64,000 nucleotides of DNA from Syntrophales bacterium (GTDB taxonomy: Bacteria; Desulfobacterota; Syntrophia; Syntrophales; UBA2210), in contig CAXXKT010000001.1 in assembly GCA_963662405.2 (NCBI GenBank), positions 2,592,001 to 2,656,000 of the forward strand. The letters are read 5' to 3'. A model generated the notes under the pieces. It ran no database searches and was not told the DNA's origin. It saw only the letters and a list, made by a program, of their open reading frames with translations. Below, piece by piece: positions 1 to 64,000 of this stretch (within the stretch, counting starts at the first letter, position 1; each line of letters begins with the position of its first letter). Both the position numbers and the translations under genes were made by a program.

Positions 1-596
1 TCCGGAGACGCGGCAGGCTCCGGATCACGGCCGCCGAAGGATTTCAGTCTTTTTACAGGCGCTTGGAGGCGGTTTACGGGCGGTGGATTGAACTGGAGGA
101 AGGGATCGTTGATATCTTGGAGATGAGCTGTGAGCGACCGGATTATATGCAGTTCGGTTACGCGGACATTCATACTCTTCCCCTGGCGCATATCGCGAGC
201 AGTATCGGTTACCGCATAAACGCGCCGGATGGTACGTCCGTGGTATACACCGGAGACACCGATTACTGCAAAAACGTTGTTCAACTGGCGATGAACGCCG
301 ACTTGCTCATCTGTGAATGCGCCTTCCCCGATGACCTCAAGACGGACGGTCATTTGACCCCTTCACTGGCGGGGAGGATTGCCTCCGAAGCGCGGGTCAA
401 GACCCTCCTCCTGACGCATTTTTATCCCGAGTGCGACGGCGTCGATGTGGCGGCCCAGTGCCGAAAGACATATAGCGGGACGCTGCTGTGCGCCGAAGAC
501 CTGATGCGGATCGAATTTGCCGGGAGGACCTTCACCATTGTTGATGGGGAGGGCGGAACCCGGCGTTCCCGTTCGCGCGCCGATCGATCAACATGA
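1..596 (+). CDS. MBL-fold metallo-hydrolase (RNase Z/BN-like), 5' end outside window
   Basis: Frame open from the window edge; motifs YTGDT, ICEC, GHLTP and LLLTHFYP are typical of the RNase Z-like C-terminal half. Confidence 0.8.
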   Translation, partial: RRRGRLRITAAEGFQSFYRRLEAVYGRWIELEEGIVDILEMSCERPDYMQFGYADIHTLPLAHIASSIGYRINAPDGTSVVYTGDTDYCKNVVQLAMNADLLICECAFPDDLKTDGHLTPSLAGRIASEARVKTLLLTHFYPECDGVDVAAQCRKTYSGTLLCAEDLMRIEFAGRTFTIVDGEGGTRRSRSRADRST

Positions 597-2041
597 AGCT
601 GCAACTACCGTCCCATAAGACCAAGATTATCTGCACCATCGGTCCCGCATCCCGATCGGAGACGGTCCTTTCCGCAATGATGGAACGGGGGATGACCATT
701 GCCCGGATCAATCTCTCACACGGTACGCGGGAGGATCATCGCCAGACCGTCAGGTCCGTGAGGACGGTGGCGGAGAAGGAAGGGAGGTCCTGCCCCATCT
801 TCGCCGATCTTCCCGGTCCGAAGATGCGTATCGGCAGACTGGCGGAGGAGCCGCTCACCCTTGTGAAAGGGGCTGAAATCACCTTGACCACGCGGGATCT
901 CCCCGGAACCGCCGAGATGATCCCTGTGACATACCGGCGACTTCCCGAGAGCGTTTTGCCGGGAAGCGTCATCTATCTGAATGACGGGTTTATCTCATTG
1001 AGCGTGACGTCTGTCCGGGACGAAGAGGTCCGATGTGCGGTAACGACAGGGGGGCAACTGCTCTCCGGGAAAGGGCTCAATCTCCCCGGTGCACGAATCT
1101 TCCTCGACACCGTTACCGAACAGGACCTTGAACTCATGGACTTTGCCCTCGGTGAGGGGATCACTATCTTCGGTGTTTCCTTTGTCGAGAAGGCGGACGA
1201 TATCATGCAGGCACGGGACTTTGCCCGGAGAAAGGGAAGGAAGGTCTATATCGTAGCGAAGATCGAACGAGCGGCCGCCGTCGAGAATATCGATGAAATC
1301 ATCGGGGCAGCCGATGCCGTCATGATCGCCCGCGGCGACCTGGGGGTCGAGATCCCGATCGAAGAGGTCCCCATTGTCCAGAAACAGTTGATAAGAAAGG
1401 CCAATCTGGCCTGTCGTCCCGTCATTACGGCGACGCAGATGCTGGAATCAATGGTCGAGGGCTCTCGCCCCACCCGGGCCGAGGCGACGGATGTCGCCAA
1501 CGCCATTCTGGACGGGACCGATGCCGTCATGATGTCCGAGGAAACGGCGATCGGTCAGTATCCGGTCGAGGCCGTGGGGATAATGTCTCGGATTGCCGTT
1601 GCCGTGGAGCGTGAGCGGCACACGATCCGTTCGTCCGTCTTCCTCCCGGAACAGCTCAAGGGGGAATTGGTCAACCGCCAGATCACCGTACCCGATACCG
1701 TTTCTTTGAATGTTTTGGAGGCGGTGAAGGCCCTGAACTGTCCCTTTGTCCTGACCGTCACCGGGGGAGGGATGACGGCGCGGCGCGTCTCGCGTTTCAA
1801 ACCTGACTGCTGGATCATCGCCTGCAACAACGAAGAACGGGTCTGCGATTTTCTCCGCTTCTCATACGGTGTCTTTCCCTTGTGTATGGACACCGGGCCC
1901 GGGGAATGGCGTCGCCGGCTGATCAGCCTTCTCAAGGATGCACGACTTGTCCAGGGGGGAGACCGGATCATCCTGACAGAGGGAAAATATGCGGGGGCGA
2001 TGGGGGGGACCGATTCCATGGGGATTATCACGATTTCGTAG
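593..2041 (+). CDS. pyk: Pyruvate kinase
   Basis: KTKIICTIGPAS, RINLSHG, AKIE, MIARGDLGVE, ATQMLESM, PTRAEATDVANAILDGTD. Confidence 0.97.
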   Translation: MKLQLPSHKTKIICTIGPASRSETVLSAMMERGMTIARINLSHGTREDHRQTVRSVRTVAEKEGRSCPIFADLPGPKMRIGRLAEEPLTLVKGAEITLTTRDLPGTAEMIPVTYRRLPESVLPGSVIYLNDGFISLSVTSVRDEEVRCAVTTGGQLLSGKGLNLPGARIFLDTVTEQDLELMDFALGEGITIFGVSFVEKADDIMQARDFARRKGRKVYIVAKIERAAAVENIDEIIGAADAVMIARGDLGVEIPIEEVPIVQKQLIRKANLACRPVITATQMLESMVEGSRPTRAEATDVANAILDGTDAVMMSEETAIGQYPVEAVGIMSRIAVAVERERHTIRSSVFLPEQLKGELVNRQITVPDTVSLNVLEAVKALNCPFVLTVTGGGMTARRVSRFKPDCWIIACNNEERVCDFLRFSYGVFPLCMDTGPGEWRRRLISLLKDARLVQGGDRIILTEGKYAGAMGGTDSMGIITIS

Positions 2042-2151
2042 ATCAAGGGACCTGTGGGCTATCCGATGCCTATAAGTGCCTGATATAAGAGATCCCGAGG
2101 CGACAACGAACACTGTAATACGCTGCTATTCACAGCTGAGGGGAGAGTGAA

Positions 2152-3855
2152 GTGACTGAAAAGCCAAGAGCGAATCGAACGGTATCATGGACGGTCGGTG
2201 CGTACCGGGACGCCGTGGAACGGAGACTGGCGCGACTCAGGGACGAGAAGATCATCGAGCGGATCGGGGGGCATGACCATACCGTTTGGAAAACAGCGTC
2301 CACGGAAATAACAAACCGCCTGGGGTGGCTTCACTCAGCAGGGGTGATATCCAAAAATATCCGGCATCTTACGGCCCTGGCCGACGAGATCCGTGCAGAG
2401 GGGTGCCGGCATGTCATACTGTTGGGGATGGGAGGGTCGATTCTCGCGCCCGAGGTGCTCGGCTCGGTGTTTGGTCGTCGCTCCGGATACCCGAGTTTGA
2501 CCATTCTCGACAGTACCAACCCGGAGGCGGTGACGGTATGCGCACGGCGATTCGATCCTGCCCGGTCCCTGTTTATCGTCGCGACCAAGTCGGGGACTAC
2601 CGTGGAGACCCTTTCTTTCTTTAAATTCTTCTACAACCGGATTATCGATGCCCTTGGACGTGAGGAGGCAGGCAAACACTTCATCGCGATCACCGATCCG
2701 GGTACACCATTGGCAGAACTCGCCGACCGGTATCGATTCCGTGCTACTTTTTTCAATGACCCGGATATCGGCGGACGCTATTCGGCCCTTTCCTGCTTCG
2801 GGCTGGTCCCCGCGGCCCTGATCGGTGTCGACCTGAAGGTCCTGCTGGACCGGGCCGCGGCTGTTATGTCGGATAGCATGTCACCAGACAGTGGGGCTAC
2901 CCTTCTGGGATGTATCATCGGTGAACTGGCCCTGGCGGGGAGGGACAAGATGACGCTCATCTCGTCACCGGGACTTGAGCCGTTCGGCAATTGGGTGGAG
3001 CAACTTGTAGCAGAGAGCACGGGGAAAGAGGGGAGGGGGGTCCTCCCCGTCATTGGCGAGCCCCTTGATACGCCGGATGTGTACGGGAATGATCGCTTCT
3101 TTGTTCATCTGAGACTGGGGAAAGACAAGACATCCGACAAAGGGCTTTCCGATCTCGAGCGGGCGGGTTACCCCGTCATTACCATCCCGGTTTTAGACCG
3201 GTTTGATCTCGGCGGGCAGTTCTTTTTCTGGGAAATGGCCGTGAGCGTTGCCGGCTGGTGCTTGGAGATCAATCCCTTCGACCAGCCTGACGTCGAGTCG
3301 TCCAAGGCCCTGGCCCGTCGAATGGTGGATGATTATAAAGAGAACGGCACCCTGATCCGGGAAGAGCCCTCGTTGATCGATGGGGATATTATGGTTTTTA
3401 GAGGGCCGAAATCCCAGGGAGCCGGGGGTTCTCTCATTTCCTTTATCGAAGAAGGGATGAAAGACGGGGCGTATGTGGCGATCCAGGCATACCTGCCGCA
3501 CGATCTCGCTTACGATAAGGCTCTGCACACATTACGCCTACGATTGCGGGACCGATTCGGGATAGCCGTGACGGTGGGGTATGGCCCCCGTTTCCTTCAT
3601 TCCACGGGGCAGCTCCACAAGGGAGATGCGGGGATGGGACTCTTTGTCCAGATCACCGCCGATGACGTGGAGGATCTACCGATTCCCGAGGAGCCCGGGT
3701 CCCCTGCCTCCTCGATAACCTTCGGTATCCTCAATGAAGCACAGGCGGCGGGGGACCGTCAGGCACTGCAGGATGCCGGAAGGAGGGTGATGCGGTTTCA
3801 CCTGAAGGGGGACCGCATCGGCATGCTGCTTCGGCTGGCCGAGGCACTCGTATGA
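2152..3855 (+). CDS. pgi: Glucose-6-phosphate isomerase (PGI domain of the TAL-PGI type)
   Basis: GMGGS, ATKSGTTVET, IGGRYSALS, QLVAESTGK, INPFDQPDVE, HSTGQLHKG. Confidence 0.88.
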   Translation: MTEKPRANRTVSWTVGAYRDAVERRLARLRDEKIIERIGGHDHTVWKTASTEITNRLGWLHSAGVISKNIRHLTALADEIRAEGCRHVILLGMGGSILAPEVLGSVFGRRSGYPSLTILDSTNPEAVTVCARRFDPARSLFIVATKSGTTVETLSFFKFFYNRIIDALGREEAGKHFIAITDPGTPLAELADRYRFRATFFNDPDIGGRYSALSCFGLVPAALIGVDLKVLLDRAAAVMSDSMSPDSGATLLGCIIGELALAGRDKMTLISSPGLEPFGNWVEQLVAESTGKEGRGVLPVIGEPLDTPDVYGNDRFFVHLRLGKDKTSDKGLSDLERAGYPVITIPVLDRFDLGGQFFFWEMAVSVAGWCLEINPFDQPDVESSKALARRMVDDYKENGTLIREEPSLIDGDIMVFRGPKSQGAGGSLISFIEEGMKDGAYVAIQAYLPHDLAYDKALHTLRLRLRDRFGIAVTVGYGPRFLHSTGQLHKGDAGMGLFVQITADDVEDLPIPEEPGSPASSITFGILNEAQAAGDRQALQDAGRRVMRFHLKGDRIGMLLRLAEALV

Positions 3856-3887
3856 CCGCGACCGGTCACCGGAGGGGAGATAATGTT

Positions 3888-4373
3888 TTATTCAATATCT
3901 TCAAAACAGCTCAGCTCGATATTCTTCCTGACCTTTTCGGGATCGAATACCCGCCCGTTCATTGTTATGTAGACCCCCGGTGGGAGCAGTTGAACCGCGA
4001 GGATGGCGCATCCGATATTGAATTCGGCGTCGGTCGACCTGAACCGCGCCGGTTCCATCGAACCGGTGAGGACAATGGTCTTGCCCGATACCGGCCGGAG
4101 TCTTTTTGCGGTCTGTACCATGGTGTCGGTCCCGTGAGTTATGACGATATGCCGGCACTCCTCCCGCGAGATCGTTTCAAGGATCATCAGGCGATCTTCA
4201 TCGGTAATGTCGAGGCTGTCTTTTTTCAGGAGGGACTCGCAATCGTAGGTGAACCCGACGCGTGCCCCGTGCAATATCTCGGAGAGCCGAGATTCTCCGA
4301 CCTGGTAGTCGTTTTTCCGATCGAAGTATATCTTGTCGATTGTCCCCCCCACGGTGAAGAATTTGATCTTCAT
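3888..4373 (-). CDS. Asparaginase-domain protein (short)
   Basis: TVGGTIDK, DSLD, ITHGTDTM, VLTGS motifs. Confidence 0.85.
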   Translation of the reverse strand: MKIKFFTVGGTIDKIYFDRKNDYQVGESRLSEILHGARVGFTYDCESLLKKDSLDITDEDRLMILETISREECRHIVITHGTDTMVQTAKRLRPVSGKTIVLTGSMEPARFRSTDAEFNIGCAILAVQLLPPGVYITMNGRVFDPEKVRKNIELSCFEDIE

Positions 4374-4401
4374 GACTTGTCCCTACCGCCTCGAAAGAGT
4401 G

Positions 4402-4929
4402 CTACTTACCCTGGAGATCAATGGCCAACTGCACGAAACGGGCGACCTGATCTTCCGGAACCCGACCGCGAATGACGGCACGGCAGACGCGGTTCGTGTC
4501 CAGGAGGATCACGTTGGCGCTGTTGTCCGTGAGGCCCCACGCCTCCCGCAGCGATGCGTTATAGTCGAAGAGGATAACGGTCTTATATTTTTCCGCCGCC
4601 GCCGCACCGAATGCTCTGATGAGAGAATCCGGTTTCCACGATGCCTTGCAGTCGGCAATCCCGATTCCCTTGAACGCGCTTTCCTTGAGGATCCCCGCTT
4701 GTACCTTTGCCTTGATGGCGTCATTCAAATGATCGTTGGTGTCCTTTTCGTCCGGATCGTTGTAATTGATCAGGAGCACCTTTCCCTCCCAGTCCTGCAT
4801 CGTGTACTGTCTGTCGTCCGCGTCCGGGAGCGACCAGTCCGATGCCCTGTCTCCCACCTGCAGGCCCCCTGCCGCGGCGGGGACCACCCAGAACAATACC
4901 AGTAATACCGCACACCATACCTTTTTCAT
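4402..4929 (-). CDS. YtfJ-like / thioredoxin-fold exported protein
   Basis: Signal peptide; redoxin-like LPDAD...GKV pattern; good RBS. Confidence 0.6.
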   Translation of the reverse strand: MKKVWCAVLLVLFWVVPAAAGGLQVGDRASDWSLPDADDRQYTMQDWEGKVLLINYNDPDEKDTNDHLNDAIKAKVQAGILKESAFKGIGIADCKASWKPDSLIRAFGAAAAEKYKTVILFDYNASLREAWGLTDNSANVILLDTNRVCRAVIRGRVPEDQVARFVQLAIDLQGK

Positions 4930-4996
4930 AACTCCTCCTTTGAGGGTGTTTGAGGCCGCCCACGGGAATTTTTTGTGCGCGGCGTTTCACGGAGAA

Positions 4997-7628
<2,632 letters not shown>

Positions 7629-7757
7629 GACGGACCTTTCGATATGATTACTTCAAGGCGATAGTAGTCACAGGCCGATCAAATGTCAAACCAAAAGCTC
7701 CAAAATAATCCTTGTCTTTTTCACAGGGATATAATAGAAAATTGAGCACTGTTAGCT

Positions 7758-8237
7758 ATGAAGATAGGCGTTATTTCAGATACTCATCTTGCTGCTCCCG
7801 ACGGTAGACTTGAAAAGATCGCCAAAGATCACTTTCAGGGTGTTGAACTCATTTTGCATGCAGGGGACATAGTAGATATCAGAGTGTTGGAGGCATTCGG
7901 AGACACGCGGGTCTGTGCCGTCTGTGGGAACATGGACGGTGCCTCCGTCAGGGACATGTTTCCGGAGAAGCGGGTGCTTGAGGTCGAAGGATGGCGGATT
8001 GGTCTCATTCATGGTTGGGGATCCCCGTCAGGCCTGGAGGAAAGGATTATCCGGGAATTTGAGGATGTCGCGTGTATCGTCTACGGACATTCCCACCGGC
8101 CGAATAATGAGGTGAGAGACGGCGTGTTGCTCTTCAATCCCGGCTCACCCACCGATAATCGGTTCGCTCAGGGCAATTCCGTGGGCATCCTGGATGTTGG
8201 GGAAAGTATCGTGGGAACGGTTGTGAATCTGGATTGA
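7758..8237 (+). CDS. YfcE-family metallophosphoesterase
   Basis: ISDTH, HAGD, GNMD, GHSH, NPGS. Confidence 0.92.
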   Translation: MKIGVISDTHLAAPDGRLEKIAKDHFQGVELILHAGDIVDIRVLEAFGDTRVCAVCGNMDGASVRDMFPEKRVLEVEGWRIGLIHGWGSPSGLEERIIREFEDVACIVYGHSHRPNNEVRDGVLLFNPGSPTDNRFAQGNSVGILDVGESIVGTVVNLD

Positions 8238-8250
8238 GACAGGGAAGAAC

Positions 8251-8733
8251 ATGGATAGGATATTGGCTCCGGGAAGGATGGCGTACATTAAAGGCGAGAA
8301 GCCGGAGGGTTGTATCTTTTGCAGGGGGTCCGCACGGGAAAAGGACCTGGTCCTGTACGAGGGGAAGACCTGTTACGTCATGATGAATAAGTACCCCTAT
8401 ACCTCCGGGCATCTCATGGTTATTCCCTTCAGGCATGTGTCTGATTTTGAAGAGACGAGCGTTTCAGAACGGGCGGAAATGATGGATTTTGTCGGCATGT
8501 GTGTAGGGGCCCTTAAGGCCGCTTTTGACCCCGAAGGGTTCAATATCGGGATGAACCTTGGAAAGGTTGCCGGTGCGGGGGTCGATGACCACCTTCATAT
8601 CCATGTTGTCCCACGGTGGGTGGGAGATACAAACTTTTCTACTGTTCTGGGAGAGGTCAGGGTGATTCCCGAGGATCTTACCATTACCTGTAGTACGCTG
8701 GCGCAATATTTTCAAGAGATAGAGGAGGGTTAA
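8251..8733 (+). CDS. HIT-family hydrolase
   Basis: CIFC, NKYPY, GHLM, HLHIH triad. Confidence 0.92.
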   Translation: MDRILAPGRMAYIKGEKPEGCIFCRGSAREKDLVLYEGKTCYVMMNKYPYTSGHLMVIPFRHVSDFEETSVSERAEMMDFVGMCVGALKAAFDPEGFNIGMNLGKVAGAGVDDHLHIHVVPRWVGDTNFSTVLGEVRVIPEDLTITCSTLAQYFQEIEEG

Positions 8734-8734
8734 G

Positions 8735-9076
8735 ATGAAACTGTTATACACAATTATTGCAACACTGGTTGTCTTGTTTATCATTACCTTCTCGTTGGCA
8801 AATACAACCGAGGTGCCGATCGGGTACTATGGCTTTATAGATGTTTCCGTAGAGACCTATTTGTTGATTTTCATATCGTTTGGCGTGGGTGTCATACTGG
8901 CCGGGTTCATGGGTATCGTGGAGCGACTCAGACTCGCCAGAGAATTGAAAAAGCTGAAAAAAGAGGTCAAGAAACTGAGGAAAAGAGGAGAGACCGAGCA
9001 ACTCCCCGATGTTGAACGTTCAGAACCGGCTCAGGAGACGGAGGCCGAGGGGGACGCCGGGAAATGGAACAGGTAA
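8735..9076 (+). CDS. LapA-family (DUF1049-like) membrane protein
   Basis: Two hydrophobic segments followed by a coiled-coil tail. Confidence 0.65.
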   Translation: MKLLYTIIATLVVLFIITFSLANTTEVPIGYYGFIDVSVETYLLIFISFGVGVILAGFMGIVERLRLARELKKLKKEVKKLRKRGETEQLPDVERSEPAQETEAEGDAGKWNR

Positions 9077-9089
9077 TGAAGGGGGAGAG

Positions 9090-9605
9090 CTAACCGCCGC
9101 AGTCTGATTGATCTCCCTTTATTTTTTCGATTGCATGTCTCAGGGCGGGAAGGACAACCGACAGGTTTTCCCGGGCTCCCCGGGGACTTCCCGGGAGGTT
9201 GATAATCAGGGATTGCCCCCGGATCCCCGCCACGGCCCGGGATATCATGGCGTGCGGCGTTTTTTTCAAACTCTCCCGACGCATCGCTTCCGCCATGCCG
9301 GGCAGTTCCTTATCCAACACCTCCAGCGTTGCCTCCGGAGTGACATCACGGGGACTGACGCCGGTTCCCCCGGTTGTCACGACCAGATCCAGCCCCTTCG
9401 TATCGGTAAAATCCCGTATCTTTCCCCGTATGACCTCTTCCTCATCGGGGATTACAATATAACAGTCAATTCTGATCCCGAGATCACCCAGCAGGCGCAT
9501 AACCTCCCGGCCGCTGGTGTCTTCCCTCTCTCCACGGGATCCCTTGTCACTGATGGTGATGACGCCGCCTGTCATCACCGATAGCCGTTCTGTGCTATTC
9601 CTCAT
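9090..9605 (-). CDS. mogA: Molybdopterin adenylyltransferase MogA/MoaB family (true start likely 9575)
   Basis: ITISD, TTGGTG, RDVTPEAT, SRAVAG, NLPGSP. Confidence 0.9.
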   Translation of the reverse strand: MRNSTERLSVMTGGVITISDKGSRGEREDTSGREVMRLLGDLGIRIDCYIVIPDEEEVIRGKIRDFTDTKGLDLVVTTGGTGVSPRDVTPEATLEVLDKELPGMAEAMRRESLKKTPHAMISRAVAGIRGQSLIINLPGSPRGARENLSVVLPALRHAIEKIKGDQSDCGG

Positions 9606-11673
9606 CCTTTTTCGCCGTAGCGATGACCTTTTCCTGCAGGTGCGCGGGGACCTCCTCGTAGTGGGAGATCTCGTAGGAAAAGGTCCCTCTCCCGCTGGTG
9701 ATCGATGTCAGATCCGGTGCATATGAGAGGATCTCGGCCAGGGGGACCTGACCCTTGACGACCTGATTGTTCCCCTCTTTGTCCATCCCCAGCACACGAC
9801 CCCGCCTGCTGTTGAGGTCACCGATCACATCCCCCATATACTCATCGGGAATTTCAATTTTGATCGTGACAATCGGTTCCAGGAGGGTGGGCTGACATTC
9901 CTGGAAACCCTTCTTGAATCCCATGGACCCGGCGATCTTGAAGGCCATCTCGGACGAGTCGACGGTATGGTACGATCCATCGACAAGGGCAACCTTGAGG
10001 TCGACGATGGGGTACCCGGCCAGGATCCCTTCCGCCATCGCCTCGATGATCCCCTTTTCCACCGCCGGTATATACGTCTTGGGAACGACACCGCCGACGA
10101 TTGCATCAACAAACTCGAACCCGCCGCCGCTGGGAAGGGGTTCTATCTCGAGCCAGGTGTCGCCGTACTGCCCTTTCCCACCCGATTGTTTTTTGTACTT
10201 GCCCTGTACCCGGGTCTTCCCCTTGATCGTTTCGCGATAGGGGACCTTCGGCTGCTTGAGGTTTACGTCAACGCCGAACTTCCTCTTCAGCTTTTCTACG
10301 GTAATATCGATATGAACCTGTCCCACACCGGAAAGGATGGTTTCACCCGTCTCGGGGTCACGGCGGATTGCCAGGGTCTGGTCCTCGTCGATCAATCGAT
10401 TCAGGGAGGCGTGTACCTTCTCTTCATCCCCTTTGTTCTTTGCCTCGACCGCGTAATGGACCACCGGATTGATCAGCGGAACCCGCTCATAGATGATCGG
10501 CGCCTTCGGATCGCACATCGTATCGCCGGTGGATGTCTCTTTCAGCTTGGCAAGGGCGGCGATATCGCCGGGGACAAGTGAATCTACCGGGACCTGGTTT
10601 TTCCCTTCCAGGTAGAAGATAGCCCCACATTTCTCATTCAGGTCCTTTGATGCATTATGGAAGAGAAAATCTGATTTCAGGGTCCCCGAAAAGACACGGA
10701 ACAAGGTAAGCTTTCCCGCGTAGGGATCGGCGATCGTCTTGAATACCATGGCCGAGAAGGGGGCGTTTTCATCGGGGGATCGATCCTCTTTCTCGTCGGT
10801 GTTGGGCCTCGTTCCGGTGACGGTTCCCCGGTCTACCGGAGAAGGAAGAAAATTGACGGTAGCGTCCATGACGGGAGCAATCCCGGTATTGGTCAAGGCA
10901 GAACCGCAGATAACGGGGACCAAATCACCCGAGATGACCCCCTTGCGAAGTCCGGCCTTGATATCGACGACAGACAGCTCCCCCTCTTCAAGATACTTGT
11001 CCATCAAAGTTTCGTCGCACTCGGCAATGTCTTCAACCATCGTCTCACGGGCCGCCTCGGCACTATCCAGGAGATCGCCCGGGATGTCCTCCTTCTTGGG
11101 CTTCCCTTTAGGATCATCAAAGAGGAGGGCCTTCATGTCGATCAGGTCGATCAGACCTTTAAACGATTCTTCCATCCCGATCGGGAGGTAACAGACGGTC
11201 GCCTTTGCCCCCAGCTTGTTGTTGATATCATCAACCGTCTTGGCAAAATCGGCGCGTTCCCGATCCATCTTGCTGATATAGATCATGCGGGGAAGCGAAA
11301 GCTCATCGGCATAGCTCCACACCTTCTCCGTCTGGAACTCGACCCCGCCTACGGCGTCCACCACGACAATCACACTGTCGGCGACGCGCATACTGTACTT
11401 GGTATCCATAAAAAAGTTGGCATCCCCGGGGGTGTCAATGATGTTGACCCGGTGCTTGTTCCATTCGAAGAAGTTTACCGCTGAGCTGATCGAAATGTGT
11501 CTCTTCTGCTCTTCCGGTTCAAAATCGAGCGAAGAGGTGCCCTCATCGACTCTCCCCGGTTTGTCCGATTTCCCGGCGATAAAGAGGCACGACTCGCAAA
11601 GGGATGTTTTTCCTGTTCCCCCGTGGCCTGCAATTGCGATATTTCTAAGAGATATAGAATCGTATTTTGCCAT
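9595..11673 (-). CDS. fusA: Elongation factor G paralog (EF-G2-like)
   Basis: Full EF-G architecture (DTPG, KQSGGKGQYG, DGSYHTVDSSEMAF) with variant G1 GHGGTGKT; not in the str operon. Confidence 0.88.
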   Translation of the reverse strand: MAKYDSISLRNIAIAGHGGTGKTSLCESCLFIAGKSDKPGRVDEGTSSLDFEPEEQKRHISISSAVNFFEWNKHRVNIIDTPGDANFFMDTKYSMRVADSVIVVVDAVGGVEFQTEKVWSYADELSLPRMIYISKMDRERADFAKTVDDINNKLGAKATVCYLPIGMEESFKGLIDLIDMKALLFDDPKGKPKKEDIPGDLLDSAEAARETMVEDIAECDETLMDKYLEEGELSVVDIKAGLRKGVISGDLVPVICGSALTNTGIAPVMDATVNFLPSPVDRGTVTGTRPNTDEKEDRSPDENAPFSAMVFKTIADPYAGKLTLFRVFSGTLKSDFLFHNASKDLNEKCGAIFYLEGKNQVPVDSLVPGDIAALAKLKETSTGDTMCDPKAPIIYERVPLINPVVHYAVEAKNKGDEEKVHASLNRLIDEDQTLAIRRDPETGETILSGVGQVHIDITVEKLKRKFGVDVNLKQPKVPYRETIKGKTRVQGKYKKQSGGKGQYGDTWLEIEPLPSGGGFEFVDAIVGGVVPKTYIPAVEKGIIEAMAEGILAGYPIVDLKVALVDGSYHTVDSSEMAFKIAGSMGFKKGFQECQPTLLEPIVTIKIEIPDEYMGDVIGDLNSRRGRVLGMDKEGNNQVVKGQVPLAEILSYAPDLTSITSGRGTFSYEISHYEEVPAHLQEKVIATAKKDEE

Positions 11674-11866
11674 AATGCTCCCTTCCTGTAACTGTCACTG
11701 AGGTTATAACCTCGCACGCTTAGCGTATTCCGTCCTGCAATGTCAAGACAATTTTCTCTTTTCAGGGGGAGGGAAGGGATGATTTGATTGACCGTTTATC
11801 CAAACTGTGATATGTATTCTTTTTTTTGGAATACAGTTTTCGGAAGAGGAGAGGCGTGGGGAAAAG

Positions 11867-12355
11867 ATGTCTATGTTTAAGGTGGGAGATATGGCTGTAT
11901 ATCCGGCACATGGAGTGGGGGTTATCGAGGCTATAGAAACCAGGGAAGTGATGGGAAACGAACAACCCTTCTACGTTATGAAGATTTTAGGTAATAACGC
12001 GACGATCATGATACCGCAGGATAGCGCACAGTTCGTTGGCTTGAGGGATATTATCGCCGAAGATGAAATTCCAATAGTCTACAACATATTGAAAGAAAAG
12101 AGTGCGGTACTTGATAAACAGACCTGGAATAAACGTTACAAAGAGTACTGGGAAAAGATCAAAACAGGTTCCGTATATGAAATCGCGGAGGTATTGCGAG
12201 ACCTTTTTACCCTTAAGTCCGACAAGGATCTGTCGTTCGGCGAGCGGAAGATGATGGATACGGCAAAGAGCCTGCTCATACGGGAGATATCCATAGCGGG
12301 CGATTGTGAGGAGACAGAGGTGGAAAAGAACCTGAATGCCATATTTGCTGCGTAA
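11867..12355 (+). CDS. carD: CarD-family transcription factor
   Basis: FKVGD..VYPAHGVG, WNKRY, LSFGERKM. Confidence 0.93.
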   Translation: MSMFKVGDMAVYPAHGVGVIEAIETREVMGNEQPFYVMKILGNNATIMIPQDSAQFVGLRDIIAEDEIPIVYNILKEKSAVLDKQTWNKRYKEYWEKIKTGSVYEIAEVLRDLFTLKSDKDLSFGERKMMDTAKSLLIREISIAGDCEETEVEKNLNAIFAA

Positions 12356-12413
12356 TATCTTTTTTTACTCCCTTCGCTGAAGGCATGACACGCATACCCG
12401 ATGGAGGTGATCT

Positions 12414-13442
12414 TTGATTATAAGGCTTCTACTTATTGGGGCCTGTTCTGTGAGTGGTTATCTTATTGCTTTACAATATTACTCGTTTCCGTTTTCATTG
12501 ATAGGATTGGTACTAGGACTTTTTCTTTCCATCTTTGTAATCCAGACAGAGCAGGCGATACGAAAACTTTCACTCAGGGTTATCTTCGGAGGTGTCATCG
12601 GGACGCTGATCGGGCTCCTGATCGCCTTTCTCTTGACCTGTGGGCTGAAGGTGATGCCCGGTTTTGAGAAACATGAAGTAATCCCGTGGGGGTATATTTA
12701 CGTTATCATTACCTTTATCCTGGGGTATCTCGGCTTGGTCCTCGGTTCGAAAAAGAGTGAGGATTTTGCATTTCCCCGTTCCATCGATCCCGGGGATAAC
12801 GACGTACTGCCGCCGGATTATCGTATCCTGGATACCAGCGTCATTATCGACGGCCGGATGGCGGATATCTGTGATACCGGTTTTATCGAAGGCGCCCTGA
12901 TTGTTCCCCGCTTTGTCCTGGACGAGTTGCAACTGATAGCCGATTCCTCCGATCATATGAAGCGCTCTCGGGGAAGACGAGGGTTGGATATCCTCAACCG
13001 GATGCAGAAGAGTGACGACATCAAGATTGAGATTGTCGACATCGATTTTCCCAAGGTCAAGGGCGTCGATTCAAAGCTGGTGGCCCTGGCCAAGGAAAAG
13101 GGGGGAAAAATCGTGACCAACGACTACAATCTGAATAAGGTCGCTGAATTGCAAGGCATAAAGATTCTCAATATCAACGAGCTTGCAAATGCCCTGAAGC
13201 CGCTTGTTCTCCCCGGTGAGGCCATGACCGTCCGGATTATCAAGGAGGGAAAAGAGGCCGGGCAGGGTTTGGCCTATCTCGATGACGGCACCATGGTAGT
13301 TGTCGACAATGGGACCAGACACATTGGAAAGAGCGTCGAGGTCGTGGTCACCAGTGTTCTCCAGACGGCGGCGGGCCGCATGATCTTTTCCGGCCTCAAA
13401 GCGGATGAACGGAACGGCGAACGGTCGACCGTCACAAAGTAG
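12414..13442 (+). CDS. PIN/TRAM membrane protein (YacL-like)
   Basis: N-terminal TM helices, LDTSVIIDGR, TNDYNL, GLAYLDDGTMVVV; conserved carD-ispD context. Confidence 0.92.
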   Translation: MIIRLLLIGACSVSGYLIALQYYSFPFSLIGLVLGLFLSIFVIQTEQAIRKLSLRVIFGGVIGTLIGLLIAFLLTCGLKVMPGFEKHEVIPWGYIYVIITFILGYLGLVLGSKKSEDFAFPRSIDPGDNDVLPPDYRILDTSVIIDGRMADICDTGFIEGALIVPRFVLDELQLIADSSDHMKRSRGRRGLDILNRMQKSDDIKIEIVDIDFPKVKGVDSKLVALAKEKGGKIVTNDYNLNKVAELQGIKILNINELANALKPLVLPGEAMTVRIIKEGKEAGQGLAYLDDGTMVVVDNGTRHIGKSVEVVVTSVLQTAAGRMIFSGLKADERNGERSTVTK

Positions 13443-13492
13443 ACGTGATACCCTCCGAACCCAGAACAAGACTTTGGCGTGCGTGAATAACG

Positions 13493-14194
13493 ATGGTGAT
13501 GGCTGCCGCAATTATCGTCGCCGGCGGTTCCGGAAAACGGATGCCGGGTGACCGTCCCAAACAGTATCTCTCTCTGGCCGACGTCCCCATTTTGGCCCGG
13601 ACCCTGATCACCTTCGAAAAGACCCCATCGGTAGGCAGAATCATCGTTGTCGCCCCCCAAAGAGACATCAGCTATGTGCGTGACCAGATCATCGGGACAT
13701 ATCATATCGTCAAGGCTCGCCGGATTCTGGCCGGTGGCGGGGAACGGCAGGATTCCGTGCGCAACGGGCTGAAGATGATCGACGACAGGGATGATGTCGT
13801 TCTTATCCACGACGGCGTCAGGCCCCTTGTCACACGGGACCTGATAGAACGCTCCATCCGCGAGGCCGAGCGAAGCGGTGCGGTGATCCCGGTTATACCT
13901 GTTACGGATACGGTCAAGATGGTCGATGAAAGGGGCGTTGTATCGAATACGCCGGACCGGAACGGCCTGCGGCTGGTCCAGACGCCTCAGGCATTCAGGA
14001 GAGAGATTATCCTTGATGCGTACGAACGAGCGTATCAAGAGGGTTATTACGGCACGGATGACGCCTCTCTGGTGGAACGGATGGGCGGACCGGTCCGGAC
14101 GATCCAGGGCATACCATATAATATCAAGATTACCACTCAGGAAGACCTTGTCTTTGCGGAGTGGTTCCTGAAGAAGCGTGAGCCGGAAAGATGA
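13493..14194 (+). CDS. ispD: 2-C-methyl-D-erythritol 4-phosphate cytidylyltransferase
   Basis: AGGSGKRM, PKQY, HDGVRP, QTPQ, TDDASLVE, NIKITT. Confidence 0.96.
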   Translation: MVMAAAIIVAGGSGKRMPGDRPKQYLSLADVPILARTLITFEKTPSVGRIIVVAPQRDISYVRDQIIGTYHIVKARRILAGGGERQDSVRNGLKMIDDRDDVVLIHDGVRPLVTRDLIERSIREAERSGAVIPVIPVTDTVKMVDERGVVSNTPDRNGLRLVQTPQAFRREIILDAYERAYQEGYYGTDDASLVERMGGPVRTIQGIPYNIKITTQEDLVFAEWFLKKREPER

Positions 14195-14682
14195 AAATCG
14201 GATTCGGGTATGACAGCCATCGGTTGGTTGAAGAGCGGCGACTGATCCTGGGAGGAGTGGCCATTCCCTTTAACCGGGGACTCCTCGGTCACTCGGATGC
14301 GGATGTGCTGCTTCACGCCCTTTGCGATGCCATCCTCGGTGCCATTGGTGAAGGCGATATCGGGAGACATTTCCCGGATACCGATCCCGCCTACAAGGGT
14401 ATCTCCAGCAGGGTCCTGCTTGCCAAGGTCAGAGAGTTGGCTGTCCGGAAGGGCTATTCCCTCAATAACGTTGATGCCACCGTTGTCCTGGAGAGACCGC
14501 GATTGAAGGAATTTATCCCCGCCATGGTTTTGAATATCGCCGAGTCGCTGCGGATAGATCCGAAACTCGTGAACGTAAAGGCATCGACCAATGAGGGCAT
14601 GGGCTTTATCGGGAGGGGTGAGGGGATTGCAGCCTTTGCGGTGGTAACCATGAAGGCCGCCGAATCTATATATCACACGTAA
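14191..14682 (+). CDS. ispF: MEcPP synthase
   Basis: IGFGYDSH, GHSDADV, GDIGRHFPD, VNVKASTNE. Confidence 0.96.
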   Translation: MKIGFGYDSHRLVEERRLILGGVAIPFNRGLLGHSDADVLLHALCDAILGAIGEGDIGRHFPDTDPAYKGISSRVLLAKVRELAVRKGYSLNNVDATVVLERPRLKEFIPAMVLNIAESLRIDPKLVNVKASTNEGMGFIGRGEGIAAFAVVTMKAAESIYHT

Positions 14683-14777
14683 CCTGAACAGGTACGGAGA
14701 ATTCCCGTGGCTCGAGAAGTTTCGATCTTGACCGTCTGGTGTGAGGGGTATATAAGCCCCTCAAAACCGTCTGCAGA

Positions 14778-15989
14778 ATGGAGGAGCCAATGAAATACAT
14801 ACAGGATATCGATATTAAAGGGAAAAAGGTGCTGTGCCGGTTTGATTTGAACGTTCCGTTGGATGAGGATCTGAATGTTACCGATGACCGCAGGATCAAG
14901 GCGGTTCTTCCCACTATCAACTACGCGCTGGACGAGGATGCAAAGGTGATCATCATCGCCCACCTCGGCAGACCGAAGGGACAGCGGGTGGAGAACCTCA
15001 GTCTCGCCCCTGTGGCCAAAAGGCTTTCCCGTCTCCTGGGAAAAGAGGTTGCTCTGGCGAGGGACTGTGTCGGTGACGAAGTGGAACGGCTGATTCGTAA
15101 CATGGAACCCCGTGGCGTCCTCATGCTGGAAAATCTGCGATTTCATAAAGAGGAGACGGATAACGACAGTGACTTCGCGAAACGGCTCTCCCAACATGCC
15201 GATGTCTACGTTGATGATGCCTTCGGCAATGCCCACCGATCGCATGCCTCCAATGTGGGGATCACAAAATATGCGAAGGTCTGTTGCGCCGGTTTTCTGA
15301 TGAAGAAGGAGCTGAACTATTTCAGTACCACCCTGGAAGATCCCTATCGCCCCTTCGTTGCTATTGTTGGCGGGTTGAAGGTGTCGGGGAAGCTGGAGGC
15401 ACTTGCCAATCTCATCAAGAGGGTGGACAAGATGATCGTCGGCGGGGGGATGGCGTTTACCTTCCTCAAGGCGATGGGGTACGAAGTGGGGACCTCGATT
15501 GTCGAAGATAACCTGCTCAGCACAGCGCGGCGGAGTATCAAGGTTGCCAAGGAAAATGGCGTCAAGTTGTACTTCCCCGTTGATTGCGTGATCGCCGAGA
15601 AGGCCGATCCGAAGGCGGTGACAAAGATCGTCCCGATCCAGGAAATCGACCCGAATTGGATGGGACTTGATATCGGTCCCGCGACGATCGCCCTGTTCCG
15701 TGAAGTCATCAGCAACGCGAAGACGATTATGTGGAACGGTCCCATGGGGGTCTTTGAAATCGATGCATTCAGTATGGGGACCTTCTCCCTGGTCCATGCC
15801 GTCGCACAGTCTCATGCGTTGACCATCGTCGGCGGGGGAGATACGGATCTCGCGGTCCACCGGACGGGGGAGAGTGATTACATCACCTACATATCCACCG
15901 GGGGCGGGGCATCCCTGGAGCTTCTGGAAGGGAAAAAACTCCCGGCGGTCGAGGCACTGTTCAAGTGCGAAAAGAAGATGAAAAAATAA
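14778..15989 (+). CDS. pgk: Phosphoglycerate kinase
   Basis: RFDLNVP, HLGRP, LENLRF, WNGPMGVFE, ISTGGGASLE. Confidence 0.97.
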   Translation: MEEPMKYIQDIDIKGKKVLCRFDLNVPLDEDLNVTDDRRIKAVLPTINYALDEDAKVIIIAHLGRPKGQRVENLSLAPVAKRLSRLLGKEVALARDCVGDEVERLIRNMEPRGVLMLENLRFHKEETDNDSDFAKRLSQHADVYVDDAFGNAHRSHASNVGITKYAKVCCAGFLMKKELNYFSTTLEDPYRPFVAIVGGLKVSGKLEALANLIKRVDKMIVGGGMAFTFLKAMGYEVGTSIVEDNLLSTARRSIKVAKENGVKLYFPVDCVIAEKADPKAVTKIVPIQEIDPNWMGLDIGPATIALFREVISNAKTIMWNGPMGVFEIDAFSMGTFSLVHAVAQSHALTIVGGGDTDLAVHRTGESDYITYISTGGGASLELLEGKKLPAVEALFKCEKKMKK

Positions 15990-15996
15990 GGTCCCT

Positions 15997-16737
15997 GTGC
16001 GCATGAGAAATATCATGCTTGTCTGTGAATATGACGGAATTGCTTACCACGGCTGGCAGATACAGCCCAACGGTATCAGTATCCAGGAGGTGCTCGAAGA
16101 GAAGATCGGCATGATCATACAGGAGAAGGTGCGACTGGCGGCTTCGGGGCGAACGGACGCCGGTGTTCATGCCCTCAATCAGGTGGCGAACTTTCGAACG
16201 AAGTCTCACCTTAATTGCGAGAATCTCCTCCGTGGGATCAACAGTCTCCTCCCGGCGGATATCGCCGTCAAGGTCCTCCGAGACGTGGCAGACGATTTTC
16301 ATGCACGGTACAGCGCCACAAGCAAGATGTACGTATACCACATCCTCAACGGTCCCGTCAGGAGTGCCCTCCAAAGGAACTATTCCTGGCACGTGCGCGC
16401 TCCCCTTGACGTGGCCGCAATGCGGGAAGCGGCACAGGTCTTGAAGGGAACCCACGATTTTACATCATTCTGCGCCGCCGGAGGGGATGCCCGTGATCAC
16501 GTCCGGACGGTGACGGATCTGTCCCTGGAGATGATCGACGGGATGATGATTTTTGCGATAGAGGCGAACGGTTTTCTCCGGTACATGGTGCGAAACATCG
16601 TCGGTCTTCTTGTTGATGTGGGGAAAGGAACCCGTACTCCCCCTGATTTCGAAGAAGTTTTAGCAGCCAGGGACAGAAAGAGGGCCGGAATCACGGCCCC
16701 TCCGCAGGGGTTGTTCCTCAAGGAGGTCAGATATTGA
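15997..16737 (+). CDS. truA: tRNA pseudouridine(38-40) synthase
   Basis: YDG..YHGWQ, SGRTDAGVHA, FLRYMVRNIVG. Confidence 0.96.
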   Translation: MRMRNIMLVCEYDGIAYHGWQIQPNGISIQEVLEEKIGMIIQEKVRLAASGRTDAGVHALNQVANFRTKSHLNCENLLRGINSLLPADIAVKVLRDVADDFHARYSATSKMYVYHILNGPVRSALQRNYSWHVRAPLDVAAMREAAQVLKGTHDFTSFCAAGGDARDHVRTVTDLSLEMIDGMMIFAIEANGFLRYMVRNIVGLLVDVGKGTRTPPDFEEVLAARDRKRAGITAPPQGLFLKEVRY

Positions 16738-17579
16738 TGAAGATACTGGTATTGGGATGCAACGGGATGCTGGGGCATGATTTGATGGCTGAATTCGGCG
16801 GGGTGCACGACGTTACCGGGAAAGACATCGAAGATTTCGATATCACCTCACCTGCGGATTGTCGAGACCTTATCGGACAGGCGAAGGCTGATATTGTCGT
16901 CAATGCGGCAGCATACACCAATGTCGACGGCTGCGAGGCGGACGAAGCCGGATCTTTGGCCGTCAACGCCGCCGGGGTAAAGAACGTGGCTAAGGCCTGC
17001 CGGGAGTATGAGGCTCAGCTGGTTCACTTCAGCACCGACTATGTCTTCGATGGAACAAAGGACTCCCCCTATCTTGAAGACGATCCCTGCAACCCCGTCA
17101 GTGCCTATGGAAGAGGCAAACTGATGGGAGAGGAATATCTCAGAAAGATAACGGACAACTATCTGATCATACGGACCGCATGGTTGTACGGGAGGCATGG
17201 AAAAAACTTTGTCGCGGCGATAGTGCAAAGAGCCGAGGAAACGGGAAGGCTGGAGGTCGTCGATGACCAGACCGGTTCCCCCACCTATACCGTGGACCTG
17301 GCGGCGGCGGTGCGGATTCTGATCGAGGGAGACCATCGAGGTATCTTCCACGTCACCAACCGCGGGTCTTGCACGTGGTTCGAATTTGCCAAAAAGATAA
17401 TCGAATACAAGGGGATGAATGATGTCAGTATCACCCCAATCCGGTCGGCACAGCTCGACAGGGCTGCGCACCGCCCGTCGTATTCCGTTTTCAGCTGCCG
17501 GAAATTCGCCGACGTGACTTCCCGGACGATGCGGTTCTGGCAGATAGCGCTGAAGGATTATATTGCCCGGATGAGCTGA
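16734..17579 (+). CDS. rfbD: dTDP-4-dehydrorhamnose reductase
   Basis: GCNGMLG, NAAAYT, STDYVFDG, YGRGK, DQTGSPT. Confidence 0.94.
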   Translation: MMKILVLGCNGMLGHDLMAEFGGVHDVTGKDIEDFDITSPADCRDLIGQAKADIVVNAAAYTNVDGCEADEAGSLAVNAAGVKNVAKACREYEAQLVHFSTDYVFDGTKDSPYLEDDPCNPVSAYGRGKLMGEEYLRKITDNYLIIRTAWLYGRHGKNFVAAIVQRAEETGRLEVVDDQTGSPTYTVDLAAAVRILIEGDHRGIFHVTNRGSCTWFEFAKKIIEYKGMNDVSITPIRSAQLDRAAHRPSYSVFSCRKFADVTSRTMRFWQIALKDYIARMS

Positions 17580-17589
17580 AGGGGCGACG

Positions 17590-18390
17590 ATGACTGCTCC
17601 GCTCGGAAACAACCTCGGGAGAGTACATCCCATACCGAATACGGGTTTTGCCCGGGCCTATCTCATCGAGGGCAAGGAAGGACTCCTGGCCGTTGATGTG
17701 GGGAGCGTCGGGTGCGCGAAGGATATCGCCGATTATGTCACTCGTGTCATGAAGCGGCCCTTGGACGATCTGCTCTACATTACCGCGACACACTTCCACA
17801 TAGACCATATCGGGGGGATTGGTCACCTCCTCGCGATCTGTCCGCCGCGGACGCGGGTCCTATTCCACGCCCTGGTGAACGATTACCTGACGGGGGGAAA
17901 AAAGATATCCTTGATCAGGAACTGGCTGGTGGGTCTTACCCCGGCGACGGTGGTGAGCACCCGTTATCTCAGAAGACTTTCGCACCTGATCGTTGAGAGC
18001 CTGACGGGGATCCCCCTCCCGGGGCTGAGGTCGATCATACGGTTCCCCGTCGGCCCCGACAGGATCGATTATTTCGGAGGCGAGGGGGAACGGATCTCCT
18101 CTCTGAATGATTTCGGCTTCGAGGGGTGGGAGACATTGCTGACCCCCGGTCATACGGAAGATTCCCTCTGTTTCTTCAACAAGGCGACGGGTGAGCTGCT
18201 GTCGGGAGACCTGATCATCAATATATCGAAGGACGGGAGGGGTGAACTGAACCGTTTTCACTGGCGGGGAGACCTGATCAGGAAATCGTATGTCTCCCTG
18301 CGCGGCACCATCGACCCGGCGATTATCTATCCCGGCCACGGCGAGGTGATAACCGGGGCCGATCCCCTCCTGCACGTCAAGACCTTCTAG
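17590..18390 (+). CDS. MBL-fold metallo-hydrolase
   Basis: THFHIDHIGG, TPGHT, SGD, PGHG. Confidence 0.88.
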   Translation: MTAPLGNNLGRVHPIPNTGFARAYLIEGKEGLLAVDVGSVGCAKDIADYVTRVMKRPLDDLLYITATHFHIDHIGGIGHLLAICPPRTRVLFHALVNDYLTGGKKISLIRNWLVGLTPATVVSTRYLRRLSHLIVESLTGIPLPGLRSIIRFPVGPDRIDYFGGEGERISSLNDFGFEGWETLLTPGHTEDSLCFFNKATGELLSGDLIINISKDGRGELNRFHWRGDLIRKSYVSLRGTIDPAIIYPGHGEVITGADPLLHVKTF

Positions 18391-18533
18391 CCCTGCCACC
18401 GGGTGCGGTGCGGTATGGCCGTATCTGTTTCTGATCGAGGCGAAGATCTCCCTGAAGCGGCACTTTTTTACTTTTTCCCTTGATCTTTTCGTGGTATCCG
18501 TTGTGTCTCAGAGTCAGGAGAGAGGAGCTGCGC

Positions 18534-20345
18534 ATGGAGGGGAAGATCGTTGTCATGCCCGAGGAACTGTCCAACCGGATAGCTGCGGGAGAGGTGGTCG
18601 AAAGACCCGCTTCCATCGTCAAGGAGTTGATCGAAAACTCCCTTGATGCGGGGGCGACCGATATCCTGGTTGAGTTGGAAGGGGGGGGGAAAAGATCGAT
18701 CAAGATCGTTGACAACGGCGGGGGGATCGACCGGGCCGATGTGCTCCTTGCCTTTGAACGGCACGCCACGAGTAAAGTGTATACCTTTGACGATATCTCC
18801 CGGATCCTTTCTTTCGGGTTTCGTGGGGAGGCAATTGCGAGCATCGCATCCATAGCCCGAATCGAGATGCTGACGAGGCGTACCGGGGCGCCGTCGGGGA
18901 CACGGGCGATAGTCCGGGGAGGACGGATGGAAGAGGTTATCGATGCTGGTTGTCCGGTCGGGACGTCGGTCCTGGTCAGCGATATTTTCCACTCCACACC
19001 GGCCCGGAAAAAGTTCATGAAAGGAGATTCCACCGAGCAGGCTCATTGCATAGACACCGTCGTGCGATTTGCCCTCTCCAACCCGGGGGTTAAAATCCGA
19101 GTCGTCGCGAATGGAAGAAGTGTGCTCAATGTCCCGCGGACCAACAACCTGCCCGACCGGATCTCCCTTGTCTTCGGGGAGGATTATGGGAGACACACCC
19201 TCAAGGTGGACGGGCACCGGGACGGGATTACACTCAGCGGTGTCATTTCCATGCCTGATCATACGCGATCGAACACGAAAGGACAGTTCTATTTTGTCAA
19301 TGGCCGGTTCATCAGGGATAGACTCCTGAATCATTCCGTCCTTACCACGTACCGTCGTTTGATAGAACCCCGGAGGTTTCCGTACGTAGTCCTCTTTATA
19401 GAGATGCCGATGGAGGATGTCGATGTCAATGTTCACCCCGCCAAGATGGAGGTACGCTTCAAGAATCCTTCCGCAATATATAGCCTTATCAGGGAGACCC
19501 TGGAGAGGACTCTCTCCGGTACGCCGGTCGTCATCCCTGATACGGGGGGGCCGTATCAGGGTCGTGACGTCGGGGAATACCGCCAAAGGGTTGGAGAGAC
19601 TCTCAAACAATACACCCTCCAAAAGGGGGCCGAGAAGAGGTCTTTTGATATTGCGGTCCCGCGGAGACCTGACTCGAAAGAGACACCGAAGTGCTCTACC
19701 GGGAGGGAGGAAAGGACCGGGCAGGCACCTTTGTTTGCTGAGCGTATCGTCTCCGGAGAGACGGTATCCTTTTCCTCCCTGACTTACTTGGGTCAGATTG
19801 CCGGCACCTATCTTGTTTTTGCGTCGGAGAGCGCCCTTATCCTTATGGATCAACACGCCGCCCACGAGCGGGTTCTTTTCGAGAAATTGAAGAGCAACCG
19901 GGGGGGAGAGGTGGCGGCCCAGGGACTCCTGATCCCCGAAATCGTGACCCTGCGTCCCGGTCGCATCGAACTCCTGATGGGACTTGTCGACCTGCTGCAG
20001 GGGCTGGGACTCGGTGTGGAGACCTATGGGGAAAACACGATCATCGTGAAACAGGTCCCCGCTTTTTTGTCGGGGTGCAATCTCGAAGAGCTGGTTTCCG
20101 ATGTCATAGAAGAGATCGAAGATACGGGGAAAACCCACCACCTTGACGAGGTGCGTGACACAATCCTTACCCTTATGGCGTGTAAAGGTGCCGTGAAGGC
20201 CGGCAGCATTCTCACTGAACAGGAAGTCACGGCGTTGTGCCGGGACCTGGATGCGATCCCCTTTTCTGCAACCTGTCCCCATGGCAGGCCGCTCTATACC
20301 GTGACCGGCCTGCGAGACCTGGAGAGGATATTCAAACGAAGATGA
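18534..20345 (+). CDS. mutL: DNA mismatch repair endonuclease MutL
   Basis: IAAGEVVERPAS, RHATSK, GFRGEA, DQHAAHER, ACK, CPHGRP. Confidence 0.97.
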   Translation: MEGKIVVMPEELSNRIAAGEVVERPASIVKELIENSLDAGATDILVELEGGGKRSIKIVDNGGGIDRADVLLAFERHATSKVYTFDDISRILSFGFRGEAIASIASIARIEMLTRRTGAPSGTRAIVRGGRMEEVIDAGCPVGTSVLVSDIFHSTPARKKFMKGDSTEQAHCIDTVVRFALSNPGVKIRVVANGRSVLNVPRTNNLPDRISLVFGEDYGRHTLKVDGHRDGITLSGVISMPDHTRSNTKGQFYFVNGRFIRDRLLNHSVLTTYRRLIEPRRFPYVVLFIEMPMEDVDVNVHPAKMEVRFKNPSAIYSLIRETLERTLSGTPVVIPDTGGPYQGRDVGEYRQRVGETLKQYTLQKGAEKRSFDIAVPRRPDSKETPKCSTGREERTGQAPLFAERIVSGETVSFSSLTYLGQIAGTYLVFASESALILMDQHAAHERVLFEKLKSNRGGEVAAQGLLIPEIVTLRPGRIELLMGLVDLLQGLGLGVETYGENTIIVKQVPAFLSGCNLEELVSDVIEEIEDTGKTHHLDEVRDTILTLMACKGAVKAGSILTEQEVTALCRDLDAIPFSATCPHGRPLYTVTGLRDLERIFKRR

Positions 20346-21304
20346 CCGCGCATATCACGCTTTCTCCGAGGGGAGATCCTCTCCGGCGACCGTTCCTTAC
20401 CATCATTGCCGGCCCCACCGCGGTGGGGAAAACCGGGCTGGCGATCAGTCTGGCCGAGCGCTGTGGCGGAGAGATCATCAGTGCCGATTCGATGCAGGTC
20501 TATCGATACCTGGATATCGGTACCGCCAAACCGACCCCGGAAGAACAGAGGCGGGTGCCCCATCACCTGATCGATGTCGTCGATCCTGACGGGGAATTCA
20601 ATGCGGCGATGTTTGTCAACCGGGTTGACACGATAATACAGGCCCTTTACCAGGAAAGGAAGAGAATTTTTGTAGTAGGGGGGACGGGGCTGTATCTGGA
20701 TGCCCTGACGGGAGGTCTCCTCAGGGCCCCCGGCGCCGACGGAGAGCTTCGGGACCGTTACCGGGAAGAAACAACTCGATACGGGAAGGGGTATCTGTAT
20801 GAACGCCTGAAGCGAGTCGACCCGGCCGCGGCACGGGTGATACATCCGAATGACCGGATCAGGACGATCCGGGCCCTTGAGGTGATGGAGCAAACCGGGC
20901 AATCCATCATCGAGATCCGGGAGGCTCACCGGTTTGAAGACCACGCGTATGACTATATAAAGATAGGACTCACCGTCGACCGTGATGCCCTGTATGAACG
21001 AATCAACACGCGGGTGGACCGCATGGTCGCGGATGGGCTGGTTGCCGAAGGAAGACGTGTCCTGGAGAGGGGATATGACGAGGAAAATCTCCCCCTCCGG
21101 GCGATGACCTACCGCCACCTCGTCTCCCATATCCGGGGGAATTTGACTCATGATGATATGGTAAGATTGATTAAACGCGACACGAGACACTATGCGAGGC
21201 GTCAATTGACGTGGTTTCGGCGCGACGGGGATATCAAATGGTTTGCCCCCGGGGACGAAAATATGATAAGCAGATCAGTCGAATCACGGGTGCCGGAGCG
21301 GTGA
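20342..21304 (+). CDS. miaA: tRNA dimethylallyltransferase
   Basis: GPTAVGKT, ADSMQVY, DIGTAKP, GGTGLY, YARRQLTWF. Confidence 0.96.
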   Translation: MTAHITLSPRGDPLRRPFLTIIAGPTAVGKTGLAISLAERCGGEIISADSMQVYRYLDIGTAKPTPEEQRRVPHHLIDVVDPDGEFNAAMFVNRVDTIIQALYQERKRIFVVGGTGLYLDALTGGLLRAPGADGELRDRYREETTRYGKGYLYERLKRVDPAAARVIHPNDRIRTIRALEVMEQTGQSIIEIREAHRFEDHAYDYIKIGLTVDRDALYERINTRVDRMVADGLVAEGRRVLERGYDEENLPLRAMTYRHLVSHIRGNLTHDDMVRLIKRDTRHYARRQLTWFRRDGDIKWFAPGDENMISRSVESRVPER

Positions 21305-21346
21305 GTTGCCTCGGTTCCCAACTCAAAACGGAGATAAGGACGTATT

Positions 21347-23998
21347 ATGGGCAGAGAAGAATTGAGCAAGGCATATGATGCTCGAGATGTCGAAGATAAG
21401 TGGTACCAACGCTGGCTCGAAGCGGATCTCTTTCATGCTGAGGATACAAGTGACAAGAAGCCTTTTTCCATCGTTATTCCCCCACCGAACGTCACCGGGA
21501 TTCTCCATATCGGTCATGCGCTGAACAATACCCTCCAGGACATAATCGTCCGGTACAAGAGGATGCAGGGATACAATACCCTCTGGATGCCCGGGACCGA
21601 TCATGCGGGGATCGCCACCCAGAATGTGGTGGAGCAGGGCCTGACCCGTGAGGGGAAATCACGGCACGATATCGGGAGAGAAGAATTTATTGAGCGGGTT
21701 TGGGAATGGCGGAAAAAGTACGGTGGCGTCATCATCAATCAGCTTCACAAATTGGGATGTTCCTGTGACTGGTCACGGGAACGCTTTACCATGGACGAGG
21801 GACTGTCACGGGCGGTGCGCGAGGTCTTTGTCCGGCTTTACGATGACGGGCTCATCTATCAGGATGATTATATCGTGAACTGGTGCCCGCGCTGCCATAC
21901 GGCCATATCCGATCTCGAGGTCGAATACGAAGAGCAAGGGACCAGCCTCTGGCATATCCGATACCCCTATGCCGACGGGGAGGGAGAGATCATCGTGGCC
22001 ACCACCCGTCCGGAGACGATGCTGGGAGATACCGCCGTTGCCGTCAATCCCGACGATGAGCGGTATGCGGACGTTATCGGGAAAGAGGTGATTCTCCCCG
22101 TTGTGAACAAACGGATACCGATCATAGCGGATGACTACGTCTCCAGGGAATTCGGGACCGGTGCGGTGAAGATTACCCCCTCGGCCGACCCCAATGACTT
22201 TGCCATGGCCCAACGCCACAACTTGGAAATAATCACCATCATAGATGGTGACGCCATTATTAATGAAAACGGCGGGGCCTATCAGGGCCAGGACTGTTAC
22301 ACCTGTCGGGAAAATATCGTAGAGGACCTCAAGGCCGGCGGGTATCTGATCAAGACAGAGCCCTATGCGCACAATGTAGGCCGCTGTTATCGGTGCAAGA
22401 CTACCGTAGAGCCGATGGTCTCAAAACAGTGGTTCGTCAAGGTCAAACCGTTGGCCCGGAACGCAATCGCCGCCGTGGTGAAGGGAAAGACCAAGATTGT
22501 TCCCGCCATGTGGGAGGCAACCTATTTCGACTGGATGGACAACATCCGTGACTGGTGTATCTCCCGTCAGATCTGGTGGGGGCACCGGATACCGGTGTGG
22601 TATTGCGATGGGTGCGGCAAGACGATTGTCGCCACCCAAGATCCCGATGTGTGTCCGGACTGCGGAGGAACTTCTCTGAGGCAGGATGAAGATGTCCTGG
22701 ATACCTGGTTCAGCTCTTCCCTTTGGCCCTTCTCCACCATGGGGTGGCCCGACAAGACACCGGCCCTGGAAACCTTCTATCCCACCTCGCTCCTTATTAC
22801 CGGTTTCGATATTATCTTCTTCTGGGTGGCCCGCATGATGATGATGGGACTCTATGTCATGGGGGATGTCCCCTTTGCGGATGTTTACTTGCATGCCCTG
22901 GTACGCGATGAGAAGGGCGAGAAGATGAGCAAGTCGAAGGGGAACAGCGTAGATCCGCTTGAAATGATAGATAAATATGGGGCCGACGCGGTACGATTCA
23001 CCCTCGCCGCCTTTACCGCGCAGGGGCGGGACGTCAAGATGTCCGAGGAGCGGATCCAGGGATATGGACACTTTATCAACAAGATATGGAACACGGCCCG
23101 CTTTTCTCTCATGAACCTTGAGGGATATGTCGCAGAGGTCCCGGAACGGGAAGCCCTTTCCCTCTGTGACCGGTGGATCAGGGACAGCCTGAATCGTACG
23201 GTGACGGATGTCAGACGATACCTTGACGAATACCGTTTCAATGACGCCGCGGGGAGGATCTATCAGTTCTTCTGGCATGAATTTTGTGACTGGTACCTCG
23301 AGTTGATCAAACCGGCCCTGTATGACAAACAGTCGGAGAAAGAGAAACGGGCTGCGCAGCATACACTCCTGACCGTTTTGAAGACGGCCCTCCAGCTCCT
23401 TCATCCCATCATGCCCTTTGTGACGGAGGAGATATGGCAGCGGTTGACGGAGGATGAAGGGTACATCATGGTAAGCCGGTTCCCCGAACCGGATGGTTCT
23501 TTTGCGGATGGGGCGGCGCGGGAACAGATGGAGCTGATCATGAACACCATCAACACCGTCCGGAATATACGGGGTGTCATGAATATCGGCCCCTCGAAAA
23601 AACTACGTGTCCTCATATCCGTTCCGGATGCCGATCTGTTATCCCTTATGGAAGCGGGGAAGGGGTATATTCAGGATATCGCGAATCTGGATGAACTGGC
23701 GGTGGCGGTCAATGCCCCGGAACCGAAGGGAACAGCGACAGGGGTGATTGGTTCCGTCAGGGTATATGTCTTTCTTGAGGGTGTCGTCGACGTTGCGGCC
23801 GAGAAAAAGCGGCTCGAAAAAGAGATCAAAAAGATCGAGAAAACCCTCTCCTTCGTCTCCAAAAAACTGGGAAACAGGGATTTTGTGGAAAAAGCCTCCC
23901 CGGAGATCGTCGAAAAAGAAGAGACCAAGTTCAGCACCCTGCGGGAGAAGAGCCAGGTGCTCGAAGATGCCCTGGGGCGGCTTCGTGATATGGATTGA
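21347..23998 (+). CDS. valS: Valine--tRNA ligase
   Basis: PPPNVTG, HIGH, DWCISRQ, KMSKS, C-terminal coiled coil. Confidence 0.98.
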   Translation: MGREELSKAYDARDVEDKWYQRWLEADLFHAEDTSDKKPFSIVIPPPNVTGILHIGHALNNTLQDIIVRYKRMQGYNTLWMPGTDHAGIATQNVVEQGLTREGKSRHDIGREEFIERVWEWRKKYGGVIINQLHKLGCSCDWSRERFTMDEGLSRAVREVFVRLYDDGLIYQDDYIVNWCPRCHTAISDLEVEYEEQGTSLWHIRYPYADGEGEIIVATTRPETMLGDTAVAVNPDDERYADVIGKEVILPVVNKRIPIIADDYVSREFGTGAVKITPSADPNDFAMAQRHNLEIITIIDGDAIINENGGAYQGQDCYTCRENIVEDLKAGGYLIKTEPYAHNVGRCYRCKTTVEPMVSKQWFVKVKPLARNAIAAVVKGKTKIVPAMWEATYFDWMDNIRDWCISRQIWWGHRIPVWYCDGCGKTIVATQDPDVCPDCGGTSLRQDEDVLDTWFSSSLWPFSTMGWPDKTPALETFYPTSLLITGFDIIFFWVARMMMMGLYVMGDVPFADVYLHALVRDEKGEKMSKSKGNSVDPLEMIDKYGADAVRFTLAAFTAQGRDVKMSEERIQGYGHFINKIWNTARFSLMNLEGYVAEVPEREALSLCDRWIRDSLNRTVTDVRRYLDEYRFNDAAGRIYQFFWHEFCDWYLELIKPALYDKQSEKEKRAAQHTLLTVLKTALQLLHPIMPFVTEEIWQRLTEDEGYIMVSRFPEPDGSFADGAAREQMELIMNTINTVRNIRGVMNIGPSKKLRVLISVPDADLLSLMEAGKGYIQDIANLDELAVAVNAPEPKGTATGVIGSVRVYVFLEGVVDVAAEKKRLEKEIKKIEKTLSFVSKKLGNRDFVEKASPEIVEKEETKFSTLREKSQVLEDALGRLRDMD

Positions 23999-24855
23999 GG
24001 GCAGTTGGCATGATCATAGATGAAGAGATGCGAGCGTTGATCCGCAAGGCGCTTGAGGAAGATGTCGGATCCGGCGACCTGACGACGGAGGGGGCCCTGA
24101 CCGGAGAAGAGGCCGGTGGGGCGCAGGCGATCTCAAAGGGAGATATCGTCATTGCGGGGATCGATCTCTTTCGGGAAGTCTTCACCATTGTGGACCCGTC
24201 TCTGTCCTTTGAGTCTCATCTGAACGACGGCCAGGTTGCGGGAAACGGAGTCCCTATCGCCTCTGTCGCGGGGAAACTGAGGTCTATCCTGATGGCGGAG
24301 CGCGTTGCGCTGAACTTCTTCCAGCGGATGTGTGGTATCGCCACGTTAACCCGCCGATATGTCGAAGCGGTACAGGGGACCGATGCCCGGATACTGGATA
24401 CGCGAAAGACCACGCCCACCCTCAGGAGTCTTGAAAAATACGCCGTCACGACGGGCGGAGGGATGAACCACCGTATCGGTCTGTATGACGGCGTCCTGAT
24501 CAAGGACAATCATATAACCGCCGCGGGGGGGATCGCGCATGCGGTGCGGAACGTCAGGGAGACCGTTCCTCCGGGGATGCGGATCGAAGTAGAGACAAAG
24601 AATCCGGAAGAGGTTGCTCAGGCCCTTGCCGCAGGGGTTGATATCATCATGCTTGACAACATGGGGATCGGCGAGATGGAGGAGGCGGTTTCCCGTATCG
24701 CCGGGCGGACGCTGGTCGAGGCATCGGGGAATGTCACGCTCGCGAACGTGTACGAGATCGCCCGAACGGGGGTGGACTATATCTCCGTCGGGGCGCTGAC
24801 CCACTCCGCGCCCGCCGCCGATATATCTCTGCTCTTTAAGAATCCAAGTGAGTAA
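23995..24855 (+). CDS. nadC: Quinolinate phosphoribosyltransferase
   Basis: ERVALN, DTRKT, NHR, LIKDNH, IMLDN, ISVGALTHS. Confidence 0.96.
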   Translation: MRAVGMIIDEEMRALIRKALEEDVGSGDLTTEGALTGEEAGGAQAISKGDIVIAGIDLFREVFTIVDPSLSFESHLNDGQVAGNGVPIASVAGKLRSILMAERVALNFFQRMCGIATLTRRYVEAVQGTDARILDTRKTTPTLRSLEKYAVTTGGGMNHRIGLYDGVLIKDNHITAAGGIAHAVRNVRETVPPGMRIEVETKNPEEVAQALAAGVDIIMLDNMGIGEMEEAVSRIAGRTLVEASGNVTLANVYEIARTGVDYISVGALTHSAPAADISLLFKNPSE

Positions 24856-24879
24856 GGTAAAAGGCGTTATCCCGGAGGC

Positions 24880-25695
24880 ATGCACGCATACACGATGAAC
24901 AATGATTTTACGAGAGAATCCGTCGAGAACCTCACCATCGATGGTATTGTCGGGCGCACGGTCCATTTTTTTGACGTCCTCGATTCGACAAATACCCACG
25001 CAACTGCCCTTGCCGCCGCCGGCGCCCGCGAAGGCGAAGTGGTGATAGCGGATTGTCAGACAGCGGGGCGGGGGCGCCTGCGGGGAAGGGTGTGGCATTC
25101 ACCGCCCGGGCGAAACCTGTATACCTCGTTTATATTGCGTCCCTCTATCCCGCCGGTCACCGCCCCGGGGCTCACCCTTGTCACCGGGGTGGCGGTTGCC
25201 GAACTCCTGGGTGGCTACTGTCCCGTTTCCCTCAAATGGCCCAATGACGTCCTGGCAGAGGGGAAAAAGATATGCGGTATTCTCACCGAGATGAGGATCA
25301 GGGATCGGCAAGTCGATTTTGTCGTGGTGGGGATCGGGATTAATGTCAATATGAAACCGTTTGATTTTCAGGAGGAACTGCGTCCTCTCTCTACGTCACT
25401 GAGGGAACAGACCTCTCAAGAGATATCACGTCTCGATCTGGTTGCCGGGCTGTGCCGAGTTCTGGAAAAGTGGTACCGGATCTTTATCGAGAGCGGTCTT
25501 TCCCCCGTGAGAGAACGGTGGCTCGAATATTCGGGGATTGTCGGAAAAATGGTCGAGGTGAAGAACGGGGATGCCCTGCAGCGAGGATGGTGTCAGGGAA
25601 TAAACGACGAGGGGAGACTTCTGCTCGTTGACAACAATACAAACAAGACGGTTCCCGTTCTATCCGGGGACGTCATTGTAGTAAGCGGGAGGTGA
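24880..25695 (+). CDS. birA: Biotin-protein ligase (no HTH)
   Basis: DSTN, QTAGRGR, KWPND, KICGIL, GIGIN. Confidence 0.94.
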   Translation: MHAYTMNNDFTRESVENLTIDGIVGRTVHFFDVLDSTNTHATALAAAGAREGEVVIADCQTAGRGRLRGRVWHSPPGRNLYTSFILRPSIPPVTAPGLTLVTGVAVAELLGGYCPVSLKWPNDVLAEGKKICGILTEMRIRDRQVDFVVVGIGINVNMKPFDFQEELRPLSTSLREQTSQEISRLDLVAGLCRVLEKWYRIFIESGLSPVRERWLEYSGIVGKMVEVKNGDALQRGWCQGINDEGRLLLVDNNTNKTVPVLSGDVIVVSGR

Positions 25696-25701
25696 TCCGT
25701 T

Positions 25702-26466
25702 ATGCTCCTGGTGATCGATGTTGGGAATACCAATACGGTTGTCGGTATTTATGAAGGGAACAAGCTCCTGAACCATTGGCGGGTTCGCACGGTGGTCGAT
25801 CACACGATTGATGAATACGGGATGCTGATACTGAATCTCTACCGAACCAGCAAGGTCGGTTCGAAATCGATCGACAGTATCATCATATCGTGTGTGGTTC
25901 CCTCTATGCTGAACATAATGGAGCCGCTGTGCAAAAAGTATTTTCACATGACTCCCCTTATCGTAGGGCCGGGTATCAAGACCGGTATGCCCATATACTA
26001 CGATAACCCGCGAGAGGTCGGGGCCGACCGGGTCGTCAACGCCGTTGCGGCCCATGAGAAGTATGACGGGGATATCGTTATTGTCGATTTCGGGACGGCA
26101 ACGACCTTCGATTATGTTACCCGAAAGGGGGAGTACATGGGGGGGTGCATCGCACCGGGGGTTGTGATATCGAGCGAGGCCCTCTTTAAACGTGCCTCCA
26201 AGCTGCCGCCGGTTGAGTTGTGCAGGCCCCGGCATGTGATCGCCAAGGACACGGTCAGCAGCATGCAAGCGGGGATTGTCTTCGGGTATGCCGGTCTGGT
26301 GGATGGGCTCGTCAATTTGATCAAAAAGGAGGCGCGGACCGAACCCACCGTTATCGCGACCGGTGGATTGGCAAGTGTCATAGCAGCGGAAACGAGCACC
26401 ATTGATCATGTCGATGAGATGCTGACCTTGGAGGGGCTCCGGATAATTCATTCACGAAACGTGTAA
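25702..26466 (+). CDS. coaX: Type III pantothenate kinase
   Basis: [24 protein letters not shown]. Confidence 0.95.
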
Positions 26467-27762
26467 TGTCATCCATTTCTTGAAGGCATCGAGGGATCGC
26501 TCGGCGTATCGCCTGCCACGCTCTTTCTTCGGGACCCGTCCCTCAAGGGGCTCAAAGAGACCGAAGTTCACGTTCATCGGCTGGAAGGTCTTGTAATCGG
26601 CATTGGTGATATGGTGGAGAAGGGCCCCCAAAGCGGTTGTCCCGGGAGGGGGAGCCAGGTCGTCTCCGGTCATCAGCCGCCGGACGTTGATTCCTGCCAT
26701 GAGACCCATCGCCGCCGATTCCATATACCCCTCGACCCCCGTGATCTGTCCCGCAAAAAATATGTTTGCGTTGGAACGCAGTTGCAGCGTCTTGCTGAGG
26801 AGGGCGGGGGAGTTGATGAAGGTGTTGCGGTGTATGCTGCCGTAGCGAGCGAACACGGCACTCTCCAGTCCCGGGATCATCCTGAGGATTCGCCTCTGCT
26901 CGGGCCATGTCAGCTTCGTCTGGAATCCAACGATGTTGTAGAGTGATCCCGCGCTGTTTTCCTGCCGGAGCTGAACGACGGCGTGCGGTCGTCTTTCCGT
27001 TTTCGGGTCGGTGAGGCCGACCGGTTTCATTGGCCCGAACAGGAGCGTCTGTGGTCCTCTTCGGGCCAGGACTTCGATGGGGAGACATCCCTCGAAACAG
27101 CGTTTGTCCTCGAAATCCCTGAGGGGGACCTCGTCTCCCCGCATCAGTTCCATCCAGAAGCGTTCATACTCCTCTCGTGTCAAGGGACAATTCAGGTAAT
27201 CCCCCTCGCTTTCTTTCTCCCACCGTGATGCCCGGAAGACCCGTGTATAATCGATTGAATCAGCCTCCACGATGGGTGAGATAGCATCATAGAAGTGGAG
27301 GTGTTCCTCTCCGGTGAGGGCGACTATCTCCCGTACCAGGGAGTCAGATGTCAGGGGCCCGGTAGCGACGATAACGGTCGAATCTTCGGGGATCCGCGTC
27401 ATCTCGCCTTCCCGCGATATGGTGATCCCGGCGGAGAGGAGTCGTCTCTCAATATGTCGTGAAAAGAGGAGTCGGTCGACGGCGAGGGCCTTTCCCGCCG
27501 GGACTGCCGTGGCATCGGCCGCCTCCATTATCAGGGAACCCATGAGCCGCATCTCCTCCTTAAGAAGACCGACGGCATTCTCCAAGGCGTTGGAACGCAG
27601 GGAGTTACTGCACACCAACTCAGCAAGGAGGGGAGAGGTGTGAGCGGGGGAAAAACGGGAGGGCTTCATCTCATAGAGGGTGATGTCGATTCCCCGTTTC
27701 GCTATCTGCCAGGCAGCCTCGCACCCGGCGAGGCCACCCCCGATGATAACGACCGGTTTCAT
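26452..27762 (-). CDS. trmFO: tRNA m5U54 methyltransferase (folate/FAD-dependent)
   Basis: [37 protein letters not shown]. Confidence 0.96.
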
Positions 27763-27779
27763 ATGGGCATCTCCTCCTC

Positions 27780-30032
27780 TTACTCGTTCCCCTGGTCCCT
27801 ATAACCGCATTCCTTGTTGGGGCATTGCTTTACCGGACCCTTTCCCCGTGTCTGTTTTTCAACCAGGAAGGGATGGCCGCAGAGAGGGCAACTTTCCGGT
27901 ATGGGCCGGTCCCACAGGGCGTAGGTGCACTCCGGATATGACGAGCAACCGAAGAAGGTTTTCCCCCGCTTCGATCGCCGCTCGCAGAGGGTCCCGTCGC
28001 ACCCCTCACGGGGGCATTTAACCCCCGTATCGATCGGTTTTGTGTGTTTACATTCCGGATAACCCGAGCATCCCAGAAAGCGACCGAAACGACCCTCCTT
28101 TATCACCATCTGTTTCCCGCACATATCGCAGGTAATGTCGGTCAACGGGGTCTGTGCCTTCGTAATCGCACCATTTTCATCCTGTGCGATGTTCCCGGTG
28201 TTTTTACAGGCGGGGTAATTTGAACAGGCGATGAAACGCCCGTTTCTCCCCCATTTGATCACCATGGGGCTCCCGCATTTATCGCAGGTAAGGTCCGTCG
28301 GGATCTCCTCGCGCTTGATGTCGCGCATTTCCGCTCCCGCCTTTTCCAGCTCCGACCGGAAAGGAGTGTAGAAATTCTCCAGGGTCTCGTGCCGTGTGAG
28401 CTTTCCCTCTTCGATCATGTCCAGACGGTCTTCCATGGAGGCGGTAAATTGGACATCCATGATGTTGGGGAAATTTTCGACGAGGAGATCGTTGACTACA
28501 GCCCCCAGTTCCGTCGGGTGAAATCGTCCGCTCTCGATCGTGACATATTTCCGGTTCTGTATCGTGCTGATGATAGCGGCATACGTGCTGGGTCTGCCGA
28601 TCCCCTTTTCTTCCAGTTCCTTGACGAGGGTTGCCTCGGAGAAGCGCGGCGGGGGCTGCGTAAAGCTCTGTTGCGGCTCCAGGGAAAGAAGCCGCACCTC
28701 TTCGCCTTCAGCGATTGCCGGGAGGATCTTGTCTGTCGGATCGTTCACCGTGTTGCTCTCGCTCTCGCTGGTTTCCGTATAGACGGCGGTAAATCCGGGG
28801 AACTTCAAGATGGACCCCCGGGCATGGAAGAGATAGCGACCCGCCTGTATATCGACGCTGGTCTGATCAAAGACGGCGGGGTTCATCTGGCTGGCGATAA
28901 ACCGGTTCCATATCAGTTGATACAGGCGAAATTCGTCGCCTTTCAAATACGATTTAATCCGTTCCGGTGGATATCCCGTTCCGGTCGGCCGGATCGCTTC
29001 ATGGGCGTCTTGCGAAGATTTTGAGGATTTGAAGACCCGCGCTTTCGAGGGGAGAAAGTCCTTTCCGTACACCTCTTCTATGTGAACTCTCGCCTCGTCG
29101 AGGGCCTCTGCGGCGATCCGGACGGAATCGGTTCGCATATAGGTAATGAGACCAACGGGCCCCTCCTCGCCCAACGATATCCCCTCGTAGAGCCTCTGTG
29201 CCACGCTCATCGTCTTCTTAGCCGTAAAGCGGAGTTTCCGCGAGGCCTCCTGCTGGAGTTTACTGGTGGTGAAGGGCGGCGCCGGGGAGCGATTCATCTG
29301 CTTCTTCTCCACCTTCTGGACGAGGAACGGTACACCCTTGAGCTCTTCGAGGATCTCCTGGGTCTGTGCCTCACAGGTCAGTTTCGCCTTTTTGGTCCCT
29401 ATCCTGGTCAGCCGGGCCTCGAAGGGGGGAGGGGTTTTCCCTTCCAGATGGGCGGTGATGTTCCAGTATTCTTCCGATACGAACGCCTTGATTTCTGCTT
29501 CCCTGTCGCAGATGATCCGGACGGCGACCGATTGGACCCGCCCCGCACTGAGTCCCCGCTGTACCTTCTTCCACAGTATCGGGCTGATCTGGTATCCCAC
29601 CAGTCGATCGAGGATCCGCCGGGATTGCTGAGCTTCGTATTTATTACTGTTCAGCTCAAGAGGATTGTTGATGGCCGCAAGAACGGTCTTTTTGGTCAGA
29701 TCGTTAAAGAGCACTCGGTAGATTCTTTTGTCTCCGTCTATCTCGCTCGCCACATGCCAGGCGATAGCCTCACCCTCACGATCGGGGTCGGGTGCCAGAA
29801 AGATGGTGTCGGCTCTCTTCGCCGCCTTTTTCAGCTCGGAGATGACCTTCTTTTTCTCATTGATAACCTCGTAGATCGGTTCGAAGTTCTTTTCGAGATC
29901 GATTCCCAGTTTGCTTTTGGGGAGGTCTTTGATGTGTCCGACGGAGGCCTTCACCTCGAATTCAGGGCCCAGGTATTTCTGTATGGTCTTGACCTTGGTG
30001 GGAGATTCAACGATGATAAGCGCGTGGGGCAT
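27780..30032 (-). CDS. topA: DNA topoisomerase I
   Basis: [27 protein letters not shown]-terminal Zn ribbons. Confidence 0.98.
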
Positions 30033-31156
30033 TATTCCTCCTTTATCGCAAATGTCTTACCGGGAAGCTGGGTGATGTATCCCTTCAGTTCGAGTGACAT
30101 GAGAATCCGCAGAAGATCCTGAACGGCATACCCGGTATCACTCGCCAATGTGTCTATGTGTGCAGCGTTTGTACTCAAAGCTTTGAGAATGGTCTGCTCT
30201 TCGATCGCGATGCTGTCGGTTTTTCTCTCCGCCACCGGGGTGCCGGAGGGCATCGCTCCGGGGAGTGCGAGATCATGGTTTACCTGGGGGAGGATTTCCT
30301 CCAGAATATCATGTGCGTTCTCAACCAGTTTTGCCCCTTCCCGGAGCAGTCGGTGCGTTCCTCTGGTCCCCGGTGAGTCGATATTCCCCGGAACGGCAAA
30401 GACCTCTCTCCCGTGGTCCAGGGCAAGACGAGCGGTGATCAGAGAGCCGCTTTTTTCCCCGGCCTCGACGATGACCACCCCCAGTGAGAGGCCGCTGATG
30501 ATCCTGTTGCGGGAGGGAAAGTTGGCGGCCAGAGGACGGGTCGTGAATGGATATTCGGTGATCACGGCACCATTCTCCGATATCTTTTCAAAAAGTTCCT
30601 TGTTTTCAGGTGGGTAGATCGTATCCAATCCCGATCCCAGAACGGCGATGGTCCTCCCTTTTCCCGCCAGTGCTCCCCTGTGGGCGGCCGAATCGATCCC
30701 CCGCGCCATCCCGCTGACAACGGTTATCCCTGCCATGGCCAGTTCACGGCAGAGCCGTTCCGTTATGAATCGACCATACGTGCTTGCCAGTCGTGAGCCG
30801 ACCACGGCGATACAGACATCACGGGGAGAGAGTCTTCCCTTTACATACAAAACAGGGGGAAAATCGTATATGGCCGAAAGCAAAGGGGGATAGAATGGAG
30901 AATCAGCGGTTATGAAGGAAGCCCCCATCCTTTCAGCCGTTTCAATCTCCCGCGTAACCTGTGGCCAATCGTTGAATTCGCGGATACCCTGTGCCGTTTT
31001 GTGCGCGATGTGGGGAACCTTGAGGAGGGCGGACAGCGGGGCATCGAAGACGGCGCGAGGCGACCCGAATGCCTTGACGAGATTCTTGAATCCGACGCTC
31101 CCCACGTTTTCCACAAACTTCAAAGCAAGCCAGTATGTTATATCGGTAGGATTCAT
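30032..31156 (-). CDS. dprA: DNA-processing protein DprA
   Basis: AVVGSR, VSGMARGID, RNRIISGLS, SGSLITA; canonical dprA-topA-trmFO order. Confidence 0.95.
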   Translation of the reverse strand: MNPTDITYWLALKFVENVGSVGFKNLVKAFGSPRAVFDAPLSALLKVPHIAHKTAQGIREFNDWPQVTREIETAERMGASFITADSPFYPPLLSAIYDFPPVLYVKGRLSPRDVCIAVVGSRLASTYGRFITERLCRELAMAGITVVSGMARGIDSAAHRGALAGKGRTIAVLGSGLDTIYPPENKELFEKISENGAVITEYPFTTRPLAANFPSRNRIISGLSLGVVIVEAGEKSGSLITARLALDHGREVFAVPGNIDSPGTRGTHRLLREGAKLVENAHDILEEILPQVNHDLALPGAMPSGTPVAERKTDSIAIEEQTILKALSTNAAHIDTLASDTGYAVQDLLRILMSLELKGYITQLPGKTFAIKEE

Positions 31157-31359
31157 TGTTGTGACGATGAAAGATACAAATGTAAGGGTTCCGAAATCCA
31201 GATAATTGCTAAGGTCGGGACTATATATGGTATCTTGGAGGGGTGTCAAGTCTTTTTGAGCGGCGGTTTACTTGACATAGCTCAGGGGTTATACTAGTTT
31301 CAACTGCGCAGCCCGATACCCGCGAGGTCTGTTCCGAGCGGTATGCGCTGCTATTGGGG

Positions 31360-34269
31360 ATGAAAAGAGGAATACCTACGTTGAACCCGAAAAGATTCAT
31401 TACTCTGTGTTGCGTCCTGACGCTCCTTCTTGTCGAATCTGCCGTTTCTTTTGCCGTGACTGATGCACCGGTCCTTACCGTGACACCAGGCGAGATAGAT
31501 TTCGGTGTCATGCGAGATACCGATACGACAGTCCGATCGATTGCGTTATACAGCAAAGGAAAGGTGACGTGGCGAATTCGGTGGGTGGAACCCTGGCTTT
31601 CGCTGGATTCCTATTCGGGGCTTGTTGAAGACGGCATGCAATTCATCACCATTACGGCATCCCCGCGAACCCTTCCCTTGGGGCAATATCAGACCGAAAT
31701 CGTCATCGCGACCTCCTCCGGTACCAGGACGGTTCCCATCTCTGTGACCGTGTTACGCGGGAGTGACGCGATCCCCGAGCCCGAGCTGGAGCAGATCTTT
31801 TTGGTACCTCAGTCGGTTGCCGCTCAGGTCGGCCGAAAGATTCAACTGGGGGTCGTCGGTATGTATTCGGACGGTTCGGAGAAGGATATTACGGGCGAGG
31901 TAGAGTGGGTATCCGATAACGATGCTGTCGGGTATTTTCTTGAAAAGGATGGTCTCCTGGTTGGAAAATCGACCGGAACCGTTGGGATATTTGCGAAAAA
32001 AGATCGGGTCACGAGCCCCGTTATAACCATTCCTGTCGGTGCCCTCTCCGGCCCTTTCCTGAAGGCGTCCATACCGAGGGTCGTGTTGGATCATATCGAG
32101 AAAGGGTCGATGGAGACCCTTTCTCTGTCATTGCGAAATGCCGGTGAGGGGGATCTCGAATGGGAAGTTATCAGCCTGACGCCTTGGTTGATCATAGAGG
32201 GTGAATCCCCGGGGAGTGGCCTTGGTGCTGTGCCGGATCTTGAGGATTATCTTTCGGAGAACGGTACGCCGGATGTAGACGAAGCGGGATACGGCCGGTT
32301 GCGTGGTATGGGTCCGAAGGAACTGAATATCATCATTGATACGACCGGGGTCCCGGATGGGGAGCACGAAGGAGTCCTTTCCGTACGGTCAAACGGAGGC
32401 GATGAACGGATCATCGTTCCGATAACCGTTCTCTCGCTCACCTCCATATCCCTTATACCCGTTTCCGTCACGATGGCGGTGCACGACCGGATATTATTGC
32501 GAGCCACCGGTATATGGTCTGATGGATGCCGGACCGATCTTTCAAGCGGATCGGATGGGAGGTGGACAATTTCGGACGAGTCCATGGGTTATTTCCTCCG
32601 AAGGTCCCCGGTCTTTATCGCAAGCAAGGCCGGTCAGGTTACAATAAAGAGGGAACGGGGCACTGTCAGCAGTAATGTGGCGATTGTAGCGATTGAAGAG
32701 GCCCCTGTCGCCCCTGTACTATTCGTATCGCCCCATGAAGTGGATTTCGGAACGATCGGCCCCGGTGAGATCTCAAAGGGGGATATCGTCCTCCGGAATG
32801 TTGGTGGAGCAGGGTTGACCTGGCAGGTATACGGAGTGGGAGACTGGTTCTGTACGGGAGGTGAAGACCTCTCGGGAAGTCCCGGTAGAGCGGAGCGTCG
32901 TCTTCATATTCGGATTGAATCCGTGGAAGAGGATGCAGTCTTTGGAGGGGGGCTCTTTCCCGTTCGGATATCACTGGGAACGGGCCGTCACACCGTCTCT
33001 TATGAAAAGTATCTTGCTACGGGTAGTTATAGGGAAGAGCTAAGATTATTATTCAATGGTGGAGAACGCTCGGTCTTTTTGAACTTTGTGGTAGCTGAAA
33101 CAATATCACGGTCCCGCATGGTCATTGAACCCCTCGGGATAGATTTCGGTTACGTCTCCGCAGAGGGAACGCTGGCTCAAAAGATAGAGTTGAAGAACGA
33201 GGCGGAAAAGGTTTTGCGATGGGGTGTTACTGTACAGGGCGGCAGGAAAAGTTTCAGAGGGGTAGCCCTTCCTGAAAAGGGACGGTATATTTCCTTTGCG
33301 AATGAGGCTCTTGCGGGGAAGGCCCGATACCGGGTACCGAAACGTCTGACGGGTAAGGCGGAATTCTCCGGCGAGTGGACGGAAAATGATGGTTATCCCA
33401 GCAGCATATTGGATGATGCTACCGTCCGATATGCCTTCTGGGGGAGTGGCATCACCCTGCAAGCCTGGAAGGGACCGTACGGGGGTATTGCCGAAGTATT
33501 CGTCGATGGTCGCCCTGCCGGTGAGGTCGATCTTGCCTCGGGGAGCAGGGAGCGAGTCGAGTTTACGGCAGCGAAAAACCTCTTTGAGAACGATTCACAC
33601 CTCCTCGTGATTCGGGTCACCGGGGGTGTCATGGAACTTGAAGGGGTCCGGGTATACTCTTCGGACCTTATCACGAATCAGAAGGGGTGGATTACAATAT
33701 CTCCCGAGCGGGGTACGACGACTAATGAGGTGGATTTTATTACCGTCACCGTTACCCCGGAGGGATTGTCACGCGGATCGTACACCGAGAATATCGTATT
33801 TTACTCGGACGAGGGGATCGAGACAGTTAATGTGTCGCTTGATGTGGTAGAAGATAAGCATGCTGAACTAATACAGATATATAGATATATCAGAGGGACG
33901 GACATACGCCTTGCCGCTGAAGGTCCGGGGGAAGAACTCCTCTTACGCGGGTACCGAAAGGATGCCCCCCTTTTCAAGCTTTTCCGGAAGGGCACATCCG
34001 GGACCTCTGAGTTTTTCCAGTGGTATAATCCATCGAAAAGTGCATCTTTCTATTCGTATGATCGCTCGGGCGGGAAACGTTCTCTCGAAGGGTACCTCTT
34101 TAACGGTTCGATCGGCAATATCGCAACGCTGAAACTTCCCCATACCCGGGATCTTTATCGATGGTTCAATCCGCGGACGGCTGCATATGGGTACACCGTT
34201 GATCCCAAGGGCGAAGATTATCAGGATCAGGGGTATCGCTACGATGGCGTTGCGGGGTATGTCAGATAA
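31360..34269 (+). CDS. Large exported beta-sandwich repeat protein (BACON/Ig-like repeats)
   Basis: Signal peptide; repeated P.xIDFG...L.N.G...L.W...W motifs and Big_2-like G.YSDG motifs; aromatic C-terminal repeats. Confidence 0.65.
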   Translation: MKRGIPTLNPKRFITLCCVLTLLLVESAVSFAVTDAPVLTVTPGEIDFGVMRDTDTTVRSIALYSKGKVTWRIRWVEPWLSLDSYSGLVEDGMQFITITASPRTLPLGQYQTEIVIATSSGTRTVPISVTVLRGSDAIPEPELEQIFLVPQSVAAQVGRKIQLGVVGMYSDGSEKDITGEVEWVSDNDAVGYFLEKDGLLVGKSTGTVGIFAKKDRVTSPVITIPVGALSGPFLKASIPRVVLDHIEKGSMETLSLSLRNAGEGDLEWEVISLTPWLIIEGESPGSGLGAVPDLEDYLSENGTPDVDEAGYGRLRGMGPKELNIIIDTTGVPDGEHEGVLSVRSNGGDERIIVPITVLSLTSISLIPVSVTMAVHDRILLRATGIWSDGCRTDLSSGSDGRWTISDESMGYFLRRSPVFIASKAGQVTIKRERGTVSSNVAIVAIEEAPVAPVLFVSPHEVDFGTIGPGEISKGDIVLRNVGGAGLTWQVYGVGDWFCTGGEDLSGSPGRAERRLHIRIESVEEDAVFGGGLFPVRISLGTGRHTVSYEKYLATGSYREELRLLFNGGERSVFLNFVVAETISRSRMVIEPLGIDFGYVSAEGTLAQKIELKNEAEKVLRWGVTVQGGRKSFRGVALPEKGRYISFANEALAGKARYRVPKRLTGKAEFSGEWTENDGYPSSILDDATVRYAFWGSGITLQAWKGPYGGIAEVFVDGRPAGEVDLASGSRERVEFTAAKNLFENDSHLLVIRVTGGVMELEGVRVYSSDLITNQKGWITISPERGTTTNEVDFITVTVTPEGLSRGSYTENIVFYSDEGIETVNVSLDVVEDKHAELIQIYRYIRGTDIRLAAEGPGEELLLRGYRKDAPLFKLFRKGTSGTSEFFQWYNPSKSASFYSYDRSGGKRSLEGYLFNGSIGNIATLKLPHTRDLYRWFNPRTAAYGYTVDPKGEDYQDQGYRYDGVAGYVR

Positions 34270-34293
34270 CATGACGGCTGTCTGCGTTTTATC

Positions 34294-34322
34294 TTGACAA
34301 ACATAGGCAAAGTGAATAAAAG
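34294..34322 (+). promoter_or_regulatory. Sigma70-type promoter of the tRNA pair
   Basis: TTGACA-N17-TAAAAG ending ~20 nt before tRNA-Arg. Confidence 0.65.
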
Positions 34323-34342
34323 TTCCTTTTTTTACGAATCAT

Positions 34343-34419
<77 letters not shown>

Positions 34420-34430
34420 TATAGATACGT

Positions 34431-34508
34431 GGTGGGTGTAGCTCAGTTGGTTAGAGTGCCTGGTTGTGGCCCAGGAGGTCGAGGGTTCAAATCCCTTCAC
34501 TCACCCCA
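34431..34508 (+). tRNA. tRNA-His (anticodon GTG)
   Basis: G-1, anticodon arm CCTGG-TTGTGGC-CCAGG, GGTTCAAATCC, C discriminator plus CCA. Confidence 0.97.
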
Positions 34509-34536
34509 AAACATGCCTTGAAATATCAGGTATTTG

Positions 34537-34574
34537 ATTGAAAAGGGACTCCATGGGGTGAGTCCCTTTTCAAT
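34537..34574. terminator. Perfect 15-bp inverted repeat, probable bidirectional terminator
   Basis: ATTGAAAAGGGACTC-N8-GAGTCCCTTTTCAAT just after tRNA-His. Confidence 0.75.
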
Positions 34575-34653
34575 GTCGATCCGTTACCGGAATCATCGGC
34601 TGGCTATTCCGGACTCTCGCTGCTATTTTCGAGGCGTAGCCCTTCTTTAATTC

Positions 34654-34688
34654 TGACTACAAAATGACTACATTTCGGTGTGACCACA
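34654..34688 (+). repeat. Tandem TGACTACA repeats, putative integrase arm-type sites
   Basis: TGACTACA at 34654 and 34665, TGACCACA at 34681; IHF consensus TATCAG-GTAT-TTG at 34524-34536. Confidence 0.5.
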
Positions 34689-35133
34689 AAAACGGGAATT
34701 TATATTCTTGATTCCATCCACTCTTTGAATGCACGAGGAACAGACGAAATCTGATCGTCAAGAACCTTTCCCCCATTTTCGTCTATTCGTTCCCAACCAT
34801 CCGGCTCGCGCAGATAAAGTCATATTGGCACAATCAAATCCAAACACAATTCAAATTGCTACCCTCTGAAAAATAATGAAATATAAAAAACACAGTACAA
34901 CGTCGACAAGGAAGAGTACCCTATTGGTTCATCATCAAAATTCATTTTATGAGTCAAAAAGAATAAATACTAAATTATTGAAATTGAGATTATCCAAATC
35001 AAAAATATTGGTTTTATTGCCATGAGGAGTCTTACAATAAATAATAGATACTCAAAAAGATCGCAGGAGGTGAGGGATGTTTTCCATCAGACGAGCGTTC
35101 CTCGATTCCCTGAATCACAACAGGTTGGCCCCC

Positions 35134-37146
35134 TTATGAATGGGGGTACAGGCTCTCGATCTCATCTCGGAAATTTTCCAAAACAACTCTGCGTTTGAGC
35201 TTTAATGTCGGGTTCAATTCACCGGATTCAATGCTGAACGGTCTTCCCAGTATTTTATAGTACTGGATCTGTTCATGGTGAGGCAGGGTTGCGTTGACCT
35301 CATCCACCTGTTTTTTGATCAATGACACAACCGGTTCCTGTGCGACCATCTTTTCATCGGGGCATGCCGCAATGCCGTTATCTTTCAAAAACCGGCGTAC
35401 CGCCTGAAAATCGGGAACGATCAGCGCCGATATATATTTCCTCGCGTCGCCGATGAGACAGGCCTGGTCTATATATGGTTTGGCCGTCACTGCCAGTTCA
35501 ATCGGATGCGGGGCGATATTTTTTCCGCCGGAGGTGACAAAGATTTCCTTTTTCCGGTCGGTTATCATAAGGAATCCTTCCTCATCAAAGCTGCCGATAT
35601 CGCCGGTCTGAAACCACCCGTCTTCGGTGAAGGTCTCGGCAGTTGCCTTGGGCAAATTCCAGTATCCCTGGAAGACCTGGGGGCCCTTGACCAGAATTTC
35701 ACCATCTTCCGCAATTGTTTCTTCCGTCCAGATGACCGGTTTGCCCACGGTGCCAGGCTTGATCTGCAGTTTGTGAGCAACCGTATTATACGCCAGGGCC
35801 AGGGCGAGGACACGGATCGGGCTGGTATAGGGCGATAATCCCCTCGCCTGCTTGGTGACCATCAGATCCACCGTTAAATCGATCATCTTGTTTTTAAACC
35901 ACCCGATCTTACCGACATCGAACCCGCTGGAGAATTCCGGTTCATTGAAGTTGATAACCGGTGCTGTTTCGGTCAGGCCATATCCTTCATTGAGTTGAAT
36001 ACCCAGTGCGCGAATAAAGACACACACATCTTTGGAGAGTTTTCCTCCTCCCGATATTCCCAACACTACACGATCAAGACCGGCCACCTTTCTGATTTTA
36101 TTGAAGACCACCATGTTGGCCAGGGCGAATTGGATTAAATCGAACTGTCCCATCCGCGTGGCGGTCGCCATAGCGTCGGCGTACTTTTCACCAATCCTCA
36201 TCGCCCATGAGAACATGGCTTGAGCGACCTTGTTCTGCCGGGAAATGACGAACCGGGTGGAGTCATATATCTTTTCCCATAACCGGGGGATACTGACAAT
36301 GACATTAGGCCGTACTTCCAGCAGATTTTCCGGTATTCTTTTGAAATCTTCGGCAAAGACGAGGATGCTGCCCTGCCGAAGCGCACCCACATGGTAATCA
36401 CTCGTCCTGCCGAACACATGGCACAGAGGCAGGTGAACGAGGTGCACCATGTGAAGCCCCAGCTCCCGCTGTCGACGAATAAGCGTGGAATTCGAGGACT
36501 GATGCAAGTTGGACACCCAGTTCTTCTGGGTCAGTACGGCACCTTTCGGCTTTCCCGTGGTTCCTGATGTATATATGATGGAAGCGACATCTTCCGGGGC
36601 AACAGCCTGTATCCGCCTCTCCACTTCCCCTTCACTGATTTTTTCTTTCCCCAGGACCATAACATCATCAAAGGTGTAGGCACCTTCAGGTCTGGGGCCA
36701 TCCCAACTACACATGGAGATGACTGCCTCTATCGGAATTCCCTGCGTCCGTGCCTTGAGGGTCATTTCCCCCTTGTCCCGAGTGGAAACGATGACAACCC
36801 TGGCTCCGCTGTCTGCGGTCATATATTCCAATTCTTCCACTGTTGACGAAGGGTACAGGGGAACACCTATCGCACCGCAGGCCTGAATAGCCTGATCGGC
36901 AATGATCCATCTTGGCCTGCTTTCCGAAAAGATGACCACACGATCGCCTGTGCTTACTCCAAGAGAAATCAGTCCACGAGCAAAGGCGATGGCCTCCTCA
37001 CGGGTTTTTTTCCAGCTACGTGAATACCATACACCACCAGGGTCGCCATTCCGATCGAACTTGCCGCGGAGCAGCTCGACTCGATCCCCATAGCAAAGTG
37101 CCTGATTGTGAAAAATCCCGCATATTGGATCCGTCCTGTACATCAT
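35134..37146 (-). CDS. Long-chain fatty acid-CoA ligase (AMP-binding)
   Basis: IIYTSGTTGKPKG, LPLCH, GYGLTET, GWFQTGDIG, ITDRKK, GGKNIAP. Confidence 0.92.
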   Translation of the reverse strand: MMYRTDPICGIFHNQALCYGDRVELLRGKFDRNGDPGGVWYSRSWKKTREEAIAFARGLISLGVSTGDRVVIFSESRPRWIIADQAIQACGAIGVPLYPSSTVEELEYMTADSGARVVIVSTRDKGEMTLKARTQGIPIEAVISMCSWDGPRPEGAYTFDDVMVLGKEKISEGEVERRIQAVAPEDVASIIYTSGTTGKPKGAVLTQKNWVSNLHQSSNSTLIRRQRELGLHMVHLVHLPLCHVFGRTSDYHVGALRQGSILVFAEDFKRIPENLLEVRPNVIVSIPRLWEKIYDSTRFVISRQNKVAQAMFSWAMRIGEKYADAMATATRMGQFDLIQFALANMVVFNKIRKVAGLDRVVLGISGGGKLSKDVCVFIRALGIQLNEGYGLTETAPVINFNEPEFSSGFDVGKIGWFKNKMIDLTVDLMVTKQARGLSPYTSPIRVLALALAYNTVAHKLQIKPGTVGKPVIWTEETIAEDGEILVKGPQVFQGYWNLPKATAETFTEDGWFQTGDIGSFDEEGFLMITDRKKEIFVTSGGKNIAPHPIELAVTAKPYIDQACLIGDARKYISALIVPDFQAVRRFLKDNGIAACPDEKMVAQEPVVSLIKKQVDEVNATLPHHEQIQYYKILGRPFSIESGELNPTLKLKRRVVLENFRDEIESLYPHS

Positions 37147-37380
37147 GTCCTCAGTCTTTCTGCCTTGATTATTTGTGATCTCTTTTCATTTCGTTAAATC
37201 CATGTCCCCTCATGAATGTGTAATCGCAGGTTTCACGGGTCACGTTCAATGGAGTCTTTACTACCGACGAACAGCGCTCGGCCATTACTTTCGCTCCTGC
37301 CTCCTTGGCCTGGATCGCAATTTCATATGGCTGATATCAGGGATAAGAAAGTCCTCTGCAGTGATTCTCTCCTGAAGCAG

Positions 37381-37448
37381 ACCCCAGCTCAGAGATACCG
37401 TACGCCCTTCGAAGGCAGGGACGGTCCCCCTGAGCTGATTCGGGGGGT
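37381..37448 (+). repeat. Long hairpin, probable decayed attC
   Basis: CAGCTCAG..ACCGT...ACGGT..CTGAGCTG stem; 3' end CCCTGAGCTGATTCG resembles an attC L'-spacer, but AAC/GTT cores are lost. Confidence 0.3.
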
Positions 37449-37809
37449 ATGGAAGGCATTGCGCTCAACCTACTCTAAAAGATTCATCAGTGTTTTATAA
37501 AAACTATACTTTGTGTTTTTCCTATATGAGACATGGAATAGTGTCAAGAATATATGGCCTGAGCAGATATCGTGCCGTACGTTATTTCCTGACACGGGAA
37601 AAGGCTTCTCTCCGTTCTATCTGGATAGACAGGCTCCGCGGCATCCGATCGCCGACCCCTGCAAAATACCTCCATCGTCTGTTTCCGGTTCCGTAGACTT
37701 TTTGTAAAACGTGTCTATCGGTCGTCGCTGTCTCTGTGCGGTCAGGCAAAAGATGCCGTCATAGTATCTTCCTGATCAACTATGAGGAGCGTAAGATTGA
37801 ATCGATATA

Positions 37810-37845
37810 GAAAAACCCCCGTCTTTTGGGCGGGGGCTTTTTTCT
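37810..37845 (-). terminator. Intrinsic terminator after the two small membrane genes
   Basis: GC-rich imperfect hairpin flanked by A and T runs. Confidence 0.6.
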
Positions 37846-37864
37846 GGATATTATGGTGTATTCG

Positions 37865-38125
37865 TTACCATCGTTCCTTCTTCTGCCGTTCCATGTTGAG
37901 CTTTGCTTCTCCGTAGAGCCTCCAGATGCACAGGCCGACGGCGAGGAAGAAGAGACCGAACATGAAACTGGGTTCGGTATTGAACCGGGTGTCGATCCAC
38001 CGGCCTGCATAGAGGAACAGAAACGAGGAAGCGACGATCACGAACCCCCATACGCTGATCTGCAATATCTGAGTCAGGTTCGATCTCCAGTTTATCGAGT
38101 GATGGTGGTGATGTGTAGTGATCAT
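37865..38125 (-). CDS. AtpZ/AtpI-like small membrane protein with N-terminal His run
   Basis: Two TM segments around G.WID..F.T.P.F motif; HHHHH at N-terminus; RBS AGGAGG. Confidence 0.65.
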   Translation of the reverse strand: MITTHHHHHSINWRSNLTQILQISVWGFVIVASSFLFLYAGRWIDTRFNTEPSFMFGLFFLAVGLCIWRLYGEAKLNMERQKKERW

Positions 38126-38163
38126 TGTTCGAGTCCTCCTTTCGTAGGGTGTTTACCGTTTCA

Positions 38164-38439
38164 TTAGCTCACGAGGTTTTTGAGCGCGCCCACGACCGGA
38201 GCCGTGAAGAGAGCCACCAGGACGGCGTAGAGTGCGAAAGAGCCGACCGCCTCGCTGAGGTACAGTTTTGAGTACTTGTGTTTCAGAGAGGTGATGATCA
38301 AGCCGCCGACGATGAGGCATCCGAGATGGAAGTAAGGGAAGTTGGCCGCGTTGGTTGCGGTATACTCGGCAAACCCGAAAGAGGCGGTGACGAGCACCAC
38401 GAAAGCCGCCATGATGATTGTCTGTACTGTCCGTTTCAT
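38164..38439 (-). CDS. Small membrane protein
   Basis: Strong RBS AGGAGG; signal-like N-terminus plus two TM segments. Confidence 0.7.
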   Translation of the reverse strand: MKRTVQTIIMAAFVVLVTASFGFAEYTATNAANFPYFHLGCLIVGGLIITSLKHKYSKLYLSEAVGSFALYAVLVALFTAPVVGALKNLVS

Positions 38440-38494
38440 GAGTATATCCTCCTTTTTATGTTTCCTTGTTTTCTTTCTTTTGACTTTATACTAA

Positions 38495-38510
38495 TGAAAG
38501 AAGCGTGCCA
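38495..38510 (-). promoter_or_regulatory. Possible sigma54 promoter
   Basis: TGGCAC-N5-TTTCA on the minus strand (one mismatch at -12) ~55 nt upstream of the 38439 start. Confidence 0.35.
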
Positions 38511-38713
38511 TTTCGCTGACTGGCGGTCAGAATATTTGTAACATATTGAATATGAGAAGGTTGTTGAGGAGAGCGGACTGGCGGAGGGGCACACAACCAT
38601 GCCCGAACAGCGTGCCTGATTAAATGAAACATCAAACCGGGTTGAATGAAATGTTAGAAAAAGAGGGGAATAATAATATCACCGTTTGGACATGAGCCGG
38701 CCGAGGAAACCAT

Positions 38714-38804
38714 ACCGAACCAAGCGCTTCCCGGGACGCTAAATATGTCGGCGGCCTGACTGGCATGTTGCCTGATAGCGGCGCAAATAATCGTATCGTT
38801 AAGT
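38714..38804 (+). other. Degenerate integron attC site
   Basis: ACCGAAC-CAAGC-GCTTCCCGGGACGC...imperfect hairpin...GTTAAGT. Confidence 0.45.
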
Positions 38805-39140
38805 ATTACTGAAAGCAATCTCATAATATTGCTTCAATCGTAATTCTATCAATTACAGGAAGAATGGCGCAGCAAAACATCTGTGCCGCCCCTCTTGCAG
38901 TACAAGTCTCACCTTTTACCAATCCTTAAGGCAGTCTCAGGGGAAAATAACCAATTACCATTTGAAAGTCTCGACGAAAAACTTCTTGACATGACACTGC
39001 CATAGAGTTACGTGGTACAACATGTTTCATTGAAATACCTGTATTATATCTGTTTGTGAATGGCTATAACCAGGAGATGAATATGGTCTGATTATCAAAG
39101 CCCTGTGTCTAATATACAAGAGATGGGGCTTTTGTTTTTT
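38798..39140 (+). repeat. Dispersed non-coding module, copy 1 (promoter + minigene + terminator)
   Basis: TTGACA 38986, TA after 17 nt, GGAG..ATGGTCTGA 39083-39091, hairpin plus T-tract 39097-39140; homologous to copies near 42.1-43.8, 50.4 and 52.2 kb. Confidence 0.8.
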
Positions 39141-39241
39141 CCCGCGCGTTTTAATTAATGACACGATTATCAAATCGAAAGCCAATTTTATAATTTATAC
39201 TTCAATCTTTTGGTATTTATTAAAACCATAACAATACCGCG

Positions 39242-39970
39242 ATGTGTGCTGATAAACCCCAAAAACCAATTGCTAAATATGGCAACCATATTACAATTGT
39301 GACTAACAAAAATGGAACATCGTACATTGCCAATATTGAGGCAGAGTATAGGTCCGCACACCAATTAATAAACGCAGCCCGAGTCATGGTTAACTCAGCA
39401 AATGCAATAGATGATGACACTCAGAGCCACTACCAACTGATGGCATACATATACGGGGCAATTATTTTGTCCTATACATCACTCGAAGCCACCCTAAATG
39501 AAATCCTTCACTTGGAGGCACTAAAACCAAACAGCCCGCTTAGTGAAGCAGAAAGAAAAGTATTCTACACCATTGTGAATGAGGGACTGGAAGCTCGTGG
39601 CAGAACCAATACATTGGAGCGATATAATTTGTTGCTGCGCATAATGAACAAGCAGGAAATGGAGGAAGACAGTGCTCCCTATCAGGCAGCAAATCTCGTT
39701 CGCCTTTTACGAAATAAGCTGATTCATCCAATACCCGGGAGAGTGGTAACATTAAGTGAAACAAATGACTTCGATTACTCGACACAGCAAGATATAGTCA
39801 AAAAACTAAGAAGCCATCTCAAGCTTGGCGAAGAGGCTACGTTCCCCTCTGACGTGCTCACAAGGGTTTGTGCCTCATGGGCCGTTAATTCTTGCGAAGC
39901 TTTTCTGCATAAGTTTGTTGTTTCATCAGGGATAAATCCGGGGTTCCACACAGGGCCGAAACGAAAATGA
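39242..39970 (+). CDS. HEPN-like domain protein
   Basis: Helical protein with LEATLNE and RNKLIH (Rx4H) motifs. Confidence 0.55.
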   Translation: MCADKPQKPIAKYGNHITIVTNKNGTSYIANIEAEYRSAHQLINAARVMVNSANAIDDDTQSHYQLMAYIYGAIILSYTSLEATLNEILHLEALKPNSPLSEAERKVFYTIVNEGLEARGRTNTLERYNLLLRIMNKQEMEEDSAPYQAANLVRLLRNKLIHPIPGRVVTLSETNDFDYSTQQDIVKKLRSHLKLGEEATFPSDVLTRVCASWAVNSCEAFLHKFVVSSGINPGFHTGPKRK

Positions 39971-40040
39971 AAAACTACATAAAGTACCACTCTACCCGAT
40001 TGTTATAAGGCCTTGTCGTTTTGCATTATTGAGGAAGTTT

Positions 40041-40742
40041 ATGTCGTTAATAGTAGCTATGCACCTAGGTAATTTTGCTGTAATCGCCGCAGACAGACGC
40101 GTGGTGTCTCAATACGGCAATTCACTGGTGGTAGATCATGACAATGCCGAAAAGATAGTCTATGCGGGTATGGGATTTGTTAGTGGAAGCGGGATAATTG
40201 AGTTGCTTGATTCCGTAATAGAAGCTTTTCTGAATACCAAAATCACCCATACCGACCAAATACTCCAGATCATCACCGAAGAGAGGAAAAAATTCCTATC
40301 CAGACACTTTGCTAACCAAGAATGGGCAAAGCAACAAATACAAAAAACCGGATGGATGTTTACGTACCCAACCGTAATCGATGATCATGCCACTGTCCGC
40401 ATTGCGATGCTCCACGGGTCGTGGGATAGTGACGATCTTGGGTTGCTGTGCAAAGGAATGGCCAAAGTGTTCGCACCAGTTGACGGAACTGGCGAAGAGG
40501 CCCAACGGCTTTCAGACATACTTACTAAGCATCTGAAGACCACAGATGAACTTCCTGACCTTTCTGAAAGTATTTCTTACCATATCCCGTTTCTTCAAAC
40601 ACTGTTCAATCTTGCGTCGGAGAGTTACGACAGTGTGTCCAAGAGTTTCCATATAGCTGTTCATACAAACGATGGACGAATGCTTATTTCTAGTAAGATT
40701 TCTACCAGCTCGGGTAACGTAACATTTGAAGCCAAACCATAG
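40041..40742 (+). CDS. Ntn-hydrolase / proteasome-beta-like protein
   Basis: N-terminus M-SLIVA...IAADRR...EKI...GFVSG follows the HslV/proteasome beta pattern; RBS GAGGA. Confidence 0.5.
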   Translation: MSLIVAMHLGNFAVIAADRRVVSQYGNSLVVDHDNAEKIVYAGMGFVSGSGIIELLDSVIEAFLNTKITHTDQILQIITEERKKFLSRHFANQEWAKQQIQKTGWMFTYPTVIDDHATVRIAMLHGSWDSDDLGLLCKGMAKVFAPVDGTGEEAQRLSDILTKHLKTTDELPDLSESISYHIPFLQTLFNLASESYDSVSKSFHIAVHTNDGRMLISSKISTSSGNVTFEAKP

Positions 40743-40826
40743 CACATAAGAGTGAATCGTCCCTAAAAAGTCGGTAGAATAGGATCCCAGGGCTTTAGAA
40801 AGAGTTGCACTAGTACCATGTAACGT

Positions 40827-41447
40827 TTATAGCTTCGGATAAAGGCGCTTCAACTTAATGCGAGCATCAGGAGTAGTAAATTGCCATACAATGTTTTTCG
40901 CGCTGTTGTTTCGATCTTTTTCCCATGCGGCCACTTCGGTTCGCATGGTCGTTATGTCGGGAATCCGGCGATTAAGGCATTGTCCTTTCAGGGCGCTGAG
41001 CTCGATCTCTGCCATATTCAGCCAGCTTCCGTGTTTAGGCGTATAATGGATATCGAGTCGTTCCGCTAAACGCCTGGCTTCCCCGGGTTTGAATGTTTCG
41101 TAGAGTGAGGCGATTGTATGGGTGTTCAGGTTGTCCATGACCAGACGAACCTTGAGGGCGCTGGGATAGCGTTCATCAAGCATCTGCCTGGTCTGCATCG
41201 CCCAATCCTTTCTTGTTCGATGTTCCGTGATCGCCACATGTCTTCTGCCAGCAAGGGGCTCAACTTCCATAAATATTTCCACTACCCCGTTTCTGACATA
41301 CTCGTCGTCTGTTCGCATCGGCCTTCCCGGTGCGCATGGCATCGGCTCTCGAACTTCACCTATCAGTTGCTTGCAGGATTCATCCATGCAGACAACCGGA
41401 TAGTCGGGATCATAGGGCAGATGATATATCTCCAAAACATCTTCCAT
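40827..41447 (-). CDS. IS630 transposase DDE part (reached by frameshift)
   Basis: CMDE, VMDNLNTH, TPKHGSWLNMAE. Confidence 0.92.
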   Translation of the reverse strand: MEDVLEIYHLPYDPDYPVVCMDESCKQLIGEVREPMPCAPGRPMRTDDEYVRNGVVEIFMEVEPLAGRRHVAITEHRTRKDWAMQTRQMLDERYPSALKVRLVMDNLNTHTIASLYETFKPGEARRLAERLDIHYTPKHGSWLNMAEIELSALKGQCLNRRIPDITTMRTEVAAWEKDRNNSAKNIVWQFTTPDARIKLKRLYPKL

Positions 41448-41452
41448 GCATG

Positions 41453-41959
41453 CTACAAAGGCCGCGCTCCCTTCGGGAGGGATTTTCCAGTATTTGCTGA
41501 TGTGAGGCTTAAGTTCGTTTTTTTTAAAATCCGCTGTACGGTCATGTGTGATACGGAATCGGCAATGCCAAGCTCGACAGCTTTGTCGGCAAGCAATCTG
41601 ACCGTCCAGCGACGATGTCCTTCGGGAGTGTCTGAACAGGCCAATGCGACTAATCGTGCCTCAAATGCACCGTCAAAAATGATGTCTCTCGGAGGCTTTT
41701 CCCGTGCCTTGCGTTCGAGAGCTGCTTCAAGCCCCTCTTCAACAAAGCGCTTTTTGAGATGTTCGATCGAACGGCTCGACACCCCAAGCGCCTCTGCAAC
41801 ATCGGACACGTTCCATGCCGGACCGTCAGAGCCGGCATCGCACAAAAGTAATGCGCGGGCATGGATGAATTTTCGGGCATGGGTCTTTCCTCTATGGGTC
41901 ATTGCCTCAAGCTCTTTGCGTTCTTCTTTGGTAAGGGTTACTCGATATCTTGGCGACAT
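41453..41959 (-). CDS. IS630 transposase HTH part
   Basis: RARALL-like motif, RWTVRLLA, ends near ILKK at the slippery site. Confidence 0.9.
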   Translation of the reverse strand: MSPRYRVTLTKEERKELEAMTHRGKTHARKFIHARALLLCDAGSDGPAWNVSDVAEALGVSSRSIEHLKKRFVEEGLEAALERKAREKPPRDIIFDGAFEARLVALACSDTPEGHRRWTVRLLADKAVELGIADSVSHMTVQRILKKTNLSLTSANTGKSLPKGARPL

Positions 41960-42257
41960 GGCAACCTCCTCTGTTGGTTTGCCGCCAGTCTATCATACCT
42001 TTTATAAATACGAAACATATTATGTTACATGGTACTAGATCACACATACGAAAATAGGATCAAGTATACAAGTTTACTTTGTTCTGATTACCAAAAAAAC
42101 GAACAATAAATCAACTTTAACTGACTCCCTCGATTACAGGAGAATCCCGTGAGAAAAACTATACCGGATATAGCCTTGCCTAGAGCTGGTCGGGCAAATT
42201 TGGACAGGTGCATAAGTGGGAAAGTTGCTCTATAGTGGACGTAAGGAGGAAAGAGAT

Positions 42258-42560
42258 ATGAGCAAGAGACCGCGGAGGAACCATGCACCGTCCTTCAAGG
42301 CGAAGGTGGCATTGGAGGCACTGAAAGGGGACCAGACGATCGTTGAGCTTGCCGAGCGGTATCAGGTACACCCGAACCAGATCACCACATGGAAGAAGCA
42401 GTTGATGGATCACGCATCGGACGTATTTGGCAAGGGTCATAAGGACAACCAGGGTCCGGATGTAAAAGAACTTCACGCCAAGATCGGACAGTTATCGATG
42501 GAGAATGATTTTTTATCACATGCGCTCGGTCGCATCAACGGAACGAGCGCAAAGCGATGA
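42258..42560 (+). CDS. IS3 transposase OrfA
   Basis: FKAKVALEA, VHPNQI..WKKQL, ENDFL. Confidence 0.92.
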   Translation: MSKRPRRNHAPSFKAKVALEALKGDQTIVELAERYQVHPNQITTWKKQLMDHASDVFGKGHKDNQGPDVKELHAKIGQLSMENDFLSHALGRINGTSAKR

Positions 42561-43387
42561 TCAAGAGAGAAAAGAGTGTGCCCATAACCCGTCAATGCGA
42601 ACTCTTGGAGCTGTCCCGATCGAGTGTTTATTACTCTCCGGTTCCGGTCAGCGCGAAGGATCTGGAGCTGATGCGTCAGATTGATGAGATTCATCTTCAG
42701 TATCCCTTCTATGGGAGTCGGAAGATTCGCAATGAGCTGTGGCAGAGAGGGTATGATATCGGACGTGATAAGGTACGTCGGTTGATGCGTCGCATGGGGA
42801 TCGAGGCGTTGTACATCAAGCCGAGATTATCGATAAAGCATCCCCAGCACCCGATATATCCGTATCTGTTACGGGGACTTGATATCATCCGTCCCAACCA
42901 CGTATGGTCTGCCGATATCACGTATATTCCCATGGAACGAGGGTTCTGTTATCTGGTAGCCGTTATGGACTGGGCGAGTCGGATGGTCCTCTCCTGGCGG
43001 TTGTCGAATACGTTGGACAGTGCGTTTTGTGTGGATGCGCTTGAAGAAGCACTCACCACGTATGGGCGCCCGGCTATCTTCAATACCGATCAGGGCAGTC
43101 AGTTTACCTCACAGGCATTCATCGATGTCCTTCGCTCTCATGATATCTCTATCAGCATGGACGGTCAGGGGCGATGGATGGACAATGTCTTCATCGAACG
43201 GCTCTGGAAGAGCGTCAAGTACGAAGATATCTATCTGAAGGCATACGGTTCAATGAAAGAGTTGAAGAAGGGGCTTACCGACTATTTTCAGTTCTACAAC
43301 GAGAAACGGTGGCACAATACTTTTGACAGAAAGACACCGGCTATGGTTTATTTTGAATCACTACCACAGGGACAGGCTGCGGCATGA
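42557..43387 (+). CDS. IS3 transposase OrfB (rve DDE)
   Basis: YGSR, WSADITY, NTDQGSQF, DNVFIERLW. Confidence 0.94.
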   Translation: MIKREKSVPITRQCELLELSRSSVYYSPVPVSAKDLELMRQIDEIHLQYPFYGSRKIRNELWQRGYDIGRDKVRRLMRRMGIEALYIKPRLSIKHPQHPIYPYLLRGLDIIRPNHVWSADITYIPMERGFCYLVAVMDWASRMVLSWRLSNTLDSAFCVDALEEALTTYGRPAIFNTDQGSQFTSQAFIDVLRSHDISISMDGQGRWMDNVFIERLWKSVKYEDIYLKAYGSMKELKKGLTDYFQFYNEKRWHNTFDRKTPAMVYFESLPQGQAAA

Positions 43388-43790
43388 ACACAAACCCAGG
43401 GCAACTTCCCACTTATAAATCCCTGTTACCTGTCCAAAGAAACCGGACCACCTCTCCTGTCCTGTAACAAATCTTGCACCATTCACCTAATCTTTAGGAA
43501 CATTGCTTAAGAGATTCACCAATTACCCATTGAACATCTCATGGCAATTTCTCGTGCCAAAACATACCGGGATGGAGTTGATGATTAATAAACGTTTAAC
43601 ATGTCATATGTGTTTTTAATTACATGCAATGTTCTGTCGAGGGCATGATCATGATACTGATCATTATGACAAAGATGAGGAGAATAATGATGAGAAGGAT
43701 GAAAAAAATAAAAAGATCACCATGCAGTCCTGTCTCTCAGACTAAAAGATGGGGATTTTGTTTTTGTAAACAATTCCAAGAATAGTCTCT

Positions 43791-44684
43791 TTAACTGTTT
43801 CTCTCGTGTTCGGGGTCTGATAAATCACCGGCCAAAGCCTCAACAAATCCTTGTTTTAATTTCTCGAGCTGAATATTTATTGTATCGAAATTACTGTTAA
43901 ATTCCAGCTTCTCTCGGATCATGCTGATAATTAAGTTATTAGGGGGGCGTGTTTCAGCATCTAAGATAGACCGTACAGTCTTTGCCGTTTTTTTATTAAC
44001 AATCGTGGCCATATCTCTGCCGAGTAATCTTATGCTTGCGAGCCGAGTGTCAAAACCTTCTTCTTCCAACAAGTGCAATTCGTTATTGTAAAGCCTGTCA
44101 AAATTTCCTGCTTGTTCGTATTCGTGCATTATAAACAACAAATCATCAGCATCTTTTGCGCGTTCGGGATATTTTTCCTTCCACGAAATAAGTTTCATGA
44201 CTGCTAGACCCGGCAAGGTAGGAACTTTGACATCGAGCTCGGGATCAGAATTTAGCCTGACTATAATTGAATTTTCAAAAGCCTCTTTAAAGCCCATTAT
44301 ACTCATAAATATTTTACGTTCCGGTGGCCAACCAATTCTTTCTTGATCATCGGCAATTGCACCAAATGGAACTATGTCGATAGGAGTACAATCGAAGAGG
44401 TATCTTTGAGGTTCTTTTGTGCGAGAAAACTTACCCGTTGAGATTAACGAGTCAGTCAACTTGTAAAATTGTTCCCAATCAGCAACGTTAATGCCCAAGT
44501 CGATATCTCCCGTCCTTCTGTGGGCACTTATCCCATAACAATGTTTCAATACAATGTCTCTCGCAAATGCGCCGACCACAAAAAAGACAATATTCAAGCT
44601 GTCGGCTTCTGTTTGAATGGCTAGAAGAGCCTCTACCTTTTGCTGATCAATCTTCCCGGATAAATTGAACAATATATTTTTCAT
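43791..44684 (-). CDS. Nucleotidyltransferase toxin, AbiEii-like (type IV TA)
   Basis: VVGAFARD, TGDID, IDIVPFG, KLISW, KDADD. Confidence 0.8.
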   Translation of the reverse strand: MKNILFNLSGKIDQQKVEALLAIQTEADSLNIVFFVVGAFARDIVLKHCYGISAHRRTGDIDLGINVADWEQFYKLTDSLISTGKFSRTKEPQRYLFDCTPIDIVPFGAIADDQERIGWPPERKIFMSIMGFKEAFENSIIVRLNSDPELDVKVPTLPGLAVMKLISWKEKYPERAKDADDLLFIMHEYEQAGNFDRLYNNELHLLEEEGFDTRLASIRLLGRDMATIVNKKTAKTVRSILDAETRPPNNLIISMIREKLEFNSNFDTINIQLEKLKQGFVEALAGDLSDPEHERNS

Positions 44685-45699
44685 AGATCATTTTCGCAGT
44701 GTCAATGTTCCGTTGGTTACCTGTTGCGATAAGATCTGCATAGATAAGCATTGGGTGTACGAGATCTTTGTATTCGATGTTTTCATTATAGTCCCAAAAC
44801 CGGTTGAGAATTTGAACTTTACCAGTCGGATCCTTTTTAAGCTTACATTCAAATAATAGATGGTTGAGATATTGAGTATTTGTATAGATCGTAATTATTT
44901 CAGGATGGAGATACTGTGTCAACTTCGCTGCGGCGACCTCTCCACCCCATTGAACCTTCAAATAATCCAATTTTCTTTGTTGCCACCAATTGTCGCCCTC
45001 ACCCCTGTAACATCCCAGAATCTGTTTGGGCTTTAATTGTTCTGGGTATGCCGTGACCCACCGTTGAAATAAAATATTTTTCTGAATAAGTTTGTAACCT
45101 TTTTTCCCCATACCTATTAGAAAACCTAGGTTCCTTAGATCCCTCATAAACCAACCAACTGTTCCAAGGGCCACTTTTGCTCTCGCAGCAATTTCTCGAA
45201 ATGGTCTATTCTCTAGTCCGGGGTTACACAGCAAAGCATAAATTATTTTAAGGCCTGTGGGTTTGAAAGCCCTATTGGTTGGCGCCTCTCCCGGAATCTC
45301 CGGAGGCTTGTTACCTTTTACAAAAATATATATTGGTGGTTGGTTTATGAATGCATTGCCAGCCGTATCGATGAATTCTATATCAGCTTTCAATAGCTCT
45401 TGTGCCGCAAAGGGATTTATATGCTTTGCTACTAATAAAAGTGGATGGGGTAATTCTTGTTTGTACATGAGCAATAATAGGATATTTGCCTTTGTGAAGG
45501 CATTTTTAATCTCAGCACAATATCTGAACTTTTTCCCATTTATTTGAACATCTAGCTCCATGTCCGGTTGAAAATCGACGTTGTAATGGGGGTGTTCAGT
45601 CAAAAAATTGACTTTTAACTGCACGAGGGTATTCTTCCTAAATGCTTCGGCGGCAAGTTCAAGGAGCTCTTTCTGTCTATTAATATTTATATCAGGCAT
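44647..45699 (-). CDS. AbiEi-like antitoxin / transcriptional regulator
   Basis: FIDTAGNA, wHTH REIAARAKVALGTV, WGGEVAA, LIYADL; overlaps the toxin gene. Confidence 0.8.
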   Translation of the reverse strand: MPDININRQKELLELAAEAFRKNTLVQLKVNFLTEHPHYNVDFQPDMELDVQINGKKFRYCAEIKNAFTKANILLLLMYKQELPHPLLLVAKHINPFAAQELLKADIEFIDTAGNAFINQPPIYIFVKGNKPPEIPGEAPTNRAFKPTGLKIIYALLCNPGLENRPFREIAARAKVALGTVGWFMRDLRNLGFLIGMGKKGYKLIQKNILFQRWVTAYPEQLKPKQILGCYRGEGDNWWQQRKLDYLKVQWGGEVAAAKLTQYLHPEIITIYTNTQYLNHLLFECKLKKDPTGKVQILNRFWDYNENIEYKDLVHPMLIYADLIATGNQRNIDTAKMIYEKYIVQFIRED

Positions 45700-45720
45700 G
45701 GGATGTTCACGCTTTTTATT

Positions 45721-45817
45721 TGTTCATAAAATGTGAACATAAGAAATATTTGAACAAATGTCAATATGTTTATTTTTGAATTGTGCATCTTTTTGTTACG
45801 TTCATATAAAGTGAACA
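45721..45817 (-). promoter_or_regulatory. AbiE operon promoter with two palindromic operators
   Basis: TTGACA-N17-TATGTT (45764 to 45736); GTTCA-N7-TGAAC at 45722-45738 and 45800-45816. Confidence 0.65.
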
Positions 45818-45880
45818 TACTTGAAAATTGAACACCAATGAGATGTTCGCATCTAAAGCAATGGGACCAAACTTTATTTT

Positions 45881-46096
45881 TTATATTTCATTCTGTCCTA
45901 GAAGCTGCGCCAAAGATAACCCGAAGCAATTTGAGATAAACACCATTCTTTTTTTTGCCTTGTCCAATTCTTCCCTATTCTCAACCCAGTTTACCAGCTC
46001 ATTCCAGGCTTCAGCACTTTTCTGCAAAGAATAAAGCTGAATATTTTGATCACTAACCGCAACTGACGGAGATCCAAATTTGCAATAATGAACCAT
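45881..46096 (-). pseudogene. Short, probably truncated hypothetical gene
   Basis: Good RBS GGAGG; 71 aa ending abruptly in AT-rich DNA. Confidence 0.35.
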
Positions 46097-46142
46097 TTAT
46101 TCCTATGCCTCCGTTAATCGATCCTTCGGCTGGTCACAACGC

Positions 46143-49100
46143 TCAGCCCCGATAAAGCACTCCGATAATAGCTCGCGCGCTTGTTACGCTTTGGAACCCT
46201 TTGTGCGGCTTGCCGACAGATAGAATTTGCGAGGACCCGAGACCGCCGATGCTCTCGAATTGCATCAAGTCAGCAAGTTCCCCGGAAAGTACGGCACCCA
46301 CACGCTTGAATATGCCTGACCCGTCATCAAGATTCAGTGCGACAAGTGCATCTTTACGCCGGCATAGGTCGCTAAGCTCGATGGGACTGCCGCCGAGCAC
46401 AACCTGCTTTGCAAGCGCGAGGGGAACCGCGCTGTCGTCGCGCACGCGGAAGGCAACCTCGACGCGCCTCAAGACATTGTCCACATCAACCCGCACCGCC
46501 TCATCCTGTCCCGGTGGGACCAAAAGGGAGTGGTCGAAAATGATTCCAACGACTTGGTGGATGGCAACGTCGTTCTCGGGGAAAAAGATCGACTTTGGGG
46601 TTCTCGTGCGGGGATCGGGGACTTCCGCCGTGAGGCCAATGATACTGGCGTTCACATCACGCACCAAGCGGCGCGCGTACACGGTGCTGCCATGCCGGGC
46701 GATGACGAGTGCCCGATCAGTTACGGGTCCAGGTAGGGATTCGACTATTGCAAGTGCACCGCCAGGTGCGGCAAATCCAAAATTGGGTCGGCGGAGATAA
46801 TAGACGACGGTGTTCTCGAGAAGGTGAGGATCAAGGCGTTCCAGAGGTTCTTGTGATTCATCCGAAGGCGCGCGCTGCGTAAACGCGGCAAGATCTGGAC
46901 AGATCACGACGTCCAGCGCGGGATGGGGCATAGGTGTAAGTGCGGGCGGTGCATCGGTCGCAGACTGATCCTTGGGTGTGTCCCTTCGTCGCCAGCGATA
47001 GCATTCCATGTACATTTTTTCGACGAGTTTGAGGAGTTCTTCCAATTCGTTGGCGCACAGCGCCACCTCGGCGGCCCTGATCTCTTGACGCCGACCATGA
47101 TGCGCCTTGTTCATGAGTGCGAGCACCGGCGATCGGTCGGCGAGCGCTGGATGCTCGACGAAGTCGCTGAATACATGCGCACTAAACATTCCCCGCGGAC
47201 CAGCCGTTGCTTCCTGTCGAAGGCGCTGCAAAAAATCCGAAAGTGTCGGATTCGGATGAGCGATCGCCCACGCTGCATGAGCCGGATCATCAAACATGTC
47301 TCCGAGCTTGTCCTCAAAGAAGACCCGACAGCCGTCGGCGAAGTCGCGTGCAGGCTCCTCCGCATTTCGGTCCACGTCGAATCGAGCCTTTCGCCGTTCG
47401 ATGACCGGGAACGGTGGCGAGGTTCGGACTGCAGGCTGCTGGCGCGTCGCCGGATGTACTTCTAAGTGTTCTGGTCCATTGGGGACCTGAAGGCGGGAGA
47501 CGTACCCACAAAATCTTGGATCATATGAGGTAACGATCAATTGGGCGTTGGCGGCTACCAGTGCGGTAAATGAGGCCGCGAGGCGTTCACGGTTTTCGTC
47601 GTCGAGCAGTTCCTGAGGGTCGTCTAAGACCAAGGTCGTCAAGCCACCACGTTCTCTCAACACGTACACCCAGAATGCGAGAAAGAACGCGACCAGGCTA
47701 GCGCGAAGAGCTGAAGCGTTGACGACATGTTGAGCAGGCGCCGAGATGCCACCCGCCTGTACGACAAGGTCTAACTCGCCCTTGCGGCCCAGCGCGGTGT
47801 CGACCAACTCGTGTGCGGTGTCAGGAAACGCGCCGAGATAAATCCTGGTACGCCAGTCAGCTGCATCCTCGCGCAGGGTTTTGCGAAGCTGATCAACCTG
47901 ATCGTCGGCAAATTGTCCCAAACTGGCGAGATTCGTGAGCGCCGCGCTCGCGATAGTGTATTCGCTTAGGCGCTGTTCAGTGGTCCGGCGTGCCTTCAGA
48001 TGATCCTTGAGCCGGCCACACTGGATAAGCGCGTCGGAGATGGGCTGTGCGCCTTTTACCGTTGCTTCAAGGTCAAGCAACTTTCCGGTGAGCGTGATCT
48101 TTTCGTTCGGCTCATCCTTCTTCGGCCTACTCCCAAGCACGCAGGCAATGATGTTATGTACGAGGGTGTCATTGGCCTGGCGCCATCGTGCAAACCGGAT
48201 TGCGCAGTCGAGGCGTTTCAGAGTCTCGCCAAGCGCATCGCCTCCTTTTGGAAGCACAATGTCGGTTGGCTCGATCAGCGCCGAGCGCTCTTTGACGACA
48301 TCATCAAAGGCGGACGCAGTTTGCATCTTCAGATCACCCAACACTCCCCGAAACGGATCGAAGGCAAAGAGCTCATCCACGATCGCCGCGCGAAGCAAGT
48401 CGCACGGGTGGGCCGGCAGGTCGGTGGCGGCCTCTGTGAGAAGCGGTTCCGGTAGACTTCGCATGAGGTCACCCTGCGCATTATTGGCCCATTGGCTAAG
48501 CGTTTGTGACAGCAACGCCGCGTTCGAAGCCGCCTCGTGCATGTGTGTTTTTACCGGCTTACCGGTCACGGGATCGATCGCGTGTTCGAGACTGCCGCCG
48601 CAGACGAGGCATATATTCTCCTTGCGTTGTGGGTCGGGATGATCCGTGATCCATGCAACGATACGCGCATAGAGACGGGTTCTCGCGGCCGTTGACGGAT
48701 CCTTCGACAAAGCATCAAGGGTTTTTGCTTCCGCGAGAATAGCCTGAATCTTGGTTTCTGACGCATTGAGTTGCTCGTGCTTGAGCTTGCGCAGAGCATT
48801 AATTCTGGCGGCTGAGATGAGAACCTGTGGTTGGCTTACGCGTTCAAGTGCCCCGCCAATATTCTTCTCCAGATCGGAAAGGAGGGCGGGATTGACGGGG
48901 TCGAATCGTTCACCCAGAATGTCGCGTGCGGATTTAAATGCATTGGCCTTCGCGGCATCGAAGTGTTTGGTGATCGCATCGAGGGTTTTTTCGATCTCCT
49001 TATCATTGGACGGTTGGGGCACAGCTTGCCCCGGTTTCAGGCTTGGATGCGCCAACAAAATCTTTTCGAGGTCACTCTTTGAGGTAGTATAGTCGCGGTC

Positions 49101-50054
49101 CGCTCGCGCGCATTCGACCGTTTTGGCCTTTATGAACTCTTTGTCGATCTTGGTCTTTGCCCGCCGCGCGTGCGCGGCGAGATCGACGAGGGCGGAAAGG
49201 CCCGTGAGCTGCGAAACGGCACGACCCAATTCAGATTCCGATCCGACTTTGATTAGTGGAAGAAGCCCCGGCATAACGGTTCCGATGCGCAGTGCGATCG
49301 GATCAACACCGAGGGCCGACAGGTCAGGCTGCGTTTCCTTCAGCTTCCCCTGCGACGACCGGCTCAGGCTGCGGCGGATAATTGGGAGTTCTGTTCCAGT
49401 CTCATCAGTGAACGTCAGTTCCACCCATGTGTCGGCAAGGACACATGCCTGATCGGGGCGATACTCCTCCAGATTCGGCAGCGGCGTGAGCGGCGATAGT
49501 TTATGCACCGTGCGTTCATCACCCCCGTCTGCTGCGGTAACCCAGCACTCGAAGTCTTCTGCAGCCTCGGGTTCACGTTGCGGACGCAGCATTTCCCCTG
49601 TCAGGGTCCAAATGATCGCGTTCAGCAGAGATGTCTTCCCCGAGCCGTTCCTGCCTTCGAAGAGCGTAAGCGGCGAAGTGAATTCGTGGACATAGTTTGG
49701 AGGCGGGGCGGCAGGCGTCCCGAATTTATGAAGGCCAGCGAACCTGTATGCCTCCAGCTTCTTCAGCTTCAAGTGCCTCCACTTGGCGTTTGCCGGTCGT
49801 GCGGTCAATGCTGATAATGCGGGCGGTGCCAGAAGAATGGCATTGACCATGTCTTCGCCGATCGCCGCACTGACGTTGGCAGTCCACACACCAGCGCCTT
49901 TCTTGCGGTACCATTCGAGTGCACTGCGCGTCCGTTCGTCCGGTAAAACAAAAAGCTCCCCTGTAGCCGTCTCAACCGATCTGCCACTAACAAGGTCGGC
50001 GATTAGCGAATCAAGTGTATGTAAATGCAAGGATCGTGATTCAGATTCGGGCAC
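46143..50054 (-). CDS. Rad50/RloC-like ABC ATPase with HEPN-like and tandem S24-like C-terminal domains
   Basis: GRNGSGKTS, coiled coil with central CLVC, LVLDDP, CRVFFE...MNKAHH, FRVRDDS...IFKRV; GTG start with GGAGG RBS. Confidence 0.75.
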   Translation of the reverse strand: MPESESRSLHLHTLDSLIADLVSGRSVETATGELFVLPDERTRSALEWYRKKGAGVWTANVSAAIGEDMVNAILLAPPALSALTARPANAKWRHLKLKKLEAYRFAGLHKFGTPAAPPPNYVHEFTSPLTLFEGRNGSGKTSLLNAIIWTLTGEMLRPQREPEAAEDFECWVTAADGGDERTVHKLSPLTPLPNLEEYRPDQACVLADTWVELTFTDETGTELPIIRRSLSRSSQGKLKETQPDLSALGVDPIALRIGTVMPGLLPLIKVGSESELGRAVSQLTGLSALVDLAAHARRAKTKIDKEFIKAKTVECARADRDYTTSKSDLEKILLAHPSLKPGQAVPQPSNDKEIEKTLDAITKHFDAAKANAFKSARDILGERFDPVNPALLSDLEKNIGGALERVSQPQVLISAARINALRKLKHEQLNASETKIQAILAEAKTLDALSKDPSTAARTRLYARIVAWITDHPDPQRKENICLVCGGSLEHAIDPVTGKPVKTHMHEAASNAALLSQTLSQWANNAQGDLMRSLPEPLLTEAATDLPAHPCDLLRAAIVDELFAFDPFRGVLGDLKMQTASAFDDVVKERSALIEPTDIVLPKGGDALGETLKRLDCAIRFARWRQANDTLVHNIIACVLGSRPKKDEPNEKITLTGKLLDLEATVKGAQPISDALIQCGRLKDHLKARRTTEQRLSEYTIASAALTNLASLGQFADDQVDQLRKTLREDAADWRTRIYLGAFPDTAHELVDTALGRKGELDLVVQAGGISAPAQHVVNASALRASLVAFFLAFWVYVLRERGGLTTLVLDDPQELLDDENRERLAASFTALVAANAQLIVTSYDPRFCGYVSRLQVPNGPEHLEVHPATRQQPAVRTSPPFPVIERRKARFDVDRNAEEPARDFADGCRVFFEDKLGDMFDDPAHAAWAIAHPNPTLSDFLQRLRQEATAGPRGMFSAHVFSDFVEHPALADRSPVLALMNKAHHGRRQEIRAAEVALCANELEELLKLVEKMYMECYRWRRRDTPKDQSATDAPPALTPMPHPALDVVICPDLAAFTQRAPSDESQEPLERLDPHLLENTVVYYLRRPNFGFAAPGGALAIVESLPGPVTDRALVIARHGSTVYARRLVRDVNASIIGLTAEVPDPRTRTPKSIFFPENDVAIHQVVGIIFDHSLLVPPGQDEAVRVDVDNVLRRVEVAFRVRDDSAVPLALAKQVVLGGSPIELSDLCRRKDALVALNLDDGSGIFKRVGAVLSGELADLMQFESIGGLGSSQILSVGKPHKGFQSVTSARAIIGVLYRG

Positions 50055-50369
50055 GCAGCCTCCTTCAAGGTGGAAAAATGCGGGACCAGAACGGAGAACA
50101 AACGAAACTTTCGACAGCTACGGCTTGGAAGCTACCTCTCTTTTTGAAGCCTGTCAATCATTTAGTACAGGGAGAAGGGCGCAGCGAAACACGAGCTCTG
50201 CCCCTGCTGCACCAAATCTCACGCGTTGCACCTTGTCATCACCATCGAGTGCGCCGAGAGCTCACCGATTGTTTATTCGAAGTCTATAAGAAGGATGGAT
50301 GCGAATAAATAGTATCTTTCAAACCATACTCATCAGCCATGATTAATTGAATGGTAATGTTACCGATTG

Positions 50370-50600
50370 TTGACTTCACCTACCTGCTCAGAACAATCCC
50401 AAAAGAAAATCGATTATTACCATTCGAAAGTCTCGACGGAAAAGTTCTTGACACGACAGCATTATGGAGCTAGTGGTTTATATGGTTTATCGGTCTTGAC
50501 TGCTTTGTATATTTTTGTGAGCAGCTATAACCTGGAGGGGATTATGGCCTGATCATCAAAGCCCTGTTTCTCAAAAAGAGATGGGGCTTTTGTTTTTTGT
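50370..50600 (+). repeat. Dispersed non-coding module, copy 2 (5'-truncated)
   Basis: TTGACA 50448, TAGTGG 50471, GGAGGGG..ATGGCCTGA 50544-50552, terminator to ~50598. Confidence 0.8.
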
Positions 50601-50750
50601 GAGCAGCCCGGGAGAATATTGCAGTCACCAAGACAAAAAAGGGTATTATACAATTTCTGTATAATACCCCCTCATAAATTGAAGTGCTCTTTTTATATGT
50701 ACGTATGACAATGGCTTGCGATTGCACCCTTAATATGTTTTCGAGGGATC

Positions 50751-50812
50751 TTATACAGATCTACTAGCTGTGTTTCGTTTTTATACAGAAAACTGTCTAT
50801 TTAATGTTAGCC
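50751..50812 (+). other. attI-like cassette insertion site
   Basis: GTTAGCC at 50806 is complementary to GGCTAAC of the next attC; TTATACAGA direct repeats at 50751 and 50781. Confidence 0.45.
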
Positions 50813-50827
50813 AGCAGAGGATAGTTC

Positions 50828-51496
50828 GTGGAAGACATACTCAGCGATCAAGCACTGAAAACAATCCGTGATCGGTACTACGCCGGAGTCACCGCCGCTG
50901 AACTTGGCTTTGACTTCAGCAAAGGTGACGAAGATTCGCTCACTGGTGCGCTAGGACAAGCGCTTCTCACGCCATCCACATTGGTTACGACTAACGCCGA
51001 TACGCAATTTCGATACGCCATTTATCACTACAAGTTGCGCGGACGTGGTCCGAACGCTCCAGAAGCGGAATTAGGGGCAGACGGTATATTCCAGATTGAA
51101 GTCACTGATCGTGATGGAAAGCTGCTCCGCCGAAAAGGGCTTCTATTTCAATCAAAGAAAGAATGGACTGGAAAGGACTCTCTCTTAGGCAAGCAAGCGA
51201 AAAAGATGGCTAAAAAACCAGGGGCAGGTATCGTGATCGATTTTGGCCCGCAAGGCTACAATACATGTCCAGCAAAACTTGCAGCCCACGCAGAGGGTCA
51301 AAGGCATGATATCGATAAAAGGGAGTTTACGAGGCTGGCAAAGACTCTAGGTGACGAATTCGTTCGGTGTCGTGTTGGAGTCGAAGGGCTTTGGTACGAT
51401 CCCGACAGGGAACTTCTTATTGCTCCAGACTCTGATGAACCCGGCATGCACGTCATCGACGCTCGAGTTCAACGCCTAAGCGACCGAATTGGCTAA
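50828..51496 (+). CDS. Cassette gene, putative PD-(D/E)XK-fold nuclease
   Basis: DEDSLT...E..LGAD...KGLLFQSKK motif order; stop lies inside attC R''. Confidence 0.55.
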   Translation: MEDILSDQALKTIRDRYYAGVTAAELGFDFSKGDEDSLTGALGQALLTPSTLVTTNADTQFRYAIYHYKLRGRGPNAPEAELGADGIFQIEVTDRDGKLLRRKGLLFQSKKEWTGKDSLLGKQAKKMAKKPGAGIVIDFGPQGYNTCPAKLAAHAEGQRHDIDKREFTRLAKTLGDEFVRCRVGVEGLWYDPDRELLIAPDSDEPGMHVIDARVQRLSDRIG

Positions 51497-51547
51497 CAAG
51501 CAAATCCAGCGGACGGCTTTCAGCCGGCACTGATCCGTACGTTATGT
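51491..51547 (+). other. Integron attC site
   Basis: GGCTAAC-AAGCA-AATCCAGCGGACGGC-TTTCA-GCCG..CTGATC-CGTAC-GTTATGT. Confidence 0.8.
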
Positions 51548-51557
51548 GGGAGAACCA

Positions 51558-52097
51558 ATGAAGACGAGATTGCTTTCTTTTATTAATAAACCTTGGTGGA
51601 GTTTTGTCGGATGTGCTTTGGCAATCTTTGCCTTCTTTGGGATTAATAGCGGCAATTTATCTGAAACATTCGGAAAATATGAATGGATGATAAGTGCCTC
51701 TAAAGGGTCACTAATTATTGGAGCCTTTCTATTTTCGATTCATGCTTATATTAGGGCAGAGAAAAATAGAAAAAACTTAATCCAAATCAAATCATCGACT
51801 TACGATGAAGTTTATAAAAAGTTCTCAGACACAATAAATTATGCAGTTGGAAGATACAAGGGGTATAAAGACAAGTTGGATCCTGACAATAGAAAGTATA
51901 CCACTGTTGGTGTCCATGAAATGATAAATGAAGTTAAAAGTGCTAGATTACAGCTTCTCTCAATTTGCGGTGATAATTTGAGATCTATATTATTGAATGA
52001 AGGAACAGACTGGCTAGATGATATAGATAAATTTGGGAGTGTCGCTCCTAACATTATTGAAAAGCTAGCTAAAAATGCATACAAAGATAGAGAATAA
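51558..52097 (+). CDS. Cassette gene, hypothetical 2-TM membrane protein
   Basis: Two N-terminal hydrophobic helices and a soluble helical tail; AT-rich; fills the space between two attC sites. Confidence 0.7.
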   Translation: MKTRLLSFINKPWWSFVGCALAIFAFFGINSGNLSETFGKYEWMISASKGSLIIGAFLFSIHAYIRAEKNRKNLIQIKSSTYDEVYKKFSDTINYAVGRYKGYKDKLDPDNRKYTTVGVHEMINEVKSARLQLLSICGDNLRSILLNEGTDWLDDIDKFGSVAPNIIEKLAKNAYKDRE

Positions 52098-52105
52098 TAA
52101 TCATG

Positions 52106-52165
52106 TTATAACAAATCTCTCTAAGAGAACGGCCTGAACGGCCGCCCTTCAGCTTCTCGTTAATG
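52106..52165 (+). other. Integron attC site
   Basis: TTATAAC-AAATC-TCTCTAAGAGAACGGCC-TGAAC-GGCCGCCCTTCAGCT-TCTC-GTTAATG. Confidence 0.72.
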
Positions 52166-52800
52166 ATTCCAGAATGATCTTTGCAATTGCTTCAATATTA
52201 ACACTCTTTGCAGAATACCCCGCGGCTTGCCGAGGGGATGAATGCATGCCTTGCCCAGGGGGTTATAAGGGGGAGCGGAGCGTCCCCCTTATCCACAGAG
52301 GCCCTTGTGTGACAACATGATATAAGACTGTCATGACGATTCAGCGAACGAGTCATGCGGTCTACGACACGAGTTACCATCTGGTATGGTGTCCGAAGTA
52401 CCGTAAGAAGGTTTTTGAGCGAGCGGATCTTCGGGAACGAGCGGGACAGCTCATTCGAGAGATCAGCGAGGATTATGGATTTGACGTGATCGAGATGGAA
52501 ATATTTATTTTATCTGTTTCAGGAAGAATCGCGCAGCAAAAGTATTTCTTGGACACTCCTGCGGCGATCCACCCACTCTTCACCTACGAGTGCTCATAAT
52601 AATCCCAGGAGAAAATCGATTATTACTGATTGGAAGTCTCACGGTAAAATCTCTTGACAATACATCATCATAGCGTTAGCTAAGTAGCTGATTTGATCTT
52701 TACGTTTTTTCTGCCTGTGAACAGCTATAACCGGAGGGGATTATGGTCTGATCATCAAAGCCCTGTTTCTTATCAAACGAGAGATAGGGCTTTTGTTTTG
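52159..52800 (+). repeat. Dispersed non-coding module, copy 3 (contains IS200 fragment)
   Basis: Starts at attC GTT; CAGGAAGAAT.GCGCAGCAAAA 52520, TTGACA 52654, ATGGTCTGA 52743-52751, terminator to 52800. Confidence 0.8.
52200..52500 (+). pseudogene. tnpA: IS200/IS605 left end plus truncated Y1 transposase
   Basis: End hairpin CCCCGCGGCTTGCCGAGGGG; ORF from 52333 with HAVYD..YHLVWCPKYRK breaks off before the HUH motif. Confidence 0.85.
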
Positions 52801-52906
52801 TTGGCGGGAAGGGATGTGAAAAAGAATAGCAAAAGAAATTAAATTGGGAAGTGTTTCTAGTTTTTATGATGGGGTGGGTGTCATTCTAGATATTTAAGGA
52901 AAAATA

Positions 52907-54727
52907 ATGAAAATTCGTCGTCTCAGAATGAAGAACTTTCGGAGTGTTGCGAACGGAGAAATTCTCTTTCCAGGTCATACCGCGGTAATCGGTGGAAATA
53001 GCGTCGGAAAATCGACGATGTGTGAAGCATTGGATTTGTGTCTTGGTCCAGATCGCTTATCCCGTTCCAATCCTATTAACGAACACGATTTTTATCAACG
53101 GCGATACATCAGTGCTGATAGTACGCCAATCCCAATTGAGCTAGAAGTGGTTCTGACAGACTTAACGTCTGATCTTGAAACAAGATTCAGAGCGCACCGT
53201 GAGTATTGGAACACTGAAACCAATTCCTTGCTTGATGAGAATGCAGAGCCTGAGGATACGGAACTTGATAACGTTATTCCTGCCATTAGAATAAAGTTTG
53301 AGGGTCTTTACGACACAGAGGAGGATGAGTTTACAGCGGAAACATTTTTTGCAAGTCCGCCTCCTGAAGATGATGTAAGCCGAGCGAGAGTAAGTCGTTC
53401 TGCAAAACGCCGTTTCGGTTTCATCTATCTGCGTGCTCTGCGCACTGGATCACGTGCGCTCAGTCTCGAACGTGGCTCACTACTCGATATAATTCTCCGT
53501 CTCAAAGATGATGATCGCTCCGCTATGTGGGAACAGACCTTAAATGCTCTTGAAGGTCTTAATCCACCAATCGACAGTATTCCGCAGCTCCGAGACGTGC
53601 TTGATGAGATTGATGGTCGGGTTCGCCGATTTGTTAATATGTCAGAGAATGATCGCGCATTTCAGCTATACCCATCATCTTTGACCCGTGATGATTTGCG
53701 TAAATCCATTACTCTATTCGGGGCGTCCGCCCGATCAAACGCACATGTTCCATACTGGCGTTTAGGGTCAGGTGTGATTAATGCGCTCGTTTTCTCATTG
53801 CTCACATTTATCGCTGAACTAAAAGTAAATGTGATTTTCGCTATGGAAGAACCAGAAATAGCAATACCACCGCATACACAAAGGCGAATTGTCCAATTCC
53901 TGCAAAAAAATATGGATCAATCAATTCTCACGACACATTCGCCCTTTGTTCTCGAACAGTTTAATCCTGAGAACGTTGTATTGCTGGAACGTGATACCAA
54001 CGGTTCACTTGGAGGCCGCCAGATTGAAGTTAGCGGCATCAAGGGTAAAACCTATCGAGGTAATCTACGGCGTATTCTTGCGGAATCAATGCTCGGTAAC
54101 GGTGTCATTTGTGTTGAGGGAGTGTCTGATGCAGAAGTGTTGTATGCGGCTTCAAATGTATTGGAAAGTTACCGTGATGAATTATCGTACACGCCTTTGG
54201 ATTTGTCGGGTGTGACTGTAGTTCAGTGTGAAGGAGATGGAGGTATCCTCCGTTATGGGCAATTTTTCAAAGGCCTCGGGGTGAAAACTTATGCTTTCTA
54301 CGATCTTCAAAAAAATGTAGCAATCAAAAATGATATTGAAGATCTTTTTGATGGTGTATGGGAGCTTGAGCATACTGGCATAGAGTACCTCTTGGCCGAA
54401 GAAACAAATATTGATGCTGTTCGCGCTTTCTTAGAGGACGCTAGTACTTGGGATGATTACCCATCCAACAGAGAAAGACCAGAACTCTACGAGTACGATG
54501 AAGATCTCGATAATGATGATACTCGAGCCATTACCAAACGGGTTCTAAAGCGGAGAAAAGGATCTGGATACGCCGAAAAATTGGTGGAGATGTGTAGCGC
54601 CGAAAATTTGCCGGAGATTATCAGCACCGCACTTAATGCCATTAGCGAAGACCTACCAAATGCCATGGTCAGAGACGATACGGATGGCGGCGACGAAGCC
54701 ACCGAAGACTTGGATACTGATGCATGA
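52907..54727 (+). CDS. gajA: OLD-family ATPase-TOPRIM nuclease, Gabija GajA-like
   Basis: GGNSVGKST, LGSG, MEEPE, TTHSP, CVEGVSD; overlaps the UvrD gene. Confidence 0.78.
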   Translation: MKIRRLRMKNFRSVANGEILFPGHTAVIGGNSVGKSTMCEALDLCLGPDRLSRSNPINEHDFYQRRYISADSTPIPIELEVVLTDLTSDLETRFRAHREYWNTETNSLLDENAEPEDTELDNVIPAIRIKFEGLYDTEEDEFTAETFFASPPPEDDVSRARVSRSAKRRFGFIYLRALRTGSRALSLERGSLLDIILRLKDDDRSAMWEQTLNALEGLNPPIDSIPQLRDVLDEIDGRVRRFVNMSENDRAFQLYPSSLTRDDLRKSITLFGASARSNAHVPYWRLGSGVINALVFSLLTFIAELKVNVIFAMEEPEIAIPPHTQRRIVQFLQKNMDQSILTTHSPFVLEQFNPENVVLLERDTNGSLGGRQIEVSGIKGKTYRGNLRRILAESMLGNGVICVEGVSDAEVLYAASNVLESYRDELSYTPLDLSGVTVVQCEGDGGILRYGQFFKGLGVKTYAFYDLQKNVAIKNDIEDLFDGVWELEHTGIEYLLAEETNIDAVRAFLEDASTWDDYPSNRERPELYEYDEDLDNDDTRAITKRVLKRRKGSGYAEKLVEMCSAENLPEIISTALNAISEDLPNAMVRDDTDGGDEATEDLDTDA

Positions 54728-56469
54728 ACGAATGCAATCCAGAAGATAGTTTCGACATTTGCGAAAAGCGACGTGCCATTCTGGAAGGCGATGGGCATAT
54801 GTTGGTTATTGGCGGTCCGGGATCTGGAAAGACAACTATCGCATTACTTAAAGCAAGACGCTACGTATTAGAAAGCTTGATGGCGGAGCAGAGCGTTCTA
54901 TTCCTCAGTTTCTCGAATTCAGCAATCCGTAGGATTCTCGAAAGTGCAGGCGGAATATTGTCATCAGACATTGCCAAGCGCGTTGAAATTAAAACTTATC
55001 ATTCCTTTGCGTGGGATGTTTTGAAATCTCATGGATATCTGACATCAAAAAAGAGGAGGCTAAGTATCGTTTCAGCACAAGATGCTGCCGTAAGAGAGGC
55101 GGGCTTGAATAAAGACTTATGGCTTACCGAGCAGGAACGGTTATACATTGAAGATGGATTAGTGACCTATGACCAGTTTGCCCCTCGTGCCGCTGAAATT
55201 TTGAATCGCTCAAGTGCGGCGAAAGCCTGTTTTAATGCCGCCCATCCCTTAATCCTTGTGGATGAATTCCAAGATACCGATGAAGCCCAATGGGCGCTTA
55301 TTCGTGCTTTGAGTACAGGATCAAGCATTATTGCGCTCGGCGACAAAGAGCAGCGAATATATGAATGGCGCGACGGTGTTTCGGAGCATCGTTTGTCTGA
55401 GTTTGGCGATGAGTTGAACGTCCCAGTATTTGACTTTCAGAATGAAAATAATCGCAGTCCGGCAACTGGTATTGTTGGATATGCCCGATCTCTCTTGTCC
55501 CCCGATGTCGTGCAAGAACTTCCAGCCGATATCGAAAGAAAAGCGTTTCAGCCCGGCATGTTCCCAGTTGGACTTAGGCTTTGCGTTAGCCGAACGTGGG
55601 GTGAAACAAAAAAAAGAGCAGAGAAAAGAGATATCAAAATTGCGATTGCGGCGCGAAGTAAACAGATGGTGAGAAAAATATCTGATGTACTGGCAAAACC
55701 TATCATGATTAAAAATAAAAAGTACAAACCGATTCATCATGACGTATTGTTTGATCAAATGCAGATCGTCTTAGCAGCACGTGTTATCGCAAATGTTATG
55801 GGAAGTACTCATCTCTCATGGGACCAACGTATATCGCAATGTCTTCGTAGAATGGCCGACATGTTACGCGCGGCCAACAACGCCACAAACATCCAAAACT
55901 CTGACGTGTTACAAAACTGGGCGCAAAAATGTGACGACGGTAAGCCTCCTAAGACTAAATGTGTTGCGGCTCTTGTCGAAATTATTGAAGCTATTGAGAA
56001 TGATGGATTTTCAGGCTCTCCGACCAGAGATTGGCTAATGGTCCGACAGGCATTTGAGAGGGCGAGCGTTGACCACTTGACGAAGACAGCTGAGTTTGCT
56101 CGTTACTTACGACTACTTCGGCGCGGTTCATTAATAGAAGAGGAGCTAACAAGTTTGTGGCGGACGAGTGGTAATTATCTAGGCGCTGAGGAGGCTTTAG
56201 ATCGAGCCATTCTACAAGATCAGCTACTCGATTCTCGTAAAGAGTCAGCGAGTATTTCAGTGATGACCATGCACCAATTGAAAGGCCGAGAGTATGACGG
56301 AGTGTTGCTTGTTGAAGACCAATATAATAACTTTAGGGGACGGGATGTGAAACGGCCTTACATGGAAACCCGTCGCCTGTTACAGGTTTCTTTGACGCGA
56401 GCGAAACATTTCGCATTGGTTCTGTCAGCAACGAAAAATGCGACTTTGGATGTGATCTTTGATAATTAA
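54724..56469 (+). CDS. gajB: UvrD-like helicase, Gabija GajB-like
   Basis: GGPGSGKTT, TYHSF, VDEFQDT, GDKEQRIY, MTMHQLKGREYD, VSLTRA. Confidence 0.78.
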   Translation: MNECNPEDSFDICEKRRAILEGDGHMLVIGGPGSGKTTIALLKARRYVLESLMAEQSVLFLSFSNSAIRRILESAGGILSSDIAKRVEIKTYHSFAWDVLKSHGYLTSKKRRLSIVSAQDAAVREAGLNKDLWLTEQERLYIEDGLVTYDQFAPRAAEILNRSSAAKACFNAAHPLILVDEFQDTDEAQWALIRALSTGSSIIALGDKEQRIYEWRDGVSEHRLSEFGDELNVPVFDFQNENNRSPATGIVGYARSLLSPDVVQELPADIERKAFQPGMFPVGLRLCVSRTWGETKKRAEKRDIKIAIAARSKQMVRKISDVLAKPIMIKNKKYKPIHHDVLFDQMQIVLAARVIANVMGSTHLSWDQRISQCLRRMADMLRAANNATNIQNSDVLQNWAQKCDDGKPPKTKCVAALVEIIEAIENDGFSGSPTRDWLMVRQAFERASVDHLTKTAEFARYLRLLRRGSLIEEELTSLWRTSGNYLGAEEALDRAILQDQLLDSRKESASISVMTMHQLKGREYDGVLLVEDQYNNFRGRDVKRPYMETRRLLQVSLTRAKHFALVLSATKNATLDVIFDN

Positions 56470-56470
56470 A

Positions 56471-56561
56471 GTATAACGTCCAAGGTCACTTGCGCCGCCT
56501 AAGACCCTTCCGCGTCAGCGCCGCAGATGTTAACGGCGTCAAGTGAACCGTCTGGTTCGGC
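56471..56561 (-). other. Integron attC site (minus strand)
   Basis: Minus strand reads GCCGAAC-CAGAC-GGTTCACTTGACGCC...GGCGCAAGTGACCT-TGGAC-GTTATAC, with two unpaired bases in the left arm. Confidence 0.8.
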
Positions 56562-56566
56562 AATTC

Positions 56567-57010
56567 CTATAAATGCTTTATTTCAATGGCACCAAATTGA
56601 TCTTTTAAATATTCACTTACCAAACGACGATGGCATTTTTCAGGAGTAGGTTCACTACACAAAAAACAAGCATTATTAAGTTCTTCAAGAGATATTTTTT
56701 TCTCGATTTTGCGTTCTTTAATCAGTTTGCTAAAACGCTGTACATACTCATCCCAATCAATTTGCTTTTTCTTGTATGCATCAAGAATTTCCTTTGTTGG
56801 TGCAAAATCGGGCATGTGTTTATAGTCACAGTCGCAAAGCTCTCTTAAAAAGAAGATGAGGTCATCTCGTTTTGCAAAACCAGCAAGTTGAGAAACATTG
56901 TTCAACCGAATATCGATGAGTTTAGTAACGCCGGCGTTACGTATTTTGGAGAAGAATGTTTTCGCGCTTTTTTTTGTGAATCCAATAGTATACAGGTTTG
57001 TTTTTGACAT
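56567..57010 (-). CDS. DUF488-family protein
   Basis: YTIGF, IDIR, SQLAGFAK, LCSE..PEKCHR. Confidence 0.85.
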   Translation of the reverse strand: MSKTNLYTIGFTKKSAKTFFSKIRNAGVTKLIDIRLNNVSQLAGFAKRDDLIFFLRELCDCDYKHMPDFAPTKEILDAYKKKQIDWDEYVQRFSKLIKERKIEKKISLEELNNACFLCSEPTPEKCHRRLVSEYLKDQFGAIEIKHL

Positions 57011-57618
57011 TATTTATCCTTGTACTCGGATGTCGGTTCAGCTGTTTCGTATGCAATTTTTTCACCTTGCCGCATGTATGCATCATTCAACCTTTGTTGC
57101 TCGCTACGAAACATTTCCGGTTGATTTAAACCAAAAATTTTAAGCAACCTCTGCTCACTATCTTTGTGGTCTTCGGTTATCCAATTACTCATAATATGTT
57201 TGATATTAATTCCCCTATCAGACAGATTCCGACAAATCAAAATAGTTCTATGGCATGTAATGGGGTCTTTTTCTGCGCACATAAGGGCTATGCGATACTT
57301 TTCCATGCCTTTAGTTATTCTTTTTAATCCTTCCTTGAATTTGGGACTTTCCGCCACAAGGGTGAAATCTACTTTCCCATTAACATAACAAGATGGATCT
57401 TCAACTCGTGCCCCGCACAAGTCTCCTAAAAACACGTAAGCGATACCATGTTTATTGAGAAATCTTGAAAGGTTTTCTTTGTTGAATTCCGGCTTAAACT
57501 GGCTATATGGCGATGACCGAACATCTGCGACCGCAGTTATTTTGTGTTTATTCAAAACACGCAGGAATGAATCAAGTATGTGGGGGGAGTAGCCTATTGT
57601 GAATAATACATTGCCCAT
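57010..57618 (-). CDS. DUF488-family protein
   Basis: FTIGYS, ADVRSSPYS, LMCAEKDP..CHR. Confidence 0.85.
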   Translation of the reverse strand: MGNVLFTIGYSPHILDSFLRVLNKHKITAVADVRSSPYSQFKPEFNKENLSRFLNKHGIAYVFLGDLCGARVEDPSCYVNGKVDFTLVAESPKFKEGLKRITKGMEKYRIALMCAEKDPITCHRTILICRNLSDRGINIKHIMSNWITEDHKDSEQRLLKIFGLNQPEMFRSEQQRLNDAYMRQGEKIAYETAEPTSEYKDK

Positions 57619-57630
57619 AATTTACCACTA

Positions 57631-58329
57631 TTACGAATAACATCTTATTTCTTCAAGATATTCAGGGAATAAATAGATTCCATTTACTTGTAACCAATAT
57701 CCGTTTCTACCGTCTGGGGATGAATACCCACGACTTAGACCGACCCTTATAAAAACTTCAGATTGCGAATGAATGAAGTGGTTAAGGTTAGAAAAATTAC
57801 CGCCCCTGTTGTTTTCAGCGTAATTGTAAAATCCTAAATCAGTTATACCGAGATACCGGAACTCCTGACCTGAACTATCTGTAACTATAATTTTGATTTT
57901 CCCTGGATTAAAAGAGTCTGGCACGATGCTGACATCTCGTGGGTCAACTGAAATTGTTATGATTGATTTCTGGGGTGGGTTGTCGATAGGTATATATTTC
58001 TGCCCGGAAGGAATAGCAACAGAAAAACCTTCTTGGACATTTGGGCTTTCAGTCGCCATTAATACCGACTTAAATTCCTCAGTGCTACATGGACCATTAA
58101 AAGTTAGACTTCCCCTATAACTTCTGTCTTCAGTATGTGGAGCAGAACACGACATAGGCACAAAATTACCCTCCAATTTGGCACCTGGAAGGATATTCAA
58201 GCTGCGACATTCGGTTGTAGCTAGGTACGGCAAAGGCCTAATGCATTCATTTGTATCTGGATTTATCCCTGCAATACAAACAATATCCTGCCTCGAAAAT
58301 CTGGTAAGATCTGTAATGATTATTCCCAT
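57631..58329 (-). CDS. Dual OB-fold-like protein
   Basis: VCIAGI...IRP, PHTED, ITD, VGLSR motifs; first gene of the DUF488 operon. Confidence 0.6.
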   Translation of the reverse strand: MGIIITDLTRFSRQDIVCIAGINPDTNECIRPLPYLATTECRSLNILPGAKLEGNFVPMSCSAPHTEDRSYRGSLTFNGPCSTEEFKSVLMATESPNVQEGFSVAIPSGQKYIPIDNPPQKSIITISVDPRDVSIVPDSFNPGKIKIIVTDSSGQEFRYLGITDLGFYNYAENNRGGNFSNLNHFIHSQSEVFIRVGLSRGYSSPDGRNGYWLQVNGIYLFPEYLEEIRCYS

Positions 58330-58947
58330 AATTTATTTCCTGCCGAACAATTAGTATACCAACCAACTTGATTTTCCCCGATTTACTCAAGAATTGTTGC
58401 TCTTTTTCAAAAAGAATGCAAAGAAAAAAGTGCTTAAATATCAAGCAAAATGAACTTTTGACACTTGGTGCTTTATAGTAATATGCCGCTTGATCCACGT
58501 TGGTATATCAAAGGAGATTTGTCCAGTGTAAAGGATATCGACATTAATGTATATTGTTTGAAATAGTATATGCTCTGAAGAATTATCAAATGCTTTCTTC
58601 CAGGAGGGAGCAGATAATCTACATGAACCTAGAATGTGCAGCCCGAGTTGTGCATCTTTCAACCCGCATTCAATAAGGTTGACCGACGAATTGTGGTAAT
58701 GACTTGTATTTGAAGTCTCGCATCGTTTCGACAAAGTCAAGATTCACGACTACAGGCAGCTATACAACTTGCTTGAAGCTCGATGGTTATACAGAAGAAT
58801 TCCCTTCAAAATAGCTACGGCAAACCCTGAAGCAGTGGAAGAAGCCCTTTCTGCATGAACGAAAGATATTGGCCAACATACTGCCGATAGGGACTCGCAA
58901 AAACCGCGCGTCCCACAGCAGTACGTTGAAAATAACAAACCTGGAAG

Positions 58948-59249
58948 ATGGGTATACAAAATAACCTAAAGTCAGTTCTCATCCGCGAGGGGCTCACGCA
59001 GGCAGAACTTTCCCGGGCGTGTCAACCGGAACCATCAATCGCGTTCTGAACCGGCAAAGTTCAGTAGCCTTGATAACTATGTCCAAGATTGTCATGGCTT
59101 TCAACATGCCATCTGACAATAAGTACAGCATCAGGGACGTCTTCCCCGCGTGCAGGAGCGAGATTTCCCGCGCCACTCAATCGCCCGATCGCGTAATGCC
59201 CGGAGTCCTCACTTCCCCCCGTCCACTGTCCGGGCCTATAGCCCTTTGA
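58948..59249 (+). pseudogene. Frameshifted XRE-family HTH regulator
   Basis: MGIQNNLKSVLIREGLTQAELSRA continues in another frame as VSTGTINRVLN; break at ~59018. Confidence 0.7.
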
Positions 59250-59258
59250 GAAGGTTTC

Positions 59259-59540
59259 TTATGTAAGGCGGCGAGGGGGTGGCGACGGCGGAGGTTCTTT
59301 CGGAAACGGCGACCAGTTGCCCCTGAGGGCGATCCTGTGGGCATCCTCTATCGTCGGGGCACAGCCTCTGCAGAGATAGCGCAATACTCCCCCGTTACGT
59401 CCATGGTATGGACCCGTAACAAACGACCACCCCCATGTTCGCCGAAACTCCTGTTTGCACACAACGCACTGACGCCAGAACAACAGGGGGAACCTCACGG
59501 AGATGCCGTGCTCATATCGTTCCTTGGGTTCACGCTTCAC
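59259..59540 (-). CDS. Small phage protein with two CxxC motifs
   Basis: GTG start after AGGAGG; CVVC and CRGC; Pro-rich tail. Confidence 0.55.
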   Translation of the reverse strand: MKREPKERYEHGISVRFPLLFWRQCVVCKQEFRRTWGWSFVTGPYHGRNGGVLRYLCRGCAPTIEDAHRIALRGNWSPFPKEPPPSPPPRRLT

Positions 59541-59683
59541 CTTTTTCCCCTCCTTTTGTCCTCTTTTCCGTTGCCAGCTCGGGACGCGTGTTCTTTCTGT
59601 TGCCTCAGATAGTGTGTCGGCATCCTGAGTGAGGGCCGCCGCGATCACTTCAGGGTAGGCTTGAACGTGCAAAAAGGAAGCGT

Positions 59684-60016
59684 TCATTTCTTTCCGCTCG
59701 TATTTGCCGTTTCCTTGGCCGGCTTCTTTCCCTGATCCTTCTTCCTGTTGCTGACTTTGCGCTCCGGCCGTGTCATGAGCCGGTCGGTTATCATCTCGGC
59801 CGCCCCTTTGGGGACAATGCCTTTCAGGACGTATGAGATATACCACTGATCCACAGCGTCGGAGTCTGACAGGAGCGTCCCGCCGGGCTTTCCCGTTGAT
59901 GATACGGCCGGGAACCCGTACTCTTTGATCCACTGTCGGATCTTGTCTTCCCCCACCTCGCCCTTGAAATGATCCAGGATTGCCTTCATGCCTATCAATT
60001 TTGCCATGCTTACCAC
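59684..60016 (-). CDS. Phage DNA-binding protein (Xis/AlpA-like wHTH)
   Basis: LIGMKAI...IRQWIKEYGFP...SDAVDQW pattern. Confidence 0.55.
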   Translation of the reverse strand: MVSMAKLIGMKAILDHFKGEVGEDKIRQWIKEYGFPAVSSTGKPGGTLLSDSDAVDQWYISYVLKGIVPKGAAEMITDRLMTRPERKVSNRKKDQGKKPAKETANTSGKK

Positions 60017-61920
60017 CTCCGTGATTTAGGCTTTTTCTCTTGCGGTTCTTTCCGTGGCGCCGCTGGTACGGACGCCTGTTCTTTCTGTTGCCTCAGATAG
60101 CTTGCCAGCATCTTGAGCGAGGGCAACCATTCGCTGTCGGCGCATGCCGCCGCGATCACTTCACAGTCGAGCAGGTGGTTGTCCTTCCGGATCTGTTTCC
60201 AGTAGGTCTTGCCTCTCCGGTCCCGCCGGAACTCTTCGGCCAGGACCTGGCGCGCGTAGTCGAGACCGGTGTCCGTGTTGAGCAGGAATCGCTGTGTCTC
60301 GCCTTCTTTCCGTTCCATGCGCCAGTGCAGCAGGGCCTTGTACTGGTCGGTGTCGAGGAGTCGCAGCTCCAGACCGCCGGGAATTGGCTTGTTCGATCGG
60401 GGCAGCTTGTCGATCTGCGACACCCTGATCCGGCCTATTTGTTTGTGGGTTGCGCCCTTGGTCCCGAAAGCGCGGCCCGGTTGCTGATCTCGTATCCACT
60501 GGTAGATCTCCTCGGTACGGGTCCAGATGTTCTCTTCCGTAACGCCGCCCCCGGTATCGATGCCGGCGCGCCAGATGCCCATCGTCTCGGTCGGTTTTCC
60601 CTCGATAGGATATTGCGTGTTGAAGACGAGGTTCTCCACGTCGTCGAATGTCGTCAGGTAGCCGTACTGGACCAACCATGACGTCAGGTCGTCAGCCCAG
60701 GCGCGGACGACGAACCAGAACCCGCTTTTCTGCACGTCGATACCCGCGGTCAGGGCGACCGCGTCTTTAGGGACAATGCCGGCGGCAAGTTCGGTCCTGT
60801 CCTCGAGGAGGGCGCTTTCCTTCTTCGGGACCACCGTCTCCCGCCAGACCTCGGCCTTGTGCTGGGTGATGTAGACCATCATCTTCGACGGGTCCTCCAT
60901 CCCACGCATATAGGCGGCGACGCAAGAGGACAGGGAGACAAAGGGACTGTACCAGGACGGGAGATGGAACCCGATGACCGGGGCGCGTTCCACCGGGCTG
61001 TCCGGGATCCAGCCGTAAAACGAATCGGGGTTCCCGAGCCCGTTCAGGACGGCCTTGTTGCGCAGATGATCATCCCACAGCATCCCGCATGATTCGCACT
61101 GGTAGTGCGCCAGGCGCCCGCGGACGATCTCCCGGGGATCGTTGCAGGTCTTCGGCCAGTTGATCTGTCCGAAGTGCATCACCTGGGGGGCCCTGCAGAC
61201 GGGGCAGACCGCGTGGTAGCGCATCAGTTCGTCGGCCTCCCTCTCGATCATGGGGCCGATGTAGCCGCTCTCGTCCGTCGGGGTCGACAGGTCGATGGTT
61301 TTTTTGGTGAAGGGGTAGGCGTTCTGCCGCTGGTCGGTGAGTGCGATGGGATCGGCTTCCTTGCCGGTGAAGTCGGGATACTTGTCCACCTCGTCCCGGA
61401 TCATGTAGCGGACCGATTCGGAGGACATCTCGGCGGCGCTGGTCGCCCAGGCCATCATGAAGTCCATGCCGTTCGTGAAATTGACATGCAGGGTCGTCGT
61501 GTCGGAAACGCCGGGCCCCAGGAGTTCGGCTATCCGGGACGTGGATCTGAACATGGGGAGAATCCGCCGGCGGGCGATCCGCTTGGTCACCTTCTCGTCG
61601 GGCATGATGTACATGCAGGGGCCGGGATCCTGGTCGATCCACTGGCAGAGGGCGTTGAAGGCGACCTGTGTCTTGCCCGTCTGGGGCGCGAACATGAGGA
61701 TGATCCGCCTGACATGGGGCTGACTGATCGCGTTCATGGGGCCGACCAGGTAGGGCGTGGTCGTGTTCTGCCAGAGTCCGGTCATGGGACCGTTCGTGAC
61801 GATGCGGTACCGCTCGGCCCACTCGGATACGGCCAGGCGTTCCCGGAGACGAAAGACGCGCCTCTCTCCCGGGGTGAAGGTGACGGTGTCATGGTTTTTC
61901 AATACGGGAGCCGTGTTCAT
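60010..61920 (-). CDS. Phage terminase large subunit, lambda GpA family
   Basis: VSEWAE, TPYL, PQTGKT, RDEVD, STPT, CxxC pairs, AGIDVQ, NHLLDC. Confidence 0.93.
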   Translation of the reverse strand: MNTAPVLKNHDTVTFTPGERRVFRLRERLAVSEWAERYRIVTNGPMTGLWQNTTTPYLVGPMNAISQPHVRRIILMFAPQTGKTQVAFNALCQWIDQDPGPCMYIMPDEKVTKRIARRRILPMFRSTSRIAELLGPGVSDTTTLHVNFTNGMDFMMAWATSAAEMSSESVRYMIRDEVDKYPDFTGKEADPIALTDQRQNAYPFTKKTIDLSTPTDESGYIGPMIEREADELMRYHAVCPVCRAPQVMHFGQINWPKTCNDPREIVRGRLAHYQCESCGMLWDDHLRNKAVLNGLGNPDSFYGWIPDSPVERAPVIGFHLPSWYSPFVSLSSCVAAYMRGMEDPSKMMVYITQHKAEVWRETVVPKKESALLEDRTELAAGIVPKDAVALTAGIDVQKSGFWFVVRAWADDLTSWLVQYGYLTTFDDVENLVFNTQYPIEGKPTETMGIWRAGIDTGGGVTEENIWTRTEEIYQWIRDQQPGRAFGTKGATHKQIGRIRVSQIDKLPRSNKPIPGGLELRLLDTDQYKALLHWRMERKEGETQRFLLNTDTGLDYARQVLAEEFRRDRRGKTYWKQIRKDNHLLDCEVIAAACADSEWLPSLKMLASYLRQQKEQASVPAAPRKEPQEKKPKSRRW

Positions 61921-62816
61921 TCATCGTCCTCCATCTCTTCATCTCTCTCATCGTCTGTTTCATCTTCCCGTGTTTCATTCTCTTGTCCGGGGGGCGGCAG
62001 AACCACCCGGAAGGTCCGCTCCTCGCTGTAGCGGGCCAGGAACGATTCGAAACGGCCGAGAAGCCATTCGATCAGATCCGGTATCGTGTCGGCATTGCCG
62101 GCGGCGCGGTTCACGATCTCGGATGCCTCGGCCCGCGCAAAGGTCTCCAGGTCGTTCCGGAAGACGGCGGCGCGTTTCGCCAGTTCTCCCTCGAACAGGT
62201 CCTTCGGCACGTAGGCGCCGGTGAACATCTCCGCCTTCATCGTCCAGTGCCGCGCCTGGGCCTTGGTCTTTTCGATCTCCGCGTGCAGTTTTTCCTGCTG
62301 CAGCTTCTCAAGTTTTTCTGAAGCGCTCCCGTCGGCCCGCTTCAGATAGGTCTGCGCATATCGGTCGACCTCATCGATCCGGTAGGTACCGTCGGCCTCG
62401 CATCGGAGTTTCCCCTCCTTTTTGTGCTTGTACACGGCGGACTTCCTGACCTTCCACCCCTGATCCCTGAGGTAGTCGGCCACCGCCAGGGTGTTGGCAA
62501 GGGTCGGAGAATGGCCAAGGTATTTCTCGGACAGGACCACCAGTTGCTGTTCCAGGGCGGACTCCGCCTTCTGCCAGTCGTTGAGGCGGGCGGAGGTGGA
62601 TTCCGCCTGATAGTCCCGGATGCATTTCACGACGGCGTTGTGCAGGACCTTCAACGCTATCTGGTCCTGTTCGTCGGCAACCTCCAGCAGTCTCTTTACC
62701 TTTTCCTGGTCCATCTTCCCGTCCGGGATCGCCTGGCAGATCATCCGGGCGCGCTGTGCGTTGCTCGCGCGCTTCCAGTCGTCGGAGACGATCCGATTCT
62801 CTTTTCCCTTTACCAT
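61917..62816 (-). CDS. Putative terminase small subunit (start possibly 62714)
   Basis: Overlaps the terL start; central wHTH-like segment followed by a coiled coil. Confidence 0.55.
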   Translation of the reverse strand: MVKGKENRIVSDDWKRASNAQRARMICQAIPDGKMDQEKVKRLLEVADEQDQIALKVLHNAVVKCIRDYQAESTSARLNDWQKAESALEQQLVVLSEKYLGHSPTLANTLAVADYLRDQGWKVRKSAVYKHKKEGKLRCEADGTYRIDEVDRYAQTYLKRADGSASEKLEKLQQEKLHAEIEKTKAQARHWTMKAEMFTGAYVPKDLFEGELAKRAAVFRNDLETFARAEASEIVNRAAGNADTIPDLIEWLLGRFESFLARYSEERTFRVVLPPPGQENETREDETDDERDEEMEDDE

Positions 62817-63161
62817 TTACATGAGGCCCCTTTCGTGGTATCGGCACTCACGTGGATGGTAGCGCTTCGGCGCCCTGTGTCCCTGGCACAGGTTTACGGG
62901 AGTTGCACCTCCCGGAATACCGTCCACCCTGCTTTTTCCCTTCAATACAAACCGTCAGTTATCTCTTTCGGATCTCACCTCCTCCCGATCGGCATTCCCT
63001 TTTGCCATTTACATAGGAGAATCGTTCGTGGTACAGAGACTCACGTGGACAGCAGCGCCGTGATGCCCTGTTCTCTACCCCAGGTATTCCGGGAGTTTCC
63101 CAACAGCTCCCGGAATACCCTCCTTTCTTCCTTTTTCGCTTCAGTACAAACCATCGGTCAT
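62806..63161. repeat. Diverged tandem repeat, ~155-bp units, period ~192
   Basis: CCATTTACAT..TTCGTGGTA..ACTCACGTGGA..CGGGAG..CTCCCGGAATACC..TACAAACC occurs at 62806-62962 and 62998-63161. Confidence 0.75.
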
Positions 63162-64000
63162 ACGGCCTTCTTCCCGGCCTCTTGCCAGCTTCGCCTTCTC
63201 ACCGGTGAGCCGTTCCCACCGCTTCACGATCACGTCGCAGTAGACGGGGGTCTTCTCCATCGTGTTGCAGGCACGTCCCATCTGCTCGCACGCCATCAGG
63301 GTCGTTCCGGATCCGCCGAACCCGTCCAGGACGAGTATGTCAGGGCTGTTCGGCGTGCTGTTCCGGATCATCCTGCCGACCAGGGGGATGGGTTTCTGCG
63401 TGGGATGGAGGGGGTTCCGGGATTGGCGGTCCTCTCGCAGAACGGTGGCGGCCTCACATCGCCGCATCTCCTTCACCAGTTCCACGAGCTCCGCGCGTTT
63501 CATCCGGGAGATGTCCGCCTCCTCGTCGATCACGGTCGTCAATGAGTAGTCCATGCAGAAGTAGTGGGCCCGTCCCGGTTTCCATCCGTACAGGATGGGC
63601 TCGTGTTTCCAGTTGTAGTCCTGCCGACCGAGAACGGCTCCGTTCTTGACCCAGATCAGGCACTGCTTGAGGAGGAAGCCCGCCTCGATGACGGCGCTCC
63701 GGAAGGTCAGTCCCCCGATGTCGGAATGGGAGACGTAAAAGCAGCTGCCCTCCCGGGTGTGGGTGTAGATGTTGCGGAAAGCGGCTGTGATCATCTCCCG
63801 GAACCGTTCAGGGGGAAGGTTGTCGTTCTCAATGCCCTCGCCGCGGTCGTTGTGATAGTCGACGTTGTAGGGGGGATCCGTCCAGACCAGATCGGCGAGA
63901 CGTCCTTCCATCAGAATGGCCATCGCGCCGGCGTCGCTGCTGTCGCCGCAGAAGAGGCGGTGCCTCCCCAGGAGGTAGAGGTCCCCCGGACGGGTGATGG
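63141..64000 (-). CDS. Phage DNA methyltransferase (N6A/N4C), 5' end outside window
   Basis: GRHRLFCGDS, TDPPYN, HPTQKP, VLDGFGGSGTT. Confidence 0.92.
   Translation of the reverse strand, partial: ITRPGDLYLLGRHRLFCGDSSDAGAMAILMEGRLADLVWTDPPYNVDYHNDRGEGIENDNLPPERFREMITAAFRNIYTHTREGSCFYVSHSDIGGLTFRSAVIEAGFLLKQCLIWVKNGAVLGRQDYNWKHEPILYGWKPGRAHYFCMDYSLTTVIDEEADISRMKRAELVELVKEMRRCEAATVLREDRQSRNPLHPTQKPIPLVGRMIRNSTPNSPDILVLDGFGGSGTTLMACEQMGRACNTMEKTPVYCDVIVKRWERLTGEKAKLARGREEGRMTDGLY

Follow-up and report, generated by a model that had tools for sequence, protein, structure and literature searches.

In the trpL, hisL and pyrL attenuators, the position of a ribosome on the leader decides whether transcription terminates. 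The Escherichia coli ampC attenuator, as Jaurin et al. are said to have described in 1981, works through a ribosome mechanism and provides growth-rate-dependent control. To our knowledge, known mini-ORF attenuators each control one operon. For the Bacillus subtilis vmlR leader, PMC9226507 reports that the Shine-Dalgarno sequence (SD) and start codon of the upstream ORF are essential and that its codons are largely exchangeable.

Here we describe a repeat family from a Syntrophales bacterium, found in a window of 64,000 nt (GCA_963662405.2, contig CAXXKT010000001.1, positions 2,592,001 to 2,656,000; coordinates below are those of the window). Its 3′ core, defined as TTGACA-17-TA followed by a leader of ~115 nt and a terminator, is probably a portable transcription attenuator, in which a ribosome on a mini-ORF would block the terminator so that polymerase reads on into the next gene.

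Copies in the window and in the genome

Profile searches located three intact cores in the window, at 38963-39138, 50426-50596 and 52632-52799 (E 1e-37 to 1e-45). All three have the order noticed in a previous sequence-only reading of this DNA: TTGACA-17 nt-TA, GGAG..ATG GTC/GCC TGA, and a hairpin with a T tract. The features of these copies, of a decayed copy and of their neighbours are listed below; promoter-like sites, SD-ORF units and terminators were read from the sequence.

38716-38804, + strand: attC-like site, plausibly decayed, AAC...GTT frame, with its terminal GTT at 38798; 41 of 250 random intergenic GTTR sites fold as well or better
38798-38966, + strand: copy 1, 5′ extension, a separable, insertion-prone spacer (profile matches, E 1e-17 and 3e-32)
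38986-39014, + strand: copy 1, promoter-like TTGACA-17-TACGTG, last -10 position without T
39073-39091, + strand: copy 1, SD and two-codon ORF ATG GTC TGA, ATG at 39083
39097-39140, + strand: copy 1, predicted intrinsic terminator, followed on the same strand by the gene at 39242-39970
42081-42181, + strand: decayed copy, 5′ piece left of the IS3 element (score 131 vs 89.8 +/- 9.5; reached by 3 of 2000 shuffles)
42182-43455, + strand: IS3-family element splitting the decayed copy, with a 3-bp CCT duplication (Pfam HTH_Tnp_1 and rve; ends read)
43456-43767, + strand: decayed copy, 3′ piece (E 5e-6)
50158-50278, + strand: copy 2, partial 5′ extension (profile E 4e-29)
50448-50476, + strand: copy 2, promoter-like TTGACA-17-TAGTGG
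50534-50552, + strand: copy 2, SD and ATG GCC TGA, ATG at 50544
50558-50598, + strand: copy 2, predicted intrinsic terminator
50751-50810, + strand: attI-like site, one of 14 profile matches, crossover GTT at 50806, 155 nt after copy 2
50828-51547, + strand: cassette 1, a 222-aa ORF without family match and an attC (51494-51547; 15 of 250 random sites fold as well or better)
51546-52165, + strand: cassette 2, a 183-aa ORF and an attC-like site (52110-52165; fold equalled or beaten by 55 of 250, supported by array position)
52159-52205, + strand: copy 3, beginning of the 5′ extension (profile E 1e-9)
~52205-52500, + strand: IS200/IS605 transposase fragment within copy 3 (Y1_Tnp E 4e-12; 94-95% match elsewhere in the genome)
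52500-52633, + strand: copy 3, remainder of the 5′ extension (profile E 7e-32)
52654-52682, + strand: copy 3, promoter-like TTGACA-17-TAGCTA
52733-52751, + strand: copy 3, SD and ATG GTC TGA, ATG at 52743
52757-52799, + strand: copy 3, predicted intrinsic terminator, 15 pairs
52907-56469, + strand: Gabija gajA-gajB, predicted to be read through copy 3 (PADLOC GajA E 1e-224, GajB E 4e-185)

The sequence-only reading had counted four copies of a module heading defence blocks. The repeats are real, but the core occurs 54 times in the genome (profile search, E<=1e-8; no match to the same profile on the reversed genome) and not only in this island. The IS3-split copy at 42081-43767 was correctly recognized as decayed, as both pieces and the CCT duplication attest; its 3′ piece has lost the -35 box, carries an insertion before the terminator and has no gene downstream on the same strand, so that it heads nothing, the next gene (AbiEii) being convergent. 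Copy 3, drawn as one module at 52159-52800, is real but split by the IS200 transposase fragment, and the copy placed at 50370 is not simply 5′-truncated, as a partial extension lies further upstream. Gabija after copy 3 was confirmed. The proposed HEPN/Ntn pair after copy 1 gave no Pfam or PADLOC match above cut-off, leaving an RxxxxH motif, which we take to mark a putative HEPN protein, and a weak MJ0548_N match (E 0.011); an Atlas search with the 242-aa protein returned unnamed clusters only.

Core matches were found in 57 of 141 Syntrophales genomes. With regard to a possible MITE or IS end, pairwise identity among copies has a median of 54% and a maximum of 87%, and the 5′ boundary is variable. 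The core had been described as no recognized riboswitch or sRNA family, which agrees with Rfam 15: no family reached its gathering score (best NsiR1, 28.2 bits vs a cut-off of 39, on the terminator), and seven loci with divergent members gave no match. The element matched nothing in plasmid and phage collections and two stretches in IMG/VR, and literature search summaries contained no description of it. A genome-wide scan for unrelated SD-ATG-NNN-stop terminators returned only a handful outside the family. The repeat family is likely a portable unit before foreign-looking genes, neither an integron cassette nor a defence-only device.

The mini-ORF, the terminator and the proposed mechanism

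A start codon is present in 110 of 118 dereplicated homologs (ATG 103, GTG 4, TTG 3; other in 8); across the 118, positions two and three of this codon are 97% fixed, whereas the spacer from SD to ATG is variable. Predicted SD pairing in the 110 has a median of -7.2 kcal/mol, with 92% below -4, compared to a median of -0.15 and 4% below -4 at a control site 25 nt upstream. The mini-ORF usually has two codons (range 2-5 across lineages), with a stop at codon 3 in 70 of the 110. The remaining 40 have an in-frame stop at codons 4-6 in 20 cases, versus 3 of the 70, and in the other two frames in 3 and 5 of 40 (kin are not independent). Stop identity and ORF length shift between lineages at constant start-to-stem spacing: one clade has four codons ending in TAA, TGA or TAG, another three codons ending in TAA. 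Twenty-three of 135 homologs lack an early stop, some with intact promoter and terminator, and these rows form no supported clade of their own in a tree whose bootstrap is not settled. All 16 of the 19 matches from outside the order that were examined at the DNA level have a 2-4-codon ORF with a stop at this place, with starts chosen by eye (one ATA, one doubtful TTG).

Close kin show no preference for a synonymous stop, since the codon-3 variants among 111 close metagenome copies were TAA (3), CGA (3), TTA (1), TCA (1) and TGG (1). Codon 2 encodes Val, Ala, Asp, Gly, Glu, Ile, Asn and others, without a regulatory codon run matching the downstream pathway, and the peptide itself appears unimportant. 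Conservation of 80-91% is also seen at +4 G, +6 C, +8 G, +9 A and +10 T, even where these bases do not form the stop; this exceeds the needs of a pure mini-ORF and counts against the attenuator reading, as do the homologs without an early stop and the codon-3 variants of close kin. Judged by conservation alone, the core has what is expected of an attenuator, an upstream ORF with conserved translation signals.

TTGAC-17-TA occurs in 45 of 54 copies. As a point against the attenuator reading, 39 of 44 copies have a -10 box without its final T, and a standard promoter scan does not report these promoter-like sites. The start-to-stem distance is 17-20 nt in 78 of 87. The stop lies <=12 nt from the stem in 72 of 72 family members. 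Of 49 ordinary terminators that follow long genes in this genome, 2 show so short a distance, and their median is 29. Terminator pairs covary, with 6 of 12 changing on both sides, a score attained by none of 500 shuffles (the alignment was fitted to the model). RNAalifold returned the terminator only, with no antiterminator helix, aptamer-like structure or other conserved structure.

Anatomy, conservation and spacing point to the attenuator reading, as does the position of the cores ahead of accessory genes of low GC, of attI-like sites and of both intI genes. A weak promoter of the sigma70 type would start transcription ~55-70 nt ahead of the ATG; by default the ~15-pair hairpin would form and an RNA of ~115 nt be released. 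If a ribosome loaded on the SD-AUG in time and was still on the ORF or its stop when polymerase reached the U tract, the hairpin could not close beside the polymerase, and read-through would therefore scale with initiation rate and dwell at the stop. What the leader senses would most likely be general, either the supply of free ribosomes or growth rate; a specific stress signal might act instead. According to PMC7858274, coupled ribosomes are reported to antiterminate intrinsic terminators, a short stop-to-terminator distance serves as a proxy for uncoupling, and terminators located less than 100 nt into an ORF are reported to reach nearly 100% efficiency, since ribosomes lag behind there; on this account, read-through may be rare without a pause. 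The initiating 30S toeprint lies at +16 according to PMC9226507, slightly before the stem base, which is at +18 to +21, so that terminator blocking would need a steric argument.

It is unlikely that the core is instead a cis-acting attenuator that answers to an RNA-binding protein, to a paralog of NusG or to a ligand, its SD-AUG-like bases being an untranslated binding site or antiterminator strand. Such a switch would fit the extra conserved bases around the ATG, the G-rich SD stretch, which resembles the terminator 3′ arm and could pair with the 5′ arm, the second NusG-family gene of this genome, and the five first downstream genes that encode GGDEF or HD_5 proteins. However, the SD is predicted to pair with the 5′ arm at just 0.16, and for upstream bases the value is 0.62 vs 0.58 in shuffles (higher in 52 of 99); an aptamer-like structure is absent from the RNAalifold result, and swaps among ATG, GTG and TTG and among stops would be left unexplained. 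An SD-hiding hairpin, attractive in single folds and by eye in divergent members, was rejected, being no better than shuffles and absent from RNAalifold. So was a leader of the NusG-paralog (RfaH/LoaP) type: the paralog (C1:1449233) has no core copy or leader at its own operon.

A multicopy trans-acting sRNA of ~115 nt whose 5′ seed varies while its 3′ scaffold stays constant, its downstream genes mere passengers, is rather improbable. Each copy has its own promoter-like site and strong terminator, and the 5′ half is variable and the 3′ half conserved, as such an sRNA would have it. Yet among 52 copies with a neighbouring gene, 43 face a gene on the same strand and 9 one on the opposite strand, compared to 104 and 90 for other terminators (P 1e-4). 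The nine opposite-strand cases favour the sRNA and are a point against the attenuator. The excess of same-strand genes is what an attenuator predicts, its leader lying between promoter and co-oriented gene. The sRNA reading fits worse because of this orientation bias, because the SD, the start codon and an early stop persist across orders despite changing codons, and because no conserved structure was found besides the terminator; nor was there an Rfam match.

An unregulated damper has a slim chance: weak promoter and leaky terminator would give fixed low expression of newly acquired, often toxic genes, with a mini-ORF that sets the leak and senses nothing. Poor -10 boxes, the absence of regulatory codons and the lack of a function common to the downstream genes agree with this, but a fixed leak would not require a conserved three-part geometry, as a weaker promoter alone would suffice.

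Integron links and downstream genes

The 5′ extension (~150 nt) is best explained as a separate neighbour of the core that receives cassette and IS insertions; it lies directly upstream of only 6 of 54 cores. The earlier claim that modules begin at attC concerns this separable part. For copies 1 and 3 the AAC...GTT frame stands, but the folds are no better than those of 41 and 55 of 250 random sites; the sites before 38798 and 52159 are plausibly decayed attC sites. Three of eight extension starts tested follow a well-folding attC (best 2%). A box-pairing attC score was discarded in favour of the folding test, as 18% of random sites scored as high.

The attI-like profile has 14 matches in the genome, two of them adjoining the 3′ ends of intI genes, and none on the reversed genome. 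A core lies 13-155 nt upstream of 8 of these 14 sites, facing the array; this involves only 8 of 54 cores, and the sites are called attI by position and GTT end. Cores also precede both intI genes of the source genome (leaders ATG AAC TAA and ATG ATC TGA). This attI-like and intI placement is a stronger integron link than attC. As a general intI feature such leaders were rejected, none being seen at 29 other Syntrophales intI loci (upstream DNA read, some of it short). An integron landing pad or gene-less promoter cassette, i.e., a 340-bp attC-bounded mobile unit organizing cassette defence arrays, is highly improbable: the extension does begin with GTTAA, and gene-less promoter cassettes exist in Vibrio according to 10.1101/2023.11.21.568050, but few cores have an extension, neither copy 1 nor its pair of genes is followed by a closing attC, and the core stands more often upstream of attI-like sites, in the fashion of a platform promoter. 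The lack of significant defence enrichment also speaks against it.

The first downstream genes are functionally mixed and unrelated, and downstream GC is 0.484 vs 0.547. Defence genes are not significantly enriched among them (11 of 46 vs 16 of 120 random ORFs, P 0.11), counts that include generic matches (two HD domains among first genes, ATPases among random ORFs) and a random draw that happened to contain the window's Gabija and DUF488 genes. From the proposed reusable regulatory or landing-pad unit organizing an integrase-less cassette defence island, the reusable regulatory unit survives, and the term minigene in that reading proved central to it. The island part is too narrow, because the core is genome-wide, an intact intI exists elsewhere in the genome, first genes are mixed and defence enrichment is not significant.

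Implications and comparison with known systems

Integrons elsewhere are under LexA/SOS control. As a tentative and doubtful extension of the attenuator reading, the copies might form a genome-wide translation-sensing regulon without a protein regulator, whose gates open together when ribosomes linger at start or stop, e.g., under phage attack or translation stress. If true, a ribosome switch would replace LexA/SOS integron control and couple cassette shuffling to cassette expression. One design recurs ~54 times in this genome and across Syntrophales, before acquired genes, attI-like sites and intI. If the mechanism is as proposed, a slow-growing anaerobe would control foreign, possibly toxic genes at once without a dedicated repressor, and the family would provide a natural series (2, 3 and 4 codons, three stops, fixed spacing) for testing the distance at which a ribosome blocks an intrinsic terminator.

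The core shares with trpL, hisL and pyrBI/pyrL the succession of promoter, translated leader, terminator and gene. Unlike trpL and hisL, it has no regulatory codon runs and no biosynthetic operon downstream, and its ORF is too short for an amino-acid stall. The pyrL ORF extends through its terminator, whereas most core ORFs stop before theirs. We know of no built-in attenuator in the integron Pc promoter. Pc and the gene-less promoter cassettes resemble the core in supplying promoters to cassette arrays, as described in 10.1101/2023.11.21.568050 for the cassettes; the core, in contrast, has no closing attC, lies mostly away from arrays and also precedes intI. The vmlR uORF(MIN), according to PMC9226507, is likewise a tiny ORF that precedes an intrinsic terminator and has an SD of its own, but there anti-antiterminator and antiterminator helices extend over 219 nt before one resistance gene, whereas the core ORF lies right against the terminator, with no support for an alternative helix. 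The ampC leader also places a start-stop mini-ORF directly before an intrinsic terminator (ATG TAA, then the stem). In ampC, zero sense codons follow the ATG, the base of the stem lies 9 nt from the A, and the stretch read shows no clear SD; the core has an ORF of 2-5 codons, a spacing of 17-20 nt and a strong SD. The ampC leader serves one gene, where the core stands in ~54 copies before unrelated genes. The two leaders show no sequence likeness by eye; by analogy, the core would work like the ampC attenuator and is not its homolog.

Copies in the window and extent of the leader family

The repeats are real and belong to a large family of leaders in the Syntrophales, the core of which comprises a TTGACA-17-TA promoter-like site, a leader of ~115 nt with a Shine-Dalgarno (SD) sequence and mini-ORF, and a predicted intrinsic terminator. 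Some cores are preceded by a 5′ extension, a stretch of ~150 nt starting with GTTAA. The window contains the following copies:

38798-39140: copy 1
42081-43767: decayed copy
near 50370: copy 2
52159-52800: copy 3

All four, as recognized in the sequence-only reading, are real, but the host genome holds 54 copies (iterated profile, E<=1e-8), located on all three contigs; the same profile found no copies in the reversed genome, which served as control. The three intact cores contain the parts listed previously (E 1e-37 to 1e-45). The remaining copy has decayed and, as had been claimed, carries an IS3 element that splits it; the IS3 has a 3-bp duplication, and alignment of the left piece of this copy with the 5′ extension beats 1997 of 2000 shuffles. 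Copy 2 had been described as 5′-truncated, and its extension is indeed partial, but the presence of this partial extension had been overlooked, as had an IS200 fragment inside copy 3, the core of which is intact.

The copies are old, judging from their pairwise identity (median 54%, maximum 87%). BLAST searches detected the leader in 15 of 30 relatives and in 14 of 18 within the taxonomic family. An exact pattern matched 28 stretches in GTDB genomes, 22 of them labelled Syntrophales or Syntrophaceae, and a pattern scan of part of a metagenome collection yielded 123 stretches. The covariance model matched 57 of 141 genomes from the order Syntrophales and 11 of 151 genomes in a phylum sample, nine of these 11 outside the order. 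The core had not been recognized as any riboswitch or sRNA family, and no Rfam family reaches the cut-off. Literature searches, which covered mainly open-access papers without their supplements, likewise yielded no description of this leader family; supplements of motif screens may contain it.

Conserved translation signals and structure

The conserved information consists of a promoter-like site, a ribosome-binding site, an ORF of 2-5 codons and a terminator, all at fixed spacing. We assembled 128 homologs (54 of our own, two intI leaders and 72 of the ~240 covariance-model matches in other genomes), from which 118 were left after dereplication. Their start codon is ATG in 103, GTG in four and TTG in three cases (other, eight), and the median SD pairing is -7.2 kcal/mol vs -0.15 at the control position. 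A stop at codon 3 is present in 70 of the 110 homologs having a start codon. Codons 4-6 hold a stop in 20 of the 40 homologs lacking the codon-3 stop vs 3 of the 70 possessing it, with the reservation that kin are non-independent; therefore, a tree was used as a check. This tree has 135 rows, 17 of which came from the phylum search, and its bootstrap support had not settled. It places 15 rows with four codons ending with TAA, TGA or TAG in one supported clade and nine rows with three codons ending with TAA in another, separate and also supported; the 23 rows without a stop appear as tips scattered over the tree. In the two intI leaders, codon 2 and the stop both differ. An ORF of the 2-5-codon type, with starts assigned by eye, was found in all 16 out-of-order matches with DNA, of 19 in total. 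Two findings count against the mini-ORF: among close metagenome copies (n=111) there are three with TAA and six non-stop variants, and several bases near the ATG are kept beyond coding need.

The terminator pairs covary; for a helix other than the terminator there was no support. At L135, L136 and L213 (family loci) and at window position 50600, the post-terminator bases repeat the GTGAACAGC motif seen upstream of the SD. At another locus, L126, a leader 3′ half lacking a promoter of its own comes directly after a tRNA gene.

Integron sites, the 5′ extension and downstream genes

The genome contains two intI genes, one of them intact and the other broken, and each lies behind a divergent leader (loci L074 and L076; G000:C1:2211990 and C1:30608-31553 on contig C1 of the host genome). 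Each gene points to an attI-like site lying at its 3′ end; for the intact intI, this attI-like region is interrupted by the same IS3 that occurs in the window. Upstream of 8 of 14 attI-like sites, including that of window copy 2, a core ends at a distance of 13-155 nt, and here the leader occupies the Pc position. The 5′ extension is separable and often interrupted by IS elements. A well-folding attC precedes its GTT start at three of the eight sites tested, neither of the two window sites being among these three. The best interpretation of the stretch 50806-52159 is that two cassettes have been inserted, with the attI-like site on one side and the extension of copy 3 on the other. At three cores (L011, L014, L022), the end of a 322-aa IS110 transposase lies exactly 60 nt upstream, and this fixed distance suggests a sequence-specific target of IS110 in the extension. 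Window positions 38501-38670 (170 nt) are duplicated at 98% identity at G000:C1:232450-232925, which also repeats the attC-like site and extension of window 38500-38980.

An ORF follows within 400 nt on the same strand in 43 of the 54 copies and on the opposite strand in nine (none in two), compared with 104 same-strand vs 90 opposite cases for other terminators. Downstream genes have a low GC content (0.484 vs 0.547). In the host genome they include ThsB-like TIR, Mrr, HNH, PD-Lambda-5, kinase and Gabija genes, but also five GGDEF or HD_5 proteins, Lcl_C and beta-helix proteins, transporters and transposases, and many have no family match. In relatives, HsdM, Shedu and reverse transcriptase are found as well as acyl-CoA dehydrogenases and ABC transporter parts. 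The claims that the modules begin at attC points and head defence blocks turned out to be secondary or unsupported: the extension lies directly before only 6 of the 54 cores, and PADLOC matches 11 of 46 first genes vs 16 of 120 random ORFs (P 0.11). The trait common to the downstream genes is "accessory", not "defence". tRNA genes precede four copies. Tandem leader-gene rows occur at L017 (G000:C1:433000-437500; four units), L023 and L031 (two units each), with unrelated or paralogous genes.

Additional features were observed in the window:

34343-34505: 3′ end of tRNA-Arg, and tRNA-His; repeated ~61 kb further on (G000:C1:2687265-2687371), adjoining a tyrosine-integrase match at C1:2685897
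45700-45830: recurring inverted motifs GTTCA...TGAAC ahead of an AbiEi gene, of which they are the probable operator
56475-58925, minus strand: DuOB gene and two DUF488 genes (PADLOC PDC-M45B/C), flanked on each side by a well-folding attC and forming a defence-like cassette of three genes in a second array
60010-61920: terminase gene

From 34.5 kb onward, terminase gene included, the window probably represents a single tRNA-His island or prophage.

Geometry and a possible attenuation mechanism

Our best reading of the family, held with moderate confidence, is a portable ribosome-controlled attenuator. In 78 of the 87 homologs with a detected stem, 17-20 nt separate the stem base from the A of the start codon, and the stop-to-stem distance is <=12 nt in 72 of 72, whereas 2 of 49 ordinary terminators after long genes of the host genome lie within 12 nt (median 29). 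This 12-nt cut-off reportedly stems from Johnson et al. 2020. The family terminator is placed in a zone avoided by other terminators, which is the strongest argument for occlusion by the ribosome. According to a review (PMC7858274), coupled ribosomes antiterminate intrinsic terminators, species with uncoupled transcription are characterized by short distances between stop and terminator, and terminators early in ORFs are nearly fully efficient. Since ordinary terminators here are far from stops, transcription and translation of the host look coupled; the near-full efficiency of early-ORF terminators suggests that the default state of the leader is probably off.

The anatomy, conservation, spacing and orientation of the leader can be read directly from the sequences; the mechanism beyond this is proposed as follows. 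Transcription would start from a weak promoter and end by default in termination, while a ribosome occupying the mini-ORF would permit read-through, the putative input signal being growth rate or the supply of ribosomes. The -10 box has its final T in 5 of 44 copies, compared with 98 of 254 other sites, and a CarD/CdnL gene is located at window 11807-12355; a role of CarD/CdnL at the family promoters is a lead only. The initiating 30S subunit gives a toeprint at +16 (PMC9226507), so the ribosome would abut the stem rather than cover it and blocking would be steric, directed against the polymerase.

Among known systems, the family would act like the ampC attenuator but differs from it in geometry and is no homolog. 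With the vmlR leader, as described in PMC9226507, the family shares a tiny exchangeable uORF, whereas the alternative helices of vmlR have no counterpart in the leader family.
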